DNA from: Candidatus Abzuiibacterium crystallinum
GTDB lineage: Bacteria; Omnitrophota; Omnitrophia; Omnitrophales; Abzuiibacteriaceae
Assembly: GCA_002787155.1 (NCBI GenBank)
Contig: PCVY01000065.1
Span: forward strand, 1,286-65,285
DNA: 64,000 nt
Direction of reading: 5' to 3'
The translations under genes and the position numbers were made by a program. Positions 1 through 64,000 of the stretch are shown here, one piece after another. The notes beneath the pieces were generated by a model. It did not search any database. It had not been told where the DNA came from and saw only the letters and a list, made by a program, of their open reading frames with translations. The first letter of the stretch is position 1. Every line of letters begins with the position of its first letter.

Positions 1-419
1 CAGCGCGGAATGGCGAAAAGCGATAAATACCACGGAAGCGCTGCTGTACCGCTTAAACTGGCCACGGCAAAAACAATGTCTTCGGGAAGACGGGAGCTGT
101 CCGAGAACATATGAAAAATACAAAAGATAAAGGTAATAGACGCTAAAACAAAAACAATAAAGAATACCCAATCCCAAAAGGTCCAGTCCCGTTTACTAAA
201 AATGTTGGGGGAAAATTTGGGTGCCGTCATTTGCCGGCCGCGAAGTCCTACAAATTGAGATGCCAAACGGCTCGTGTGCGGTTTGAAAATTTGATACGCT
301 GCACGTTCAGAAGTACCTGCTGCGTAAGCTTGAGTGGCGTGGAGAAAAATTGGCAGATTAAAAAGTGTGAAAAGGAAAACAAGAAAATATTTTTTCTTCA
401 AGTGTGAGGAGTTTTTCAA
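1..419 (-). CDS. Hypothetical exported/membrane protein (partial, runs off window start)
   Basis: Hand translation gives an open frame from TTG 419/401: KKKYFLVFLFTLFNLPIFLHATQAYA (signal-like), then a hydrophobic segment WDWVFFIVFVLASITFIFCIF; no stop before base 1. Confidence 0.5.
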   Translation of the reverse strand, partial: MKNSSHLKKKYFLVFLFTLFNLPIFLHATQAYAAGTSERAAYQIFKPHTSRLASQFVGLRGRQMTAPKFSPNIFSKRDWTFWDWVFFIVFVLASITFIFCIFHMFSDSSRLPEDIVFAVASLSGTAALPWYLSLFAIPR

Positions 420-432
420 TGAAACACCATCA

Positions 433-777
433 CTAAACGGGCATTCGGCTGATCAAATTTTGAGCACGCGGAGTTGAAGAGCGCGGTACCGCAATCCCAA
501 ATCCTTTTAAAGGATTGCCGTGCACATCTTTACGGCCTTGTTCATAAAGGCAGCATTCGATCTCTTCTTCCTGAAGCCTGGCCAAAACCCCTTGGGCATC
601 TTCAAAGGCATCCGTGTCATACACTTGAACCCACGGTCCCTTTTCAGCTTTAGAGCGAAATCGCCCGCGTGAAGGCTGTGCCTCATCCGCTGGTTTTTCT
701 ATCTTGCGGCGCGTTAAGATACTAACCGCCGCATAAACCGCGATAAAAATAGCTAAATAAATAAATATCATTCTCAT
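433..777 (-). CDS. Small membrane-anchored protein, DUF2007-like putative signal-transducing domain
   Basis: N-terminal TM helix; WVQVY...DAQGVLARLQEEEIEC...IAVP...RAQNLI pattern. Confidence 0.5.
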   Translation of the reverse strand: MRMIFIYLAIFIAVYAAVSILTRRKIEKPADEAQPSRGRFRSKAEKGPWVQVYDTDAFEDAQGVLARLQEEEIECCLYEQGRKDVHGNPLKGFGIAVPRSSTPRAQNLISRMPV

Positions 778-872
778 GATTTAACCCGTTCGGTCCGGCT
801 TATTGTATGCCATTATACCAATTGTAGCTTATCAGTACTTAATCGGCAAATCTCCTCCTTTTCAAGAGGGGT

Positions 873-1952
873 TTAACCGCCCAATTTTTGAAGTGCCCAT
901 TCGGCATGTTCGCGCACCAATTTAGAGCCATGCTTGAGCGCTTTTTTTAAAACAGGAATAGCGGATCGATCATTGGAATTACCTAAAACCACACAAGCAT
1001 TTCTCAGTAACTGTTTGTGGCGCGCGCGCAAAATAGCCGTTCCTTTAAATTGCTTTTCATAAACGCCTTGACTGGCTAAATCAAAAATGTTTTCCAAATT
1101 TAAATGGGGACCAAATCCTTCGGCAGCCGTCAGTTCGCGGCAATCGGTTTCCTGCTGTCCATTCGTGAAAGGACAAATATTTAAACAGTCATCGCAGCCA
1201 AAAACCCAATGTCCTATTTTGTCCCGAAATTCGCTTGGAATGGCTTCTTTATTTTCGATTGTCAAATACGCAATACATTTGCGCGCATCAAGCGCTTTAT
1301 CTTCTTCGATTGCCTCTGTGGGGCATACATCAATACATAACTGACAAGTACCGCAGCTGCCTTCAAAAGCCATGTCCGGCTCAAGATCTAAATCGGTTAC
1401 CAGTTCTGATAAAAAGAGCCATGGCCCGTATTGAAGTGAGAGCAATTGGGTTTGCTTGCCAATGAATCCAAGGCCGGCTTTTTCTGCCAAATCACGTTCG
1501 GCAAGGGGTTTGGTGTCAATAGCGCTGTGAAAGCGTACGGGTTTTCCGGCATGTGCCGTTAGCTGCTTTTTCAGTATCTCTAATTTTTCTTTGATGACCC
1601 AATGATAATCTTTTCCCCAAGCATAACGCGCGACTCGACCCTTGAGTGCCGCGGAACCGAGATCTGTGGGTGAGGTCAGACCTCCGTTGTTAACAGAACC
1701 TGTGCTTGAATTAGAATAATAATTAAGCCCTAACACAATAACTGATTTAGCTTCAGGAAATTCCGACCAAAATTGCTCGGAACGGCGGGCAAAGTCTTCT
1801 AAGTAACTCATGTTACCGTGTTTGCCCTGTGCCGCCCATTCATCGATCCGTGCGCCGGCTTGAGCAGCCGTGGCAGGCAGTGTAATACCGCACACATGAA
1901 ATCCGACTTCTAAAGCGAGACGTTTGATTGTTTCGGCATTTAAGCGGTCCAC
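873..1952 (-). CDS. queG: tRNA epoxyqueuosine(34) reductase
   Basis: ARYAWGKDYH, DTKPLAERDLAEKAGLG, CGTCQLCIDVCPT, CIAYLTIE, FGCDDCLNICP, C-terminal HEAT. Confidence 0.95.
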   Translation of the reverse strand: MDRLNAETIKRLALEVGFHVCGITLPATAAQAGARIDEWAAQGKHGNMSYLEDFARRSEQFWSEFPEAKSVIVLGLNYYSNSSTGSVNNGGLTSPTDLGSAALKGRVARYAWGKDYHWVIKEKLEILKKQLTAHAGKPVRFHSAIDTKPLAERDLAEKAGLGFIGKQTQLLSLQYGPWLFLSELVTDLDLEPDMAFEGSCGTCQLCIDVCPTEAIEEDKALDARKCIAYLTIENKEAIPSEFRDKIGHWVFGCDDCLNICPFTNGQQETDCRELTAAEGFGPHLNLENIFDLASQGVYEKQFKGTAILRARHKQLLRNACVVLGNSNDRSAIPVLKKALKHGSKLVREHAEWALQKLGG

Positions 1953-1953
1953 T

Positions 1954-2601
1954 TTATTTCTCCCGCGAAGGGCACCATGTCCGAACAGCGCATTCGCTGC
2001 AACGGGGCCGGCGCGCCCGGCAAGTCAACCGGCCGTGCCAAATGATAAGGTGTGAAAATTGAGTCCATTGGCTTTGGGGAATTATTTGATTAAGATCGTA
2101 TTCAATTTTAACGGGATCCGTGTGGCACGTTAAACCCAATCGGCAGGTCACGCGTTTCACGTGTGTATCAACCGCAATTCCCGGAACGCCAAAGGCATTC
2201 CCTAAAATCACATTTGCCGTTTTGCGGCCAATGCCGGGGAGCGACACCAACTCTTCCATTTTTTGAGGCACGCGGCCGTTGAAACGCTCTAAAAGCGCCC
2301 GGGCACACGCTTGAATGTTTTTGGCTTTGGCTCGGTAAAACCCGGTGGAATAAATGTCACGTTCAAATTGCTTCAAATTTGCTTTGGCATAATGGCTGAC
2401 AGTTTTGTATTTTCTGAACAAAGCGGGCGTCACCTGATTAACGCGCTCATCTGTACATTGAGCGGATAAAATGGTTGCCACCGCCAGCTGCCATGGATTG
2501 TTAAAATGAAGGGCTATTTTTCGCGCAGGAATCGCCCGAGAGAGACTTTCGATAATTTGAAGAGCACGCGCTTTTTGAGCCGATAAACTTTTGGTTTTCA
2601 T
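1954..2601 (-). CDS. nth: Endonuclease III
   Basis: LSAQCTD, HhH LPGIGRKTANV, VDTHV, C-X6-C-X2-C-X5-C Fe-S motif. Confidence 0.95.
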   Translation of the reverse strand: MKTKSLSAQKARALQIIESLSRAIPARKIALHFNNPWQLAVATILSAQCTDERVNQVTPALFRKYKTVSHYAKANLKQFERDIYSTGFYRAKAKNIQACARALLERFNGRVPQKMEELVSLPGIGRKTANVILGNAFGVPGIAVDTHVKRVTCRLGLTCHTDPVKIEYDLNQIIPQSQWTQFSHLIIWHGRLTCRARRPRCSECAVRTWCPSREK

Positions 2602-2614
2602 CTTTAGCGATTCT

Positions 2615-2641
2615 TTAACTTAGGGTGAATGATGCCGATAA
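2615..2641 (+). promoter_or_regulatory. Putative sigma28 (FliA) promoter upstream of the Omp85-kinase-NTT operon
   Basis: TTAA-N15-GCCGATAA versus consensus TAAA-N15-GCCGATAA. Confidence 0.55.
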
Positions 2642-2813
2642 GCATAACAATTGCCATACCGGTTTTGCCTGCGTAAAAGCTGTAGACAAAGCGTAGGTTA
2701 TTTTAATAAGATATCACAAATTGACAATGCATGACTACGGAATCATGCTATTCAATCAAGCGGCCAAAAAAACGGGTGATCGAGCTTTTTTCATGTTAAT
2801 AAAGCGTTTAGGC

Positions 2814-4157
2814 ATGAAACAAATTGTTTTACTGCTTGTTTGCACTACTTTTCTCTTTTCAATACCCGCCTCAGCCGATCCGAATGACGATTTATATACC
2901 CAAAAATTAAGACACCCTGAAGAAACTTCCGCGAATGCCATCCGTAGCCGCGCCCTCACCCGCTGGATTTTCGGATTACCGGGCCTCCCGATTGATTTAT
3001 TAAAAGCAGGCGCTGATCCGACGATGAGCTACCTCGAAAACAAGCGCATCGTTAAAAAAATTGATTGGGCATGGACTGAAATAAAAAAATATGGTTTCAA
3101 ACCTGAAACTCGTTTTGCGCCGGGCGGTTTCCGCTCCGGTTTGGGATTAAAAATCGAAGGGCATCGGTTATTCAAAACAGATCTTTCTTTACCTCATTTG
3201 CAATATAATGTCTTTGGCGGATTTGTGAACAAAGGAAAGAACGCGCATTATTATGATGTCGGAGCCGACTACAAAATATCATTTGCCAATAACCCCAGCC
3301 TTTATCACGCGAGCACCGCTGCCTTTGAGCATAGACCTCGGGAAGATTTTTTTGGTATCGGACCTGATACCAGTTTGGGAGATGAATCCGATTACAATAA
3401 AGACATGCTTCGCCTGGATACCCGGCTCGGTTATCAATGGACGTTTTCCCTCAAGACGGAGGGGTTCTTTCGCTACAGGCACATCCAGATTGGCAATGGC
3501 CACGAAGAGGACAGTTTTAGAATTAAAGAACATTTCACCGAGGATCAGGTGCCGGGCATTCATGGCAGCAATGTGATCGATTTGGGATTTCTTTTTGAGC
3601 ATGATACCCGTGACATGATTGAAGACCCGATGCAGGGCGGTTACGAAAAGTTTGAAATTTCATTCTCTGACGATGCAAGCGGTGATAATTTTCATTACAT
3701 GAACATTGAATTCCGTGCGGCCCGCTATTTCCAATTGCTCTCAGACCGCCGGATTTTAGCGCTTCGCTTTTATGCCGGGCGTTCGCAGCCTTTGGGCGGC
3801 GGCCAAGTACCTTTTTTTGATTTGCAGCGTTTGGGCGGCTACGGCAATCAAACCTCCGAAAGCGACATGTTACGGGGCTATGAATACAACCGTTTCTTTG
3901 ACCAAACCGCCATTGCCTTTACACCTGAGTATCGTTACAAAATTTGGAACTATAATAATTTTGATGCGGATTCGGTTATTTTTGCGGACATCGGCGGTGT
4001 GTCAAAAGAAATTCATTCGATGGGGTTTGACAAATTGCGCGTTGATTACGGTGTCGGGCTTCGTGTGAAACATCTTCGCGATACTTTTCTTTCGATTGAA
4101 GCAGCGCACGGGAACGAAGGAATCCAATTTTACATTAGGTCCAAAGCGCCTTTTTAA
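2814..4157 (+). CDS. Omp85/BamA-TamA family outer-membrane beta-barrel without evident POTRA domains
   Basis: Signal peptide MKQIVLLL...ASA; FFGIG, DTRD, RLGG...MLRGY...RF, EYRY, FADIG, YGVGLR, C-terminal Phe; start could be upstream (2721). Confidence 0.8.
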   Translation: MKQIVLLLVCTTFLFSIPASADPNDDLYTQKLRHPEETSANAIRSRALTRWIFGLPGLPIDLLKAGADPTMSYLENKRIVKKIDWAWTEIKKYGFKPETRFAPGGFRSGLGLKIEGHRLFKTDLSLPHLQYNVFGGFVNKGKNAHYYDVGADYKISFANNPSLYHASTAAFEHRPREDFFGIGPDTSLGDESDYNKDMLRLDTRLGYQWTFSLKTEGFFRYRHIQIGNGHEEDSFRIKEHFTEDQVPGIHGSNVIDLGFLFEHDTRDMIEDPMQGGYEKFEISFSDDASGDNFHYMNIEFRAARYFQLLSDRRILALRFYAGRSQPLGGGQVPFFDLQRLGGYGNQTSESDMLRGYEYNRFFDQTAIAFTPEYRYKIWNYNNFDADSVIFADIGGVSKEIHSMGFDKLRVDYGVGLRVKHLRDTFLSIEAAHGNEGIQFYIRSKAPF

Positions 4158-4170
4158 AGCGGGATAAACC

Positions 4171-5814
4171 ATGAAATTTTCAAGCACATTGTTAGGCATT
4201 TTAATCGGTTGCTCCGTCCTCTTGCCGACGGGACAAGCGGATTCTGCCAGTCTTTCCCGGCTTGATCAAAAAATTTCCGGTCGGGAAACAACTTTTTACC
4301 GTGAGTTTTTTGATCAAGTGGTCTATTACCCGCTTGCCAGACTTTTGCGGTGGGATCAATACATCACACGCCATGTCGGCATGGAAGCATTGGATGTGAA
4401 TGTATTTGACGAAGTACCCGATTCGGCCTTCTTTGAAAACCGACTGGGCAAACAATCAATGTCTATTTCCGAAATCGCAAAAGGGCCCGGCGGCACCCCG
4501 CCCGAAACAAAAGGGCCTTGGGTAGTTACCAAGGGTAAGGATGACGGTTACACCGTCGGGTTTTTTATCAAAGATGCCAAGGGTGATAAATATCTTTTGA
4601 AGTTTGACCCGGCTGATCATCCGGAAATGGCCACATCTGCTGAAATCATTGCCCACAAGTTTTTTTATGCTTTTGGCTACCATGTCCCGAGTTACGCCAT
4701 CGTTTATTTCAAACCCGATATTTTGGAGGCAGGACCAAACGCAACCTACTACAACGGAAACGGTTTTAAAAAGAAACTCGATAACAGCGCTATTCAAGAA
4801 TTGCTGCAAAAAGCACCGGTGACAAAAAACGGCCGTTATCGTGCCGTGGCGAGCCGTATTTTAGACGGTATTCCCAAAGGATACATGAGTTTAGAGGGCA
4901 GACGCTCAAGCGATCCGGACGATTTGATTCCGCACGAAGACCGCCGCGAGATTCGCGCGCTCGAAGTGATCGGGGCCTGGACAAATCAATATGATCTGCG
5001 TTCCGGCAACACGCTTGATATGTTAATCGATGAGAATGGGAAAGCTTACTTGAAACATTATATCATTGATTTTGGGTCCTCTTTCGGCAGCGCCGGCTAC
5101 CGGGCCAAGCACCCTTCCGCTGCTCATGAAACCGTGATCGACTTCGGGGCCATTGCGCGCGCCTTTGTTGAATTGAAAGTAGAAGATAAAGTATGGGAAG
5201 ACCGCTGGGATCAAAACGGAAGAACCATTGCTTATCAATCGTTGGGTTATTTCGATAATATCCATTTTAATCCTGCCGCCTGGCGCTCGCAGTTGGATCA
5301 AGAAGCCTTTCTCAGACTAACCGAAGCTGACGGGTATTGGGCTTCTAAAATCATTGCACGATTCAGCGATGAGATGATCCGCGCTGTTGTGAAAACGGGC
5401 GAAATCACCAACCAAGAAGCAGAATCATTTTTAATTGATACGCTGATCGAACGCCGGGATATGATTGTCCGTTACTGGTTCTCAAAAGCAGTCCCTCTTG
5501 AGTCCATCCAAGTAAAGCCGGTGAATACCACAACTTATTCGCTGAATTTTGAAGACCTGGCGGTGGCTCACGGTATAGACTCACCCATGAGCGTCAAATA
5601 CAGATGGCGCACTAAACGCGGGTCATGGCAGGAATACCAGGCCTCTCCAGCTTCTCTTCAGCTAGATACCGACCGCCTGAAAGAAACAGTTTTCATAGAA
5701 CGGTGGTCATCGGCGTCTCAGAAATGGTCATCACTCCCCCTTCGCCTCAAATTAAGCCGCTCAGCCTCTCAAGAACCGTTTCACTTAAGCGGCATTAATC
5801 GCGGGCACGATTAA
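4171..5814 (+). CDS. Exported protein-kinase-like fold protein (HipA/PI3-4K/CtkA-like motifs)
   Basis: Signal peptide; Gly-loop KGKDDGYTVGF, YLLKFD (beta3 Lys), AEIIA (alphaC Glu), DLRSGN catalytic loop, IIDFG. Confidence 0.7.
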   Translation: MKFSSTLLGILIGCSVLLPTGQADSASLSRLDQKISGRETTFYREFFDQVVYYPLARLLRWDQYITRHVGMEALDVNVFDEVPDSAFFENRLGKQSMSISEIAKGPGGTPPETKGPWVVTKGKDDGYTVGFFIKDAKGDKYLLKFDPADHPEMATSAEIIAHKFFYAFGYHVPSYAIVYFKPDILEAGPNATYYNGNGFKKKLDNSAIQELLQKAPVTKNGRYRAVASRILDGIPKGYMSLEGRRSSDPDDLIPHEDRREIRALEVIGAWTNQYDLRSGNTLDMLIDENGKAYLKHYIIDFGSSFGSAGYRAKHPSAAHETVIDFGAIARAFVELKVEDKVWEDRWDQNGRTIAYQSLGYFDNIHFNPAAWRSQLDQEAFLRLTEADGYWASKIIARFSDEMIRAVVKTGEITNQEAESFLIDTLIERRDMIVRYWFSKAVPLESIQVKPVNTTTYSLNFEDLAVAHGIDSPMSVKYRWRTKRGSWQEYQASPASLQLDTDRLKETVFIERWSSASQKWSSLPLRLKLSRSASQEPFHLSGINRGHD

Positions 5815-5821
5815 AACGCTC

Positions 5822-8266
5822 ATGTTTGCAGACTTCATTACAAAACTGATACAACCCATTGTTAAAATCCGCCGCAGCGAATGGCTGAAAGCGGGCATGA
5901 TGTTTATTTATGCCTTTACCATTTTTGCCACTCTCTACGTTTTTAAACCGGTCCGTTCTTCCCTTTATCTAGACGCCCGCGGCGCAGAAAACTTGTGGTT
6001 AGCTTACTTTTTTGAAGGTGTCGTTCTTTTTGTCATCACCTACCTTTATGTCAAACTAGCAGACAGATTTAAAAACAAGAATCACTTCTTTACCTTCACG
6101 ACTCTTTTTTTAATTTTCAATATCTTAATTTTCTACTTCTGCTTTCAAATGAACGTGAAAGAAAGCTGGCTGGTGCTCTTCTTTTACGGCTGGGTGGCCA
6201 CGTATTCGGTGACCGTTGCCACGCAATTTTGGACCATGGCTAATGATATTTTTAACATGGACGAAGCCAAACGGTTATTCGGATTTATCATCAGCGGCGG
6301 CAGTTTGGGCGGTGTGGTGGGCGGTGGTTTAACCAAATTGTTTGCCGAGCGGTTTGGAACGGAAAATTTGCTTCTCATGCCGGTCCTTTTTCTGACAATT
6401 TCGATTATTGTGACTGAAATTGTCTGGCGAAGCGAACGGACAAAGGCAGGCCCGCTTAAGGAAGTTAAGAAATCGGGTAAGCATGAAAGCCTCACTCGTG
6501 TTTTGCGGCTTTTATTTAAATCCAGGTACTTGCTCTTAATTGCCGGCATTGTGTTGTTTGCAAAAGCCGTCTCAACCATTGTGGATAATCAATTCAGCGG
6601 GGTCGTTGAACTGGCCATCCGTGAAAAAGATGTCCGCACTGCTTTCTTCGGCGGTTTCTTTTCGGCCCTCAACATGGTTTCTTTTATTTTGCAGCTTTAT
6701 GTCACCAGCAAAGTCCTGCGTTATTTAGGAATTAGTATCGCCCTTTTGATGCTTCCCGGCGGACTATTGATCGGTGCTTCTTTGACGATCTTATTCCCCA
6801 TCCTTCCCTTTGCCATGGCAGCCCGTATGTACGACGGCGGACTCAACTATTCGATTAATTTATTAAGCAAAGAAATTCTTTACCTGCCGGTCGCAAGTGA
6901 AACCCGTTACCGCGTAAAACCAGTGATTGACATGTTGGTTTTTCGTCTCGCCAAAGTATTTGCAGCCGCTTTGATTTTCATAGCCCTGAAGTTTGTCGGA
7001 TTGCGCGTTGATCAGCTGGGCATTGTTGTCCTGGTGATTCTGCCGTTTTGGTTGTGGACAGCTTGGCGGGTGAAACACGAGTATGTTCAATCAATTCGCC
7101 AGCTTTTAACTAATGAAAAACGCGTCAAACGTTTTAAAGAAACTTCCCAGAAGCGCGTGACGGACGTTTTGATGAATCTTTTTGAAGAAAAATCCTGCCA
7201 AGAATTAAGGGATTTATTTTATGACATTCCCTCGCATATGAGAAAAATGTCGGCGGCCGCTTGTCTGGCTTTTTATGGCGGCGGCAGAGACGTGGGTAAG
7301 GTAGGTAAATTAGTTCAAGAAATGGTGCGTTATGAAGCGCTGGAGTATCAAAAAAACAGGCCCTTGTTAAATCCGCGAACGGAGAGTACCGGTCATTACC
7401 AATGGGTGGATGAGTACCTGGTAAAATATCTCAAACTCGAACACCCCAGCGCTAAAAGCAAACTCAGTGAAAAAGAAAATGAAATTCTTGAAAGAATTTC
7501 GGGCATGCTGCAAGACACGAAATGCGATGGGTTGAGTAAACGCAAAGCCATCTCCATTTTAAGAACACTGGGAACGCAAAATGCTTTCGATTTGCTTCTG
7601 GGGGCCTTGCCGGTGACCCGTGATAATTCTATTCGTTTTGACATGATCAAGGGCATGAATCATATTCACACAAAATTATCCAATTATTCTATCCCGCAAA
7701 ATGCCGTTGAAGCCGAGGTCCGTTATGAAATTGAAAATCATAAAGCCATTTTAACTGTGATTCACTTCTATAAATCGCAGGAGAAAAAAACTTCTTCCGT
7801 TGATGAGGATTTTCTTTTAGCGACCCTCAAGATTATCCGGGAAGAAAGTCTTGAACGCATCTTTCGGTTATTGGGATTGATCTATCCAACCGAAGCGATT
7901 CAGACCATCTTCGAGCGTTTAACGGATGAAGAGGCTAGTGAAGACCTTCATGGCAAATCCATCGCCATCGAACTGTTAGGGCATATCGTCAAACCGGAAC
8001 TGTACCACCGCCTGCATCTCTTAGTCGATCATGACCGGTGGCATAAACACCGTCAAACAAACCCCAAAGAAGTCATTAAACATTTCTTGATGGGGGAAGA
8101 CTGCTGGTTTTCCGTGTGTGCTGCTTTTGTGATTGCAGAACTGAGAATGACAGAGCTATACTCGCTTTTTGAACATTTGAGCGGCCGAGAAGCGCCCATT
8201 GTCAAAGAAGCCGTTGCGATTGCTAAATCAAAAGCGGAATCTTTCGATACAGGTACAAACAAATAA
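5822..8266 (+). CDS. Npt1/TLC-like nucleotide (ATP/ADP) transporter, MFS fold, with C-terminal HEAT/ARM-like domain
   Basis: About 12 TM helices; KPVRSSL, QFWTMANDIFNMDEAKRLFG, SRYL, YSIN...KEILYLPV...RYRVKPVID; helical C-terminal half. Confidence 0.8.
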   Translation: MFADFITKLIQPIVKIRRSEWLKAGMMFIYAFTIFATLYVFKPVRSSLYLDARGAENLWLAYFFEGVVLFVITYLYVKLADRFKNKNHFFTFTTLFLIFNILIFYFCFQMNVKESWLVLFFYGWVATYSVTVATQFWTMANDIFNMDEAKRLFGFIISGGSLGGVVGGGLTKLFAERFGTENLLLMPVLFLTISIIVTEIVWRSERTKAGPLKEVKKSGKHESLTRVLRLLFKSRYLLLIAGIVLFAKAVSTIVDNQFSGVVELAIREKDVRTAFFGGFFSALNMVSFILQLYVTSKVLRYLGISIALLMLPGGLLIGASLTILFPILPFAMAARMYDGGLNYSINLLSKEILYLPVASETRYRVKPVIDMLVFRLAKVFAAALIFIALKFVGLRVDQLGIVVLVILPFWLWTAWRVKHEYVQSIRQLLTNEKRVKRFKETSQKRVTDVLMNLFEEKSCQELRDLFYDIPSHMRKMSAAACLAFYGGGRDVGKVGKLVQEMVRYEALEYQKNRPLLNPRTESTGHYQWVDEYLVKYLKLEHPSAKSKLSEKENEILERISGMLQDTKCDGLSKRKAISILRTLGTQNAFDLLLGALPVTRDNSIRFDMIKGMNHIHTKLSNYSIPQNAVEAEVRYEIENHKAILTVIHFYKSQEKKTSSVDEDFLLATLKIIREESLERIFRLLGLIYPTEAIQTIFERLTDEEASEDLHGKSIAIELLGHIVKPELYHRLHLLVDHDRWHKHRQTNPKEVIKHFLMGEDCWFSVCAAFVIAELRMTELYSLFEHLSGREAPIVKEAVAIAKSKAESFDTGTNK

Positions 8267-8273
8267 GTTTCCG

Positions 8274-9011
8274 ATGGTATTCATTCATTTCTCGAAACAA
8301 CTGAAGCAGGACATCTGGTTATGGGTCAGTACCGGCTTACTGGGTGTTTTTCTGCTGGGAATGAGCGGCTGCCAGTCGGTACCGCTCATGGGGGGTGTGG
8401 GTGCGCAGGGCGAGTTGATTTATTTAACGCCGATCCGTGACATCCCCAAACACATCCAAGAATGCGCCGAATTACAAGACCTCTCAAATGAAGAATCAAA
8501 AATTAACTATCTGATCTATCGCGTGCAAAAATCCGCTCTTCCCTTTACCCGAAACGGTTCCACTTATAGCAGTGAAAACGCGGCACAATTTCTCAGGTGG
8601 AAACTAAACCGGCCGAATTGGCGGCCGTTGGTCCGCAGCGCCCGTGAATTCGTTATCATTATTACCCGTGGTTCATCTAAATCCGGCTTACCTTATGAAG
8701 TAAAATTACCGGACAGAACACACCATGAACTTAAAGCCATTATGATCAATGAGCTTGATTTTCTGGAAGAATATTTAAAAACACGGGAAGCAGGATCTGC
8801 GGCTCATTTGCCCGTCAGCTCCAAAAAAACAGAGGAGGAATCCGCTCAGAATTTACAGCCGGTTCCAGAATCAGACATTCACCGCCGGCATAGTGAACCT
8901 CAACCATTCAGACGCCCGTTTGTTGCCTCACCGCGTTTTGACGATGACGACTATGGACAAACCTCATCCGTATCACCCGCCCAGCAAAACCGTCAGCAGC
9001 CCCGCACATGA
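8274..9011 (+). CDS. DUF5329 (YfeK-like) family lipoprotein
   Basis: Lipobox MSGC; INYLI...FTRNGSTYSSENAAQFLRWK...SAREFV...SSKSGLPY; low-complexity tail. Confidence 0.7.
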   Translation: MVFIHFSKQLKQDIWLWVSTGLLGVFLLGMSGCQSVPLMGGVGAQGELIYLTPIRDIPKHIQECAELQDLSNEESKINYLIYRVQKSALPFTRNGSTYSSENAAQFLRWKLNRPNWRPLVRSAREFVIIITRGSSKSGLPYEVKLPDRTHHELKAIMINELDFLEEYLKTREAGSAAHLPVSSKKTEEESAQNLQPVPESDIHRRHSEPQPFRRPFVASPRFDDDDYGQTSSVSPAQQNRQQPRT

Positions 9012-9781
9012 ATTTCACCGTTATTTGTCTCAATACTTGGGGACAAAACGAACCTTTTGAAAAACGAATGCGTCTCATCACTGCCGAAATCAGAAAATAC
9101 AAACCGCAAGTGGTTTGCCTGCAGGAAGTCTTTGAACCCGTCTTAACGCAAAAGCTCATCAAAGAAATCGGCTTCGGGCATGCGTTTGCCAATCTGGCCG
9201 CAGGGCTTTTGATTTTGTCGCATGACAGGATGGAAGATAAAAAGGAAGTCAAATATCAACATCAATCGACGCTCGAAAATAATGACCGCCGTTTTATCTT
9301 AACGGAGATTCATGCCAACGGAAAAAAATGCTGGATAGGCAACACGCATTTATCCTGGAAGGCGGCTGATGAGACAGCGCGCACCATGCAAACACGCGAA
9401 CTCGCTGCCACGCTGGACGCATTAAAAGCACCCGTGCTGGTGATGGGCGATTTTAACTGCACGCCGGAAAGCGAAGCAATGGCTGTGTTAAGTAAAAGCG
9501 GTTTTACCAATGTATATGACCGCCTTTACCCGGGGAAAAATGTTTTTACGTGGGACAATCAGCGAAACCCCTATCTTAAAACACATGCCGCCATCCTGCC
9601 CAATCGGCGCATTGACCATCTTTATATGAATCAAGCCTTTCAGGAAGTGTTTAAACCCCAAAGCTGCCGGCTCATTTTCACCACGCCTGATGAAGCGGGC
9701 GATTTCCCGTCCGATCACTTTGGTTGGCTAGCTACCTTCCGCACCTGGGGTCAGGTCCCGGACCTGACCCCAAGTCTTTGA
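9008..9781 (+). CDS. Endonuclease/exonuclease/phosphatase (EEP) family protein
   Basis: LNTW, CLQEV, NTHL, MGDFN, RIDH, PSDH motifs. Confidence 0.9.
   Translation: MNFTVICLNTWGQNEPFEKRMRLITAEIRKYKPQVVCLQEVFEPVLTQKLIKEIGFGHAFANLAAGLLILSHDRMEDKKEVKYQHQSTLENNDRRFILTEIHANGKKCWIGNTHLSWKAADETARTMQTRELAATLDALKAPVLVMGDFNCTPESEAMAVLSKSGFTNVYDRLYPGKNVFTWDNQRNPYLKTHAAILPNRRIDHLYMNQAFQEVFKPQSCRLIFTTPDEAGDFPSDHFGWLATFRTWGQVPDLTPSL
9746..9772. repeat. REP palindrome copy 1
   Basis: TGGGGTCAGGTCC-C-GGACCTGACCCCA, perfect 13-bp inverted repeat. Confidence 0.9.
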
Positions 9782-10374
9782 ACAAATTCTTGGCTACCAA
9801 GAATTCCGTTTCCAACAGCATTTTGCAATGGGTTTATATTGGTTATTAACCCTTTGTGGACAAAAGTCTGATAATCAACCGGCGATTGAAACTGATTCAT
9901 AATTTCCAATGAACCTAGAAAAGAGGGTGGTTCGTCACGCACAAAATAACGCATGCTTGACCAAACATAATCGACAGGATTGTCTACTAATTTGGCTTTG
10001 CATGGGTTTAGGTGAATATAGCGCGATAATTCTAAAAGATAGGTATCTTTATCAATAACAATCGATTTATATCTTCCTTGAAATAAATGACCAACTCGTT
10101 CGTGTCTATAATTAAATCGCATCGTATAAGTCCCAATTAATCTTTTCATAAAAACAGCGAGATTGGCCTGTTTGGTCTGAATGAGTAAATGAAAATGGTT
10201 GGGCATGATACAATAAGCATAAATAACAACTTCATCTTTCTCCGCACACTCAACCAATATGCTCAAAAACATACGATAGTCGTACTCTTCCCTTACAATT
10301 TCTCTCTTTTCGTTACCTCGAGAGAAAACGTGATAATAAGCACCTGGAAATTGTAGACGTAATGATCTTGCCAT
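9751..10374 (-). CDS. REP-associated tyrosine transposase (Y1/HUH, IS200-like)
   Basis: PGAYYHVFSRGN, YCIMPNHFHLL (HUH), GHLFQGRYKS, RYIHLNP (catalytic Tyr), WSS. Confidence 0.9.
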   Translation of the reverse strand: MARSLRLQFPGAYYHVFSRGNEKREIVREEYDYRMFLSILVECAEKDEVVIYAYCIMPNHFHLLIQTKQANLAVFMKRLIGTYTMRFNYRHERVGHLFQGRYKSIVIDKDTYLLELSRYIHLNPCKAKLVDNPVDYVWSSMRYFVRDEPPSFLGSLEIMNQFQSPVDYQTFVHKGLITNINPLQNAVGNGILGSQEFVQRLGVRSGT

Positions 10375-10465
10375 CAGAAATATGTGTGGGGAAACTTAAA
10401 AAAAACAGCTGTGGGAGATAACTAATATTACTCATCCGTCTATAAAAGTCAATCAAAAAAAATCT

Positions 10466-10492
10466 TGGGGTCAGGTCCGGGACCTGACCCCA
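10466..10492. repeat. REP palindrome copy 2
   Basis: TGGGGTCAGGTCC-G-GGACCTGACCCCA, the reverse complement of copy 1. Confidence 0.9.
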
Positions 10493-12195
10493 CGGAAAAA
10501 AGATTCGATTTCGGAGGCGGAGCGGGTATTTAAAACGTGTTTTTTATCCAGCCATCCTTTTCGGGCAATGCCGACACCAAAACAAATGTCCCCTAACCCT
10601 TCGGGATCGTGGGCATCCGGATTAATGCTGGTCAAAAGCTTGCGTTCACCGAGGCTTTTGAGCAAACGCCAGTCAAGATCCAAGCGATGCGGATTGGCAT
10701 TGAGTTCAATCACGCAGCGATTCTTTTCGCATTCGTCAAAAATCTCCTCATAATCGAGATCATACCCGGCTCTGCCGAGCAGCAAGCGGCCGGAAATATG
10801 CCCAATCATGGTGGTATAAGGATTCTGAGCAGCGCGGATGAGCCGTTTGGTCATTTGGCCGCGGTTCATGCCGAAACGGCTGTGAACGGAGGCAATGATA
10901 AAATCAAACGTTTTAAGAATTTTGTCGGGGTAATCGAGCGAGCCGTCTTCTAGAATGTCTGATTCGATCCCCTTAAAAATCTTTATCTTCTTAAATTTTT
11001 TCTGCAGCCGATCTATTTCTTGGTGCTGCGATTCAATCCGTTTTGCCGAAAGTCCGTTGGCATAATGAGCCGATTGGGAATGATCGCTGATGCCGATATA
11101 CGCATGCCCCAGATCTTGTGCGGTTTGAACCATCGTCTCAAGACTGGCACTGCCGTCCGAATACGTTGAATGGGCGTGAAAAATGCCTTTGATGTCTTTT
11201 ATCTTGAGAAGAATGGGCATTTTCTCCTTTTTGGCTGCTTCTATTTCACCCATATTTTCACGTAATTCCGGCTCAATGTAAGCCATCCCGAGTTTTTCAT
11301 AAATAGCAGCTTCTGAACGGCAAGGAACTAATTTGCTGCCTTTAAACAATCCGTATTCGTTCATTTTAAGGCCGCGCTGTTTGGCAAGCGTCCTGAGGGC
11401 CACGTTGTGTTCTTTTGATCCCGTAAAGTGCTGGAGCGCATAAGGATATTCAACGGAAGAAACAGTCCTTAAATCAACCGGAAGACCGGATTTCAGAATC
11501 ACACTTGATTTGGTCTCACCTTGCGCCACTATGCGCTCCACGTTCGGAAACGATGCAAACTGCTTGTGAACGGCAGCGTGTTTAGCAGCAGCGGCTAAGA
11601 TGTCAATATCATGCACAATTTCTTTGTGCCGCCGCAAACTTCCGGCGATGGCAATGGCTTTCACTTCTTTGTGCTTTTTTAAAAATGCAACCAATTCAAG
11701 CGCTTCATGGCTTGCCTGTGAGACCAAGAAGAAACCTTTGGTCTTTTGATAATGTTCGATTCCTTGTAAAATTTTTTGCTGCGACTTTTCGCCAAAACCT
11801 TCCAACGCGAGCAATCGGTTTTCTTTGCAGGCATATTGAAGTTCGGCGATGTTTTTAACGTCTAACTTTTCATAAAGCGTTTTAGCACGTTTAGGACCAA
11901 CACCCGGAATATGAAGAATCTCCAAAAAACCTTCCGGAAAGGATTTTCTAAGTTCATCGTGATCTTTGGAATAGCCTTTTTTGTAAAGTTCTTTGATGAG
12001 TTCCGAAATACCCTTACCGACACCGGGAATTTTGGTGAGTGTGTCGCTTTCGGCTAAAACTTCGAGATTTTCGTTAACGGATTCAATCGACCTGGCAGCG
12101 TTTTGGAACGCCCGCACACGGAAAGGATTAGCGCTCTTGAGTTCCAAGAGCACTGCCATTTCTTCTAAGATCTCTATAACTTTGTTGCGGTCCAT
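10471..12195 (-). CDS. polX: DNA polymerase X / PHP 3'-5' exonuclease
   Basis: NPFRVRAF, GSLRR...DIDIL, FTGSKEHN, HAHSTYSDG, SDHS, ELNANPHRLDL, INPDAH. Confidence 0.95.
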   Translation of the reverse strand: MDRNKVIEILEEMAVLLELKSANPFRVRAFQNAARSIESVNENLEVLAESDTLTKIPGVGKGISELIKELYKKGYSKDHDELRKSFPEGFLEILHIPGVGPKRAKTLYEKLDVKNIAELQYACKENRLLALEGFGEKSQQKILQGIEHYQKTKGFFLVSQASHEALELVAFLKKHKEVKAIAIAGSLRRHKEIVHDIDILAAAAKHAAVHKQFASFPNVERIVAQGETKSSVILKSGLPVDLRTVSSVEYPYALQHFTGSKEHNVALRTLAKQRGLKMNEYGLFKGSKLVPCRSEAAIYEKLGMAYIEPELRENMGEIEAAKKEKMPILLKIKDIKGIFHAHSTYSDGSASLETMVQTAQDLGHAYIGISDHSQSAHYANGLSAKRIESQHQEIDRLQKKFKKIKIFKGIESDILEDGSLDYPDKILKTFDFIIASVHSRFGMNRGQMTKRLIRAAQNPYTTMIGHISGRLLLGRAGYDLDYEEIFDECEKNRCVIELNANPHRLDLDWRLLKSLGERKLLTSINPDAHDPEGLGDICFGVGIARKGWLDKKHVLNTRSASEIESFFRGVRSRT

Positions 12196-12200
12196 GTGTC

Positions 12201-12410
12201 ATCCGGAACTCGTGATCCGCGGCCTGTGACCTGTTATTTGTTAAAGCGTTTTGAGAAGGTTAACAAGCATTCTCATTTCATGGTTCAAAGATTCCAAAAG
12301 AATTTGTTTTTGATCAAATGAAAGATATTCTCTCTTACTGGCAATCACTGCTTGTGTTTCTAATTCGGCACAGATGAACTCCCACCGGGACACGGGGAAC
12401 TGGCCGCTGG
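12201..12410. repeat. Degenerate 7-mer inverted arms around the four-helix remnant
   Basis: ATCCGGA ACTCGTG ATCCGCG GCCTGTG ACCTGTT (12201-12235) and CACCGGG ACACGGG GAACTGG CCGCTGG (12383-12410). Confidence 0.55.
12241..12372 (-). pseudogene. Remnant C-terminal third of a four-helix-bundle (23S rRNA IVP/bAvd-like) gene
   Basis: Hand translation CAELETQAVIASKREYLSFDQKQILLESLNHEMRMLVNLLKTL* matches the family pattern (GS)xxELETQ..IA...Y....E.RML..L.K.L; N-terminal part is missing. Confidence 0.75.
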
Positions 12411-12481
12411 TTAAATAACATCCTCTTTACTTGTATTATTATATCACTACAATGTTGGCACAAACTACCAGGGAGTAAAAC

Positions 12482-13510
12482 ATGCAGGCAGTCATTATTC
12501 AAGAGCATGGCGGGCCGGAAAAATTGACCTACACGGAAGTGCCCATGCCTAAAATTGATCCCGACGAAGTGCTCATCAAAGTACATGCATGTGCTTTAAA
12601 CCATTTGGATATTTGGACACGCCAAGGTTTGCCCGGTGTCCAAATCCCCATGCCGCATATTTTGGGATGCGACATCATGGGCGAAATTGCAGCCAAAAGC
12701 GAAGACACGCAAGAATTTCAGATCGGCGAGCGCGTGATTGTTTCTCCCGGGTTGATTTCGGATGAAGATCCGTTGGCCGAAACCAAATGGGAATCACTCT
12801 CTTCCGGTTATCAAATTATTGGTTTTCAAATTGACGGCGGGTATGCGGAATATGTCAAAGTGCCCGTCCGAAACGTGATTCCGGTTTCCAATCGCTTAAA
12901 AGACGACGAGTGGGCGGCGCTGCCTCTTGTTTTTCTGACAGCTTGGCACATGCTGGTAACGCGTGCGGCGGTTCAAAAAGGAGAAACCGTTTTAATTCAC
13001 GCTGCCGGAAGCGGTGTCGGGACTGCCGGTATTCAAGTGGCCAAGCATTTAGGGGCGTGTGTGATTACGACAGCGGGAACCGATGAAAAATTAGAACGGG
13101 CGAAAGAAATCGGGGCCGATTTTACGATTAATTACAAAAAGAAAGATTTCGCCGATGAAGTGCGCAGACTCACAAATCAGGAAGGTGTGGATGTGGTGCT
13201 TGAACACATCGGCCCGGAAACATTTGTGAAGAGTTTAGCTTCTTTAAAGAAGAAAGGCCGCCTTGTGACTTGCGGTGCTACCAGCGGGCCCAATGTTCAA
13301 TTAGACCTTCGATTCATTTTTATGCGCCAGCTGGCCGTCATGGGCTGTTACATGGGCGGTATTGAAGAATTGCGTGAAGTGGTCAAACTGGCTGAATCAG
13401 GGGTTTTTAAACCGGTTGTTGATAAGGTGTTCCCGCTTAAAGAGGCACGGGCTGCTCATGAGCGTATGCAGAAACGTGAAAATTGTGGGAAAATAGTGCT
13501 GAAAATATAG
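12482..13510 (+). CDS. Zinc-binding dehydrogenase / quinone oxidoreductase (MDR family)
   Basis: ALNHLD, PHILGCD, GGYAEY, AAGSGVG, GATSG, GKIVL. Confidence 0.9.
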   Translation: MQAVIIQEHGGPEKLTYTEVPMPKIDPDEVLIKVHACALNHLDIWTRQGLPGVQIPMPHILGCDIMGEIAAKSEDTQEFQIGERVIVSPGLISDEDPLAETKWESLSSGYQIIGFQIDGGYAEYVKVPVRNVIPVSNRLKDDEWAALPLVFLTAWHMLVTRAAVQKGETVLIHAAGSGVGTAGIQVAKHLGACVITTAGTDEKLERAKEIGADFTINYKKKDFADEVRRLTNQEGVDVVLEHIGPETFVKSLASLKKKGRLVTCGATSGPNVQLDLRFIFMRQLAVMGCYMGGIEELREVVKLAESGVFKPVVDKVFPLKEARAAHERMQKRENCGKIVLKI

Positions 13511-13644
13511 GGTTTAGCGTATACGGAATAAAATCTGAAAGCATTTATGTGTCATGCCCGTCAGCCAAAAGACTGCTTCGTCCTATGGCGGAAAAACGTG
13601 CGGGAATCACATTGAATCCTAAACGCTATACACTAAACGCTATA
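13506..13644. repeat. 7-mer inverted-arm cassette (no ORF inside)
   Basis: TATAGGG TTTAGCG TATACGG ... CCTAAAC GCTATAC ACTAAAC GCTATA. Confidence 0.6.
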
Positions 13645-13747
13645 AAAACCCTTGATTTCTAAAAACGGAAAACTATAATAACTACTCAGGCATTTTCAAT
13701 AGTTCTTTTGTTTGTCTATCCACCTATTAACCAGCAAGGAGAATTCG

Positions 13748-14248
13748 ATGAGGAAATGGTTGTCACTCGCCTTAATTACTTTTCTTTTAACAACGCCGAT
13801 GGCACACGCAGAGGATGTGTGGTCGATGGCACAATCCCCGCATTATGGCCGCAAAGCAGGCGGTATGTTTTTACGTGGTTTATTAAATGTGGTGACTTCT
13901 CCGGTTGATCTGGTAGTAGGAACTGTTACCGGCACGAAAGAAGGCCCTCCTCTGGTTGGGTTTATGACGGGTCTAGGCAAAGGCGTGGGCTGCACGGTTG
14001 TGCGTGCACTCTCCGGTGCTTTGGATGTGGTCACCTTCTGGGTGCCTTATTTCAATGGTTATCCGCCATGCAAATCTTATGCGGACTGTTTGAACTGCGC
14101 GCCGCAAATTCCGGCCGAACGCGCTTATGCGCCGCAACAAGTTTATCAACCACAGCAGCCGGCTTATGAGCCGCCGCCCGCTGTGGTAAAACAGGCAGCA
14201 CCGGCACCGCAAAAAGACGAAAGCCCGATGCGTTACATTAAGAAGTAG
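13748..14248 (+). CDS. Exported protein resembling exosortase-system-associated TIGR04073 family, with Pro/Gln tail
   Basis: AAGGAG RBS; signal peptide ending AHA; RGLLNVVTSPVDL...GLGKGVGCTVVRALSGALDVVTF. Confidence 0.6.
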   Translation: MRKWLSLALITFLLTTPMAHAEDVWSMAQSPHYGRKAGGMFLRGLLNVVTSPVDLVVGTVTGTKEGPPLVGFMTGLGKGVGCTVVRALSGALDVVTFWVPYFNGYPPCKSYADCLNCAPQIPAERAYAPQQVYQPQQPAYEPPPAVVKQAAPAPQKDESPMRYIKK

Positions 14249-14258
14249 TTTTCACTCC

Positions 14259-14284
14259 TGGGGTCAGGTCGGGGTCTGACCCCA
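14259..14284. repeat. REP palindrome copy 3 (variant)
   Basis: TGGGGTCAGGTCGGGGTCTGACCCCA. Confidence 0.8.
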
Positions 14285-14290
14285 CGCATA

Positions 14291-14322
14291 AAAAAAGACG
14301 GTTCATATGAACCGTCTTTTTT
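14291..14322. terminator. Bidirectional intrinsic terminator
   Basis: Perfect palindrome AAAAAAGACGGTTCATATGAACCGTCTTTTTT between convergent genes. Confidence 0.8.
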
Positions 14323-14344
14323 ATTTGACACATTAGCCCTCTAC

Positions 14345-15901
14345 TTACTTTTTTTTACGTTTCAAAATCGCATAATTATTCCATTTCTGAACCGGCTCGT
14401 AATTCTGTACAACCCAATCGCGCAATCTCAAATACTGAATGATAAACGTCACCTGGAATCTTTTGAAACGATGAGTGATAATCCAATCTGGTGGATTATC
14501 TATGATATGTTGACGAACTGTTTCCAATTGTTCTCCTGGTGCTGGGATATCTTTTTCGCTAAACATAAATGGAACACCTTTGTAACTATCTCGCCCCGAC
14601 AAAGCATAAATAATTTGAAGATCCGATAATACCAACACTTGTTCTTCTTTAGGTACCTGCTTCAAAAATTGTACGATGATATCAATGTCTTCGCCGTCCT
14701 CTTTTTGAAACATCCAGCCTTGAAGCGCTTTTGTTTTAAGTGGATAATCCCCAAAAGGACTTCCAGAATAACTCCACACTTTCAATTCAAGTCCATATAC
14801 AATTGATTTTAGAATAAATAAGCTGGTTAGAACACTTAACCAAATAACCCCACGTTTAAAATCATGCTTCTCTTTCGATTTGATTTTCGGAGCAACTTTT
14901 GAAATTAAAATAAACCCTAATGCACAAGCCAGCCCCCATAGAGGCACATTAGCATCACGCAACATAGAACCAGTCAAGATTGAAAATACGCCAACGAATA
15001 AGATGCCTACAAATATAAATAATTCTCTTTTAAACTGTAAAACGTGTTTTTTGCATGCCCATATGACAATCAGACCGATCAACCAATAATAATTTCTAAA
15101 CCAGCTAATGGGCGTTAATATATAAAGCAACCGTCTTTTCTGAAAAAACGTGCTTTGCACAAAAGCGTAGTTGAGAAAAGCTTGATTGAAGTATTTGTCT
15201 GGCACGCCTAATAGTAAAAGAATAATCAACACGGTTGATATAGTTCCTACTAAATACATTAAACATATTTTCTTATTGCACGTGAAAAAGAAAGTAATGG
15301 TGAAAATGAATATATAAGCTAAACCAATATTTGATTTTGACAAAAACGAAAGCCCTGTGAGAATTCCGATAAAAAAGGATGTACCATTATTTCGCCCACT
15401 GTCACCTTCTTTTAGACTCAACACCAATAGAACGGTTGCTAAAATACCCCATAAATGTGCTGTTTGATCATACCAGGGGTGAGAGATGGGCCAGTAAAAA
15501 CATGTGGCGGTCAATAAAGTGACAAGTAGTGTTTGGAGGGTACTCACAAAGTGGCGGCTCAAGAGAAAAGTGGCGAAGGTAACGAGAGAACTTATCGCTA
15601 TCAAATGTGCAAGAATAGCTTCTTTGCTAAAATTGAATATCTGAAAGAAGAATGCTTGTAAATAAAGATGAATTGGCCCCGTAAAATACATGAAATCAAT
15701 ATAAGGAATTTGCCCCTTATAAACACGCCAGCCTCCATCCAAAAATGCCCCCATATCAAAGATATTAAACCCACGAAAAGCGTTACAGCTAAGAAACCAT
15801 CCATTCACAGCAAGTGTGGCTACCAAGCCAATAAACCCAATCTGTTCGTTCTGGTTTTTTTTCTGTGATTTCATAGGTTGTAGCTTTATTTTACTTATCA
15901 T
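14345..15901 (-). CDS. Polytopic membrane protein, GT-C fold glycosyltransferase-like
   Basis: FDMG...GWRVYKGQIPYIDF.YFTGP first-loop motif, SFLSKSNIG, more than 10 TMs, periplasmic C-terminal domain; AT-rich. Confidence 0.6.
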   Translation of the reverse strand: MISKIKLQPMKSQKKNQNEQIGFIGLVATLAVNGWFLSCNAFRGFNIFDMGAFLDGGWRVYKGQIPYIDFMYFTGPIHLYLQAFFFQIFNFSKEAILAHLIAISSLVTFATFLLSRHFVSTLQTLLVTLLTATCFYWPISHPWYDQTAHLWGILATVLLVLSLKEGDSGRNNGTSFFIGILTGLSFLSKSNIGLAYIFIFTITFFFTCNKKICLMYLVGTISTVLIILLLLGVPDKYFNQAFLNYAFVQSTFFQKRRLLYILTPISWFRNYYWLIGLIVIWACKKHVLQFKRELFIFVGILFVGVFSILTGSMLRDANVPLWGLACALGFILISKVAPKIKSKEKHDFKRGVIWLSVLTSLFILKSIVYGLELKVWSYSGSPFGDYPLKTKALQGWMFQKEDGEDIDIIVQFLKQVPKEEQVLVLSDLQIIYALSGRDSYKGVPFMFSEKDIPAPGEQLETVRQHIIDNPPDWIITHRFKRFQVTFIIQYLRLRDWVVQNYEPVQKWNNYAILKRKKK

Positions 15902-15919
15902 GCTTAGAAAACTGGTTGG

Positions 15920-17653
15920 TTACCTTGCCTCACTTGCGTCATAGTACAGCCCATCATCAAATAGAAGCGTTTCAGGATACTTTTCTATCGACCGGTTGTA
16001 AGCTCTTTGTTTCTTAATTGTTAACTTGAGATAAGACAACGCTTGAAAGTCATTTTGATAACTAAGTCTAAATGCACGATAAAATTGTTCCGTTGCTTTC
16101 ATCTTTAAATCTAATTCCAGAAACGCTAACCCAAGATTCAGCGCGGCAGATTTCGCTCCCTCAAAATTCTGGCTTGCTTTTTCGTAGTACGAAACAGCCT
16201 TTTGAGGGTTATTTCTAATAAATAATTCCAAATTTCCTAAGTTCACATAACTAATGTAGTCCTGAGGAAATATTTCAATGCTTTTGAGTAATTGCCTCTC
16301 TGCGCGATGATAATTTGCGGTTCTTGCTAACAAGCTGCCAAGATGGGAGTGTGCTAGAAAAGAATTTGGATTTTTCTTTAAAGTGTCTGTCCATAAACTA
16401 TCTATATTTTTAAAACTCAATGAACGCTTTACAGTTAATAAACCAATAACTGATACAAAAACACAAATAATAAAGAAATAGAGAAGTCTATAGTATTTGC
16501 TACTTAGAAATCTTAACCCATTGCTTACGGAAGCTGAAAATAACACAATTGGCCCAATGCTAGCTAAGTATTGAAAATGATCAGCAACAAAAGAAAATAA
16601 CATGGGATACACATTAAAAAATCCTAACGCCGGAACTAAAGTAATAAAGAAGAAAGTAAACGCCACAAATAACCCTTTCCCCAATCGATTTCGCAATATC
16701 CAACTAGTCATCATCAATACAATTGCAAACACTGGGAATAGCCATTGGAACGGATCATTGACGTTAATACTCCATTTAGGGTAAACAAAACTCAGATTTA
16801 TTGGATAGATTAATTTTCCCAAATAAAACCAAAATGCTCTGCCAGCAATGATTACTTTTTCTGGTAGGGAAAATGCCCAAGCTTCCCCGACTGCTCCTAC
16901 TTTGTATTTTTCGAGGAAAATAGTCAACAGACCCATCATAAAACCAAAAAGGAAAAAAGGTAATAACCGAAAGACTTCTTTACGCCAATCAACATCTTCC
17001 TTTCTCCACCAAATTAAGAGCGCAACAATAACAGGTAACGTACAAGTAATTGTTTTACAATGTAAAGCGCAAATATAATAAAGAAGGCAAAGAAAATAGT
17101 ATTTCTTCTGACTTCTGGTTGCATTTGTTTGATTATCTAAATGCCAAAAACGTATTGCCATGAGAATAGAAAGAAGGTAGAAGAAGGTGGACAACACATT
17201 CTTTAATTCACTAATCCAGATTACTGATTCTGCATGAACAGGATGCAAAACAAACAGTGACGCACCTAACCATGCACCTGGTATTCGAAATGATCTTAAT
17301 ATTCTCCATAACAAAACGCCGTTACAAGCATGAATCAAAATATTGAACAAGTGAAAAGAATGTGGATCTGGCCCAAAAAGTTGAAACTCAAGCCATAACG
17401 TTGTGTGAACTAACGGATAATATTGAAGCATTGCTCCAGGCTCAAACCATATGAGCTGGATACCTCCTAATGTCTGGATAATAGGATTATGAAAAATAAT
17501 CTGATCATCATCCCATATAAAATCAAAATAAGTGGCAGGTATATAAACAACTAGCACGATGAAGAAAAGCAGGAGTGCAAGAAGTAAGTTTTTCTGTCGT
17601 TGATCGTTGAGAGGCTTATATTTGAGAAAATCCGATATGTGGGTTTTAAACAT
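15920..17653 (-). CDS. TMTC-like GT-C glycosyltransferase (O-mannosyltransferase-like) with C-terminal TPRs
   Basis: FIWDD, YYPL, FHLFNILIHACN, LHPVHAESVIWIS, VADHFQYLA, LWTDTLKKNP, then TPRs; start placed after the pilin terminator. Confidence 0.75.
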   Translation of the reverse strand: MFKTHISDFLKYKPLNDQRQKNLLLALLLFFIVLVVYIPATYFDFIWDDDQIIFHNPIIQTLGGIQLIWFEPGAMLQYYPLVHTTLWLEFQLFGPDPHSFHLFNILIHACNGVLLWRILRSFRIPGAWLGASLFVLHPVHAESVIWISELKNVLSTFFYLLSILMAIRFWHLDNQTNATRSQKKYYFLCLLYYICALHCKTITCTLPVIVALLIWWRKEDVDWRKEVFRLLPFFLFGFMMGLLTIFLEKYKVGAVGEAWAFSLPEKVIIAGRAFWFYLGKLIYPINLSFVYPKWSINVNDPFQWLFPVFAIVLMMTSWILRNRLGKGLFVAFTFFFITLVPALGFFNVYPMLFSFVADHFQYLASIGPIVLFSASVSNGLRFLSSKYYRLLYFFIICVFVSVIGLLTVKRSLSFKNIDSLWTDTLKKNPNSFLAHSHLGSLLARTANYHRAERQLLKSIEIFPQDYISYVNLGNLELFIRNNPQKAVSYYEKASQNFEGAKSAALNLGLAFLELDLKMKATEQFYRAFRLSYQNDFQALSYLKLTIKKQRAYNRSIEKYPETLLFDDGLYYDASEAR

Positions 17654-17662
17654 AAAAACAAA

Positions 17663-17700
17663 TGCCTGGGGTAAAAGTTTTTTCTCTTTCCCCCCAGGCA
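17663..17700 (-). terminator. Stem-loop downstream of the pilin gene
   Basis: TGCCTGGGG...CCCCAGGCA followed by a T-rich tract on the minus strand. Confidence 0.6.
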
Positions 17701-17723
17701 CTTTTGGTAAACTGCTTTGATTA

Positions 17724-18191
17724 TTATTGACCTTTTAAAATCACATTTGCATCATAAGGTCCATCTTTACCATAACAATTGGCCGAACCACCGACATAAT
17801 TACCATTCCCAGGAAATAATGTAATGGTATCACCCACACAAGGCGTTGGTGCATTAGAAGCATTTAATCTTGTAGCAACCACGCTATTGGTAGGAGAGGC
17901 AAACGACCAATTTACCGTATTCGGACTACCGTTAAGACCTAATGCGTTCTGCTGAGCTGCATTGGTCACATCTAGCCAGCCAGCTGCACTACCCCCCCGC
18001 ATTTGTTGCGCGGCGGATAAACTGCGACCTAAAATACCCAAGGCATTGCCTGCCTCTGCAACACGTGCTTTTTCAGGCTGCGCAATCAATTTTGGAAGGA
18101 CTAAAGCTGCGATAATACCTAGAATCACGATGACGATTAAAAGTTCGACCAGCGTGAATCCCTTTCTTTTAGTTAAGTTAGATAGCTTCAT
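17724..18191 (-). CDS. Type IV pilin (probable major pilin)
   Basis: KG/FTLVELLIVIVILGIIAALVLP; C-terminal Cys pair; GGAGG RBS; own sigma70 promoter and terminator. Confidence 0.85.
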   Translation of the reverse strand: MKLSNLTKRKGFTLVELLIVIVILGIIAALVLPKLIAQPEKARVAEAGNALGILGRSLSAAQQMRGGSAAGWLDVTNAAQQNALGLNGSPNTVNWSFASPTNSVVATRLNASNAPTPCVGDTITLFPGNGNYVGGSANCYGKDGPYDANVILKGQ

Positions 18192-18272
18192 TTGATTCCT
18201 CCATTTTCCCCATTGGTACGGGGTCATTTATCCTGCAAAATTGCAGGTGCTTATTATTAAGCCTGTTTTTTC

Positions 18273-18291
18273 CTTGGGGTCTGACCCCAAG
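18273..18291. repeat. Short REP palindrome copy 4
   Basis: CTTGGGGTC-T-GACCCCAAG; same outer arms as the RAYT REPs. Confidence 0.7.
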
Positions 18292-18301
18292 ATCATACTT
18301 A

Positions 18302-18330
18302 ATTATGCATTTAAAGAAAGACGATGTCAA
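18302..18330 (-). promoter_or_regulatory. Sigma70-type promoter of the pilin gene
   Basis: TTGACA-N17-CATAAT on the minus strand. Confidence 0.65.
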
Positions 18331-18432
18331 ATAACCAAAAACACATGGATAAACTTCCTAAAGTGATTGAGTAAGTCCTGATAGTTTTTAACGGCGTTGC
18401 ACCATAAAACTAAAGAAAGAATTATATAAGCC

Positions 18433-19710
18433 TCACAGGCCGCCAGTAGAGATTTCAATAAGCGGTAGAAACATAGAGATAACCAGTGTCCCGACAATCA
18501 CACCCATAAAGAGAATAACCATAGGCTCAATAATGACAGAAAGCCGTTGAATGGTGGCGTTCACGCGCTCTTCAAAGAAATTGGCGATCACTTCTAAGAA
18601 ACGGTCTAATTGGCCGCTTTCTTCCCCCACTGAAATCAGCTGTGTCACGAAAACGGGAAAGGCACCTTCTTTTTCAAGCGCCATGGCAACCCCGCTTCCT
18701 TTTTTAACACTTTCTTTCGCACGCTCCACCCTGTCTTCAATCGGCACTGTTCCGACCAGGGTTGATGCAATTTCCAACGCTTGAATAATCGGTGTACCGG
18801 CACGCACCATGGTGCCAAGCCCTCTCGCAAACCTCACAATGGCCACTTCTGTGATAAAAGTGCTCACCACAGGTATTTGAAGCTTAAATGAATCAATCCA
18901 TCTTTTTGACTCTCTTCTGCGATTGAAATATGCATAAGCCATAATAAAAAAAACAATGACTAATACAATCAATATAAAGTGAGATTGCATAAAACGACTC
19001 GAATCTAGGACTAATTGGGTAACTTCCGGAAGTTTTCTGTTCCGTCCAAAACTCTGAAAAACTTTCTCGAAAGTGGGAATCACCTTAACCATGAAAATAC
19101 TCAATGCTCCAATACAAAAACAGATCAAAATAACCGGATAAACCATGGCAGAAGTCAGTTTGCTTTTAAACCGTTCGCTCGACTCTTGATAGTTCTTAAT
19201 TTCGGTTAAAACCTCGGGCAAGGAACCGCTGGCTTCGCCGGCTTGAATTAAGCCAAACCAAAAAGGCGGGAAAACTTTTGGGTATTGAGCCAGGGCCCGG
19301 CTCAAGCTAAACCCTTGGCTGATTTTCTCAATCGCACCTTGTAATACTTTTTTTAAAAGCCCTTTCTTAATTCCTTTTTCAATAATCCCAAGCGACCTGA
19401 GAATCGGAACACCTGCTTTGAGAAGTGCGATCAATTGAATAAAAAAGGAAAGGAGATCACTTCCTTTCACAGTTTCAAAAAGCGTGATTTCACTGAATTT
19501 GGTTACTTTTTTCTTAGATTGATCAGCGGCGTTTTCCCGCTCTTGCTGCGTGAAGGTTTGTTTTTTACTTCCCGACTCTTGAACGGATAAAACAAAATAA
19601 CCCTCCGTTTGCAGCTGACCAACAAGGTCTTCTACATTCATGGCTTCGCGCACAAACTGCTCGATCTTAGCGCCTTCTTCCCGTTTTTTAACTTTGACGT
19701 TGAATTTCAT
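18433..19710 (-). CDS. pilC: Type IV pilus / T2SS platform protein PilC/GspF
   Basis: AGVPILRSL, GEASGSL, SAMVYP, VGEESGQL, IEP...SMFLP. Confidence 0.9.
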   Translation of the reverse strand: MKFNVKVKKREEGAKIEQFVREAMNVEDLVGQLQTEGYFVLSVQESGSKKQTFTQQERENAADQSKKKVTKFSEITLFETVKGSDLLSFFIQLIALLKAGVPILRSLGIIEKGIKKGLLKKVLQGAIEKISQGFSLSRALAQYPKVFPPFWFGLIQAGEASGSLPEVLTEIKNYQESSERFKSKLTSAMVYPVILICFCIGALSIFMVKVIPTFEKVFQSFGRNRKLPEVTQLVLDSSRFMQSHFILIVLVIVFFIMAYAYFNRRRESKRWIDSFKLQIPVVSTFITEVAIVRFARGLGTMVRAGTPIIQALEIASTLVGTVPIEDRVERAKESVKKGSGVAMALEKEGAFPVFVTQLISVGEESGQLDRFLEVIANFFEERVNATIQRLSVIIEPMVILFMGVIVGTLVISMFLPLIEISTGGL

Positions 19711-19722
19711 GTTTATCCTTAA

Positions 19723-20187
19723 AGCAGTTACCAGAAACCAGCAACCAGATACCAGAAATGATTATCTGGATACGAAAGACGAACTTTTTATTAAGCCTTT
19801 AACCATGCTGGTAATTTCTCGCGCTTGAGATTTAAGCTCCCAATATAACTCTTTCTCAATTAAACCTTGCTGCTCCAAAACAATTAACACCGAAACACAT
19901 TCTCTAGCTGAATCAGAAGAGGTCCTAAAATAGCGAAAACGTTCTTTGCCGGAAATCTTGTCATTTCCTTCCGCTAGGTTATTAGCAATTGAAAGAGCCG
20001 CTCTAATGAGATTTTCGCCTATGGAATAGCGATATTCTTTTGGTATTTCTTTAACAACTTTGAAAATCTGATCAATAAACACCAACGCTTTCTGATAAAC
20101 TTTCAAATCTTCAAAATCAAACTTGAATTCTTGCATTCAATAAACCAACTCACTCTGGTTACTGGCAGCTGGTTTCTGGTTACTTCT
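19723..20187 (-). mobile_element. Four-helix-bundle gene cassette bounded by 35-bp inverted arms of 5 x 7-mers
   Basis: Left arm AGCAGTT ACCAGAA ACCAGCA ACCAGAT ACCAGAA; right arm reverse complement AGAAGTA ACCAGAA ACCAGCT GCCAGTA ACCAGAG (28/35 identical); mobility is inferred. Confidence 0.6.
19762..20136 (-). CDS. Four helix bundle protein (23S rRNA IVP / bAvd-like family)
   Basis: FEDLKVYQKA, P.E.RY....LIRAALSIANNLAEG, F...S..SAREC, EITSMVKGLIKS. Confidence 0.9.
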   Translation of the reverse strand: MQEFKFDFEDLKVYQKALVFIDQIFKVVKEIPKEYRYSIGENLIRAALSIANNLAEGNDKISGKERFRYFRTSSDSARECVSVLIVLEQQGLIEKELYWELKSQAREITSMVKGLIKSSSFVSR

Positions 20188-20203
20188 TTTTACATGCTAT
20201 ACG

Positions 20204-22396
20204 CTAAGATTCATATGCAATACTCAACACTTCCTCAAATGTGCTCACACCTTGTTCCACTTTTTTAATACCGCTTTCAAGCAAAGTCTGCATCCCTGCT
20301 TCACGCGCCGCTTTGCGGATAGTGCCCAAGTCTTCGTTGCGGGCAATTAAATGCCTAATGTTTTCATTGATCGGCATGATTTCATAGATAGCTTCACGGC
20401 CCCAATAACCGATGTCACGGCATTTCTTGCAACCCTTGGTTCGATAAATCTTGCGAGTTTTGAGTTTAAATTCTGCTGCTTCTTTTTCACTGGCTTCATA
20501 GGCTGACTTACAATGCGGGCAAAGCTTACGGATTAATCGCTGAGCGCCTACCATGAGTAAACTGCTAGATACCAAGTAAGGCTTCACACCAATATCAATT
20601 AAGCGGGTTACCGCGGTTGGTGCATCATTTGTATGTAGGGTGCTCAACACTAAGTGACCCGTGAGTGAGGCGCGTACGCAAACCTCTGCCGTTTCTTCGT
20701 CGCGCACTTCTCCCACCAAAATCACATCCGGATCTTGACGCAGAAAAGCCCGAAGACCCGAGGCAAAAGTAAGGCCGATGTCAGAGCGTACCTGTACCTG
20801 CCCAACACCTTCCATTTGATATTCGACAGGGTCTTCAATGGTCAGAATATTCGTATCGACTGCTTTAATATAATTCAGTGCGGCATAAAGCGTGGTGGAT
20901 TTACCGCTTCCCGTCGGACCCGTAATAAAAATAAGCCCATGCGGGCGTTTCACCGCTTCTTTGAAAATCTTTACTTGGTCTTCTTCGAAGCCGAGTTGAT
21001 TCAGCGTTTTAATGCCGGATCCTTTGTCTAAAAGCCGCATCACCACACGCTCGCCGTGCACCACGGGGACGGTCGAGACACGGACATCAATGTTACGATC
21101 TGTGTATTGAATGCTGAAAGAACCGTCTTGCGGAATGCGTTTTTCGGCAATGTCCATGCGCGATAAAATTTTAATGCGCGAGACAACAGCCAAATGAAGT
21201 TGTTTGGGAGGCGGCGGCAGCTCGTAAAGATTGCCGTCTAAGCGGTAACGAACGATTAAGCGGTCTTCAAAAGGTTCAATGTGAATGTCGCTTGCTTTAT
21301 CTTCAATGGCTTTCTTGAGCAGTAAGTCCACAAAACGAATGACCGGCGGTTGATTGGCGTTGGATTCTTTGTCGTTTAATTTAATTTTGACATCAACGCG
21401 TTCCTGCGCGGCTGATTTGGTTTCTTCTTCCATTTGCCGGCCGGATGTCACTTCTTCCAGCTGGACACTGCCGTAAAACATTTGAATTTTCTTCTCAAGT
21501 TCAGTCGGCCCTGCTAAAACAGGAATAATTTCAAGACCCGTGAGTTTCCGGAGGTCATCTAACATCAAAAAATCAAAAGGTTTCGCGAAAGCAACCGTTA
21601 AATTACGTCCTGAGCGAAAAAGAGGTAATGCTAATTTATCGCGGGCAAATGACTCGGGAAAAATTTCCTTCAGCCGCTGATCAGCTCTGGGATTTAACTG
21701 TTCGCCAATCATCATAGGGATATTAAGCTGCTGTGATAAAGCCACGATGATATCCGTTTCGCGGCGGACAAATTGAAGGTCAACTAAGATCTCGCCAAGC
21801 GGCCGGTTCTCTTTCTTTTGAATTTCCAAAGCCTCCTGCAATTGGTTGTCTGTGATGAGGCCCTGCTGAACCAATATCTCGCCTAATTTAAGCTTCCGCA
21901 CGGATGCTTTGATGTCAACCGTCATGGGGGCTTCTTCTTCCGGCCTGGTTTTAGCGCATAAAGCATAAAACTCTTCCAGCTTGGGTTCTAAATCTTTTTT
22001 CTTTGTTAAAACGGGATCGATTTCAAGATGGGTTCGCTTGGTCAATTCTTCCACGACCGATGGATCAAAGGTGTAAGCAAAAGCAACGGTCAATTGTTTT
22101 TCGGTTTTTTGAAGCGGTAAAACAGAATACTGCCGGGCCAGGGCTTCGGGAATCAAGAGGTGGAGATTTTGATCGAGCTGCGGTTTCAGCTGCTCGCCGA
22201 TCAGGATGGAGATATTGAGCTGCTGAGAAAGGGCGACTAAGATATCGGTTTCGCGTTTGATATATTGAAGCTTAAGAAGAACTTCGCCGAGAGGTTCTTT
22301 GAGCTTTTTTTGCTCTTCAAGCGCTTGATCAAGCTGGTCTTCTGAAATCAATCCCTGACTCAGAAGAATTTCTCCCAATCTTCGAGTCTTTCCCAT
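20204..22396 (-). CDS. pilB: PilB/GspE assembly ATPase with duplicated MshEN-type N-terminal modules
   Basis: Two RLGEILxxxGLI..QL..AL..Q...LGE modules; ASDIHIEP, GPTGSGKS, EDPVE, LRQDPD, LTGHLVLSTLHTN, CPHC/CKKC. Confidence 0.9.
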   Translation of the reverse strand: MGKTRRLGEILLSQGLISEDQLDQALEEQKKLKEPLGEVLLKLQYIKRETDILVALSQQLNISILIGEQLKPQLDQNLHLLIPEALARQYSVLPLQKTEKQLTVAFAYTFDPSVVEELTKRTHLEIDPVLTKKKDLEPKLEEFYALCAKTRPEEEAPMTVDIKASVRKLKLGEILVQQGLITDNQLQEALEIQKKENRPLGEILVDLQFVRRETDIIVALSQQLNIPMMIGEQLNPRADQRLKEIFPESFARDKLALPLFRSGRNLTVAFAKPFDFLMLDDLRKLTGLEIIPVLAGPTELEKKIQMFYGSVQLEEVTSGRQMEEETKSAAQERVDVKIKLNDKESNANQPPVIRFVDLLLKKAIEDKASDIHIEPFEDRLIVRYRLDGNLYELPPPPKQLHLAVVSRIKILSRMDIAEKRIPQDGSFSIQYTDRNIDVRVSTVPVVHGERVVMRLLDKGSGIKTLNQLGFEEDQVKIFKEAVKRPHGLIFITGPTGSGKSTTLYAALNYIKAVDTNILTIEDPVEYQMEGVGQVQVRSDIGLTFASGLRAFLRQDPDVILVGEVRDEETAEVCVRASLTGHLVLSTLHTNDAPTAVTRLIDIGVKPYLVSSSLLMVGAQRLIRKLCPHCKSAYEASEKEAAEFKLKTRKIYRTKGCKKCRDIGYWGREAIYEIMPINENIRHLIARNEDLGTIRKAAREAGMQTLLESGIKKVEQGVSTFEEVLSIAYES

Positions 22397-22409
22397 TCAA
22401 TCACTCGGG

Positions 22410-24368
22410 TTATGCCGGTTTAACAGGCAATGAATCGGACGGTTGTTGTTCGGATTCAGGAACGACTGATTCTTCATCGGACTTGTCGTTATTCGCCCGA
22501 GGCGGCACAATTTTCCTGATCTTGATGGGCATGTTTCCTGGTGACTGACTGTCAAGCTTGGTAATTTTGACTGCCGGTTGCTGTTGGGTGTCATGTAAAA
22601 CCTTTTTCTCGGTCACGGCTAATATTGGTTTATCTTCCGCCTCAGTACCATTTGACTCGACAGGCTCAGAAGGCATCTCCAAAGGTAAGTCTACCTCAAT
22701 TTCGACGGTATTCAAATGGAGGGCTTCTTCAATGGCTTTGTCGCGCGCTTCTACATAAGCCACACCTTCAGTATGATCACCATTAAAGAACGATTTTTTG
22801 GTTAATTCCTTAAACCATGGCTTATCCCACACCTGCCAAAAGTCGGCCGCTTCTTCATCAATAGAAGTCATGTAATCCGGGATATTTTGCGCCGCTACCA
22901 TGCGCGTATCAGAAATGATGCGGGGCCGCAAGAAAATAATGAGTTCCCGGTCCAATTTTTGCGTGGTCCACTTTGAAAAGAAAAACTTAAAAATAGGAAT
23001 ATCGCCCAATAAGGGGATTTTTCTCAAAACTTTTTTGTCATCGCGCTGCGTTAATCCGCTAATCACAATCACTTGGCCGTCTTTGACGGCAAGTGTGGTG
23101 CGCGAAGCGCGAATACGCGGATCAAGAAAACTGCTCGAAAATTGAGCAGATTCCAGCGTTGAAAAGCGCGGTTCTAAAGTCATCGTGATGGTTTCGTTGT
23201 CATTAATGAGGGGTGTTGCTTTTAACGTCACGCCGATTTCCGTCCGTTCCGCAGAAGTCGCTGTGACAGGCGTAGAGGAGCCGGTAGCCACTTGGGTATT
23301 CTCGGCGATCACGGCGTTCACCGTGATCTTGATAAAGGCCGGCTCGTTATCCAAAACCAACATTCTGGGTTTGGCTATGATTTTGGTTCGATCATCCGTT
23401 TGAAGCGCTTTCAGCGTTCCTTCAACTTGTGAAACATCGAAACTGCCGAATGTAATACCCTTATCTTTTTCAATTAAATCGCCTTTATTAAACAAATCAC
23501 CAAATTGGTTAGGCGTCGGAATATTAAATGAGCCTTGTGCGCCCGAAATACTTCCCAACGAGCCTTCGGTCCCCGTCCCCCACTCTGTTCCGATAAAACG
23601 ATCAAAATCAAGCGCAGTTTCTAGCATGATGGCTTCGATTAAAACTTGCTTCAATGGTTTATCAAGCGCTTCAACCACTTTCTCAATTTGATCCAAACGA
23701 TCCGATGTATCCGTAATCACCAAACAATTCATACGGTCATTGATCGTCACGCGGCCTCTGGGGCTCAGAAGATCTTCGATAGTGCTTTTGATTTCGGTTT
23801 CTTCACCGCCTGTGATATTGACATTGCCCACCACGGATGAAGAGCCGCCGATATTGCTCGAACTGGTATTGCTTCCGGTTGACGACCCTGTGGTGCTGGA
23901 TTCTTGCAGTGTGACTTCTTTGGGCTTTGCAACGCGTACATATTTCAACTTGAAAACACGCGTTTCAAGCGGAATCAATGCATCTTCTCCCGTGGCAACT
24001 CGGATAATATAAATATTTTCTTCCCCGACTTTTTGCGCCACAAGCGCATTGCCTTTGACAATCGCTTCTAACGCATCTTCGAAAGTCACGTTTTCCAAAG
24101 ACAAATTAATTTTACGGGTAGCCGCATCTTCTGCCGTAACAAAATTAGCGCCTGAAATCGTCGATAATACCTTCAAGACCTCCGAAAGATCAGCGTTGCT
24201 AAAATCCATCGAAATCTTATTATCGCCCAGATTTTTAACATCCAACCGAGGCGCTTCAGCAGCAGGATCGGGTGCGGCAAACAGCTGTGAAGGAAAAAGG
24301 GAGAGAGATAAAACGATGACTAAAGCGGTTAATCGGGTCAAATAATTGTGAGAAACGGATAAGTTCAT
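22410..24368 (-). CDS. Secretin (PilQ/GspD family)
   Basis: Signal peptide; ISMDF..ADL..VL, N3 LDKPLKQVLIEA, EIGVTLKATP, KIPLLGDIP, ELIIFLRP; acidic tail. Confidence 0.9.
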   Translation of the reverse strand: MNLSVSHNYLTRLTALVIVLSLSLFPSQLFAAPDPAAEAPRLDVKNLGDNKISMDFSNADLSEVLKVLSTISGANFVTAEDAATRKINLSLENVTFEDALEAIVKGNALVAQKVGEENIYIIRVATGEDALIPLETRVFKLKYVRVAKPKEVTLQESSTTGSSTGSNTSSSNIGGSSSVVGNVNITGGEETEIKSTIEDLLSPRGRVTINDRMNCLVITDTSDRLDQIEKVVEALDKPLKQVLIEAIMLETALDFDRFIGTEWGTGTEGSLGSISGAQGSFNIPTPNQFGDLFNKGDLIEKDKGITFGSFDVSQVEGTLKALQTDDRTKIIAKPRMLVLDNEPAFIKITVNAVIAENTQVATGSSTPVTATSAERTEIGVTLKATPLINDNETITMTLEPRFSTLESAQFSSSFLDPRIRASRTTLAVKDGQVIVISGLTQRDDKKVLRKIPLLGDIPIFKFFFSKWTTQKLDRELIIFLRPRIISDTRMVAAQNIPDYMTSIDEEAADFWQVWDKPWFKELTKKSFFNGDHTEGVAYVEARDKAIEEALHLNTVEIEVDLPLEMPSEPVESNGTEAEDKPILAVTEKKVLHDTQQQPAVKITKLDSQSPGNMPIKIRKIVPPRANNDKSDEESVVPESEQQPSDSLPVKPA

Positions 24369-24384
24369 ATGTCGTTCAAGTGCT

Positions 24385-24762
24385 CTATTCTACGCGCAAC
24401 GTTTCTGGTATACCATTAATTAAAATATCGACTGTGGTATTACCTATCTTTACGACTGTAATCTCACCTTTGGTTTCCCCTTCGCGATATACCTTTCCGT
24501 CTAACATGACATAAGATTCGCTACCGGTTCTCCCAATACCTGAGATTCTATAAGGATTTCTTCTTTTTTGCACCTGTTTATTTACACCGCTTTCAAAAAG
24601 CGCCGCATTGGTGGGGACCATCGGGTTTCTTTCAATGGCAACTGATTCGGCGTAGGCCTCTTTGGCTTCATCTGCCTGTAAAATAAGGTGCCGGGAGAGA
24701 CATAAACACATCGTCACGATGACCACGCCGGTAAAATATAAAAAAGTTTTTTGGTTTGCCAT
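24385..24762 (-). CDS. Small membrane-anchored PilP/GspB-like protein
   Basis: N-terminal TM, RNP, ISGI...VMLDGKVYREGE...VVKI; lies between pilO and the secretin. Confidence 0.55.
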   Translation of the reverse strand: MANQKTFLYFTGVVIVTMCLCLSRHLILQADEAKEAYAESVAIERNPMVPTNAALFESGVNKQVQKRRNPYRISGIGRTGSESYVMLDGKVYREGETKGEITVVKIGNTTVDILINGIPETLRVE

Positions 24763-24763
24763 G

Positions 24764-25330
24764 TCAAGGTTTGACCAGAAATACATTAATAATGATATCA
24801 AAATCCCGATGATCATCAAGAAGCGAGTCGGAAGATTTGCTGCGCCGGCTGCCTGTTCTTGATTTTAAATCAAAACCATTTAAGTTTAAACTCGAAATCA
24901 AAATAAAATTGTCACCTGCTTCCAAACGTTTAATAAAACGTGCCATCGATAAGTAATTGCCGGCTCCTCGAATGCCTAACGCCAAGTTAATAAAATTAGT
25001 CCCCGGCAATTCGCTTTCTTTTGGATCGATTTCATCTACCTGCAAGCCTTCTAACCTGGCCATATTGGCAATATCTTTGATGACATCGTTTCTCTTCTCA
25101 GCCGGGGGAAATGACTTTAAAACGTCCTTTTCTTCTTTTTGTTTGACTTGCAAAGTTTGAACCAATTTAATTTTTTGCCGAACGAGCGACACATCCCGCT
25201 TAACGCTTATCAATTCTGCTTGAGTTTGATAAACGATAAACCCAAGCGCCCCCAAAAGAACGGCCCCGGCAAGAACCGGCACCACTACCTTTTTTTGCTG
25301 TTCCGTTAGGAACTCTTTTTGATTAGCCAT
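24764..25330 (-). CDS. pilO: PilO/GspM-like alignment protein
   Basis: N-terminal TM, coiled coil, G.Y..MARFI..LE; synteny. Confidence 0.7.
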   Translation of the reverse strand: MANQKEFLTEQQKKVVVPVLAGAVLLGALGFIVYQTQAELISVKRDVSLVRQKIKLVQTLQVKQKEEKDVLKSFPPAEKRNDVIKDIANMARLEGLQVDEIDPKESELPGTNFINLALGIRGAGNYLSMARFIKRLEAGDNFILISSLNLNGFDLKSRTGSRRSKSSDSLLDDHRDFDIIINVFLVKP

Positions 25331-25332
25331 GG

Positions 25333-26931
25333 TTATTTGTTTACCCTGCCGCTTGTGTTAAAGTGTGCAATGATACGGAATTTTGTAAAATTACGCCCCA
25401 AATAGCTTGTCCTCTCCACGCCTTCTAATTTGAGAACAGCAAACCCTTTCATAAAAGAATCATTTTTTCTTAGCTCATCCGCATAATCATTTATTTGTCT
25501 CAATTCTTCTTCGGGAATCTCACGGTAGTAAATGTACCCGTTCATCGACAACTGACGGTCTGTAATGGCAAGCGCATTGCCGGAACTAAATGTTTGCTGG
25601 TATTGTAAATCAGAAAACCAAATGGGCACCGGAATGGTTTGAGAAAGCGTAATCAGTTTGTCCCCGATTAAAGACCGGCTTTCCTGAAAAGCTTGAACAA
25701 TTTTATTCTTGGTTTCCAGGTCACTCAAACGTTTCTGAAGCGCCGAAACAGACTCCAGCGCAAATTGAGGTGAGGCTATGTTCAAATTTTCTTCATCAAA
25801 TTTTAGTTTTCCAAGCGTTTGTTTTAATTGATGCATACGAGGCATGTAATAGCCGAAATAGTAACCAACCCCCAGTAAAAGAAGGGTTAAGATAACAGCG
25901 CCCGTCCACTTTCGGGGCGCTCGCCTTTCTTCAGCAACAACGCCGCTGCCCAAAAAAGAAACATCATAGGGCGTTAAATGTTCTCCGATGGCTCGCAGCG
26001 CCAATCCAATCGGAACTAAAAAAGTGTTGGCGGATTCAACGGCGAGACCTGTCTTCATGGGAAATTCGGGTATTTCAACCGGTACTTTGCCGTTGAAAAA
26101 CTTATCCAAAATTTGTGCCCACATCTTTAAATTCCAATCACCCGCCACATAGACATGTTCCGGCAATCCTGTCTCCCCCAATTGACGGTTAAAATAATCA
26201 AGTGAAGACTGGAATTCCGAGAAAAACCGTTCAGGGTGTTTAGGATCATCCGGTGATAAGTAAAAATCACGGCACACATAAAAAATATCACCGCGGTACA
26301 TTGAAACACTGACGGCACCGTCAACAGCAAAATGCAAAATACAATTTTTACTTTCTGCTCGCTTTTTTTGGTTATGAATTGCCCGCGCCAAAGAATAAAA
26401 AGGCGGCTCAGAATCAAAAACCTTGATTTTACCTGCTTCAACGGCATTGACGTGGCTGCGCAGGACATCAATTCGGATCGCATTAAAAACGACATCCAGA
26501 TTTTCTTTGTCTCGGGCTGGTTTGATTGAATACCCAACCACTGTTTCATCAAGGCGGTAAGGGACGTATCGCGACCCTTCGAAACGAATGGCGTCTTCTT
26601 GTTCTTTTTCACTGACGGCAGGCACTTGAAAATAGCGTGTCACGACTTGAGACGCCGCAGGACTTGTATAGACTTCTCCGCCCTTAATACCTGCCTTTGC
26701 GCAGCATTTTTGAATGGCCGCAGCCACATATTTTTGTCTGGCCGGGCCTTCTTCGGTGCTGTGTATCGTGTCGGGGAACGGTTCAAAATGAGCTTTGCTT
26801 AATTCAACACCGGTTAGCGTGCGGCGTACCTCGGCCACGTAAATACCGTTTTCCGCCACATGGATACCAATGCCTCTTCTGATGAGCTTTAATTTGAGGG
26901 AAATAATTCTCTGAAGTTCAATATCTTTCAT
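25333..26931 (-). CDS. PilM-PilN fusion (actin-like domain + TM + PilN-like periplasmic domain)
   Basis: GIGIHV..., AIRFEGSRYVPY, SLDYF, VYVAG, IGLALR; then TM, coiled coil and IPVPIWFSDL PilN-type motif, in one frame. Confidence 0.75.
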   Translation of the reverse strand: MKDIELQRIISLKLKLIRRGIGIHVAENGIYVAEVRRTLTGVELSKAHFEPFPDTIHSTEEGPARQKYVAAAIQKCCAKAGIKGGEVYTSPAASQVVTRYFQVPAVSEKEQEDAIRFEGSRYVPYRLDETVVGYSIKPARDKENLDVVFNAIRIDVLRSHVNAVEAGKIKVFDSEPPFYSLARAIHNQKKRAESKNCILHFAVDGAVSVSMYRGDIFYVCRDFYLSPDDPKHPERFFSEFQSSLDYFNRQLGETGLPEHVYVAGDWNLKMWAQILDKFFNGKVPVEIPEFPMKTGLAVESANTFLVPIGLALRAIGEHLTPYDVSFLGSGVVAEERRAPRKWTGAVILTLLLLGVGYYFGYYMPRMHQLKQTLGKLKFDEENLNIASPQFALESVSALQKRLSDLETKNKIVQAFQESRSLIGDKLITLSQTIPVPIWFSDLQYQQTFSSGNALAITDRQLSMNGYIYYREIPEEELRQINDYADELRKNDSFMKGFAVLKLEGVERTSYLGRNFTKFRIIAHFNTSGRVNK

Positions 26932-26976
26932 GAAGTTTTACAGGATAAGTTGATAATGCAAGACATGAGAAACAAC

Positions 26977-27744
26977 TTAAATCAAAACGACTTTGTCGCC
27001 GGGATTAATGCGCCGAAGCACATCTTCGCTCACGACCGCTGCCACGGAACTTTGATCGGTGGTACGTTCAATTAAGCCCACTCCCAATACTTCATCTTTA
27101 CGATAAAGTTCAATGGTTCTCCCGGATGCGGCCCCTTGAACCGAACCAATGTTGGTCACAATAAAACCATACTTTTTGTTGATGGAAGTAATTTTTCCTG
27201 AAACAATGTCGATGGTTGTTTGTTCGTCCTCGGAACCAATCGTTTTAAAAGTGACTTTGCTAAAAGGGCGTTTTTGATCCGGCTCTTGCAGATAGGAACC
27301 CGCGGCCGCTTTTTCGCCTAAGAGCGCCAATTTAATCGGTCTTAATTCAGCCGCTAAAATTCTACTGAAATTTGCATACATTTTTAGGTCTGACTCAAGT
27401 TCGGCTATGCGGTCTTCGGCCACTGCTTGCAGCTGTGTCATCTCGCCTGTTTTTTGCTGCAACTCTTGCTCGGCTTCTTTTTGCCGGGTGAGCGCCGCAT
27501 TCAGCTGGTCGGTTAATTTATCAAGTTGAGATTCAACATCTGTTAAATCCGATTTGGTTTTATTTAATTCGACCGACAGTTGTGCTTTTTCCGTTTGCAG
27601 CTGATTGACATGAGAGCCGAGCGCTTGGCGTGCTTTGGATTCTTCGGTGTATAACCAGTAACAAACACCAGCGCCCGCAACAGCCAATATCAAGGCAGGA
27701 AGAAGAAGTGAACTTAGTAAACTTTTTTTCTCAGAAATTGCCAT
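26977..27744 (-). CDS. Membrane-anchored coiled-coil protein with C-terminal beta domain
   Basis: TM, long heptad region, GKITSINKKYGFIVTNIGS...GDKV; first gene of the pilus operon. Confidence 0.6.
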   Translation of the reverse strand: MAISEKKSLLSSLLLPALILAVAGAGVCYWLYTEESKARQALGSHVNQLQTEKAQLSVELNKTKSDLTDVESQLDKLTDQLNAALTRQKEAEQELQQKTGEMTQLQAVAEDRIAELESDLKMYANFSRILAAELRPIKLALLGEKAAAGSYLQEPDQKRPFSKVTFKTIGSEDEQTTIDIVSGKITSINKKYGFIVTNIGSVQGAASGRTIELYRKDEVLGVGLIERTTDQSSVAAVVSEDVLRRINPGDKVVLI

Positions 27745-27770
27745 AGAATGCCTGTCTTTTATTTATTAGC

Positions 27771-27797
27771 TTATCGACCACCAGGCCAACTTCTTGA
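27771..27797 (-). promoter_or_regulatory. Putative sigma28 promoter of the pilus assembly operon
   Basis: TCAA-N15-GTCGATAA on the minus strand, 26 nt before the ATG at 27744. Confidence 0.65.
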
Positions 27798-27812
27798 TTG
27801 ACTTGAGAAATT

Positions 27813-29648
27813 CTATTCCACGGTAACCGATTTAGCCAAATTGCGCGGCTGATCAACATCCCGCTGATTGCGCACCGCAATCTTATAAGCAAATAACTGC
27901 AGCGGCACCACTGACAAAATGGTCGAAAAAATTTCCAGTACTCTAGGAATGTAAAAGATCCAATTAGATAACTTTTTTACCTGCTCATCACCTTTTGAGG
28001 CAATGGTTAACACAATCGCGTCACGCGCTTTGATTTCTTGAATGTTGCTTAGCATTTTACCATAAGTTTTGGATTCTGAGGCAATGCAAATTACGGGCTG
28101 GGTGTGGTCAATGAGTGCGATGGGACCGTGCTTCATCTCGCCGCCGGCATAGCCATGGGCGTGGGCATAAGAGATTTCCTTAAGTTTAAGGGCCCCTTCA
28201 AGCGCGGTAGGGAAATTATATCCTCTTCCGATAAACAGGAAATTCTTCTTTTGATACAGCGCTTTGACAGCAACATCAAGCTGTTTTTCATTTTTTAAGA
28301 TCTCGGTAATGGCCGAGGGTATTTTTTGCAATTCTTTGAGTAAATCGCTAAGCGTCGTTTGAGAAATTCTTTTCTTGATCACGCCCAAATGAAAAGCAAA
28401 TAACATGAGCGTTAACAATTGTGCGATGTACGCTTTGGTGGATGCGACACCGATTTCAGGACCCGCGTGCGTATACAAGACAAAATCGGCTTCACGGGCA
28501 ATCGTACTGCCGACAACGTTGACAATCGCAAGCGTCATTGCGCCATTTTCTTTGGCTTCACGAAACGCCGCGATGGTGTCCGCTGTTTCGCCTGACTGAG
28601 AAATGAGAACCACCAAGTCATCCCGAGTGACAATGGGATCGGTATAACGAAATTCGCTGGACACTTGGACTTCGGTAGGAATGCGCGTATATTCTTCCAG
28701 CATGTAGCGTCCGATCAACCCGGCATGATGCGCCGTACCGCAGCTGACAATAAAAACTTTCTTAACTTTTGCAAGACGTTTGTTTACAGCTTGATGAAAG
28801 GTATCAAAGTAAATCTTACCCTGTTTAATCCGTTTTTCCAGCGTTTGACGAGCCACGTGCGGTTGTTCAAAGATTTCTTTCAGCATGTAATGAGGAAACC
28901 CGCCTTTCTTTGCTTCATCTAATGTCCATTTAATTTCGGTCGGTTGACGCCGAATAGACTTCTGATGAAGCAAAGTGCTAATGTGAATATGATCTTTCGT
29001 CAAAACTGCCAATTCATTGTCTTGTAAGTAAATAACCCGGCGGGTATACGGCAATAATGCCGTCACGTCACTGGCGGCAAAATTTTCTCCTTTGCCGACC
29101 CCCAACACCAAAGGATTGGATCGTTTAAAAGCGAAAAGCTTTTCCGGTTCATCTACCGAAATCATCACAATCGCAAAGTAACCGTTTAATCTTTGAATGG
29201 CTTTACGGAAAGCTTCTTCCAAATCACCATGATTCAGTTCCTCAACCAAATGCGGAATCACTTCCGTATCGGTTTCCGATTTAAAACGATGCCCGCGGGT
29301 TTTTAGGAATTCTTTGACCTCGGCAAAATTTTCAATGATCCCGTTATGAACGACAGCGATTCGGTTTTTGGTATCCGTATGAGGGTGTGCGTTTGCACGC
29401 GAGGGGGCTCCGTGTGTTGCCCAGCGTGTGTGTGCAATGCCAATGGTTGAAGAAACGGTTTTGCCGTTTAGCGCCGAAGTGAGTTGAGCAAGTTTACCCT
29501 TCTCTTTTGCTACAAAAAGAGATTTCTTGCCGTTTTCGAGACAAGCCACGCCGGCGGAATCGTAGCCTCGGTATTCCAGCCGTTCCAAGCCCTGCAGTAA
29601 GACCGGGAGTGTATTGCGATAGCCAATATAACCAACGATACCGCACAT
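27813..29648 (-). CDS. glmS: Glutamine-fructose-6-phosphate transaminase
   Basis: MCGIVG, LEYRGYDSAG, HTRWATHG, SQSGETADT, PRNLAKSVTVE. Confidence 0.98.
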   Translation of the reverse strand: MCGIVGYIGYRNTLPVLLQGLERLEYRGYDSAGVACLENGKKSLFVAKEKGKLAQLTSALNGKTVSSTIGIAHTRWATHGAPSRANAHPHTDTKNRIAVVHNGIIENFAEVKEFLKTRGHRFKSETDTEVIPHLVEELNHGDLEEAFRKAIQRLNGYFAIVMISVDEPEKLFAFKRSNPLVLGVGKGENFAASDVTALLPYTRRVIYLQDNELAVLTKDHIHISTLLHQKSIRRQPTEIKWTLDEAKKGGFPHYMLKEIFEQPHVARQTLEKRIKQGKIYFDTFHQAVNKRLAKVKKVFIVSCGTAHHAGLIGRYMLEEYTRIPTEVQVSSEFRYTDPIVTRDDLVVLISQSGETADTIAAFREAKENGAMTLAIVNVVGSTIAREADFVLYTHAGPEIGVASTKAYIAQLLTLMLFAFHLGVIKKRISQTTLSDLLKELQKIPSAITEILKNEKQLDVAVKALYQKKNFLFIGRGYNFPTALEGALKLKEISYAHAHGYAGGEMKHGPIALIDHTQPVICIASESKTYGKMLSNIQEIKARDAIVLTIASKGDEQVKKLSNWIFYIPRVLEIFSTILSVVPLQLFAYKIAVRNQRDVDQPRNLAKSVTVE

Positions 29649-29702
29649 AAAATTAAGTTAAAACCTTTCCAGATCGATTATAATAGGTAGACTTCTTTTC
29701 TG

Positions 29703-29800
29703 TGTCATTACGGGTCCTGCCAAAGGCTGGATGTGGCAATCTCAAGCGAAAAAGATTGCTTCGTCCCCGCCAGGAATCGTGGCGGATCCTCGCAATGGCT
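29703..29800. repeat. Palindromic element of the GTCATTGCGAG...GCAATCT...AGATTGCTTCG...CTCGCAATGAC type (RPE-like)
   Basis: Nested stems GTCATTACGGG/CCTCGCAATGGC, GGCAATCT/AGATTGCT and CCGCCA/TGGCGG. Confidence 0.65.
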
Positions 29801-29908
29801 CATAAAACACTTGCGAAGCATTTTAACAAGTCTGAATCTTTGAAGAAACATCTTTTTGTGCTAATATCAAGTGAATAGCCAAAGGATGAAACCCATTGGA
29901 GGCATCAC

Positions 29909-30550
29909 ATGAAAAACAAACGGCGCCATTTTTTCGTCGATAAGCCTTTACAGACGCGTTTTGCCGTGTACGTCGCACTGATTTTAATTGTGGTTTGCGG
30001 CATTTCGGGTGTCGGATTGTATTACGGCATTTGGGGCTCTGTCATCAGATCTTTTTCGGATGAACAAATTTATAATGAAATTCGAATGGCCGCCCGTATT
30101 CAAGATTATGAACATTCCCGCCAAGTTCAGCAGCCGGAACCCGAACTCGGTTCCCTGCGTTTGTTCCGCGAGGTTGATTTATTGAGTGCCCGTCAGCGTG
30201 AAATGCTGGCTGAGATTCTGGAAAGCACCAACAAGAAATTATTATGGCAAGCCTTATTTCTCATCTTTTTGGTGGCTTGCAGCAGTATTTACTTGACGCA
30301 TAAAGTAGCGGGCCCTTTTGTGCACTTTCGAAAAGCCTTTCAGGCCGCTAAAGAAGGAGAATTGCACACACGCATTCATTTAAGGAAACACGATGAAGGC
30401 GGTGCGGTTGCCGCTGCTTTTAACGAAATGATCGGCACTTTCGACGAATCGGTTTCTCAGCTAAAGAAGATCGCGCGTGAAACTCCGCAAGGTGACCTTA
30501 AGAAAAAGATAGAGACGGAATTGACTCGATTTAAAACCTCCACCGATTGA
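29909..30550 (+). CDS. Two-TM membrane protein with HAMP domain and no output domain
   Basis: KRRHFFVDKPLQ, two TMs, THKVAGP...G.L...IHLRKHDE...A.AFNEM. Confidence 0.7.
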   Translation: MKNKRRHFFVDKPLQTRFAVYVALILIVVCGISGVGLYYGIWGSVIRSFSDEQIYNEIRMAARIQDYEHSRQVQQPEPELGSLRLFREVDLLSARQREMLAEILESTNKKLLWQALFLIFLVACSSIYLTHKVAGPFVHFRKAFQAAKEGELHTRIHLRKHDEGGAVAAAFNEMIGTFDESVSQLKKIARETPQGDLKKKIETELTRFKTSTD

Positions 30551-30566
30551 TTCGTCTCCGAATAAC

Positions 30567-31844
30567 GTGAAGCGTTTTGTTTGCGGTATTTTAAGTTTGG
30601 TATTCATTCTTCATGCTTCGGCGATCCCGCTTTCGGCCGGTCAAGCTGATTCTCTTGCTGAATCGGACCGCCATTTTCTAAATCAAGTTCAACGGGATAG
30701 TTTCTATTATTTTCTCAAGTTTAGAAATCCCCATACCGGGCTCACCCTTGACTCCTCTTCGCCGGGCTCACCGGCTTCCATCGCTGCTACCGGATTTGCA
30801 TTGGCCAGTTTCGCGATAGCCAAAGGGAATGGTTGGATGGGTTATCGCGACGCCTATGAAGCCGTTGAACAAGTGTTAACAACTCTCGAAAGCAAGGCGG
30901 CTGGACACCGCGGGTTTTATTATCACTTCCTAGAGCCCAATTCCGGCAAACGTGCTTGGTCATCTGAATTATCATCCATCGATACCGCTTTGCTGATGGC
31001 AGGCGTTTTGTTGGCAGGTGAATATTTTAAAGGGACCGACTTATATACGCGTGCGCAAGCCTTGTATGAGAAAGTCGACTGGGATTGGATGTTGAATCAG
31101 TCGCTTTTGATGTCACATGGCTGGAAACCCAGTTCGGGATTTCTGCCTCATTATTGGGATATGTACTCTGAACATCTCGTTTTACAGGCTTTGGCCTTGG
31201 GCTCACCTACCCATGGCATTCCAAAGAAAGCATGGGGTGAGTGGGTGCGTTACGAAGATGAATTTGAAGGTCATCATGTGGTTTATTCATTCTCAGGCAG
31301 TCTATTTACCTATCAATACTCACACATGTTTCTTGATTTCAGCCGCTTGAATGACCAAGGGATTAATTATTTTGAAAATTCACGAAATGCTACATTGGCC
31401 AATCAAGCTTTTTGCGCCATGTATCCGGATCTTTATGGTGACGGCAACTACACTTGGTGGGGCCTTTCGGCATCTTTGGGGCCAAATGGCTACAAAGCCT
31501 ACGGCGCTAAACCGGGCACGGCTCTTCACGACGGTACCATTGCGCCTTACGCGATTGCCGGTTCTATTATTTTTACGCCGGAAGCTTCTTTGGAAGCACT
31601 TAAACGTTTATATGAAACATATGGTAATCAAATTTACGGAGAATTCGGTTTCAAAGATGCTTTTAATGTAACCCGAGATTGGTGGGCGGATGAATACATC
31701 GGGATCGACCAAGGCAGCATTGTCTTGATGTTGGAAAACTATCTGCACGACGGCATCATTTGGGAAAAAATGATGCGCCATCCGGCCATTCAGCGATGGA
31801 TGACATTGTGTGATCTTCAAGCCAAAGAAAATCGTCTTTCTTAA
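30567..31844 (+). CDS. Exported glucoamylase-like GH144 (beta-1,2-glucanase family) protein
   Basis: SIAATGF, GFYYHF, ELSSIDTALL, SLFTYQYSH, WGLSAS, DGTIAP, GFKDAFN, YIGIDQG. Confidence 0.8.
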   Translation: MKRFVCGILSLVFILHASAIPLSAGQADSLAESDRHFLNQVQRDSFYYFLKFRNPHTGLTLDSSSPGSPASIAATGFALASFAIAKGNGWMGYRDAYEAVEQVLTTLESKAAGHRGFYYHFLEPNSGKRAWSSELSSIDTALLMAGVLLAGEYFKGTDLYTRAQALYEKVDWDWMLNQSLLMSHGWKPSSGFLPHYWDMYSEHLVLQALALGSPTHGIPKKAWGEWVRYEDEFEGHHVVYSFSGSLFTYQYSHMFLDFSRLNDQGINYFENSRNATLANQAFCAMYPDLYGDGNYTWWGLSASLGPNGYKAYGAKPGTALHDGTIAPYAIAGSIIFTPEASLEALKRLYETYGNQIYGEFGFKDAFNVTRDWWADEYIGIDQGSIVLMLENYLHDGIIWEKMMRHPAIQRWMTLCDLQAKENRLS

Positions 31845-31893
31845 GCGTTACCGGGATCGGGACAAACTCTGGACTTGGAGCTACTGTTTGAAA

Positions 31894-32160
31894 TTACTCT
31901 TTCCCCAGAAATCTGGCAGCAATGCGTTCTGCCGTTTCCATAATAATTTCTTTGGTCAGGTAATCCCCTTTTCGGATCGCTTCTTTTAATTCACGAATCC
32001 GACCACAGTTTGGCTCCGGCACATCGCGGAGAAGACGTTGATACTTTTCAACCTCTTCTTTTAGATTTCGCTCCCCTGCTTCGTTCATGGTAGTTGCCAA
32101 TTCCTCTGTTGCATCCATTTCGTCCGGGGGCGCGCAATAAACTTTTGCCACTGGATTCAT
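31894..32160 (-). CDS. FlgM-like anti-sigma28 factor
   Basis: 88 aa, directly downstream of fliA; RIRELKEAIRKGDY...TAERI matches the FlgM C-terminal pattern; GAAAGGA RBS before ATG 32160. Confidence 0.6.
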   Translation of the reverse strand: MNPVAKVYCAPPDEMDATEELATTMNEAGERNLKEEVEKYQRLLRDVPEPNCGRIRELKEAIRKGDYLTKEIIMETAERIAARFLGKE

Positions 32161-32192
32161 TCCTTTCGTGTCATCATAATCTTCTATGCTAA

Positions 32193-32219
32193 TGATCGAC
32201 AAGATTTGGAATTACTTTA
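32193..32219 (-). promoter_or_regulatory. Putative sigma28 promoter of the flgM-like gene
   Basis: TAAA-N15-GTCGATCA on the minus strand. Confidence 0.65.
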
Positions 32220-32329
32220 AAAAGCTTGAAAAATAAGGAGGGAATAGGGCGTTCTTTTTTGGAACGCTCTTCGGCAGGTAAATCATTTGCTCAAGTTTGT
32301 TTCATTAAAATGCTTGAGCGGGTGAGTTT

Positions 32330-33118
32330 TTAGGCTTCTAAGGCAATCTCACCAAACCGTTTCATCAAATGTCCTTTTAAACGTGTAATGACTTTTGTGT
32401 GAATCTGACAAATGCGGGATTCGGACACATTCAAAACTTGTCCAATTTCGCGCAAAGTCAAGTTCTCAAAATAATACAACACGACAACCAGTTTTTCTTT
32501 TTCCGGCAAAATGTCAATGGCTTTGGAGAGCAAGTCTCTCACTTCAGCTTGTTGAACATTTTTCAATTGGTTCGTCATCACCGCATCTTCAACGGTTTGC
32601 AGCCGTGAGATCGGTTTGTTCCCGTCATCATTTTGCCACACTTCATCGAGCGATAAGAACGTCGTCGAATTAAGCTCGCTGTAAATGCCGCTTAAGTCTT
32701 CCACGCTCATTTTGAGGGAATCCGCCAACTCGTGATCAGTGGCTACGCGGCCGAGACGTTCTTCCAATTCTTTGCATTTCCGGTCAATCTCGCGTGCGCG
32801 CTTACGCAACAGGCGCGGCGCCCAATCCAGTTTCCGCAATTCATCCATCATGGAACCGCGAATACGCGTCACCGCATAGGTCTCAAATTTATTACCTTGG
32901 TTGACATCGTATTTTTCGATCGCATCAAAAAGTCCCAGAATGCCGTAACTCACCAAATCATTAAATTCCACATTGGGCGGCAGCCCGATGGAAACACGGC
33001 CGGCAACATATTTGACGAGATATAAATACTTTTTGACGATTTCTTCGCGGATCGCCCGGCTTTTGGTTCTTTTGTATTTACGCCATAGTTTGACATCGCT
33101 TTCTTTCATGATCATCAT
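32330..33118 (-). CDS. fliA: FliA/WhiG family RNA polymerase sigma factor (sigma28)
   Basis: DLVSYGILGL.DAIEKYD, FETYAVTRIRGSMMDELRKLDW, LTLREIGQVLNVSESRICQIH. Confidence 0.92.
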   Translation of the reverse strand: MMIMKESDVKLWRKYKRTKSRAIREEIVKKYLYLVKYVAGRVSIGLPPNVEFNDLVSYGILGLFDAIEKYDVNQGNKFETYAVTRIRGSMMDELRKLDWAPRLLRKRAREIDRKCKELEERLGRVATDHELADSLKMSVEDLSGIYSELNSTTFLSLDEVWQNDDGNKPISRLQTVEDAVMTNQLKNVQQAEVRDLLSKAIDILPEKEKLVVVLYYFENLTLREIGQVLNVSESRICQIHTKVITRLKGHLMKRFGEIALEA

Positions 33119-33194
33119 CCCCTTTCTAGTTCGAATTTTTCAAATTTTAAGTTCATGAGTTCAGTTAAACTTTTATAGATAAGGCCGGTATGAC

Positions 33195-33431
33195 TCATGG
33201 CGCTTCACTTTCCAATAATTTTTTAATCTGCATCAGGGTGTAATGTTTGGACTGCAAAACTTTTATCTTTTCGAGCCGATCAAAAACATTTTCATCATAA
33301 AGACGATGGCCGGAAATCGTCCGCCTGGCTTCTGAAATCAAGCCTGCAAGCGTATAGTTGTGAATGGTTTGTCTTGAAAGACCAGAATATTCCATAACTT
33401 CTCCGATCTTAAAGAGCTTCTCCCGCTTCAT
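33195..33431 (-). CDS. Stand-alone MerR-family HTH regulator (78 aa)
   Basis: FKIGEV...GLSRQTIHNY...GLI...RT.SGHRLY. Confidence 0.8.
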   Translation of the reverse strand: MKREKLFKIGEVMEYSGLSRQTIHNYTLAGLISEARRTISGHRLYDENVFDRLEKIKVLQSKHYTLMQIKKLLESEAP

Positions 33432-33996
33432 CGTTCTCTCTGAACCGTTTGCTAAGCGTCTCGTGTAGTTGAATGGCTTCCTGGTTAAAAGGGTCAAGGA
33501 GCAGCAATTTTTCCAATGTAAAACGAGCTTGCCCGTACTTTTCTTCCTTGAGGTAATCTCTAATTTCTGTCCAATAAGAAATGACTTTGTTCTTGGCCTC
33601 TTCTTCATAAACGCCTTTTACAATACCCGTCTCGTCTTTCCCTTCCCGCTGCATGACTTGACGGACGACATCGATTTTGGCGGAAGCCCGTACATTGCCG
33701 GGGTCGATGGTAAACACTTCTTCATAAGCTTCTAGCGCTTGCTTATATTTTTTTTCATCTCTCAATTCATCACCCAGCTGAAGCAGTTGGTCAATGGTGG
33801 TTTCTGCGCGTTCTGCCGAATATTCTTTTTCCAATTTTTTCACTTGTTCAAAAGCATTGTCGCGGGCAAGCGCACTGACAGAGAGGGAATGACATAAAAG
33901 TAAAATCATCGCGATAAGAGTAAAATGATGTTTTGGGTTAATGTGACGATTGCGGGAATGGAGCTGACTATCTTGGTTGACGTCATTGACCATCAT
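33409..33996 (-). CDS. Exported TPR protein
   Basis: Signal-like segment ending ALA; ALEAYEEVFTIDPGN and LEKLLLLDPFNQEA TPR motifs. Confidence 0.7.
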   Translation of the reverse strand: MMVNDVNQDSQLHSRNRHINPKHHFTLIAMILLLCHSLSVSALARDNAFEQVKKLEKEYSAERAETTIDQLLQLGDELRDEKKYKQALEAYEEVFTIDPGNVRASAKIDVVRQVMQREGKDETGIVKGVYEEEAKNKVISYWTEIRDYLKEEKYGQARFTLEKLLLLDPFNQEAIQLHETLSKRFRENDEAGEAL

Positions 33997-34030
33997 CTCG
34001 TCTTTGATTTTTTATTTCCATTTTTATTTA

Positions 34031-34057
34031 ATGTAATTTACAAAATGTAAAGTACAT
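34031..34057. promoter_or_regulatory. Palindromic operator-like site
   Basis: ATGTA-A-TTTACA-AAA-TGTAAA-G-TACAT. Confidence 0.5.
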
Positions 34058-34081
34058 ATCATAAACAGAAATCTATATTCA

Positions 34082-34108
34082 TCATCGGTTTAAGTCAAGG
34101 ATTTTTTA
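34082..34108 (-). promoter_or_regulatory. Putative sigma28 promoter of the TPR-merR-fliA genes (overlaps a sigma70-like TTGACT-N17-TAGATT)
   Basis: TAAA-N15-ACCGATGA on the minus strand. Confidence 0.55.
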
Positions 34109-34136
34109 GGGGTTGGGAGGCAGATTTTAAGGAGAC

Positions 34137-34181
34137 TACCAAATCATGTGCCCTTTTATCTGTAAACCCCTATATATGGTG
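34137..34181. promoter_or_regulatory. Tandem NrdR-box-like sites
   Basis: TACCAAATCATGTG and CCCTATATATGGTG, starting 31 bp apart. Confidence 0.45.
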
Positions 34182-34262
34182 TGCTAAAGAATCATCAGTT
34201 AAGTTATTTTTCCTCTTTGACGATTGAGAACATAGTCGCTCTTTTAAGCCTGCGAGGATAAA

Positions 34263-34475
34263 ATGACTTATCAAAAAATATTTGATCTCAAATTTAAGAA
34301 GAAAGTATCAACGGTTGAATTGCAAAAATATTTTCCAAACGAGAACGGAAAAATTTGCAAAATTGCTTTGATGGAACTGCCGGAAAAAACTCTGAAGAAG
34401 CTTGTGCCCAACAAGCGGACGGTGAAGGAAGTAATCCAGTTGAAGAAGTCTCTCGAGAAAAAATCTTATTCTTGA
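34263..34475 (+). CDS. Small basic hypothetical protein
   Basis: 70 aa ORF with GAGGA RBS; Lys-rich. Confidence 0.55.
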   Translation: MTYQKIFDLKFKKKVSTVELQKYFPNENGKICKIALMELPEKTLKKLVPNKRTVKEVIQLKKSLEKKSYS

Positions 34476-35488
34476 AAAACGCCCATCTCTCTGAATTTTT
34501 CGTAACGTGTTTCTACCAATTCTTTCTCGCTTAAATCTTCCAGCGACTTCAATGATGCCTCAAGTGCTTTGGCAAGTTCTTTTGCTGTCGTTTCAAAATC
34601 ACGATGGGCACCGCCTAAAGGTTCTTTGATAATTTTATCAATCACTTTAAATTCTAACAAATCTTCGGCAGTCATTTTCAAAGCTTCAGAAGCATCGGCA
34701 GCCCGAGCGCTGTCTTTCCATAAAATAGCCGCACAACCTTCCGGTGAAATCACCGAGTAATAAGCATTTTCTAGCATTAAAACGTCATTCGCAACGCCTA
34801 TCCCGAGCGCCCCGCCGCTGCCCCCTTCCCCAATCACAATGGTCACAATGGGAACCGTCAGTTCCATCATTTCCCGTAAATTATAAGCAATGGCTTCTGC
34901 TTGACCTCTTTCTTCTGCACCGATACCCGGATAAGCACCCGGTGTATCGATGAAGGTGACGATGGGGATGTGAAATTTTTCCGCGAGCCGCATGATGCGG
35001 ATCGCTTTGCGGTAGCCTTCCGGATGAGCGCTGCCGAAACTGCGCATTAAATTTTCTTTGGTATCGCGGCCTTTTTGATGACCGATCACGCACACTTTCC
35101 GCCCGTTAAACTTGCCGAATCCGCAAACCATGGCTTTGTCATCGCTGAAATGTCTGTCACCGTGAATTTCTAGAAAATCTTCTATTAAATAACGAACGTA
35201 ATCCAGCATGAACGGTCTTAACGGATGGCGCGCTACCTGCACACGCTGCCACGGTGTTAAATGTTCGTAAGTTTTCCGTATCATGACTTCCAATTTTTTT
35301 TCAGCACTTTTAATTTCTTCGGAGAGGTCGATTTCTTTCTTGGAGCGCATTTCCTTTAACATGTTCTCCAGTTCGACAATGGGTTTTTCGAAAGGCAGGT
35401 AAACTTCGGTGGTATCTTTTTCGGTAATTTTGATTTTCTCTCTTTTTTGACTAACGGATTTGCTGCGTTTTTTCTTTTTAGCCGCCAT
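34466..35488 (-). CDS. accA: Acetyl-CoA carboxylase carboxyltransferase alpha
   Basis: FEKPI, ARHPLRP, GHQKGR, PEGYRKA, IDTPGAYPG, GEGGSGGALG. Confidence 0.97.
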   Translation of the reverse strand: MAAKKKKRSKSVSQKREKIKITEKDTTEVYLPFEKPIVELENMLKEMRSKKEIDLSEEIKSAEKKLEVMIRKTYEHLTPWQRVQVARHPLRPFMLDYVRYLIEDFLEIHGDRHFSDDKAMVCGFGKFNGRKVCVIGHQKGRDTKENLMRSFGSAHPEGYRKAIRIMRLAEKFHIPIVTFIDTPGAYPGIGAEERGQAEAIAYNLREMMELTVPIVTIVIGEGGSGGALGIGVANDVLMLENAYYSVISPEGCAAILWKDSARAADASEALKMTAEDLLEFKVIDKIIKEPLGGAHRDFETTAKELAKALEASLKSLEDLSEKELVETRYEKFREMGVFQE

Positions 35489-35502
35489 GCTGATACCGAC
35501 TC

Positions 35503-36342
35503 CTATTCTTTAATGACAACCGGCGTTCCCGCCGGCACAATCAAATATAACTCTTCAACATCCTGGTTAAGCATTCGAATGCAGCCTTGAGATTCATGTT
35601 TACCGATGGTCTCGGGAGCTGTCGTACCATGAATGCCATATCCCTGAAGAGAAAAACCCATCCAACGGGTGCCCAATTCATTCTTAGGACTATCCGGCGG
35701 AATGACGGCTCCCGAATTATACCAAGTAGGATTTTCTAATTTATTTACGATCTCCGTCCGGCCGATAGGGGTTGAATCGTCCTTGCCCGTACCTACACGG
35801 TAGGTTTTAAGCAGCATCCCATCGGCAAAAAGACCCAAGAGATTAGCCGAACGGTCAACGGCAAGGCTCAATTCTGCCTTCAATACTTTCAGTTTTTGAC
35901 CCGGATAAATGGTGTCTTTGGTAAGAAGATTGCTTTTCCTAATTAAATCAACCGTGGTATGGTACTTTTTGGCAATATCATAAAGATTGTCTCCCTTTTC
36001 TACGACATGGACGGCGCTTTCTTCGGTTTGGACGGGGGAGAAAAGAATTTTCATATTAAGAGCTTCGTACTCCTTTTGTGCGGTTTCGCGCAAATCATTA
36101 GGAAGCCCTTCTAAGGTCAACAACGCGCGGTAACGATCACGTGCCCCGACCCATTCGCTGGCCTCTGCCATAAAACGTGCTTCGGACAGCAATGACTGAA
36201 AATCAGGGGTTGCGGTGACCGGAACGGACACCTCTTGAGCGGCTGCAGTTTCTCCTTCACCAAGCGCAAGAGAAGGATGCTGAAAGAAGACTGACAAACA
36301 TAAACATGGAATAAGTGCGTAAAGTTTTTTCATGATGAACAA
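35503..36342 (-). CDS. L,D-transpeptidase with LysM domain
   Basis: LysM HVVEKGDNLYDIA; YGIHGT...ESQGCIRM. Confidence 0.9.
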   Translation of the reverse strand: MFIMKKLYALIPCLCLSVFFQHPSLALGEGETAAAQEVSVPVTATPDFQSLLSEARFMAEASEWVGARDRYRALLTLEGLPNDLRETAQKEYEALNMKILFSPVQTEESAVHVVEKGDNLYDIAKKYHTTVDLIRKSNLLTKDTIYPGQKLKVLKAELSLAVDRSANLLGLFADGMLLKTYRVGTGKDDSTPIGRTEIVNKLENPTWYNSGAVIPPDSPKNELGTRWMGFSLQGYGIHGTTAPETIGKHESQGCIRMLNQDVEELYLIVPAGTPVVIKE

Positions 36343-36782
36343 ATTAGAATCGTAATCAGAATTCCCAAAAAAGCACCTGCAAAAACTTCAATAGGTGTGT
36401 GTCCTAACAATTCTTTTAAACGCTCCTCTTTAATGAGACCTTTTTCAAATAATTCTTCGGTCATTTTATTTAAAATGCGCGCTTGTTTGCCGGCTGCGCG
36501 CCTGACACCGGCTGCGTCAAACATTGTCACGATTGCAAACACGAGTGCGATCAGAAAAATAATGGACGAAAAACCATAATAAAGCCCGACCGCCGTTGCA
36601 ACCGATACCACACCCGCCGAATGCGAACTCGGCATCCCGCCCGTATCAAATAACCAACGAAGGTTAAAACGTTTGCGTTGAATGGAATTGCGGAGTACTT
36701 TGATGGATTGGGCGAGAAACCATGAACTGGCGCACGCCACAAAAGCTTTCCACTCCGGAAATGGACCTTCAAAGAAGAACAT
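36330..36782 (-). CDS. Divergent PAP2 (DUF212) family protein
   Basis: AQSIK, TGGMPSSHSA, DAAGVRRAAG.QA..LN, LKELLGHTP.EV. Confidence 0.9.
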   Translation of the reverse strand: MFFFEGPFPEWKAFVACASSWFLAQSIKVLRNSIQRKRFNLRWLFDTGGMPSSHSAGVVSVATAVGLYYGFSSIIFLIALVFAIVTMFDAAGVRRAAGKQARILNKMTEELFEKGLIKEERLKELLGHTPIEVFAGAFLGILITILICSS

Positions 36783-36972
36783 AGGCTGTTAGATGGATTT
36801 AGTTGACGGTTGACTTATCAATCGAGTTATGATAATTTAACATGATTTTATTTAATTAAAAATCATAATGGCCAATCGCCAAAATTGGCTGTGATTATAG
36901 GGTAGGCGTGCCAAAAAGGCAAGATTCCCTTTTTCAAATTATCTCCCCCTTCTATATATAAGGTTAAACCAT

Positions 36973-38511
36973 ATGGACCAGAAAATCTCGAAAGTTTACG
37001 GCGCATCGCCCTACGGCATCCATGCTTTTTTGGTGGAGGTGGAGGTCGATTTGTCTTCCGGCTTGCCGCAAACATCGATTGTAGGCCTGCCCGATCAAGC
37101 CATTAAAGAAAGCAAGGAGCGCCTACGCTCAGCCATCAAAAACAGCGGCTTTATGATGCCGCCTCACCGGTTAACGATTAACCTAGCGCCCGCAGATTTA
37201 AAAAAAGAAGGCCCCGCTTTTGATTTACCAATGGCACTCGGCATCTTAGCCACACACGGCCATTTACGCACCGATGCGCTTCATGAATATATTTTCTACG
37301 GCGAATTGGCATTGGATGGCTCCCTCCGGGAAACCAAGGGCGCTCTTTTGGCTGCGGCGCTTGCCAAAGAACTGGGGAAACCTCTCATTGTTCCAAAACA
37401 GAACGCGCGCGAAACCTCACTCGAAAAAGGTGTGGTGATATTTTACGCCGGCCATTTAAAAGAAGTGATTGCTTTCTTAAACGATGCCGATCCTTTGCCT
37501 CAAACAATCCCGGAAAATCGTGCCGCTGAATCTTCGAAAAAAAATCCGGAAATCGATTTTGCTGAAGTCAAAGGACAGCGTTACGCCAAACGGGCCATTG
37601 AAATTGCCGCAGCCGGTCATCACAACGTCCTTTTTATCGGTCCGCCGGGTGCGGGCAAAACCATGCTTTCACGGCGGATACCGACCATTTTACCGCCCCT
37701 AGATCATCATCACATGATCGAGGTGGCAAAAATTTACAGCATAGCAGGACTTCCTCAACACAATTTCTTTTCAATGACACGCCCTTTTCGCTCACCGCAT
37801 CATACCGTCTCTCAAGTTGGCCTCGTGGGCGGCGGTTCCTTTCCGAGACCCGGTGAAGTATCACTTGCGCACGGCGGCATTCTTTTTTTGGATGAATTTC
37901 CGGAATTTCACCGGCAAGCCATTGAAGCTCTAAGAAGCCCTTTGGAAGACGGCAAAATTCTCATTTCACGGGCCAAAACCAACCTAGAATTTCCGGCTCG
38001 TTTTATGTTGGTGGCAGCCATGAATCCATGCCCCTGCGGCTATTTAACAAGCCGCCGGCATCATTGTCGGTGTAGTCTCGGGCAAATTCAGAAATACCTG
38101 AGCAAAATCTCAGGACCGATCATGGACCGGATTGATTTACATATCGAACTGGCCAGCGTTGAATATCAAGATCTGATTAGCAACCGAACAGAAGAAACGT
38201 CCGAACAAATCAAAGCGCGCGTCATCACTGCCCGAGAACGGCAGGATCATCGATTTCGGCAAAGCCATGTACGTACCAATTCTGAAATGACGCCGCGGCA
38301 CATCAAAATTTATTGTCCGCTCGGCCAAAACTCCAAGCAATTGCTGGAGCGCGCGTTAAAAGAATTGGGTTTTAGTGCCCGGGGTTATTTTAAAATGATC
38401 AAAATTGCACGCACCATTGCGGATTTGGAAGGGGTAGAGAACATTGAAACATCCCATTTAGCGGAAGCGTTGCAATTTCGTTCTCTGGACCGTCAATATT
38501 TAGGAAGCTAA
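36973..38511 (+). CDS. comM: ComM/YifB Mg-chelatase-like AAA+ ATPase
   Basis: VGLPD, INLAPAD, GELALDG, GPPGAGKT, RSPHH, PGEVSLAH, AMNPCPCG, ARTIADL. Confidence 0.92.
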   Translation: MDQKISKVYGASPYGIHAFLVEVEVDLSSGLPQTSIVGLPDQAIKESKERLRSAIKNSGFMMPPHRLTINLAPADLKKEGPAFDLPMALGILATHGHLRTDALHEYIFYGELALDGSLRETKGALLAAALAKELGKPLIVPKQNARETSLEKGVVIFYAGHLKEVIAFLNDADPLPQTIPENRAAESSKKNPEIDFAEVKGQRYAKRAIEIAAAGHHNVLFIGPPGAGKTMLSRRIPTILPPLDHHHMIEVAKIYSIAGLPQHNFFSMTRPFRSPHHTVSQVGLVGGGSFPRPGEVSLAHGGILFLDEFPEFHRQAIEALRSPLEDGKILISRAKTNLEFPARFMLVAAMNPCPCGYLTSRRHHCRCSLGQIQKYLSKISGPIMDRIDLHIELASVEYQDLISNRTEETSEQIKARVITARERQDHRFRQSHVRTNSEMTPRHIKIYCPLGQNSKQLLERALKELGFSARGYFKMIKIARTIADLEGVENIETSHLAEALQFRSLDRQYLGS

Positions 38512-38515
38512 AAAG

Positions 38516-38551
38516 AAAAGAGGCTCGTGATTTGTTTCACGAGCCTCTTTT
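38516..38551. terminator. Bidirectional intrinsic terminator
   Basis: AAAAGAGGCTCGTGA-N6-TCACGAGCCTCTTTT between convergent genes. Confidence 0.85.
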
Positions 38552-38574
38552 GAGTTTTGATCGGAAGTAAAAGT

Positions 38575-39102
38575 TTACGCTTTGCCTAAAGTCTTCTCGC
38601 CCGGCTTCCAATTGGCTTGGCATAGTTCGCCGGTTTGAAGTGCTTTTAACACACGGACCACTTCGTCAATGTTACGGCCAATGCCGAGGTCATTGACCAA
38701 ATACCATCTCAAAATACCGTTTGGATCGATAATAAACGTACCGCGAAGCGCGATGCCCTTGTCTTCCAATAAAATACCGTAACGGCGGGAGACCTCTTTA
38801 GAAATATCGCTGGCTAAAGGAAAGCCAAGTTCGCCTAGCTGCTGTTTAATCCACGCTTGGTGTGAATAAACGCTGTCGATGCTGGCGCCAATGACCACTG
38901 CATTTAACCCGTTGAAATCTTTTAACTTATCGCGGAAACTTGTGATTTCTGTTGGACAAACAAATGTAAAATCAAGAGGGTAAAAGAAAAGAACCACCCA
39001 TTTTCCTTTGTAATCGCTTAACTTAATTGGCTGAAATTTACCACCGTCCACTACTGCCTGCATGGTGAAATCCGGTGCCGGTGTTCCTACTTGCGTTGAC
39101 AT
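38575..39102 (-). CDS. ahpC: 2-Cys peroxiredoxin (AhpC/TSA)
   Basis: FFYPLDFTFVCPTE, LRGTFIIDP, GELCQANW. Confidence 0.9.
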   Translation of the reverse strand: MSTQVGTPAPDFTMQAVVDGGKFQPIKLSDYKGKWVVLFFYPLDFTFVCPTEITSFRDKLKDFNGLNAVVIGASIDSVYSHQAWIKQQLGELGFPLASDISKEVSRRYGILLEDKGIALRGTFIIDPNGILRWYLVNDLGIGRNIDEVVRVLKALQTGELCQANWKPGEKTLGKA

Positions 39103-39283
39103 GACGAAACCTCCTCTGTTACGGTTTTCGGTTCATTGATGCCTTCGATCACTTACTCTTGAACAGTCAATCAGTCCGCTTGAAAAGGGGCTCAGCTTAT
39201 CATGGACCATTTTGAGTGTCAAATTGAACGGAAACGTTTTATCGACTACGTTCAAACGCCATGGCGAGGATCCGAAGTAGCGC

Positions 39284-39312
39284 TTGAACAAAAATTTAAC
39301 CGACAGTATAAT
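39284..39312 (+). promoter_or_regulatory. Sigma70-type promoter of the nuo operon
   Basis: TTGAAC-N17-TATAAT. Confidence 0.6.
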
Positions 39313-39368
39313 GAGATCTTTCAGCCATCATGTGATGGCTTCTTTTTTATCTGAGGGCCTCTGCATTC

Positions 39369-39737
39369 ATGAATGATTCTTATTTTGCTCAGTACTTATT
39401 TTTAGGTCTCTTTCTGCTTGTTGCGATCGCCTTTCCGATTCTTCCCCTGGTTTTAGCTAAAATCGTTGCACCCAAGAAAAATAATCCGATTAAAAATTCA
39501 ACTTATGAATGCGGTATCGAAGCCTCCGGAGATGCCTGGATTCAATTTAAAGCGCAATATTATGTTTATGCGCTCATTTTTATCGTGTTTGACATCGAAA
39601 CCATCTTTATTTACCCATGGGCTGTCGCCTACAACCAATTAGGCTTGTTTGCTTTACTGGCCATGGCTCTTTTCTTATTTCTTCTGACCTTCGGCCTGAT
39701 TTACGCCTGGAAAAAGAACATCTTGGAGTGGAAATAA
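39369..39737 (+). CDS. nuoA: Complex I subunit A
   Basis: [16 protein letters not shown]. Confidence 0.95.
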
Positions 39738-39739
39738 CG

Positions 39740-40381
39740 ATGACCCATGCGCCCAATGTCTCCCAAGTTGACCCCGCGCTCAAAAGCGAACTCGCCAAAA
39801 AAGGCATCGCAGTGATGAAGCTGCAGGAACTCTACAATTGGGGCCGCCGCTCTTCCATCTGGCCGATGCAGTTTGGTTTGGCTTGTTGTGCCATCGAAAT
39901 GATTGCCACCGCTTGCGCACGTTATGATATTGACCGCTTTGGCGCTGGACTTTTTCGTGCTTCTCCCCGTCAATCCGACCTGATGATTGTTGCAGGAACC
40001 GTCACCAAAAAAATGGCGCCGCAAGTTGTCAGACTCTATAATCAAATGCCCGAACCCAAATATGTCATTACGATGGGAGCCTGTTCTATTTCCGGCGGAC
40101 CTTTTAAAGAAGGTTACAATGTTTTAAAAGGCATCGACCGCTACATTCCCGTTGACGTTCATTTGCCGGGCTGCCCACCGCGTCCGGAAGCCTTGCTTCA
40201 CGGTCTTATGAAACTCCAGGCTAAAATCGACCATCAAGACATTGAAAAAACCGAATGGTATCAAAAAGGATTGAAACGTGAATTTCCGATCCCGGAATTT
40301 GGGCCCAATGGTCTTTTGCCTCCCTATAATCCGGAAGTTTGGCAGCCGCAGAAACGCAAAGAAATAACCGTGCCGGCATGA
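39740..40381 (+). CDS. nuoB: Complex I subunit B
   Basis: [28 protein letters not shown]. Confidence 0.95.
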
Positions 40382-40839
40382 AAACCACTGAAGAAATCAA
40401 AACTGATCTTGAATCAAAAACAGGGACTTCTATTACAGTTCAAGGTGAGGCCTTGATGGTGCCTAAAGAGAAATTATTTGATGTGGCAAAATATTTAAAA
40501 GATACTCCCGATTACCAAATGGATTATTTATCTTCGGTAACCGGCACCGATTACAAAGACGGTTTGGAAGTTACCTATCACCTTTACTCCATCGCTAAAA
40601 AAGAAGGCCCTGTTGTTTTAAAAACCAAAACTGACCGTGAAAAAGGCGTGGTGCCGTCTTTGACACCTCTTTGGCGCGGTGCGGAGTTTCAAGAACGCGA
40701 AGCATACGATTTGGTGGGCATCCATTTTGAAGGTCACCCCGATTTAAGAAGGATTTTAATGTGGGATGGGTTTGAACACTACCCTCTGCGTAAAGATTAC
40801 ACACAGGAAGATCAGGACCGGAACCCAGAACAATTTTAA
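40378..40839 (+). CDS. nuoC: Complex I subunit C
   Basis: [27 protein letters not shown]. Confidence 0.92.
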
Positions 40840-40840
40840 A

Positions 40841-41992
40841 ATGATGGAACACACGCTTATTTCCAAACCAGATTTTGATACCCAAACGCTTGAAGTCAGT
40901 TTGGGGCCGCAACACCCTTCAACGCACGGTGTATTTCGCATGAATGTGGTGTTGGATGGTGAGACGATCGTCAAATTAAAACCCGTCATGGGTTATCTGC
41001 ACCGCAATCACGAAAAGTTAGCCGAGAACATGTCTTATCTGGGCTCCATGCCTTATACCGATCGGCTAGATTACATTTGTTCGATGACGAACAACTTTGC
41101 CTATGCCCTAGCCGTTGAAAAATTGGCGGGTATCGAAGTGCCGGAACGCGCTCAATATATCCGCATCATCATGGCAGAACTCACACGTCTTGTGAATCAC
41201 ACGCTTTTAATTGGATTTTTGCTCAATGATTTGGGTGCTTTTTTTACTCCGGTCCTTTATGCTTTTCGCGAACGCGAAAAAATTTTAGACCTGTTTGAAG
41301 AAGTGGCAGGTTCGCGCATGATGTGTAACTATTTCCGCTTCGGCGGCGTCAAAGCGGATTTAACGCCTGATTTTCTGCCGCGCGTGAAAGAACTCATTCA
41401 AAACTATCCGCGTTTCTTAGACGAATTTGAAGCTTTGCTTTCTGAAAATGAGATTTTAATGGCGCGCACCCAAAAAGTAGGTGTGCTCCCGAAAGAATTG
41501 GCCGTGAGCGCCAGCATCACAGGCCCGATGCTGCGAGCCTCAGGGGTTCCTTATGATATTCGCAAAGTAGATCATTACAGTCTTTATGACCGATTTAAAT
41601 TTCGTGTCCCGATCGGAGAGCACGGCGATGTGTACGACCGTTATTACATTCGCGTTCTTGAAATGAGAGAAAGTATTAAGATTTTAGATCAAGCCGTCAA
41701 AGAAATCCCGTCAGGTGATGTAATTTCAAAAGTTGGAGCCGGTTTTGCCAAAGCGCCGCGCAATTTTAAACCCAAAGCCGGCGAAGCTTACGGCCGGATT
41801 GAAGCACCCAAAGGCGAGCTGGGATTTTTCGTCGTCTCAGACGGAACCAACAAGCCTTACCGTTATCACGTTCGCGCACCAAGCTTTATCAATTTGACCA
41901 TCTTAGAAGACATGTGTTTAGGACACAAAGTGCCCGATGCCATTATTATTTTAGGCAGTATTGACATCGTTTTAGGCGAAGTAGACCGATAA
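40841..41992 (+). CDS. nuoD: Complex I subunit D
   Basis: [31 protein letters not shown]. Confidence 0.95.
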
Positions 41993-41995
41993 AAA

Positions 41996-42098
41996 AATAA
42001 AAATGAAGAATGGAGAATGAAGAATTTAGGTGACCTCCGGTCATTTAAATGTGCAAAACGCTCCAAAATTCTTAACTTTTCATTCTTAATTCCTAATT
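41996..42098. repeat. 7-mer inverted-arm cassette between nuoD and nuoI
   Basis: AATGAAG AATGGAG AATGAAG AATTTAG ... CAAAATT CTTAACT TTTCATT CTTAATT CCTAATT. Confidence 0.7.
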
Positions 42099-42107
42099 GA
42101 GGATTTT

Positions 42108-42761
42108 ATGTTTGGAATTGGTGTTTTAAAAGGTATGGCAGTCACGTTCAAAAATTTTGTAGAAAGTTACTACAAAAAAGAGCGTCTGACTACCATCGAA
42201 TACCCGGAAAAAAGGCTGGCGGAAAAGGAACGCTTCCGCAACTTTCCTTTTCTGATCTTTGACGAAAAACCGGAAGATCCGCGGTGTGTGGCTTGTGACA
42301 TCTGCGCCAAAGAATGTCCCCCACAATGTATTACCATTGTGCGCGCCCAGGATGCTCAAGGCAAACCACTTAAAAAACCGGCTACGTTCGACATTGATTA
42401 TTCAATTTGCATGAATTGCGGTGTTTGTGAAGAAGTTTGCCCGTTTGACGCTATTTTCATGGATCATGAATTCGAATTGGCCGAATACGGCCGCTTTGAA
42501 GACTTAAATTACACGATTGATCGGTTGCTCAAACCCAAAGAACATTTCATGAAGATACGCCCGACCGATGCCACACGTATTGAAGCCGAATTAAAGAAAA
42601 AAGAAAACGCTAAAAAAGCAGCGGCTGAGAAAGCGGCAGCGGCAGCCAAAGCCAAAGCGGAAGCTGCCAAAACACAAGCCTCTCAAGTACCGGATACGAA
42701 ACCAGAAACTAAACCTAACGAACCCGCTCAACCGGCAGATCCGCCGGCTGAGGCAAAATAA
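42108..42761 (+). CDS. nuoI: Complex I subunit I with Ala/Lys/Pro-rich tail
   Basis: TIEYPE, CVACDICAKECP, CMNCGVCEEVCP. Confidence 0.9.
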   Translation: MFGIGVLKGMAVTFKNFVESYYKKERLTTIEYPEKRLAEKERFRNFPFLIFDEKPEDPRCVACDICAKECPPQCITIVRAQDAQGKPLKKPATFDIDYSICMNCGVCEEVCPFDAIFMDHEFELAEYGRFEDLNYTIDRLLKPKEHFMKIRPTDATRIEAELKKKENAKKAAAEKAAAAAKAKAEAAKTQASQVPDTKPETKPNEPAQPADPPAEAK

Positions 42762-42762
42762 C

Positions 42763-43908
42763 ATGGACCAATTATTCGTTCACATTGATCAAGCGATTAT
42801 CCATTGGGCACAAGCCGTGCTTCCCGATTGGATGGCTGTCATCGTCGCGATGAAAATTCCGATTGTTGCGATCGCCATTTTTGGTCCCGTGACCATGATG
42901 TATTTAACTTTAATTGAACGGAAACTTTTGGCACGCATCCAAAACCGTTTTGGCCCGAACCGCGTAGGAAAATTTGGTTTATTGCAACCGCTTGCCGATG
43001 GCGTCAAAATGCTTACCAAGGAAGATATTGTGCCGGAGAAAGCCGATAAAATCGCCCATTTGCTGGCCCCGATTTTAATTGTGATTCCCGCACTTTTGGT
43101 TTTTGCGGTTCTGCCTTTTGGCCGCAATATGATTGCAGTCGATTTAAATATCGGCGTGTTATTCTTTTTGGCCATGTCAGGCACCACGACCTTATTTATT
43201 TTTACGGCAGCTTGGGCATCACACAACAAATTTTCACTTTTGGGCGGAATGCGCTCGGTCGCGCAAATGATTTCGTATGAAATTCCGTTTGTGCTTTCCG
43301 TCGTTCCTGTTTTGGTGGTCGTTGGTTCATTCTCAACCGTTGCGATCGTGGAAGCACAGCCGGGTCTCCATTGGTTTGTCTTTACCCCGTGGGGTGCCGT
43401 GGGCTTTTTTATCTTTTTTATTTGCGCCGTTGCCGAAGTCAACCGCACACCTTTTGATTTGCCCGAAGCTGAATCCGAACTTGTTGCCGGTTTTCATACG
43501 GAATACAGCGGCATGAAATTTGCTTTGTTTTACATGGCAGAATTTATGAATGTTTTTACGGTGTCTGCTTTGGTTGCAACCGTTTTTCTAGGTGGCTGGC
43601 AGGGACCCATCTTGCCCAGTTGGGTTTGGTTTCTATTGAAAACTTATACACTTATTTTAATTATGATGTGGTTTCGCGGCACTTTTCCCCGGCTGCGGGC
43701 GGACCAATTAATGGGTTTTGCTTGGAAATTCTTGCTGGAATTAACTTTTGTGAATATCATCGTGGCCGCTATTTGGTATGAGATGAGATCTCCGCTGAAC
43801 CATTTGACGGCAGCTGCTATTTTAATTGTAACGATTATTGTCTTATTTCAATTTAATAAAACCGAAATACCAAAAAAGCGTATTTACAAATACGCTTACG
43901 CAGATTAA
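42763..43908 (+). CDS. nuoH: Complex I subunit H
   Basis: ERK...QNRFGPNRVG, AQMISYE, NRTPFDLPEAESEL. Confidence 0.95.
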   Translation: MDQLFVHIDQAIIHWAQAVLPDWMAVIVAMKIPIVAIAIFGPVTMMYLTLIERKLLARIQNRFGPNRVGKFGLLQPLADGVKMLTKEDIVPEKADKIAHLLAPILIVIPALLVFAVLPFGRNMIAVDLNIGVLFFLAMSGTTTLFIFTAAWASHNKFSLLGGMRSVAQMISYEIPFVLSVVPVLVVVGSFSTVAIVEAQPGLHWFVFTPWGAVGFFIFFICAVAEVNRTPFDLPEAESELVAGFHTEYSGMKFALFYMAEFMNVFTVSALVATVFLGGWQGPILPSWVWFLLKTYTLILIMMWFRGTFPRLRADQLMGFAWKFLLELTFVNIIVAAIWYEMRSPLNHLTAAAILIVTIIVLFQFNKTEIPKKRIYKYAYAD

Positions 43909-43960
43909 TTAAGGAAGAATTTTCTCACTTGGGGGCTAACCCCTCTGGCATTCAAAATAT

Positions 43961-44479
43961 ATGGAAGTTCTGACTGCAATTTCAAAAGTCGGCATTTATG
44001 TTATCTTTGGCGTAACCCTTTTGGGCGCCATGATGGCCGTCACGCTTCGAAACATATTTCATGCGGCGCTTAGTTTGGCTCTGACGTTGATTGGCGTAGC
44101 GGCGGTCTTCTTTGTTTTAAGAGCGGAATTTCTGGGCGCGGTTCAAATTTTGCTGTATGTTGGCGGTATTATGATTCTGGTCATTTTTACTGTGATGTTA
44201 ACGACTCGAATCGGAGACCGCACCATCCCGACTTCTAACCACCAGCAATGGCCTGTTTTGATCGGCGCGCTGCTTCTTCTTTTATACTTTGTCAGGATGA
44301 TCGGAAAAACCCCCTGGTCTATCAAAAGCGAACTGGCCGTTGTCAGTGCCGTTCAAATTGGAAAATCTTTGGTAAGCACTTTTATCTTTCCATTCGAATT
44401 AACGGCAGTTATTTTAGTAGCCATCTTAATTGGAACGGTGATTTTAGCCAAAAGCGACGAAGGAGAAGAAAAATCATGA
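43961..44479 (+). CDS. nuoJ: Complex I subunit J
   Basis: AEFLGAVQILLYVGGI, PFE. Confidence 0.9.
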   Translation: MEVLTAISKVGIYVIFGVTLLGAMMAVTLRNIFHAALSLALTLIGVAAVFFVLRAEFLGAVQILLYVGGIMILVIFTVMLTTRIGDRTIPTSNHQQWPVLIGALLLLLYFVRMIGKTPWSIKSELAVVSAVQIGKSLVSTFIFPFELTAVILVAILIGTVILAKSDEGEEKS

Positions 44480-44784
44480 TTCCATTGCATCATATTTTGT
44501 TTTTCTCATCGACTCTCTTTTGCATCGGTTTGTTTGGCGCACTTTCCAGGCGGCACGTGGTTGGCATTTTGATTTCGGTTGAGATTATGCTGAATGCTGC
44601 CAATGTAAACTTGGTCGCTTTTTCGCGCTGGACGGGTTTGATACCTGTCAACGCACAAGTTTTTGCTATTTTTATCATTACATTAGCAGCGGCAGCGGCA
44701 GCGGTGGCGCTTGCCATTGTTTTAACCATTTATCGAAACCGTAAAACTATTTATACAAACGAAATTGACCTGCTTAAATGGTAA
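44476..44784 (+). CDS. nuoK: Complex I subunit K
   Basis: LISVEIMLNAANVN; the second conserved Glu (AAE) reads AAAAAA here. Confidence 0.9.
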   Translation: MIPLHHILFFSSTLFCIGLFGALSRRHVVGILISVEIMLNAANVNLVAFSRWTGLIPVNAQVFAIFIITLAAAAAAVALAIVLTIYRNRKTIYTNEIDLLKW

Positions 44785-46694
44785 ATAACGCATCTACTCT
44801 CATTTGCTTCATTCCTTTTCTGCCGTTGATTGCTTTTGCCATTAATATTTTCTTCGGCAAACAGTTAGGCGAAAAAAGTGCATGGGTTACACTGGCCTGC
44901 AGTACGTGTTCGTTTGTGCTCGCCATGCTGGTCATTCGTCCCGTCTTAAGCGGCGCTGTCATTCAAGTAAATTTTGATTGGATTGTATTTGGCAGCGGTG
45001 CACTTCAATTTGGATTTTTGGCGGATCCTTTGGCGGCCATCATGCTGTTTGTCGTCACATGCATCGGTTCTTTGATCGTGCTGTATTCAATCGGTTACAT
45101 GCATGGTGATCCGCGTTTTTCGCGCTTTTTTGCTTACCTGGGTTTATTCTTGTTTTCAATGCTGGGCTTGGTGTTGTCTACCAACTTAGTTCAAATCTAT
45201 ATTTTTTGGGAATTGGTGGGCGTTTGCTCTTACTTTTTAATCGGTTTTTGGTTTGAAAAAGATTCTGCCGCCAATGCAGGCAAAAAAGCCTTTATCACAA
45301 ACCGCATTGGCGACGTGGGTTTTTTTATCGGGATTGCGCTTTTGTTTTATGGGGCGGGCACTGTCAACTTTACCGATCTCACGCATGAGTATTTTCATCA
45401 CCACCACCAAGCTATCTTAGGTATTGCGGGGCTTTTTCTCTTTTGCGGCGCCATCGGAAAATCAGCTCAATTTCCATTGCATGTTTGGCTGCCGGACGCG
45501 ATGGAAGGCCCGACTCCTGTCAGTGCCTTGATTCACGCTGCTACCATGGTCGCCGCGGGCGTTTATTTGGTGGCACGTTTGTTTCCGCTTTATGAAGCGT
45601 TTCCTCATTCCGCCAGTGTCGTAGCCGTCATCGGCACGACGACGGCTTGTATGGGGGCTTTTATTGCGCTCTCGGCCAACGACATTAAGAAAGTGCTGGC
45701 TTACTCAACCATTAGTCAGCTGGGTTACATGATTGCCGCCATCGGGATAGGCGCCATGAGCGCCGGCATGTTTCACTTGATGACACATGCCTTCTTCAAA
45801 GCCCTGCTTTTCTTAGGTGCGGGTAGTGTGATTCACGGAACCGGAACGCAAGATATGCGTGAAATGGGAGGTTTGTTTAAAGCCATGCCCAAAACAGCCT
45901 GGACATTTTTAATGGCGACGCTGGCCATTTCAGGCATTCCGCCGTTTGCCGGTTTTTGGAGCAAAGATGAAATTTTAACCCACGCTTTTCTGCATCATCA
46001 TCCCGTGGTGTTTGGTTTGCTGTTAGCCGCTGCTTTTTTGACGGCTTTTTACATGTTTCGCTTGGTCTTCATGACTTTTTTTGGAAAAACGCGCGGCCAC
46101 TTCCACGCACACGAGTCTCCTGCCGTCATGACAGTCCCTCTCATGATTCTGGCTTTCTTTGCGATTGCGGCGGGTTTTCCCGGTTCACCTTTCATGCATC
46201 ACTGGTTTCAAGCTTTTGTACTCCCCGGGGAAGCAGTCAAAGCAAATTTTGGTCTCATGATGCTTTCTTCCGTTGTGGCTTTGTCTGCCATTGGATGTGC
46301 TTACTATTGTTACATTGTCAAACCGGAAATGCCAGCCCGCATCACACAAGCCATTAAACCGCTCTATCAAGCATCATTAAACAAATTATGGTTTGATGAA
46401 ATCTACGGCGCGACGGTTGTGCGTTTATTTCAGTGGCTTGCCGGCACGCTATTTTTATTTGATCAAAAAATTGTCGACGGCGCGGTCAACGGTTCTGCGC
46501 GTGTCGGGTTATGGATAAGCAAAATTAAGAATTGGATAGATCAATATATCGTGGACGGCGCCGTCAATTTGGTTGGCGCCATCACGCGTATCACTTCTTC
46601 CATTTTAAGACTATTTCAAACAGGTGTTATTCACCATTATTTATTGGTCATGTTTATTGGCATACTCATGATTCTTTACGGAATCACGAAATAA
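44778..46694 (+). CDS. nuoL: Complex I subunit L
   Basis: WELVG, KAFITNRIGD, KSAQFPLHVWLPDAMEGPTP, THAFFKA. Confidence 0.95.
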   Translation: MVNNASTLICFIPFLPLIAFAINIFFGKQLGEKSAWVTLACSTCSFVLAMLVIRPVLSGAVIQVNFDWIVFGSGALQFGFLADPLAAIMLFVVTCIGSLIVLYSIGYMHGDPRFSRFFAYLGLFLFSMLGLVLSTNLVQIYIFWELVGVCSYFLIGFWFEKDSAANAGKKAFITNRIGDVGFFIGIALLFYGAGTVNFTDLTHEYFHHHHQAILGIAGLFLFCGAIGKSAQFPLHVWLPDAMEGPTPVSALIHAATMVAAGVYLVARLFPLYEAFPHSASVVAVIGTTTACMGAFIALSANDIKKVLAYSTISQLGYMIAAIGIGAMSAGMFHLMTHAFFKALLFLGAGSVIHGTGTQDMREMGGLFKAMPKTAWTFLMATLAISGIPPFAGFWSKDEILTHAFLHHHPVVFGLLLAAAFLTAFYMFRLVFMTFFGKTRGHFHAHESPAVMTVPLMILAFFAIAAGFPGSPFMHHWFQAFVLPGEAVKANFGLMMLSSVVALSAIGCAYYCYIVKPEMPARITQAIKPLYQASLNKLWFDEIYGATVVRLFQWLAGTLFLFDQKIVDGAVNGSARVGLWISKIKNWIDQYIVDGAVNLVGAITRITSSILRLFQTGVIHHYLLVMFIGILMILYGITK

Positions 46695-46705
46695 GGGAGC
46701 TTATT

Positions 46706-48166
46706 ATGAATTTTCCGATTTTGACTTGGTTGGTTTTTCTGCCTTTGCTTGGCATGTTGGCTGTTATGCTCACGCCTAAACAAAATGAAAAGCTGATCAA
46801 ACAAATTGCGACTGTTGTGAGCGCTTTGCTGTTTCTTTTGTCACTCAAGGTCTTGATGGCTTTCAACCTTCATGACGGCGGTATCCAACTGGCTGAGAAA
46901 GTCATGTGGATTCCTCAGTTAAACGTTCATTATTACTTGGGGATTGACGGCATCAGCTTGCCGATGGTGGTTTTAACGGCTCTTTTGTCACTTTTGGCTT
47001 GCGTGGCTAGTTATGGTATTAAAGACCGTGTGAAGGAATATTTTGCGCTTTATCTTTTGCTTGAAACAGGCATGCTGGGCACTTTTTTAGCGTTGGATTT
47101 ATTCCTTTTTTATGTTTTTTGGGAAGTGGTTTTGGTCCCGATGTATTTTTTAATCGGCATTTGGGGCGGTCCCCGGAAAGAATACGCCGCCATTAAGTTT
47201 TTTCTCTACACGTTGGCAGGTAGTTTATTCATGTTGTTGGGAATCTTGGCCATTTACTTTACCAGCACCCCGCAAACTTTCGACATGATTGCACTTCGCC
47301 AAAATAACTTCGCGGCTGGTTTTCAGCATATTGTTTTCTTGGCCCTTTTCTTAGGTTTTGCGATCAAAGTTCCGATTTGGCCGTTTCACACCTGGCTGCC
47401 TGATGCGCACGTCGAGGCTCCGACACCCATTAGCGTGATTCTGGCCGGTGTACTCTTGAAAATGGGTACTTATGGATTTTTCAGGATCAGTTATCCCATT
47501 TTACCCGAAGGCGCTCATTGGTTTGCCCCGTGGATGGGTATTTTAGCGGCCATCGGTATTATTTACGGCGGATTTGTGGCACTTGCTCAAACGGATTTCA
47601 AAAAACTCGTGGCTTATTCCAGCGTGAGTCATATGGGTTTTGTTTTGTTAGGTTTGGCTTCGTGCAGCGCCATGGGAATGAACGGTGCGCTTCTTCAAAT
47701 GTTCAGTCACGGCGTTTTGACGGGTGCCCTCTTTTTGCTGGTCGGCGCACTTTATGACCGGGCTCATACGCGTGATTTAAGCGCCTTCGGCGGTTTGGGT
47801 GCTGTTATGAAAGTTTACGCCGGTATTTTAATTTTTGTTTCGATGGGTTCGCTTGGCTTGCCCGGTTTAAGCGGTTTTGTGGCCGAATTTATGATTTTAC
47901 TCGGCACATTTAAGATTTATCCGGTCATCACCGGACTTTCCTGTATTGGTATTTTATTGGCGGCTTGCTATATGCTCTACACCGTTCAGCGTGTTTTGCT
48001 AGGCAAAGTGAACCCCAAGTGGGAAAAGCTGACAGACATGACCGGCCGGGAAATTTTTACGCTTGCACCGCTCATGATTGTGACGCTGGCAATCGGTGTT
48101 TACCCCATCTTGATTTTGAAATTCATGACACCCGCTATCACAGCCTTGGTAGGACTTTTGTCATAA
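46706..48166 (+). CDS. nuoM: Complex I subunit M
   Basis: FWEVVLVPMY, HTWLPDAHVEAP, LLKMG, AYSSVSHMG. Confidence 0.95.
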   Translation: MNFPILTWLVFLPLLGMLAVMLTPKQNEKLIKQIATVVSALLFLLSLKVLMAFNLHDGGIQLAEKVMWIPQLNVHYYLGIDGISLPMVVLTALLSLLACVASYGIKDRVKEYFALYLLLETGMLGTFLALDLFLFYVFWEVVLVPMYFLIGIWGGPRKEYAAIKFFLYTLAGSLFMLLGILAIYFTSTPQTFDMIALRQNNFAAGFQHIVFLALFLGFAIKVPIWPFHTWLPDAHVEAPTPISVILAGVLLKMGTYGFFRISYPILPEGAHWFAPWMGILAAIGIIYGGFVALAQTDFKKLVAYSSVSHMGFVLLGLASCSAMGMNGALLQMFSHGVLTGALFLLVGALYDRAHTRDLSAFGGLGAVMKVYAGILIFVSMGSLGLPGLSGFVAEFMILLGTFKIYPVITGLSCIGILLAACYMLYTVQRVLLGKVNPKWEKLTDMTGREIFTLAPLMIVTLAIGVYPILILKFMTPAITALVGLLS

Positions 48167-48167
48167 C

Positions 48168-49607
48168 ATGGACCCAATTGCAAGTTTAGCCTACTTTAAA
48201 CCGGAACTGATTCTCATTGCCGCAGTTTTTGTCATTCTAACCCTGGACCTCGCCGGATTGTCGAAACCGTGGCTGGGCTATTTGTCGATTGCCGCTTTAA
48301 TCGGCTCGGTCGCTTCTCTTTCCGGTAATTTATTTGATACGCACTGGCTCTTTTTTAACTTGATGATTTATGACGGCTTTAGCGTTTTAATACAAATCTT
48401 GGTTTTATTCATGGTAGGACTACCCATCCTAGCAACCATTGGGTCAACGCTGATTCACGAGAGACAAAAGGGTGAGTTTTACGTCATGATGTTAGCGCTT
48501 GCCCTTTTATTGATCATTATGGGCTCCACTACGCATCTTTTGATGATTTTCTTGGCGACGGAGGCTGTTTCCCTTTCCTCTTATTTATTGGTAGGCTCGC
48601 AAAAATTTAATAAAAAAGCGAGTGAAGCCTCTCTCAAATATTTGCTTTACGGCGCTGTGGCGACAGCCGTACTCGTTTTCGGCATGTCGCTGCTTTACGG
48701 CCTTTCAGGCACACTGGCACTGACCGAAATGCCGATTCGCTTAGCCAAATTAGGTCCTCAAGCGCAAGGGGCCGTTTTAACCGCCATGGTTTTAATGTTG
48801 GTGGGATTTGGTTTTAAAATCTCAATGGCACCTTTTCACATGTGGGCGCCGGATGTTTATGAGGGCGCACCAACACCGGTGGCAGGGTTTTTAACGGTGG
48901 CACCCAAAGCATTAGGGTTTTTGGTTTTATTCCGTGTCCTCACGATTGCTTTCCCCGTTCAATACCATGAATGGAGTGCTCTGCTCGTGATTTTATCAAT
49001 GCTGACCATGACCATCGGTAATGTTTTCGCCGTTTCACAAAACAACGTGAAGCGGATTTTGGCTTATTCAAGTGTGGCACAAGCCGGATATATTTTAATG
49101 GGTTTAGCCGCTTCCAGTGAAGTGGGTGTGTACGCTGTGTTTATTTATTTAATTACTTATCTATTTACGAATTTAGGCGCCTTCTTAGTAGTCGGTATTG
49201 TAGAGCAAAGCGAAGGAAGTAACTTGCTGGAAGCTTACCAAGGTTTGTCAAAACGAAATCCTTTCCTAGCCATGACATTAACGATTTTTTTATTGTCTCT
49301 TGCCGGCATTCCGCCGCTTGCCGGATTTATCGCTAAATGGTTTGTCTTCGCCAGCGCCATTCACATTGGCTTTATCTCATTAGCAGTCGTAGCTGCTGTG
49401 AATAGCGCCATTGCCGGTTTTTACTACTTTAAAATTGTGAAAGCGATGTACTTGAGCCCCGGAGACAAAGAAAGTCCTATCCGGAAAAATCACTTGGCAT
49501 TTACAGCTGTTTTGATTGCGCTTGCTGGCACCATATTAATTGGTATCCTGCCGTCTCCTGTGATTGTATTCGTTCAGCATGCTTTTATGAGTTTTCGAAC
49601 ACTTTAA
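48168..49607 (+). CDS. nuoN: Complex I subunit N
   Basis: EASLKY, FKISMAPFHMWAPDVYEGAP, KRILAYSS, SLAGIPP. Confidence 0.95.
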   Translation: MDPIASLAYFKPELILIAAVFVILTLDLAGLSKPWLGYLSIAALIGSVASLSGNLFDTHWLFFNLMIYDGFSVLIQILVLFMVGLPILATIGSTLIHERQKGEFYVMMLALALLLIIMGSTTHLLMIFLATEAVSLSSYLLVGSQKFNKKASEASLKYLLYGAVATAVLVFGMSLLYGLSGTLALTEMPIRLAKLGPQAQGAVLTAMVLMLVGFGFKISMAPFHMWAPDVYEGAPTPVAGFLTVAPKALGFLVLFRVLTIAFPVQYHEWSALLVILSMLTMTIGNVFAVSQNNVKRILAYSSVAQAGYILMGLAASSEVGVYAVFIYLITYLFTNLGAFLVVGIVEQSEGSNLLEAYQGLSKRNPFLAMTLTIFLLSLAGIPPLAGFIAKWFVFASAIHIGFISLAVVAAVNSAIAGFYYFKIVKAMYLSPGDKESPIRKNHLAFTAVLIALAGTILIGILPSPVIVFVQHAFMSFRTL

Positions 49608-49610
49608 GTA

Positions 49611-49747
49611 CAGTGTTCAGTGACCGGTGGCCAGTGATCAGAAATACTTTCAGATAATAATAAACGGTAAATCGGCTCTGATTTAAAAACAATATTAAAA
49701 TTAAGCGTTGGCGCGGCTGATCATTAACCACTGAGTACTGACCGCTG
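49611..49747. repeat. 7-mer inverted-arm cassette downstream of nuoN
   Basis: CAGTGTT CAGTGAC CGGTGGC CAGTGAT CAG ... CTGATCA TTAACCA CTGAGTA CTGACCG CTG. Confidence 0.7.
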
Positions 49748-49862
49748 ATTTGCTTTGACTTTCTTTATGTGTTAATTTACTAATAGTGCACAAGAGCACC
49801 GGACGCAAAAATTCTGGGCTCAGACCCCGCGTCAATTGCGGCTTCTGCGCTACACCAATACC

Positions 49863-50360
49863 ATGAATACAAAAAAAGGTTTTACACTTGTTGAACTTCT
49901 AATGGTGATTGCCATCATTGGTATCCTTGGTGCCATGATTTTACCGCGTCTTTTTGGCCCCACAGAACAAGGCCGCTCAACCGAAGCGCGCAATATGTTA
50001 GGGGCTATCCGTGAATTGGAAGAAGCCTATTTTCACGGGCCGGATGGCAGTTATTTAGCGTTGGATGCTGATGGTAATACTAATAATTTTTGTGATCAAG
50101 GTGAGGGTAACAGTTGGGATGTGCTCGGAATGGTTGACCCTAACGGCAATAGTGTTTATTTTGGTTATTGTGTAAGCGTCCCGAGTGCCGGTGAATTTTT
50201 AATCATCGCAACTCGAACTGGAACTGCCGACACACAAAATCAAGCGGGGACTATTATGTGTTTAAACCAAGCCGGTGAGTGGAGCGGCGATTATGTTCAT
50301 ATTCCGTTCAATCCGGACAATAATGCATGCTCGATAGGGCCGTGTTGCGGAGGTGGCTGA
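49863..50360 (+). CDS. Type IV pilin-like protein (acidic, Cys-rich)
   Basis: KG/FTLVELLMVIAIIGILGAMILP. Confidence 0.85.
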   Translation: MNTKKGFTLVELLMVIAIIGILGAMILPRLFGPTEQGRSTEARNMLGAIRELEEAYFHGPDGSYLALDADGNTNNFCDQGEGNSWDVLGMVDPNGNSVYFGYCVSVPSAGEFLIIATRTGTADTQNQAGTIMCLNQAGEWSGDYVHIPFNPDNNACSIGPCCGGG

Positions 50361-50839
50361 TGAAAAACCTAATAAGCGCCAATCAAAAAGGTTTTACATT
50401 AGTAGAGCTTTTAATCACCATTGCCATTGTCGGCATTTTGGCTGCAATTATCGTTCCGAGATTTTTGCAGGGTGAAGCAGCGCGCGCTTCTGAGGCGCTT
50501 TCACAATTAGCGGCTATCCGTTTGGGTGAAGAAGATTACCGCACCAACAACGGCATTTATTGCGGAACGGATGACGCTTGTTGGACAGATTGGTCAACCA
50601 TTACCATGGATAATCCCGGCTCGTCTCCTGAACGTTTCTTTGATTACGATGTGACAACAAATGATGTCGATTCTTTTTGTATTGTTGCCACGAGGGGTGA
50701 CTTCAACCCTTCAGGCAATGCCTTTGCCGGAACAACCATCTGTATGGATAATTTTGGCTCTTATTTTGGTGATCATCCCAAAGGCCCGGGTTTTGGCCAT
50801 AGCCCTGGCTCAGGCACCGGATGCGAAGGGGTTTGTTGA
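50360..50839 (+). CDS. Type IV pilin-like protein (paralog of the previous gene)
   Basis: KG/FTLVELLITIAIVGILAAIIVP; shares EA...L.AIR..EE.Y, F.I.ATR and AGT..C with the previous gene. Confidence 0.85.
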   Translation: MKNLISANQKGFTLVELLITIAIVGILAAIIVPRFLQGEAARASEALSQLAAIRLGEEDYRTNNGIYCGTDDACWTDWSTITMDNPGSSPERFFDYDVTTNDVDSFCIVATRGDFNPSGNAFAGTTICMDNFGSYFGDHPKGPGFGHSPGSGTGCEGVC

Positions 50840-51057
50840 TCCAAATTATCACATCTCACCTTTCATTTCCTTTTTAATCCCTCTTATTTCAATTTGACTT
50901 TCTTTAGCGTTAAATTAAGTCTTTTGCGTTTAACTCCCCCAATTGCTTTTACCCCCTCACATCGCTAAACTTTAAATGAGCCGAAAATAAGATTCAAATT
51001 AAGACTTGTGAGAACAGTTTAAAAAATGGAAAATACACAAGGAGCGTGTCACAGTAA

Positions 51058-51597
51058 ATGGTGAAACATTTGAAATGCTTTTCAAATCACAAAAGTGGTT
51101 TTTCATTGATTGAGGTCCTAGCCGCCAGCGTTATTTTGCTTTTAGTGGCCGGCGCGGTTTCTCAACTCAGTGCATACCCAAAAAGCAAAGTGATTGATCT
51201 TGAAAAACGCCTAGCTGTCATCGGAAAACTGGATGACGCTTTGGCCGCTTTCTCACAAAATCCTCCTTTTGCACTGGGGACGCAAACTTCTTGCAGCGCC
51301 AGTGGTGCTTGCGATGCAACGGTTTGCACGCATGATAATACAAACGCTTGCGAGGCGTTTACTCAAGGCGGTATTTGCGCCAATGCCATCGAGAATTCTG
51401 ATTTAACCGCGATTGTTCAGGCTTACCCAACGGCTTGCTATGTGGCAATTATTTTAGATCCGACCATTGATGACAATGTCAATAGTCCTGATCAACCTAG
51501 TTTTAGAAATACGCAAGTGGGCGCCCTGGCGGAATGGATGAGCTCACAAAATCAAAAAACGCACGAGGCTTTGACAACCTATGTTTTCGCGACATAA
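51058..51597 (+). CDS. Minor pilin, PilV-like
   Basis: SG/FSLIEVLAASVIL. Confidence 0.7.
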   Translation: MVKHLKCFSNHKSGFSLIEVLAASVILLLVAGAVSQLSAYPKSKVIDLEKRLAVIGKLDDALAAFSQNPPFALGTQTSCSASGACDATVCTHDNTNACEAFTQGGICANAIENSDLTAIVQAYPTACYVAIILDPTIDDNVNSPDQPSFRNTQVGALAEWMSSQNQKTHEALTTYVFAT

Positions 51598-52183
51598 ACA
51601 AAATCAAAAAGCTGTTCGGGGGCTGACGCTGGTGGAACTGATTGTTGCCATCACACTGGTGCCTATTTTGATTTATGCTGCCTCTATCATGTATTTAAAT
51701 GTCTCAAAAACCATGGAGACAACCGCTGTCCGCGGAGACGCACTCACGGAACACACGCTAGTCAAAAGCACGTTGGAACGCATGATCCCTAACGCGCAAA
51801 CGGCGGATGTGGATACAAGCGCTTATTGCACCGAGCAGTGCGGTGATGGCGGCGGCAATTGTGAATGGTGTTACGGTTTAACACTCAATTTACCTGACAA
51901 CAGCACCCAAATTCTGGGAATCCGTACAGACATCGGTGCATCATCCGCTGTTTTAGAGTTTAAAAACGAAGGCGACGTCCATTACACGCAAGTCTCTTAC
52001 ATGGGCACCATTACTTGCGGCACACCCGGTAGTTGCGATGCATTAGAAGGCAGCGCGCGTCCTTTTGATTGGGATGAAAACAATGAGGAAGTTTCATATA
52101 ATCTTGCATTTGATACGGGCGATGGAACTCGTTTTATGCATTCAGCCGGACACATTCGGTTGGAAGGCGGTACGGGCGTATGA
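51581..52183 (+). CDS. Minor pilin, PilW-like
   Basis: RG/LTLVELIVAI. Confidence 0.7.
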   Translation: MFSRHKQNQKAVRGLTLVELIVAITLVPILIYAASIMYLNVSKTMETTAVRGDALTEHTLVKSTLERMIPNAQTADVDTSAYCTEQCGDGGGNCEWCYGLTLNLPDNSTQILGIRTDIGASSAVLEFKNEGDVHYTQVSYMGTITCGTPGSCDALEGSARPFDWDENNEEVSYNLAFDTGDGTRFMHSAGHIRLEGGTGV

Positions 52184-55100
52184 GTACTCTAAAACGTCAA
52201 AAAAATAACAGCGGTTATGTGACCTTGGCACTCACCTTCCTGATTGCCATAGCGGTGCCTCTTTTCTATATCGGCGTTTACTATGACATTTCCAACCAAA
52301 ACAAAGTGGTGTCACGCGACAAACAGGATAAAATTTTGAAATGGTCTACGCGCGCCATGTTAGCCAGAACGCAATACGAATTTCAGAAACAAGTCGCGGA
52401 ATTTAGTCTGGAAGACTCGCGTTTCAATCTAGGCTTGGTAGAAGAAATTAACACTCCCGTCTTTAATTGGTTTGATCAAGGAGCGCCTTTTAAAGCAAAC
52501 TATGCTGCTTTCATTCAAGGAACGGAATTAAGCGACTTTGCGGTAAAAAATGTGACGCCTGTTCCGGGCTGCCTCGATTGCGGCGTGACGGTTAATGATA
52601 TCGACCGTTTATTAGGAACAGCGGAAATCAATATTACAATTCAAACACAGTTAGAAGACGTCAATCTAATCGACGCCACAAGGCGGATGACGCAGCATTT
52701 GAGTTTAGCCGTTTCTAACTTAGCGGATTTTGCTATCTTCACGAATAAAGACTTCGTCACCAACCCCGGACCTGACACAGTATACGATGGTCCCATTTAC
52801 GTCGGTGAAAATGCTTATTTAACGCCCAGTAAAGACCACAAAATTACCTTGCGTTTTGACGGCACAGATGCCTACGATGACGGAAAAGTTTACAACCTTA
52901 AAGCCAGCGGACACCTTTCTTGGTTTGGTCCGCGAGGTCTTGGCTGCGACCCTAAGGACAACAATTGCGTGAGCGATGAGAATCAGTTATTTGAAAGCGG
53001 TCTTTATGAAGTTGATGTTTTTGGCAAACCGGTCATGTACCACTTTATCAGCAACATTGACTATGGCGATGTGGGTGAATCTACTTTGGAAGCGATGGAT
53101 AACTCGCCTGAAAATTTTGACAGTGATCTCAATAATGATCAATATATCAAATTACTTGGAAGCAGTCCGCTGAGGCCGCCTGTTAGTTTCTTTACAGGGC
53201 GGGATCAGTCAGATGGCATGTGGCCCAGCACAACCGTTCATACGCTGACAGCAGATCTTAATTCCGGTGGTGCCGTATTTAACAGCTCAACAGCATATGA
53301 TGGGACCAATCCCGTGAATTACTATGAGAACCCTGATTGGGACGGATTTCGTGCGACACACTTTGACCGTCTGAATGGATTTTCATTAATAAAAGACGGC
53401 GCACCGGCACAACAATTGCTTTTGGGCGGCGTGGATGATCCTCATGTCTTAATTGAGTCGGCAGGCTCTGGTGACAATGGTTTTGTTAAAAGTGTTAAAT
53501 TGCAATGGCTGGGGCGGGAACCGCAACCCAATATTTCGGGTTTATCCATTGACTTCAAACAACTATTTTGTCAACAACCTGATCTGATTGGGTCTTCTTT
53601 TCCCCATAATTGTACCGTCGGTGAAAACTATGAAGATCCTCTATTGTGGGAAGGCCGTTATTTTTATTATGACAGCGGTACTTTTGGATCCGCCAATAAC
53701 GAAAACGGTTTCATTAGAATTTTAAAACCGCCATTCAGTCTTTACTGGAGTTTTTTGATGCCCTCCGAAGACTCCGCCACTTATATTGATAACAGACGAA
53801 AACCAAGCACCGGCACTACCGCATTGGCTATTATTGAAATAGACGTGGCAAAACTAAAAAATTTAATTGAAAACGGACTTGTCACGGAAGGCGCGTTAGG
53901 TCCTAACGGTGACACCTACGAGAAATATAACGATTTGGGGCTGGCAAACCGGTTTGGAGATCCTGATAAGCCATTCATTCTATACATTGGCCTAACCCCG
54001 CCTCTGAACACAACAAACCGGGATCCTTGGTGGACACCTCTTAATGGTCATGGTGCCACCCATACATTTGATCCTTTCCGCGCAGTCGTAAGATTGGTTC
54101 ATGCAGACCAACTGCCTGATGCAGGTTTGACGATTGCGACAAACGGACCGGTTCAAATTGTCGGTGACTATAACACAGAAGCACCTCAGGAGGGCACCCC
54201 GCCTGAAGCATGTACCATGAAACCTGCAGCGGTCATGGCGGACCAGATTATGGTGCTCTCTAACAGTTGGCAGGATTACACAGGAACGCCCGACGATCCT
54301 TATATTGACCCGAGTGACGGCATTCAATATCCGGCACCCAGAGATGATTTGAACAACCTGTTCTCCAAAGACGATTACAGAGCCCATCCCGTCCGTTCTC
54401 AATGTACCGAACAAGAAGAAGAAAACGGCAGCTGCTTTGATGACACAGCGGAGATAAATGCCATGTTAATCGGCGGCGATATCCCCAACCAATTGGTAGC
54501 CGTTACTGCTTCTGAGATTGAAGGCGGGAACCTGGACCGGTATGGTTTGTTTTATGATGGTAATTTAACGGGTGTGAATGGTGACGAAAAATTAAGACCG
54601 CATAACAACCCGAGCGCATCTGATGACCAGCATACCTACGTCAAAGGCACCCAAGTCAGAGATCAAAATCAAATTGATGACACCGCTTATCTGAATATAC
54701 CGGTCATACTTATCACAGGTTATGATGCTAACGATAACCCTATTTATAGCAACGCCGGAACGGTCGGGCAAGTGTTTGGAACAGCCAATAATGACGGAAA
54801 GTGTGCGGATTGCTGGCGAGATGGCGTGACGATTCCTGATATTCCGATGTACCTTACAATGGATCGTGACGGTACTTACACTTATTTGAATACGGGCAAT
54901 ATGAACACTTCGCATTTGAAACCATCCGACATGATTCAGACTGATCCAACCAGCAATACGGCTAAATGGGCAGTGAAACCGGGTTCCCGTTTTGCTGCTA
55001 TTGTGAATGACGGAAAAAATTCGAACGAACGCTTTTTATTTCCGAACACAGCCGCCAAATGCTGCAAATTAAACAGCCCTGAAGGTTGCTGTGATGTCGC

Positions 55101-55866
55101 TCAACAAGGCTGCAACGGCCCGCCCTGCGATGCTTGCCCGGGTCAAAACTATGTGGTTTGTAACGACTGCTCAGGTTTTAACAATGGTCAAAATATTTGC
55201 AATACGGATCCTAACGGCCAAGGTAAATGTTCCAACAACATGGAATGCTGGGATTGTCCATATTATCAGTGCGGCGGTGAAGGCGGCTGTTCTACTGAAA
55301 CTTATTGCGGGCCTGAGGCTGATACCGTTTGTTGGTCGGACACATGTCCGGCAGAATTAGGATGCGGGCGAGATGCGTATCAATGCGGCACTGCCGGCGA
55401 ATTTCCGCCTGAAATCAAAGTGGTTTATTCACCGGGCGGTAAACCAAGGTTTACTTACCGCCAAAACGGCCAAAATCCGCAAAATGGAACCATTAAACGA
55501 AAGGGGCTCTATGTTCCTCATTGGGAACCAAAATACAGCGGTGGAATTGAAAACTATGTCCGCTTAGGAGAAGATTGGCGGCATTGGGATTGCAACTGCA
55601 CCGGCAATAGCTGTTCATCTTGTACGCCGACGACTACCAATAATGAAATGAAAATTACCGGAACATTAGATATTTTATGGCCGTCTCAAAGTTTAGTGAA
55701 AGGGAACGGACCGGATGCCCCGAAAGCTTTTTGGGTCAGCACCACTTATACAGCGCCGGACAGAACCGTCAGATATGCCCGGGATTTGCGCGAGAATGAA
55801 GTCTGTCCGCCGGCCGGTCTTCCCATGTCTGTTCAGTTGACACTGAAAGGGTTTAAGCAGGAATAA
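52180..55866 (+). CDS. Giant PilX/GspK-like pilin (1228 aa) with Cys-rich insertion
   Basis: SG/YVTLALTFLI N-terminal helix lacking Glu5; follows pilV/W-like genes; GLTIATNGPVQIVGDYN, PAAVMADQIMVLSNSW, YSGGIENYVRLGEDW. Confidence 0.65.
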   Translation: MSTLKRQKNNSGYVTLALTFLIAIAVPLFYIGVYYDISNQNKVVSRDKQDKILKWSTRAMLARTQYEFQKQVAEFSLEDSRFNLGLVEEINTPVFNWFDQGAPFKANYAAFIQGTELSDFAVKNVTPVPGCLDCGVTVNDIDRLLGTAEINITIQTQLEDVNLIDATRRMTQHLSLAVSNLADFAIFTNKDFVTNPGPDTVYDGPIYVGENAYLTPSKDHKITLRFDGTDAYDDGKVYNLKASGHLSWFGPRGLGCDPKDNNCVSDENQLFESGLYEVDVFGKPVMYHFISNIDYGDVGESTLEAMDNSPENFDSDLNNDQYIKLLGSSPLRPPVSFFTGRDQSDGMWPSTTVHTLTADLNSGGAVFNSSTAYDGTNPVNYYENPDWDGFRATHFDRLNGFSLIKDGAPAQQLLLGGVDDPHVLIESAGSGDNGFVKSVKLQWLGREPQPNISGLSIDFKQLFCQQPDLIGSSFPHNCTVGENYEDPLLWEGRYFYYDSGTFGSANNENGFIRILKPPFSLYWSFLMPSEDSATYIDNRRKPSTGTTALAIIEIDVAKLKNLIENGLVTEGALGPNGDTYEKYNDLGLANRFGDPDKPFILYIGLTPPLNTTNRDPWWTPLNGHGATHTFDPFRAVVRLVHADQLPDAGLTIATNGPVQIVGDYNTEAPQEGTPPEACTMKPAAVMADQIMVLSNSWQDYTGTPDDPYIDPSDGIQYPAPRDDLNNLFSKDDYRAHPVRSQCTEQEEENGSCFDDTAEINAMLIGGDIPNQLVAVTASEIEGGNLDRYGLFYDGNLTGVNGDEKLRPHNNPSASDDQHTYVKGTQVRDQNQIDDTAYLNIPVILITGYDANDNPIYSNAGTVGQVFGTANNDGKCADCWRDGVTIPDIPMYLTMDRDGTYTYLNTGNMNTSHLKPSDMIQTDPTSNTAKWAVKPGSRFAAIVNDGKNSNERFLFPNTAAKCCKLNSPEGCCDVAQQGCNGPPCDACPGQNYVVCNDCSGFNNGQNICNTDPNGQGKCSNNMECWDCPYYQCGGEGGCSTETYCGPEADTVCWSDTCPAELGCGRDAYQCGTAGEFPPEIKVVYSPGGKPRFTYRQNGQNPQNGTIKRKGLYVPHWEPKYSGGIENYVRLGEDWRHWDCNCTGNSCSSCTPTTTNNEMKITGTLDILWPSQSLVKGNGPDAPKAFWVSTTYTAPDRTVRYARDLRENEVCPPAGLPMSVQLTLKGFKQE

Positions 55867-55868
55867 AC

Positions 55869-56843
55869 ATGAAATCATGGCTGAACCTAAAAAAAAACAA
55901 TTGGGGCGTTACCCTTTATGAACTGCTTGCAGTCATTGTCATTGTGGGCATCATGGCAAGCGTCACTTATGCCACCTATACACGCCAAGCCCAGAAAAAT
56001 CAAAGGAAAGAAGCTGTTAAATTTATTCATTCTCTTTTAGACGGGGCACGTCTTTATGATATGCAGCACCCGCCCTCACTCACCGGAGACCGCACGCATC
56101 AAGATTGGATAGAAAATTGGAAAACGTATTTGGTTCAGTATGCCACAAGAGAGTTTGATTACTCGCCCCCCAATTCACCTATTTTATTAACCGGTCCTGA
56201 AAGCAAACGAAATAGTTATTTTTTTGATGAGGTGGACGGTAAATTACATATTTATGCCAACTATTCCAACATTCCCGTTTATGATTACGTGACTTGGGAC
56301 GGTCAAATTGGTGAAGAATCCGGCGGCGGTGTCGAATGTACGGCTAATGCGGAATGTTTTTCTGATTTTTGCACCACAGCAACTTGCGTTGACGGCACTT
56401 GTCAGTATGCTCCGCTCACCTGTGACGATGGCAATGAATGTACGGCAGACAGCTGCGATGACGCAATTGGATGTGTTTTTGATCCTGGTCCAAGAAACGG
56501 CGAAACTTGCGACGACGGCAACCAGTGTACCAATAACGGCACTTGTAATAATGGTGTTTGCGAACCCGGAAACAACCTGCCTGATAATACGCCTTGCGAC
56601 GACGGCAATCTCTGTACCTTGAACGACAAATGTTTAAGCGGCGCTTGTCTTGGCTCGGTAAAATCTTGCGTGCTGACCATTGGCACCCCTATTTGCCAAA
56701 GAACATCCTGCAATCCTGACACGGGTAATTGCGACCTGTATCCCGGCAATAACACCTCCTGCGATGACGGTGATCCTTGCAGCGATCCTGACTATTGCGA
56801 CGGTGCCGGGAATTGTATCGGCTCATCCCCTCCTTGCAACTAA
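55869..56843 (+). CDS. Pilin-like protein fused to CDDGNxCT cysteine-rich repeats
   Basis: WG/VTLYELLAVIVIVGIMA; CDDGNECT, CDDGNQCT, CDDGNLCT, CDDGDPCS. Confidence 0.75.
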   Translation: MKSWLNLKKNNWGVTLYELLAVIVIVGIMASVTYATYTRQAQKNQRKEAVKFIHSLLDGARLYDMQHPPSLTGDRTHQDWIENWKTYLVQYATREFDYSPPNSPILLTGPESKRNSYFFDEVDGKLHIYANYSNIPVYDYVTWDGQIGEESGGGVECTANAECFSDFCTTATCVDGTCQYAPLTCDDGNECTADSCDDAIGCVFDPGPRNGETCDDGNQCTNNGTCNNGVCEPGNNLPDNTPCDDGNLCTLNDKCLSGACLGSVKSCVLTIGTPICQRTSCNPDTGNCDLYPGNNTSCDDGDPCSDPDYCDGAGNCIGSSPPCN

Positions 56844-56937
56844 GATTGAGTTACAATTTTAATCGAAAAAAATAATCGCAATTATCCCCGCATTTCAGTA
56901 TAATCTCAACTCGTTGGTTTTTTAACTCCTAGAAAAT

Positions 56938-58350
56938 ATGAAAACACCTTTTAAGACACCTTTTATCATTGTTTGCATTTTAGCGGCTGTGGCTGCGTGG
57001 TGCGCTCATCTCCAATTTGACACCAAACAAATCATCAGCACCTCTATTTTTCTTCTTATCATTTGCGGTACTCTTTTCTATTGGCGCTTCCGTTTGGCAT
57101 TTGCATTCAGCGGCATTGCTGTTTTATTGGGTGCCGGTCTTCTGGATATTCCGCACGTCATTGAATTTGCAGGACTTGATATTATTCTTTTCTTGGTCGG
57201 CATGATGACAATCGTCGGTTTTCTGGAAGAAAGTCATTTCTTTGAGTATTTGGTTGCCAAAGTCGTGGATAACGTGGGTGAACGGCCCTATTTATTGATG
57301 ACCGTCTTAATGGTTATGTCGTCCATCTTTGCCGCTTTGGTGGATGAAGTCACTTCTATTTTGTTTATGATGTCTACTATTTTCCACATCACAAAGCGTT
57401 ACAAAGTAAACCCCATTCCTTTTATTTTAATGGTTGTTTTTGCGACTAACATCGGCAGCAGCGCCACGGCAGTCGGCAACCCGATTGGCGTCATGATCGC
57501 GCTTCGCGCCCAATTGTCTTTTTTGGACTTTTTACGCTGGGCATCTCCCGTCTCCCTTGTTTGTTTAATGATTACCATTCCTGTTTGCTTTTTCTTATTT
57601 AATAAGGAAATGGGTGAATTAAAAGAAAAAATGAGGAAGAGAGGCAATGAGCCTCATGAACTTCGTCACGTTGCATATACCAAATCAGGCATTCAAGTCT
57701 GCTGGGCGCTTTTTGGTGCCACGGTGGTTTGTTTGGTCATGCATCACCCAATAGAACATTTGCTTCATTTGGAGAAAAATACCCTTTTGATTGGTACGGC
57801 TCTTTTCTTCGCATCCATTGCCATTGTGATGAAAGCCGGTGAAGCGCGCGACTTTTTCATGCGGCGCGTCGATTGGTGGACACTCACCTTCTTTATGGCC
57901 CTTTTTGCATCCGTCGGCACTTTAAAATATGTGGGTGTGACAGAACGAATTGCCGAGATGATGATTGCAACTTCTCAATCCGGCGGACACACCATGCTGT
58001 TGAATATCTTTACAGCTGCCATTTGTTTATTAACAGGCTTTATGGATAACGTGCTCGCAGTAGCTACCTTTATCCCTATTCTTTCGGACATTGAGAAAGC
58101 TGGCGTCTACATTTTTCCCTTTTGGTGGGCCATGTTATTCGGCGGCACCATGTATGGCAACTTAACTGTCATTGGCTCAACAGCTAATATTGTCGCCATG
58201 GGTATGCTTGAAAAAGAATCAAACGAACACATCACTTTTATGCGTTGGTTAAAACCAGGATTTGTGGTTGCCACATTGACGATTGTGGTGGCCATGGCGA
58301 TTCTCTATATGCAATTTCCGCTGATGCCCGGTCATCCGGAGCATTTTTAA
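56938..58350 (+). CDS. ArsB/NhaD/SLC13 (IT superfamily) ion transporter
   Basis: ATNIGSSATAVGNP, VDWWTLTFF..LF, MDNV, GNLTVIGSTANIVA. Confidence 0.85.
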   Translation: MKTPFKTPFIIVCILAAVAAWCAHLQFDTKQIISTSIFLLIICGTLFYWRFRLAFAFSGIAVLLGAGLLDIPHVIEFAGLDIILFLVGMMTIVGFLEESHFFEYLVAKVVDNVGERPYLLMTVLMVMSSIFAALVDEVTSILFMMSTIFHITKRYKVNPIPFILMVVFATNIGSSATAVGNPIGVMIALRAQLSFLDFLRWASPVSLVCLMITIPVCFFLFNKEMGELKEKMRKRGNEPHELRHVAYTKSGIQVCWALFGATVVCLVMHHPIEHLLHLEKNTLLIGTALFFASIAIVMKAGEARDFFMRRVDWWTLTFFMALFASVGTLKYVGVTERIAEMMIATSQSGGHTMLLNIFTAAICLLTGFMDNVLAVATFIPILSDIEKAGVYIFPFWWAMLFGGTMYGNLTVIGSTANIVAMGMLEKESNEHITFMRWLKPGFVVATLTIVVAMAILYMQFPLMPGHPEHF

Positions 58351-58483
58351 GCACTGTTCAGCATTTTTCTACTTTCTTTTTTACCCCTTTTTCATTATAA
58401 TAAATAATCTTTTTAAGGGTAACGAAACAAGCATGGTTCCCTTGATGCTCATACCCGGACTGATTCGAAACTAACCCTGTTCC

Positions 58484-58741
58484 ATGACAATGAAAAATAA
58501 CCAAAGTCGGGATGAGAATCCGCTGCATGGACTTCGCCATATTGGCATATTAACATCCATTCCTATGGTTATGGTGGCAGGTTTAGCAGTCGGTTATTAT
58601 GCTGGGGCTTGGTTGGATCGTTTGCTTGGTTCGGATCCTTGGGGGAAAATGACAGTTAGTATTTTAGGGGTAGCAGCAGGCATCAAACAAAGTATCCGCC
58701 TCATTCGTGAGTCGGCAAAAGATAACGACGCAACCGATTAA
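58484..58741 (+). CDS. AtpZ/AtpI family (ATPase gene 1) protein
   Basis: GYYAGAWLDRLLGSDPWG; first gene of the atp operon. Confidence 0.8.
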   Translation: MTMKNNQSRDENPLHGLRHIGILTSIPMVMVAGLAVGYYAGAWLDRLLGSDPWGKMTVSILGVAAGIKQSIRLIRESAKDNDATD

Positions 58742-58747
58742 GTCCCT

Positions 58748-59614
58748 ATGATAAAATTTGCTTACGCAGCCTCAGAACATGCTGCAGAAACTGTTCACGA
58801 AACTGCCCATTTGGCAAGTGAGCACGCTGCTCAAACCGAACATGCCGTTAAACACTTAGCCAATTTTCTCACACCTATTATTGAAAAACTGCACGGAACC
58901 CCTTTGGGAGATTTTCTTCACCGCTGGGAAACAGTCATTTTTTCATGGCTTGCTGCAATTGTCATTTCGATTATATTTACCCTTGGTTCGCGAAAACAGA
59001 CTTTAATTCCTGAAGGTTTTCAAAATTTCATCGAGACCATTGTAGAGGCGATGGAAAATATGGTGACCGGCATTATCGGCTCCAAAGGACGTGCTTACGT
59101 ACCTTTCATTGGCACCTTGTTTATTTATATTTTTGTTCAGAATTGGCTGGGTTTGGTACCGGGCATGATGTCACCCACGACAAACATTAATACCACCGCA
59201 GGATTGGCTATCTGCGTCTTCTTTTACGTCCAGTTTATTGGGTTGCGGGAAAACGGGCTCAAAGGTTATCTGCTCCATTTGATGGGCAGCCCCAATGATG
59301 CCATTGGCTGGTGCATGGTCCCTCTAAACTTACCGCTCCATATTTTAGAAGAATTTATACGCCCCCTGAGTTTGGCGCTTCGTTTATTCGGCAATATTTT
59401 TGGGGAAGAAACACTCATTGCCGTTTTTGCCGGTTTCGGTATTTTAGCGCTTTCATTTTTCCATAGCCCGGTGGGCTTGCCCTTACAGGTGCCTTTTATG
59501 ATGCTTTCTATGTTGTTAGGCACCATTCAAGCGCTGGTATTTGCCCTTTTAAGCACGATTTACATTGCTTTGATGTTGCCGCATGATCACGAAGAAACTC
59601 ATGCGCATACGTGA
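58748..59614 (+). CDS. atpB: ATP synthase F0 subunit a
   Basis: FQNFIE, RPLSLALRLFGNI, IQALVFALL; His-rich N-terminus. Confidence 0.95.
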   Translation: MIKFAYAASEHAAETVHETAHLASEHAAQTEHAVKHLANFLTPIIEKLHGTPLGDFLHRWETVIFSWLAAIVISIIFTLGSRKQTLIPEGFQNFIETIVEAMENMVTGIIGSKGRAYVPFIGTLFIYIFVQNWLGLVPGMMSPTTNINTTAGLAICVFFYVQFIGLRENGLKGYLLHLMGSPNDAIGWCMVPLNLPLHILEEFIRPLSLALRLFGNIFGEETLIAVFAGFGILALSFFHSPVGLPLQVPFMMLSMLLGTIQALVFALLSTIYIALMLPHDHEETHAHT

Positions 59615-59624
59615 GAAATAAAAA

Positions 59625-59702
59625 AATAAGAGGAGAGAGTAGAAAGTAGAGAGATAATCGCTGCGGTGTTTTTCTCCCTACCCTCTTCTCTCTACTTGCT
59701 AC
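59625..59702. repeat. 7-mer inverted-arm cassette between atpB and atpE
   Basis: GGAGAGA GTAGAAA GTAGAGA ... TCCCTAC CCTCTTC TCTCTAC TTGCTAC. Confidence 0.6.
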
Positions 59703-59724
59703 TATAACTAAAACGGAGGTTAAA

Positions 59725-59952
59725 ATGAGCTTAGGTTTATCTTGGACATTACCAATCGCAGTATCCATTGCTGCATTTGGTTGCGCACTTGGTTTAGCAA
59801 AAGCAGTCTCGGCTGCGATGGAAGCCATGGGCAGACAACCGGAAGCAGCCAACAAAATTCAAACCGGCATGATCATCGGCTGTGCTTTTATCGAAGCGTT
59901 AACGATTTATGCCCTTTTGGTTGTCTTTATTTTGCAAGGCAAGCTTGCTTAA
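59725..59952 (+). CDS. atpE: ATP synthase F0 subunit c (H+-type motif)
   Basis: RQPEA, FIEALTIY (no EST Na+ signature). Confidence 0.95.
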   Translation: MSLGLSWTLPIAVSIAAFGCALGLAKAVSAAMEAMGRQPEAANKIQTGMIIGCAFIEALTIYALLVVFILQGKLA

Positions 59953-59969
59953 TTAGCTAGCAGATTCCT

Positions 59970-60473
59970 ATGGATGTCTCGATTCAGGAAATCTTAACAC
60001 AAGCATTCGGATTTGCGGTTCTCTTCTGGATTATGAAGAAATACGCCTGGAAACCCATTTTAGATCTTTTGGAATCCCGGCGGACGAAGATTTCATCTAG
60101 TTTCGAAGAGATTGACAAAACCAAAAAAGAGCTTGAAACACTTCAAAATAATTATACGGCCCGCCTGGCGCATATCGAAGAAGAGTCTCGCGTCAAAATT
60201 CAAGCAGCGATTCAAGACGGCAAGCAAATGGCTCGTGAAATTCAAGAGCAAGCCCGCACCCAGGCCAAAGACATTTTGGACAAGGCCAAGCAAGATATTG
60301 AATTAGAGGCCGATAAAGCGCGTGTGACGCTCCGAAAAGAAATTGTTGACCTTGTGTTTGCCGCCACGGAGAAAGTCGTGCATGAAAAACTTTCCGGCCA
60401 GAAAGATGAAGAAACCATTATTAAATTTGTCAAAGAACTTGAAGCCTCTCAAGAACCGCTGATGGACTCATGA
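59970..60473 (+). CDS. atpF: ATP synthase F0 subunit b
   Basis: N-terminal TM, WKPI..LLE.R, coiled coil. Confidence 0.92.
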   Translation: MDVSIQEILTQAFGFAVLFWIMKKYAWKPILDLLESRRTKISSSFEEIDKTKKELETLQNNYTARLAHIEEESRVKIQAAIQDGKQMAREIQEQARTQAKDILDKAKQDIELEADKARVTLRKEIVDLVFAATEKVVHEKLSGQKDEETIIKFVKELEASQEPLMDS

Positions 60474-61015
60474 AAAATCGTGCCCTATCGATGCGCTATG
60501 CCAAAGCGCTCTTCGAGTTAGCGGAAAAACAAAAACTCGAAATCAATGTTGAGAATGATTTGCGTACTTTTTTGACAGCAGTCAAAAAAGATAAGGCTGA
60601 CGTCTTTTTTGAAAGCCCCCTCTTGACGCAGGACGAGAAAAAGGTCATTCTTCAGAAACTTCTGAAAGGCCGGACGTCTACTTTGATCATGAATTTTTTG
60701 TTCTTGCTGACCGCTAGTAAAAGATTTAATTTGCTTGGTTCCATTGCAGATGCTTATCACGAACTTTTAAATCAAAGCCGTCATTTTGAGGAAATTGTCA
60801 TCACAACGGCAAGGCCGCTGAAACCGGCTTTGCGAGAGTCATTAGAAAAAATGATTGCTAAAAAATTAGGGGAAAAGGTAATCTCACAATCGAAAGTCAA
60901 CCCTTCCCTTTTAGGGGGTATTTCCATACAAATCCGTAATCGATTGTTCGACGGTTCTTTGCGGACCCAGTTAAATTTATTAAAAAAACAAATGATAGGA
61001 TTAGCAACCGATTGA
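60470..61015 (+). CDS. atpH: ATP synthase F1 subunit delta
   Basis: RYAKALF, LLGGI...DGSL. Confidence 0.92.
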   Translation: MKNRALSMRYAKALFELAEKQKLEINVENDLRTFLTAVKKDKADVFFESPLLTQDEKKVILQKLLKGRTSTLIMNFLFLLTASKRFNLLGSIADAYHELLNQSRHFEEIVITTARPLKPALRESLEKMIAKKLGEKVISQSKVNPSLLGGISIQIRNRLFDGSLRTQLNLLKKQMIGLATD

Positions 61016-61030
61016 AGAGGTTATGACATT

Positions 61031-62541
61031 ATGCTGAAACCGGAAGAAGTCACATTTGCCATTAAAAAAGAAATTGAGAAATATGAATCCAAACTCAAAA
61101 TGGATTCGGTGGGTTATGTGCTGCAAGTCGGCGACGGGATTGCGCGCGTGTACGGTTTGGATGATGTGATGGCAAGTGAATTGGTTGAATTTGCGGATGG
61201 AACCACCGGTTTGGCGCTTAATCTTGAAACTAATAATGTCGGTGTCGTGATTTTAGGATCTGACCGCCAAATTAAGGAAGGCGGCCAGGTAAAACGCACG
61301 GGTAAAATTGCACAAGTACCGGCGGGAAAAGCTTTGGTGGGCCGTGTGGTAAACCCCATCGGAGAACCGCTTGACGGCAAAGGCCCGATTGTTTCTGACA
61401 TCATCCGCCCAATTGAATTTGCGCCGCCCAATGTCATTGAACGCCAGCCCGTTAAAGAACCGCTCGAGACGGGCATTAAAGCCATTGATGCCATGATTCC
61501 CATCGGCCGCGGGCAACGAGAGTTGATTATTGGCGACCGGCAAACCGGTAAAACGGCTATTGCAATTGACACCATCATCAACCAAAAAGGTAAAGGCGTT
61601 TATTGTTTTTACGTGGCCATCGGTCAAAAAATGTCCAGTGTTGTGAGCATGGTAGATGTCTTGGAAAAACATGGTGCTATGGAATATACCACGGTTGTGG
61701 TCGCTGCCTCAGAAGACCCGGCTCCTTTGCAATACTTGGCACCTTATGCCGGTTGCGCTATGGGTGAAGCTTGGCTTTATAACGGCGGTCATGCGCTTTG
61801 TATTTATGACGATTTGTCTAAACATGCGCAAGCTTACAGGCAATTGTCTCTTTTGCTGCAACGCCCGCCAGGACGTGAAGCGTATCCGGGAGATGTCTTT
61901 TATTTACATTCCAGATTATTAGAACGTGCTTCTAAATTGCACGAATCCAAAGGCGGGGGTTCGTTAACAGCGCTTCCTATCATCGAAACGCAAGCCGGTG
62001 ACGTTTCTGCTTACATTCCCACCAATGTCATCTCGATTACAGACGGTCAAATTTATTTAGAACCAGATCTTTTCTTTGCCGGTGTCAGACCCGCCATCAA
62101 CGTCGGATTGTCTGTTTCGCGTGTCGGCGGCAACGCTCAAACCAAAGCCATGAAACAAGTGGCCGGCATGCTGCGGCTTGGATTAGCTCAATACCGTGAA
62201 TTAGCTGCTTTTTCTCAATTATCGGCTGATTTGGATAAGTCTACCCAACAACAATTGAAACACGGCGAGAAAATGGTGGAACTCCTGAAACAAGACATCC
62301 TCTCCCCTGTCTCACTTGCCCACCAGGTGGCGTCCATTTTTTCCGGTACGCAACATTACTTAGATGATCTGAAAAATGATCAGGTAGGATCATTTATAGC
62401 AGGTTTGCTTGAATTCATCGATCAAAAATATTCAAACATCCTGCACAAGATCTTGAGTGAGAAGAAAATAAGCGACGAAATAGAGCAAAACCTTCATCAA
62501 GCCATCAAAGCTTACAAAGCAGAATTTACAAAGAATAAAGT

Positions 62542-62545
<4 letters not shown>
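61031..62545 (+). CDS. atpA: ATP synthase F1 subunit alpha
   Basis: [39 protein letters not shown]. Confidence 0.98.

Positions 62546-64000
<1,455 letters not shown>

What the first reader, a model, noticed from the sequence alone, without database searches (positions are those of the whole stretch)
2814..9781. Omp85 barrel + exported kinase + ATP/ADP-translocase-like transporter + lipoprotein + phosphatase: candidate extracytoplasmic phosphorylation system
Seen: five tightly packed co-oriented genes (gaps of 13, 7 and 7 nt, then a 4-nt overlap). The 547-aa protein has a signal peptide and all core kinase motifs (K, E, DxxxxN, DFG). The next gene has Npt/TLC signatures. Established: the periplasm normally lacks ATP, and TLC carriers exchange ATP/ADP and are usually read as host-energy-parasitism markers. 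Inference: here the carrier may export ATP to fuel a periplasmic or surface kinase whose substrate, or the kinase itself, passes through the POTRA-less Omp85 barrel. The EEP enzyme could reverse or recycle. This would reinterpret such translocases.
Basis: partly seen in the sequence, partly recalled or inferred. Interest (0 to 1): 0.85.

Follow-up and report, generated by a model that had tools for sequence, protein, structure and literature searches.

The report
Periplasmic kinase with own ATP carrier
This bacterium carries a conserved gene set for an outer-membrane barrel, an exported enzyme with a predicted kinase fold that is predicted to dock on the barrel's inner face, and a relative of ATP/ADP carriers; the enzyme's active-site residues have decayed in nearly all relatives where the carrier is not found, so the carrier likely supplies ATP to the space between the membranes rather than stealing it from a host.

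Summary
The five genes and their spacing are confirmed. Barrel, kinase and carrier form a real module: the barrel adjoins the kinase in 75 of 80 related loci, and 50 of 51 carrier-bearing genomes in a 221-genome phylum sample have the kinase. The 547-aa protein models as an atypical kinase (CtkA/Fam20/PI4K-like, Z 12-14) with an FnIII-like tail. It is predicted to bind the barrel's periplasmic side (0.85 vs best control 0.24). Key result: five catalytic residues are intact in 37 of 37 kinases beside a carrier, but in only 2 of 32 where no carrier was found. Structural residues stay conserved, and the decay recurs in several lineages (8 independent pairs, none opposite; p 0.06, or 0.03 post hoc). 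Best reading (0.6): the carrier exports ATP to a periplasmic kinase. Transport direction and substrate are untested, and one genome is a counter-example. DUF5329 tracks the active module. The EEP enzyme does not belong (0 of 80 loci). This questions the published host-ATP-theft reading of Omnitrophia translocases. Eight literature searches listed no description, but this scan noted the module before on other DNA.

The parts
2814..4157 (+). POTRA-less (noNterm-type) Omp85 barrel, 447 aa, with signal peptide and an N-terminal arm (about residues 25-85) predicted to dock the kinase; extra to the genome's likely BamA
   Evidence: PF01103 E 3e-18; LRGY and FADIG motifs; separate 799-aa Omp85 ORF on C32, read as BamA from its length; interface
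4171..5814 (+). Exported atypical kinase, 547 aa: signal peptide, barrel-docking arm (39-94), kinase domain (about 84-444; K123/G126/G130, K144, E158, D275/R277/N280, D300), FnIII-like domain (441-540)
   Evidence: AlphaFold pLDDT 93; Foldseek and VIA matches to CtkA, Fam20, PI4KII-alpha, CotH; N-terminal hydrophobic segment in 229 of 238 homologues
5822..8266 (+). NTT/TLC-family carrier (about residues 1-435) with a C-terminal HEAT-like extension, 814 aa; the only PF03219 gene found in the genome
   Evidence: PF03219 E 8.5e-16, weak HEAT_2; matches to solved plastid and chlamydial carriers E 1.8e-8 and 6.8e-6; conserved K42, R45, N141, K366, R375, K378
8274..9011 (+). DUF5329 (YfeK-like) exported protein, probably a lipoprotein (C33); lineage-specific accessory that tracks the active module
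   Evidence: PF17263 E 3e-17; 43 of 49 DUF5329 genomes carry the carrier; conserved motifs decay beside decayed kinases in family f1
9008..9781 (+). EEP-family phosphoesterase without signal segment; a family-level neighbour, not part of the conserved module
   Evidence: PF03372; 0 of 80 loci; kept in G022 and G144 beside a decayed kinase, no carrier found

Best explanation
The barrel, kinase and carrier genes form a conserved module in which the inner-membrane NTT-HEAT carrier likely swaps cytoplasmic ATP for periplasmic ADP to fuel an exported, predicted atypical kinase that is predicted to hang from the periplasmic face of a dedicated Omp85 barrel. Shown: gene order, co-occurrence, intact motifs, and selective loss of the ATP-site residues where the carrier is not found. 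Predicted: kinase fold and docking. Inferred: ATP as cargo, outward direction, and the target. For the target I favour an envelope lipid or glycan at the outer membrane's inner leaflet (about 0.45) over a protein such as DUF5329 (about 0.35) or a soluble metabolite (about 0.2). Barrel and kinase also have a catalysis-independent role, since both persist as full-length ORFs after carrier and active site are lost.
For: (1) Barrel within 300 nt of the kinase in 75 of 80 loci, carrier in 48-50 of 80. (2) In 221 genomes of the own phylum: kinase 87, carrier 51, both 50, carrier within 5 kb in 42 of 51. (3) K-E-D-N-D intact in 37 of 37 kinases with a carrier in the locus vs 2 of 32 in genomes where none was found; nine-residue set chosen afterwards 37 of 37 vs 0 of 32. 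(4) Of 63 columns at least 95% conserved in carrier-linked kinases, the ten that decay most include nine ATP-site positions; 46 of the other 53 stay at 0.91 or more. (5) Eight independent pairs on a 97-row tree: 4.9 same, 0 opposite, 3.1 no difference (median p 0.0625); nine-residue set 6/0/2 (p 0.031). Two Acidobacteriota kinases without a carrier are also decayed. (6) Fold Z 13.7 CtkA, 12.9 Fam20C, 12.9 PI4KII-alpha, 12.5 CotH. (7) Complex score 0.85 vs best control 0.24, runs agree in at least 93% of contacts, partner pLDDT at least 89; this mark was reached by 116 of 157 solved and 2 of 215 mismatched pairs, roughly applicable here. Contacts lie on the pre-barrel arm and two periplasmic turns (topology from motif positions). 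(8) One kinase-Omp85 fusion (P0248) and one kinase-PAP2 fusion (P0245). (9) Changing phosphatase neighbours in 26 of 80 loci; the DSP and metallophosphoesterase ones have signal-like N-termini. (10) The genome encodes ATP synthase and complex I subunits.
Against: No transport or enzyme data. The carrier is far from the characterised exchangers (TIGR00769 48 bits vs cut-off 387), and no NTT-HEAT protein had been characterised in Major et al. 2017 (PMC5381601). Co-decay shows coupling, not direction or cargo. G309 (one 5.34-Mb contig) has all nine residues intact, yet no carrier was found by two searches. G036, G112, G361, G367 and G395 keep the five core residues without a close carrier. G295 has a carrier and a decayed kinase. 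27 of 44 Acidobacteriota genomes with a carrier lack this kinase family. The a priori tree test does not reach p 0.05, 22 of the 32 carrier-less genomes are one clade, and the genomes are incomplete assemblies. The only fusion evidence is a single protein cluster.
Confidence: 0.6

Rival explanations
1. External-nucleotide reading (the published symbiosis view, extended): ATP from a host or prey enters the periplasm, the carrier imports it, and the kinase uses the same outside pool; both are lost when that supply is lost.
For: Characterised NTTs import ATP (PMC5381601); Seymour et al. read Omnitrophia translocases this way (PMC10066038); it also predicts joint loss.
Against: The same module sits in Acidobacteriota and other lineages with 4-8 Mb genomes. 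The genome encodes its own ATP synthase. The carrier gene is almost always tied to this kinase (42 of 51 within 5 kb). A plain ATP-theft carrier gives no reason for the kinase's active site to track it.
Confidence: 0.15
2. Reverse chemistry: the kinase-fold enzyme moves phosphate from an outside donor (polyphosphate, inositol phosphates) onto ADP in the periplasm, and the carrier runs in its textbook direction (ATP in, ADP out) to harvest energy or phosphate.
For: Needs no change of transport direction and explains the co-decay. Neighbours include Siw14-type, purple-acid-type and phytase-like phosphatases.
Against: The fold neighbours are forward kinases (function recalled). Only high-energy donors could drive it. 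Phosphatases would compete for the donor.
Confidence: 0.12
3. The carrier moves the kinase's substrate or product, or acts as a sensor through its HEAT (elsewhere HEAT-cNMP) tail, and the ATP comes another way.
For: Divergent carrier; relatives carry HEAT and cNMP domains or sit near cytoplasmic signalling genes; G309 keeps an intact kinase without a carrier found.
Against: Short carriers without the tail serve intact kinases in many loci. Basic residues that align with those of the solved ATP/ADP carriers are conserved. No other periplasmic ATP source is evident.
Confidence: 0.1
4. Barrel plus kinase fold is only a structural outer-membrane complex; catalysis and carrier are incidental.
For: 32 genomes keep barrel and full-length kinase without a carrier found; the docking residues stay conserved; the own genome has a second, decayed copy.
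Against: 37 of 37 carrier-linked kinases keep all nine ATP-site residues across deep branches.
Confidence: 0.03

Closest known systems
Eukaryotic secretory-pathway kinases (Fam20C, Fam20B-type) fed by luminal ATP (SLC35B1/AXER; the carrier name is recalled and also appears in an earlier scan note)
   Same: Atypical kinase fold (Z 12-13 to Fam20 structures), export signal, work outside the cytosol, need for a nucleotide exchanger
   Different: Bacterial periplasm; about 10% identity; docked on an Omp85 barrel; FnIII-like tail; the carrier is NTT-family and encoded beside the kinase
NTT-HEAT fusion carriers (Major, Embley and Williams 2017, PMC5381601)
   Same: TLC domain with C-terminal HEAT-like extension, in bacteria not known as intracellular parasites, function uncharacterised
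   Different: The parts read (1-3 of 4) name no kinase or barrel neighbour; no cNMP domain here; carrier presence tracks a neighbouring kinase's active site
Canonical Npt1/Tlc1/plastid NTT1 ATP/ADP translocases
   Same: Homologous 12-TM MFS-type carrier; several aligned charged residues kept
   Different: Far below the NCBIfam cut-off; partial Pfam match; proposed outward use
noNterm Omp85 and enzyme-bearing Omp85 proteins (Heinz and Lithgow 2014, PMC4104836; PlpD, Hanson et al. 2024, PMC11116518)
   Same: Omp85 barrel without POTRA; PlpD shows that an Omp85 barrel can hold an enzyme domain in the periplasm
   Different: The enzyme is a separately encoded kinase (fused in P0248) bound through an N-terminal arm; neither text, as searched or read, links such barrels to kinases
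Bacterial atypical kinases CtkA, CotH, HipA and PI4K-like lipid kinases
   Same: Shared fold and D-x4-N / DFG-type motifs
   Different: They use cytoplasmic or host ATP (recalled); no Pfam family matched this protein

Membership tests
PI3K/PI4K-Fam20-CotH-HipA atypical kinase fold | Bilobal kinase fold | tested here: met
   Model pLDDT 93; VIA Z 13.7 (rmsd 4.2, 229 aligned) CtkA, 12.9 (3.8, 249) Fam20C, 12.9 (4.5, 241) PI4KII-alpha
PI3K/PI4K-Fam20-CotH-HipA atypical kinase fold | Beta3 Lys, alphaC Glu, catalytic D-x4-N, metal-binding Asp | tested here: met
   K144, E158, D275, N280, D300; roles assigned from motif and predicted secondary structure, not from a residue-level superposition
PI3K/PI4K-Fam20-CotH-HipA atypical kinase fold | ATP-dependent phosphotransfer | not testable with these tools
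   needs an assay
Fam20C family (PF06702) | Profile match | tested here: not met
   No Pfam or NCBIfam family at E 0.1; Atlas feature score 0.81 is a lead only
TLC/NTT carriers (PF03219) | Profile match above cut-off | tested here: met
   58 bits vs 21; matches 9j3j and 9j3n
Canonical ATP/ADP translocases (TIGR00769) | Score above curated cut-off | tested here: not met
   48 vs 387 bits
Canonical ATP/ADP translocases (TIGR00769) | Nucleotide-binding residues | tested here: inconclusive
   Several aligned charged or polar residues are conserved, others are not; the structure paper was not held
Canonical ATP/ADP translocases (TIGR00769) | ATP/ADP counter-exchange | not testable with these tools
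   needs a transport assay
NTT-HEAT fusions | C-terminal HEAT repeats | tested here: inconclusive
   HEAT_2 17.9 bits, below cut-off 27.7, in this copy; above cut-off in more distant homologues
NTT-HEAT fusions | [quoted passage not shown] | not tested
   no tree with their reference set was built
noNterm Omp85 | Omp85 barrel with lid-lock motifs and no POTRA domain | tested here: met
   PF01103 hit, no POTRA hit, 447 aa, LRGY and FADIG
BamA | POTRA domains and equivalog score | tested here: not met
   16.9 vs 1050 bits; separate 799-aa Omp85 ORF in the genome
Lipoprotein (DUF5329 gene) | Lipobox Cys after a hydrophobic segment | tested here: inconclusive
   M-S-G-C33 is not a strict lipobox; alignment consensus shows GCA; no SignalP available

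The most novel reading that the evidence does not exclude
Many diderm bacteria run a deliberate periplasmic ATP economy. NTT-family carriers export ATP (perhaps other nucleotides) to exported kinases and related enzymes, giving a reversible phosphorylation cycle at the outer membrane, a bacterial counterpart of Golgi Fam20 kinases. Most 'ATP/ADP translocases' scored as parasitism markers in Omnitrophia are this export module.
Probability: 0.45. Interest if true: 0.92.

Novelty: categorically new. Interest (0 to 1): 0.83.

Why it matters
The periplasm is taught as ATP-free (established knowledge). A dedicated ATP supply to a barrel-docked kinase would be a new kind of envelope chemistry and would give a testable job to two orphan families, NTT-HEAT carriers and noNterm Omp85 barrels. 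It also bears on how genomes of uncultured bacteria are read: K03301 is counted as a symbiosis or predation marker (PMC10066038; PMC13755416). In this phylum sample 50 of 51 carrier-bearing genomes have the kinase and 42 have the genes within 5 kb. The natural carrier-less, active-site-decayed copies are ready-made negative controls.

Tried and rejected
EEP as a member: rejected. L064 looked like a barrel-kinase fusion, but a run of unknown bases joins the two parts, so it is not counted. The four 1147-1176-aa longer homologues have C-terminal halves with no Pfam or barrel match; unexplained. PDB sequence searches for the kinase gave nothing significant. No kinase match in the plasmid collection. 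The DUF5329 model (pLDDT 95.5) had no Foldseek match at E 0.001; the wider structural search and an Atlas look-up did not complete. No RNA holder was listed. Promoter and terminator scans were at or near shuffle level. The first tree did not finish. The barrel tree of the own class alone gave 5 pairs, p 0.125. The carrier structure paper was not held. Bacteroidota metallophosphoesterase-Omp85 fusions, which I recall as possibly kinase-bearing, were not reached and not tested.
Full report
Observation. The five ORFs, their lengths and the gaps (13, 7, 7, -4 nt) are as stated. Pfam gives Omp85, nothing, TLC + MFS (+ sub-threshold HEAT), DUF5329 and EEP. The genome has a second locus on contig C24 with barrel, kinase and a DUF5329-like gene but no carrier. 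It has only one PF03219 gene and a separate 799-aa Omp85 ORF that I read as BamA from its length.

The kinase. It has at least 1380 homologues among 7999 scored candidates, and 2600 representatives at 50% identity. The model from 119 sequences has pLDDT 93. Residues about 84-444 match CtkA (Z 13.7), Fam20C (12.9), PI4KII-alpha (12.9), Hydra Fam20 (12.6) and CotH (12.5); residues 441-540 are FnIII-like (Z about 8, a common arrangement). Foldseek agrees weakly (best E 3.7e-4). By a crude hydropathy rule, 229 of 238 homologues of 500-620 aa have a hydrophobic N-terminal segment and 1 has an internal one; SignalP was not available. The roles of K123/G126/G130, K144, E158, D275/R277/N280 and D300 are assigned from motif and predicted secondary structure.

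Which genes belong. In the best 80 of 189 confirmed loci the barrel is within 300 nt of the kinase in 75; three of the five misses are at contig ends. The carrier is present in 48-50 depending on the query (28 of 40 loci with wide flanks), DUF5329 in 28 and the EEP in 0. Other phosphatases occur in 26 of 80: DSP/Siw14-type 11, PAP2 5, metallophosphoesterase 5, HAD 5. The DSP and metallophosphoesterase proteins have signal-like N-termini by eye; the HADs do not. The EEP sits beside the module in two same-family genomes where the kinase is decayed and no carrier was found, so it is local synteny. One true kinase-Omp85 fusion (P0248) and one kinase-PAP2 fusion (P0245) were seen. The apparent fusion in L064 is an assembly gap.

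Genome-level distribution. Among 221 genomes of the phylum, the kinase is in 87 of 90 of the own class and 0 of 131 others. The carrier is in 51 genomes, 50 of them with the kinase, 42 within 5 kb on one contig. The exception, G027, has a distant 491-codon carrier. This mirrors Seymour et al. (PMC10066038, passages), who found K03301 in Omnitrophia and Aquiviventia plus one distinct copy in Gorgyraia and read it as ATP scavenging; that these are the same genes is my inference. DUF5329 is in 49 genomes, 43 with the carrier; four of the six others are weak hits. In the phylum of G221 (record titled Acidobacteriota), leaving out the unpublished G273: kinase 20 of 110, carrier 44 of 110, both 17. 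In the phylum of G222: kinase match in 22 of 71 (some fragments), and all 22 have some carrier match, five of them only a distant one.

The natural experiment. I fetched kinase regions for 34 of the 37 genomes with no carrier found (three held only short fragments) and for 43 of the 50 with one. One partial gene was dropped. G164 turned out to have a carrier fragment at a contig edge, so it left the carrier-less group, and it is not among the 37 either. The five core residues are intact in 37 of 37 kinases with a carrier in the locus, in 2 of 32 carrier-less ones, and in 7 of 11 copies whose genome has a carrier elsewhere. One of the 30 differs only by Glu to Asp. With four more residues chosen after seeing the data, the counts are 37 of 37 and 0 of 32. 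The decay is selective: of 63 highly conserved columns the ten worst are G130, K123, N280, D300, K144, R277, E158, P442, D275 and G126, while 46 of the other 53 stay at 0.91 or more. Reading frames stay full length; two rows had stops in the matched stretch. Different clades use different substitutions. On a 97-row tree with the catalytic regions removed, carrier state changes 10 times. Eight independent pairs give 4.9 concordant, 0 discordant and 3.1 uninformative (median p 0.0625), or 6/0/2 (p 0.031) with the post hoc set. There I coded the five genomes with only a distant carrier as lacking it, a judgement call, and two carrier-linked Acidobacteriota kinases count as 'not intact' only for a Glu-to-Asp change. 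Against: G309 has an intact site and no carrier found by two searches, G295 the reverse, and five carrier-less copies keep the five core residues. 22 of the 32 carrier-less genomes form one clade, and all absences are 'not found' in incomplete assemblies.

Where the kinase sits. Barrel (22-447) plus kinase (25-547) with ATP and Mg scored 0.85 against a best control of 0.24. The runs agree in at least 93% of contacts and the partner pLDDT is at least 89. The mark was reached by 116 of 157 solved and 2 of 215 mismatched pairs, counts that hold only roughly for this job. No like complex turned up by sequence. Barrel contacts are the pre-barrel arm (25-85), 310-313 and 373-389. The last lies between the strand after the LRGY loop and the FxDxG strand; with LRGY on extracellular loop 6 and FxDxG on strand 13 (PMC11358297, passage) this is a periplasmic turn. 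Kinase contacts (39-94, 194-199, 314-347) include columns that stay conserved in decayed copies. So the predicted site is periplasmic. PlpD is a precedent for an Omp85 barrel holding an enzyme there (PMC11116518, abstract and outline).

The carrier. It is homologous to the solved plastid and chlamydial ATP/ADP carriers, with conserved K42, R45, N141, D255, K350, K366, R375 and K378 across 33 homologues. It is far below the canonical family's cut-off. Major et al. (PMC5381601, parts 1-3 of 4 read) describe NTT-HEAT fusions in free-living bacteria as uncharacterised. I also looked at 20 hand-picked carrier loci from genomes that lack this kinase. Three have small kinase-like proteins with signal-like N-termini, three an exported-looking metallophosphoesterase (four loci in all), one an exported-looking PPDK-type protein, and five a Rossmann protein with a Tat-like start (Pfam run on two). 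The rest show no such neighbour. This hints at a wider role in feeding exported nucleotide-using enzymes but is not a controlled count.

Mechanism. A catalytic site outside the cytoplasm needs ATP, and that site is kept almost only where this carrier is kept. The simplest reading is ATP out, ADP back (0.6). The same pattern would follow if both parts used outside nucleotides (0.15), if the enzyme ran in reverse (0.12), or if the carrier moved substrate, product or signal (0.1). The genome encodes ATP synthase and complex I subunits, so it need not steal ATP. The target is unknown. Lipid-kinase fold neighbours, PAP2 partners and the membrane position lean towards a lipid or glycan. DUF5329, whose conserved Arg/Lys/Ser motifs decay beside decayed kinases in one clade and whose E. 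coli relative yfeK is in the sigmaE regulon (PMC2731931, one passage), could be a substrate or phosphate reader; E. coli has DUF5329 but no TLC match, so it is not dedicated to this module.

Novelty. Eight full-text searches listed no title or abstract describing the module. The library lacks most subscription papers, and I saw no supplements. Heinz and Lithgow (PMC4104836, passages) and Bettin et al. contain no occurrence of 'kinase'. A 2026 paper still uses the translocase as a predation marker (PMC13755416, passages). Earlier unchecked notes of this scan describe the same module in other genomes; a six-word look-up for the carrier-linked decay in Omnitrophota returned nothing. The parts belong to known superfamilies, but their combination as an ATP-fed periplasmic kinase matches no bacterial system I could find. 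Interest 0.83.

Noticed in passing
L003:7046-10500 (G000 contig C24): Second barrel-kinase-DUF5329 locus in the same genome, without carrier; catalytic D to R and N to S, DUF5329 motifs decayed. Its barrel groups with the family's own copies, while the window's copy groups elsewhere although it holds the chromosomal position seen in G022: possible replacement or old paralogy.
   Followed up: partly
L173, L175, L176: NTT-HEAT(-cNMP) carriers beside a different family of small (270-300 aa) signal-bearing kinase-like proteins, up to four in tandem, plus exported metallophosphoesterases.
   Followed up: partly
L184:10095-13064: 990-aa protein with a signal-like N-terminus and PPDK_N/PEP-utiliser domains directly after NTT-HEAT and a probable cNMP gene: another candidate exported ATP user.
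   Followed up: partly
L170, L171, L172, L180, L181: Short NTT carriers next to NAD-binding epimerase-like proteins with Tat-like starts: possible NAD supply to the periplasm.
   Followed up: partly
L166-L169: About 500-aa NTT carriers beside a divergently oriented undecaprenyl diphosphate synthase gene in four genomes.
   Followed up: no
G309 C1:2517089-2518507 (L202): Intact kinase and barrel in an apparently single-contig genome with no NTT found: counter-example, or a different carrier.
   Followed up: partly
P0268-P0271: 1147-1176-aa proteins with this kinase at the N-terminus and about 600 unannotated C-terminal residues.
   Followed up: no
window 9751-10374 (-): Y1_Tnp (IS200/REP-type) transposase-like gene; the same GGGGTCAGGTCCCGGACCTGACCCC palindrome occurs at about 9746-9771 (in the EEP gene's 3' end) and 10466-10492, suggesting an inserted element that supplies the EEP's last codons.
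   Followed up: no
G000 contig C73 (787-codon frame) and C45: A further Omp85-like ORF with an N-terminal stretch resembling the kinase-docking arm, and a third DUF5329-like gene.
   Followed up: no
L004, L005, L006, L008, L009, L011, L036: A BBP2 porin gene follows the module in 7 of 80 loci, all close relatives.
   Followed up: no
window 39369-49607, 49836-56843 and 58748-64000: Complex I genes, a pilin-like cluster with a 1228-aa protein lacking any Pfam match, and an F-type ATP synthase operon.
   Followed up: partly

Follow-up and report, generated by a model that had tools for sequence, protein, structure and literature searches.

Organization of the pilB-pilC Junction

The window analysed here, a 64,000-nucleotide stretch of contig PCVY01000065.1 from Candidatus Abzuiibacterium crystallinum (Omnitrophales), carries a small gene between the host genes pilB and pilC, enclosed by inverted arrays of 7-base repeats. 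The features of this junction are:

18433..19710, minus strand: pilC-type gene (host), best match PilC/GspF
19725..19759, plus strand: 3' arm, five CAG-xx-AC-type units on the opposite strand (repeat analysis)
19762..20136, minus strand: four-helix-bundle gene, 124 aa, PF05635/TIGR02436 (profile search)
20151..20185, minus strand: 5' (purine-rich) arm, five CAG-xx-AC units (repeat analysis)
20186..20206, minus strand: outer, non-cognate part of the 5' array, consisting of two TAGCGTA-type units plus an A-rich step
20204..22396, minus strand: pilB-type ATPase gene (host), best match PilB/GspE

An initial annotation of the window had described the gene as flanked by 35-bp inverted arms of five tandem 7-mers, and this description was confirmed. 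The arms at 19723-19757 and 20153-20187 are identical as an inverted repeat at 28 of 35 positions, the best-scoring arms (19721-19756 and 20154-20189) at 30 of 36 with a longest perfect run of 13, and each arm is built of five 7-base units of the CAG-xx-AC type. The extent of the array needed correction: five cognate units are present as described, but the 5' array runs three further 7-base steps, in register, back to the stop codon of pilB, the TAG of which forms its first 7-base step. Two of these three outer steps are of the TAGCGTA type, frequent elsewhere in the genome, and to judge from its sequence this outer part is possibly the relic of an earlier element. The enclosed gene has a G+C content of 35.5%, compared with 43-46% in the neighbouring genes. 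No sigma-70 promoter or terminator pattern was found within 19600-20350, Rfam gave no above-threshold match at the cassette, and no long direct repeat, as would bear on a template/variable repeat arrangement, was detected within 19400-20500. The upstream PilB (730 aa) contains two MshEN c-di-GMP-binding domains, and most of its orthologues in the order are open frames of about 570 aa.

The cassette contains no catalytic gene. Consistent with the initial annotation, ORF and profile searches found no reverse transcriptase, transposase, or recombinase inside it, its sole enclosed ORF matching only PF05635 and bAvd-like families. The encoded protein scores 89.4 bits on PF05635 (cut-off 33.8) and 85 bits on TIGR02436 (cut-off 24), and 27 bits against the Avd profile, below the cut-off of 80. 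Its structure model (pLDDT 89) has four helices, and Foldseek matches it to 2GSC, 2RLD, and Avd with TM 0.75-0.83 (0.75 to 4DWL, an Avd), which bears out the proposed family and Avd-like fold. Named homologues come mostly from Candidatus Omnitrophota, where the host likely belongs. The 2GSC and 2RLD entries hold five chains each, and by analogy with these solved relatives we infer that the cassette protein forms a homopentamer. The genome encodes three intact members of the family and one remnant, all of which sit inside an inverted pair, each with a different unit.

Association of the Gene Family with Heptamer Arrays

The association of the family with such arms was assessed across the order in a sample drawn from 30 loci and 80 regions from 160 matches, 20 further loci, and two loci of the genome itself, yielding 103 distinct full-length genes, 101 of which have full flanks. 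The arm test, which requires period-7 arrays on both sides and an inverted match between them, was passed at 65 of the 101 family loci, 36 failing its strict version, versus 0 of 400 other ORFs of 90-150 aa, a control drawn from one genome and set against related loci that are not independent. Among 402 ORFs of this size in the genome two pass, both of them family genes, and the association is seen at period 7 only. The expectation that periodic inverted arms are commoner around this family was thus upheld. In the computed mRNA-sense fold, the arms pair and the ORF is looped out, as had been anticipated, with a z-score of -3.85 and none of 100 shuffles as good. That an ordinary small gene should lie inside an inverted repeat by chance, a reading in favour of which there is the imperfection of the arms and nothing else, is refuted by these controls and retains practically no probability.

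Comparison of relatives revealed that the site itself is patchily occupied. In most of them pilC overlaps or abuts pilB, and 33 of 38 orthologous junctions (23 and 15 from two comparisons, including the cassette described here) are free of any insert, their stop and start codons overlapping in most cases. The other five comprise this cassette, a second cassette in G002, a gene-less heptamer pair in G035, a palindrome, and one rearranged junction. The cassette in G002, a genome of the same family, is unrelated and uses a different unit: the two cassette proteins are 27% identical over 85 aa, as against 64% identity for PilC. G002 also carries a cassette after pilC, where the genome studied here has none. 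Among six paralogous pilB-pilC junctions, one holds a third cassette and one a gene-less pair. A metagenome scan with PilC found no closer relative having the junction, and a genome scan with the cassette protein returned one weak fragment. The palindrome, L191 (G090:C87), is near-perfect and not heptameric, an insert of another kind in the same position.

The best-resolved insertion site belongs to a relative of the window's cassette, not to the window's own, and was read at the genus level in 17 of 20 genomes. Seven of these junctions are stop/start overlaps, six have spacers of 3-8 bases, two hold remnants, and two hold full cassettes placed exactly between stop and start. One remnant retains the last codons of the gene and the 3' arm; the other groups with a full copy as its sister (100% support). 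The deep branches of the genus tree are unfilled, and empty sites nest among filled ones at weak nodes (34-61%). No target-site duplication beyond one shared base was found at this site. At pilB-pilC a repeat of 5-7 bases borders the insert, but it is confounded by the gene overlap, since selection for two intact genes would leave the same repeat. The selfish insertion unit put forward in the initial annotation fits these empty sites and the insertion between stop and start codon well. No enrichment for co-directional junctions was seen in the genome (44 of 52 array-bearing gaps versus 1631 of 2008 of all gaps).

Gene and unit move together from site to site. The 13 closest proteins in a 401-genome sample of the phylum (51-69% identity) all have CAG-type arrays, as read by eye, one degenerate and one variant, and occupy 11 different junctions (three sharing one), none of which is pilB-pilC. 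The neighbours at those junctions, as we recognise them from sequence, presumably include grpE/dnaK, carA/carB, and guaA/purF. Over the 66 loci that passed the array filter, clades share units and protein identity correlates with unit similarity (Mantel rho 0.17, p = 0.001): the unit is common to 12 of 16 pairs that are more than 65% identical, versus fewer than 2% of pairs below 45%. Of the close pairs, 68 of 77 of at least 55% protein identity have no common neighbour within 450 bases, and 15 of the 16 pairs that do have a common neighbour but proteins less than 55% identical have unlike units. Shared descent alone may produce such co-variation of protein and unit, kin not being independent.

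The Repeat Unit and Pairing of the Arms

After cyclic alignment, a procedure that itself favours a shared letter, the unit at the 66 loci reads N-A-G-N-N-N-W, with G at 95%. The 5' arm is purine-rich at 58 of the 66 loci; its units contain AG at 55 and CT at 13. The arm starts no more than 10 bases from the upstream stop at 53 of the 81 loci in which a stop was found within the searched range. At 22 of these 81 the stop codon is in phase with the N-A-G slot (p = 0.002), but since an upstream gene may extend into the array, this test is circular in part and was given no weight for the mechanism. In three loci of other clades (L001, L002, and L074) a short CCC(C/T)CCACGAA motif precedes the start codon, followed in L001 and L074 by a G-rich stretch that could hide a ribosome-binding site.

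The number of units per arm has a median of 4.9 and 4.7 for the two arms, a mode of five, and a range of 2-14, the detector requiring about two units. The suggestion that five 7-mers match five subunits is therefore compatible with the typical array, while the range shows that five is not a fixed number.

Two properties of the arms bear on whether they act as an RNA helix or as two copies of a motif. Among mismatches between arms at the 66 loci there was no G-U bias (85 G-U versus 83 A-C), and a mismatch at the G position occurs in just 3%. Identity between arms, 76.8% in register, falls to 74.3% after the order of units is shuffled (61 loci, p = 0.001). Units of opposite arms resemble each other (0.692) as much as units of one arm do (0.683). 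The hairpin is thus mostly a by-product of one motif placed on both strands, with a slight but significant real excess of in-register pairing.

These data must be weighed against an RNA-level element, in which the arms would pair in the operon mRNA, RNase III would cut the stem, an Avd-like pentamer would hold the RNA, and a reverse transcriptase supplied in trans would re-insert it. The arms do fold together, with a duplex energy of -46 kcal/mol, but the longest perfect helix at the locus is 13 bp, the G-U bias is lacking, and little pairing is unit-by-unit. The accessible parts of two reports offer precedents: Coxiella's intervening sequence (IVS), with the same protein family and heptamers in its 5' arm, undergoes RNase III cleavage at the first repeat (PMC4990558), and the five Avd protomers all touch a single RNA stem-loop (10.1101/2023.10.23.563531). 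The latter, together with the in-register excess, favours an RNA step. Both RNase III and one reverse transcriptase are encoded in the genome, the reverse transcriptase being unlinked, on another contig, and below the cut-off for group II introns. In 46 of 51 unambiguous cases the gene runs in the same direction as its upstream neighbour, although this is expected of any promoter-less gene, and cutting without re-ligation would split the pilB-pilC message. On balance we regard the RNA-level route as unlikely. The mRNA intervening sequence envisaged in the initial annotation is thus the weaker reading: the arms can pair, but their complementarity comes mostly from the shared unit.

Several searches made alongside are recorded here. 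The only reverse transcriptase found, L198 (G000:C43:159-1463), is a lone gene of 434 aa that overlaps the start of a type I restriction helicase-like ORF. No PF13366 nuclease was found in the genome. In contigs from 4 of the 15 DNA runs, a joint between the arms ("skips 398") was considered as an excision product and rejected, since its filler maps to a gene-less sibling hairpin on contig C71.

Heptamer Arrays without Genes

The cassette is not a unique feature. The genome contains 83 period-7 arrays, whereas no other period between 4 and 12 has more than 24. Inverted pairs at period 7 number 48, a few of them overlapping or doubtful (about 45 in all), versus at most five at other periods. 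These represent some 10 unit types. Four pairs that lack a gene lie within the window:

13494..13642: gene-less inverted pair, TAGCGTA type, where a quinone-oxidoreductase-like gene ends
41985..42107: gene-less inverted pair, AAGAATG type, filling the nuoD-nuoI gap
49610..49748: gene-less inverted pair, CAGTGNT type, directly after nuoN
59616..59706: gene-less inverted pair, GTAGAGA type, immediately after the gene for ATP synthase subunit A

Most pairs in the genome are likewise gene-less, only the three intact genes and one remnant being enclosed. For each intact gene, the genome also holds pairs of the matching unit that enclose no gene, while for several common unit types no cognate family gene was found in this 95%-complete genome. 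The loops of gene-less pairs are mutually unlike, although contigs C3 and C72 do carry a small number of identical copies. The single remnant beyond the three intact genes scores 14.6 bits (best shuffle 14.3), and in another profile search it passes TIGR02436. The unlikeness of the loops and the presence of only one recognisable gene remnant give no sign of recent copying. Two different unit types sharing one gap were observed twice, against 0.6-2.0 expected, which is not significant.

Further arrays in the genome depart from this pattern. Gene-less pairs at C8:9325-9553 and C51:43557-43801 have a second, GC-richer palindromic element in the loop, which we take to resemble a REP-like insert. 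In the GTACGA-type unit (C71:18771-19275 and other GTAC-type pairs) the pyrimidine-richer arm comes first, opposite to most types. Of 14 ORFs exceeding 2,500 aa, the longest, at 11,138 aa (G000:C6:42077-69756), contains at least 10 single unpaired CAGGGA-type arrays in frame, each at a similar position in a repeated region and encoding short Gly/Arg/Gln/Asn-rich stretches.

The gene might be a passive hitch-hiker, arrays grown by slippage promoting illegitimate recombination and the gene travelling along without recognising them. According to the accessible text of one study, many genomes have heptamers as their most frequent long simple repeats, with slippage as the proposed cause (PMC4679880), and both the variation in unit number and the unpaired arrays within the longest ORF agree with such growth. 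Slippage, however, leaves unexplained why the same unit stands inverted on both sides, why a G is near-invariant over dozens of unit types, and why the arrays are tied to one protein family. We therefore give the hitch-hiker reading little credence.

Conversely, the pentamer might be a domesticated regulator, a host RNA-binding protein recognising N-A-G repeats both in its own mRNA and in hairpins without genes and so tuning downstream genes, for which TRAP provides an analogy. Purine-rich AG units lie 5' of the gene at most loci, every intact gene has gene-less pairs of its own unit at other sites, and similar readings have been proposed, in the accessible parts of the papers, for repeats in Geobacter (PMC2700814) and Beggiatoaceae (PMC4679880). 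Against regulation, close relatives differ patchily in sites and unit types, both of which show rapid turnover, no cognate gene was found for several common types in this 95%-complete genome, and the hairpins that could be identified follow unrelated housekeeping genes. A regulatory role thus seems improbable.

A Model for a Cassette without a Catalytic Gene

The comparisons above establish the anatomy of the cassette, its patchy sites (empty, gene-less, or differently filled), the coupling of protein clade to unit, and the remnant. The explanation we favour, at somewhat better than even, is a selfish, slow-moving cassette in which the predicted pentamer would bind its own unit and host enzymes would move it. 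Insertion would land between the stop codon of the upstream gene and the start of the downstream gene, as it is mainly such insertions that would survive, and the gene would be expressed by read-through from the host operon. The pentamer would then bind its own arrays at both DNA ends, with about one unit per subunit, reading the unit through the near-invariant N-A-G, and host enzymes would cut and join the cassette. Deletions would leave gene-less pairs, which may thus be decayed cassettes.

We tentatively extend this proposal to a class of mobile elements that lack a catalytic gene and consist of a ring pentamer with a private 7-base code, borrow a host enzyme, and settle at stop-start junctions; their decay could yield both heptamer repeats and ORF-bearing rRNA IVSs. 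This possibility is more speculative than the model for the cassette itself.

The cassette links a widespread protein family of unknown function, the ORF-bearing rRNA IVS, and the abundant intergenic heptamer repeats, and it may account for the 7-base repeats that have been a puzzle in bacteria. A ligand can be predicted for each protein clade; if the model is true, each would be a natural repeat-specific reader of nucleic acid. Should the specificity hold, these proteins would be a new family of pentamers that read repeats, and Avd possibly had its free-living origin among them.

Relation to Known Systems

The STRR heptamers of cyanobacteria are likewise intergenic 7-base tandem repeats. In Beggiatoaceae, TAACTGA repeats lie in tandem just before start codons (PMC4679880). 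TAACTGA has the form of a cassette 3' arm; the accessible text of that paper describes direct repeats, names S1, Csp, and Csr proteins as candidate partners, and makes no mention of the PF05635 family. In Geobacter, five tandem heptamers occur as opposite-strand pairs between operon genes such as proBA, with a consensus that is the reverse complement of the CAG-type unit (PMC2700814). They were read as sites for IHF/HU-type regulators, and the available passages and 12 of the 19 supplements of that paper contain no link to a four-helix-bundle gene.

The nearest published parallel is the S23p IVS in the 23S rRNA of Coxiella burnetii, with heptamers in the 5' arm and an RNase III cut at the first repeat (PMC4990558, accessible parts). 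It shares with the cassette the protein family, terminal inverted repeats, and length (428 versus about 470 bases), and its 5'-arm unit contains CAG, as the cassette unit does. The cassette likewise has the terminal inverted repeats able to form a stem by which an IVS is recognised. Unlike the IVS, it lies between protein-coding genes rather than inside an rRNA gene, and unlike an RNA stem, its arms carry no RNA-helix signature across loci. The Coxiella paper, in its accessible parts, treats the heptamers as a local feature.

The protein family has been encountered in other settings: in the portions of these reports available, its homology to Avd has been noted (PMC10053308), members have been found inserted among cas genes (PMC3936711), and in one case its genes are merely listed (PMC8700078). 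Avd itself is described as pentameric, each of the five subunits taking part in nucleic-acid binding (PMC6182149, 10.1101/2023.10.23.563531). The cassette protein has the same fold; unlike the Avd of diversity-generating retroelements (DGRs), it scores under the Avd cut-off and has no adjacent reverse transcriptase.

In REP/REPIN-RAYT systems a gene lies between inverted copies of a short repeat that belongs to it, and the RAYT is an HUH (Y1) transposase. The layout of the cassette is similar, with a gene within its own repeat, many gene-less inverted pairs, and one repeat type per clade. Unlike a RAYT, the cassette protein is all-helical with no catalytic domain known, and in place of palindromes the repeats are heptamers in tandem. 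Relatives show both filled and empty sites, as with insertion sequences and MITEs, but the cassette has no transposase and its gene-less loops are not near-identical.

Outside the Coxiella IVS, we found no paper joining the PF05635 family to inverted heptamer arrays in a literature in which subscription journals were sparsely covered. The pieces are already in print, as IVS ORF with heptamers, Geobacter sites, and TAACTGA, but no paper found there unites protein and arrays in a general cassette. By membership the cassette is not an rRNA IVS, a DGR, an insertion sequence, or a RAYT. By analogy, it would work like an IVS-type cassette freed from rRNA, with the layout of a REP/RAYT system.
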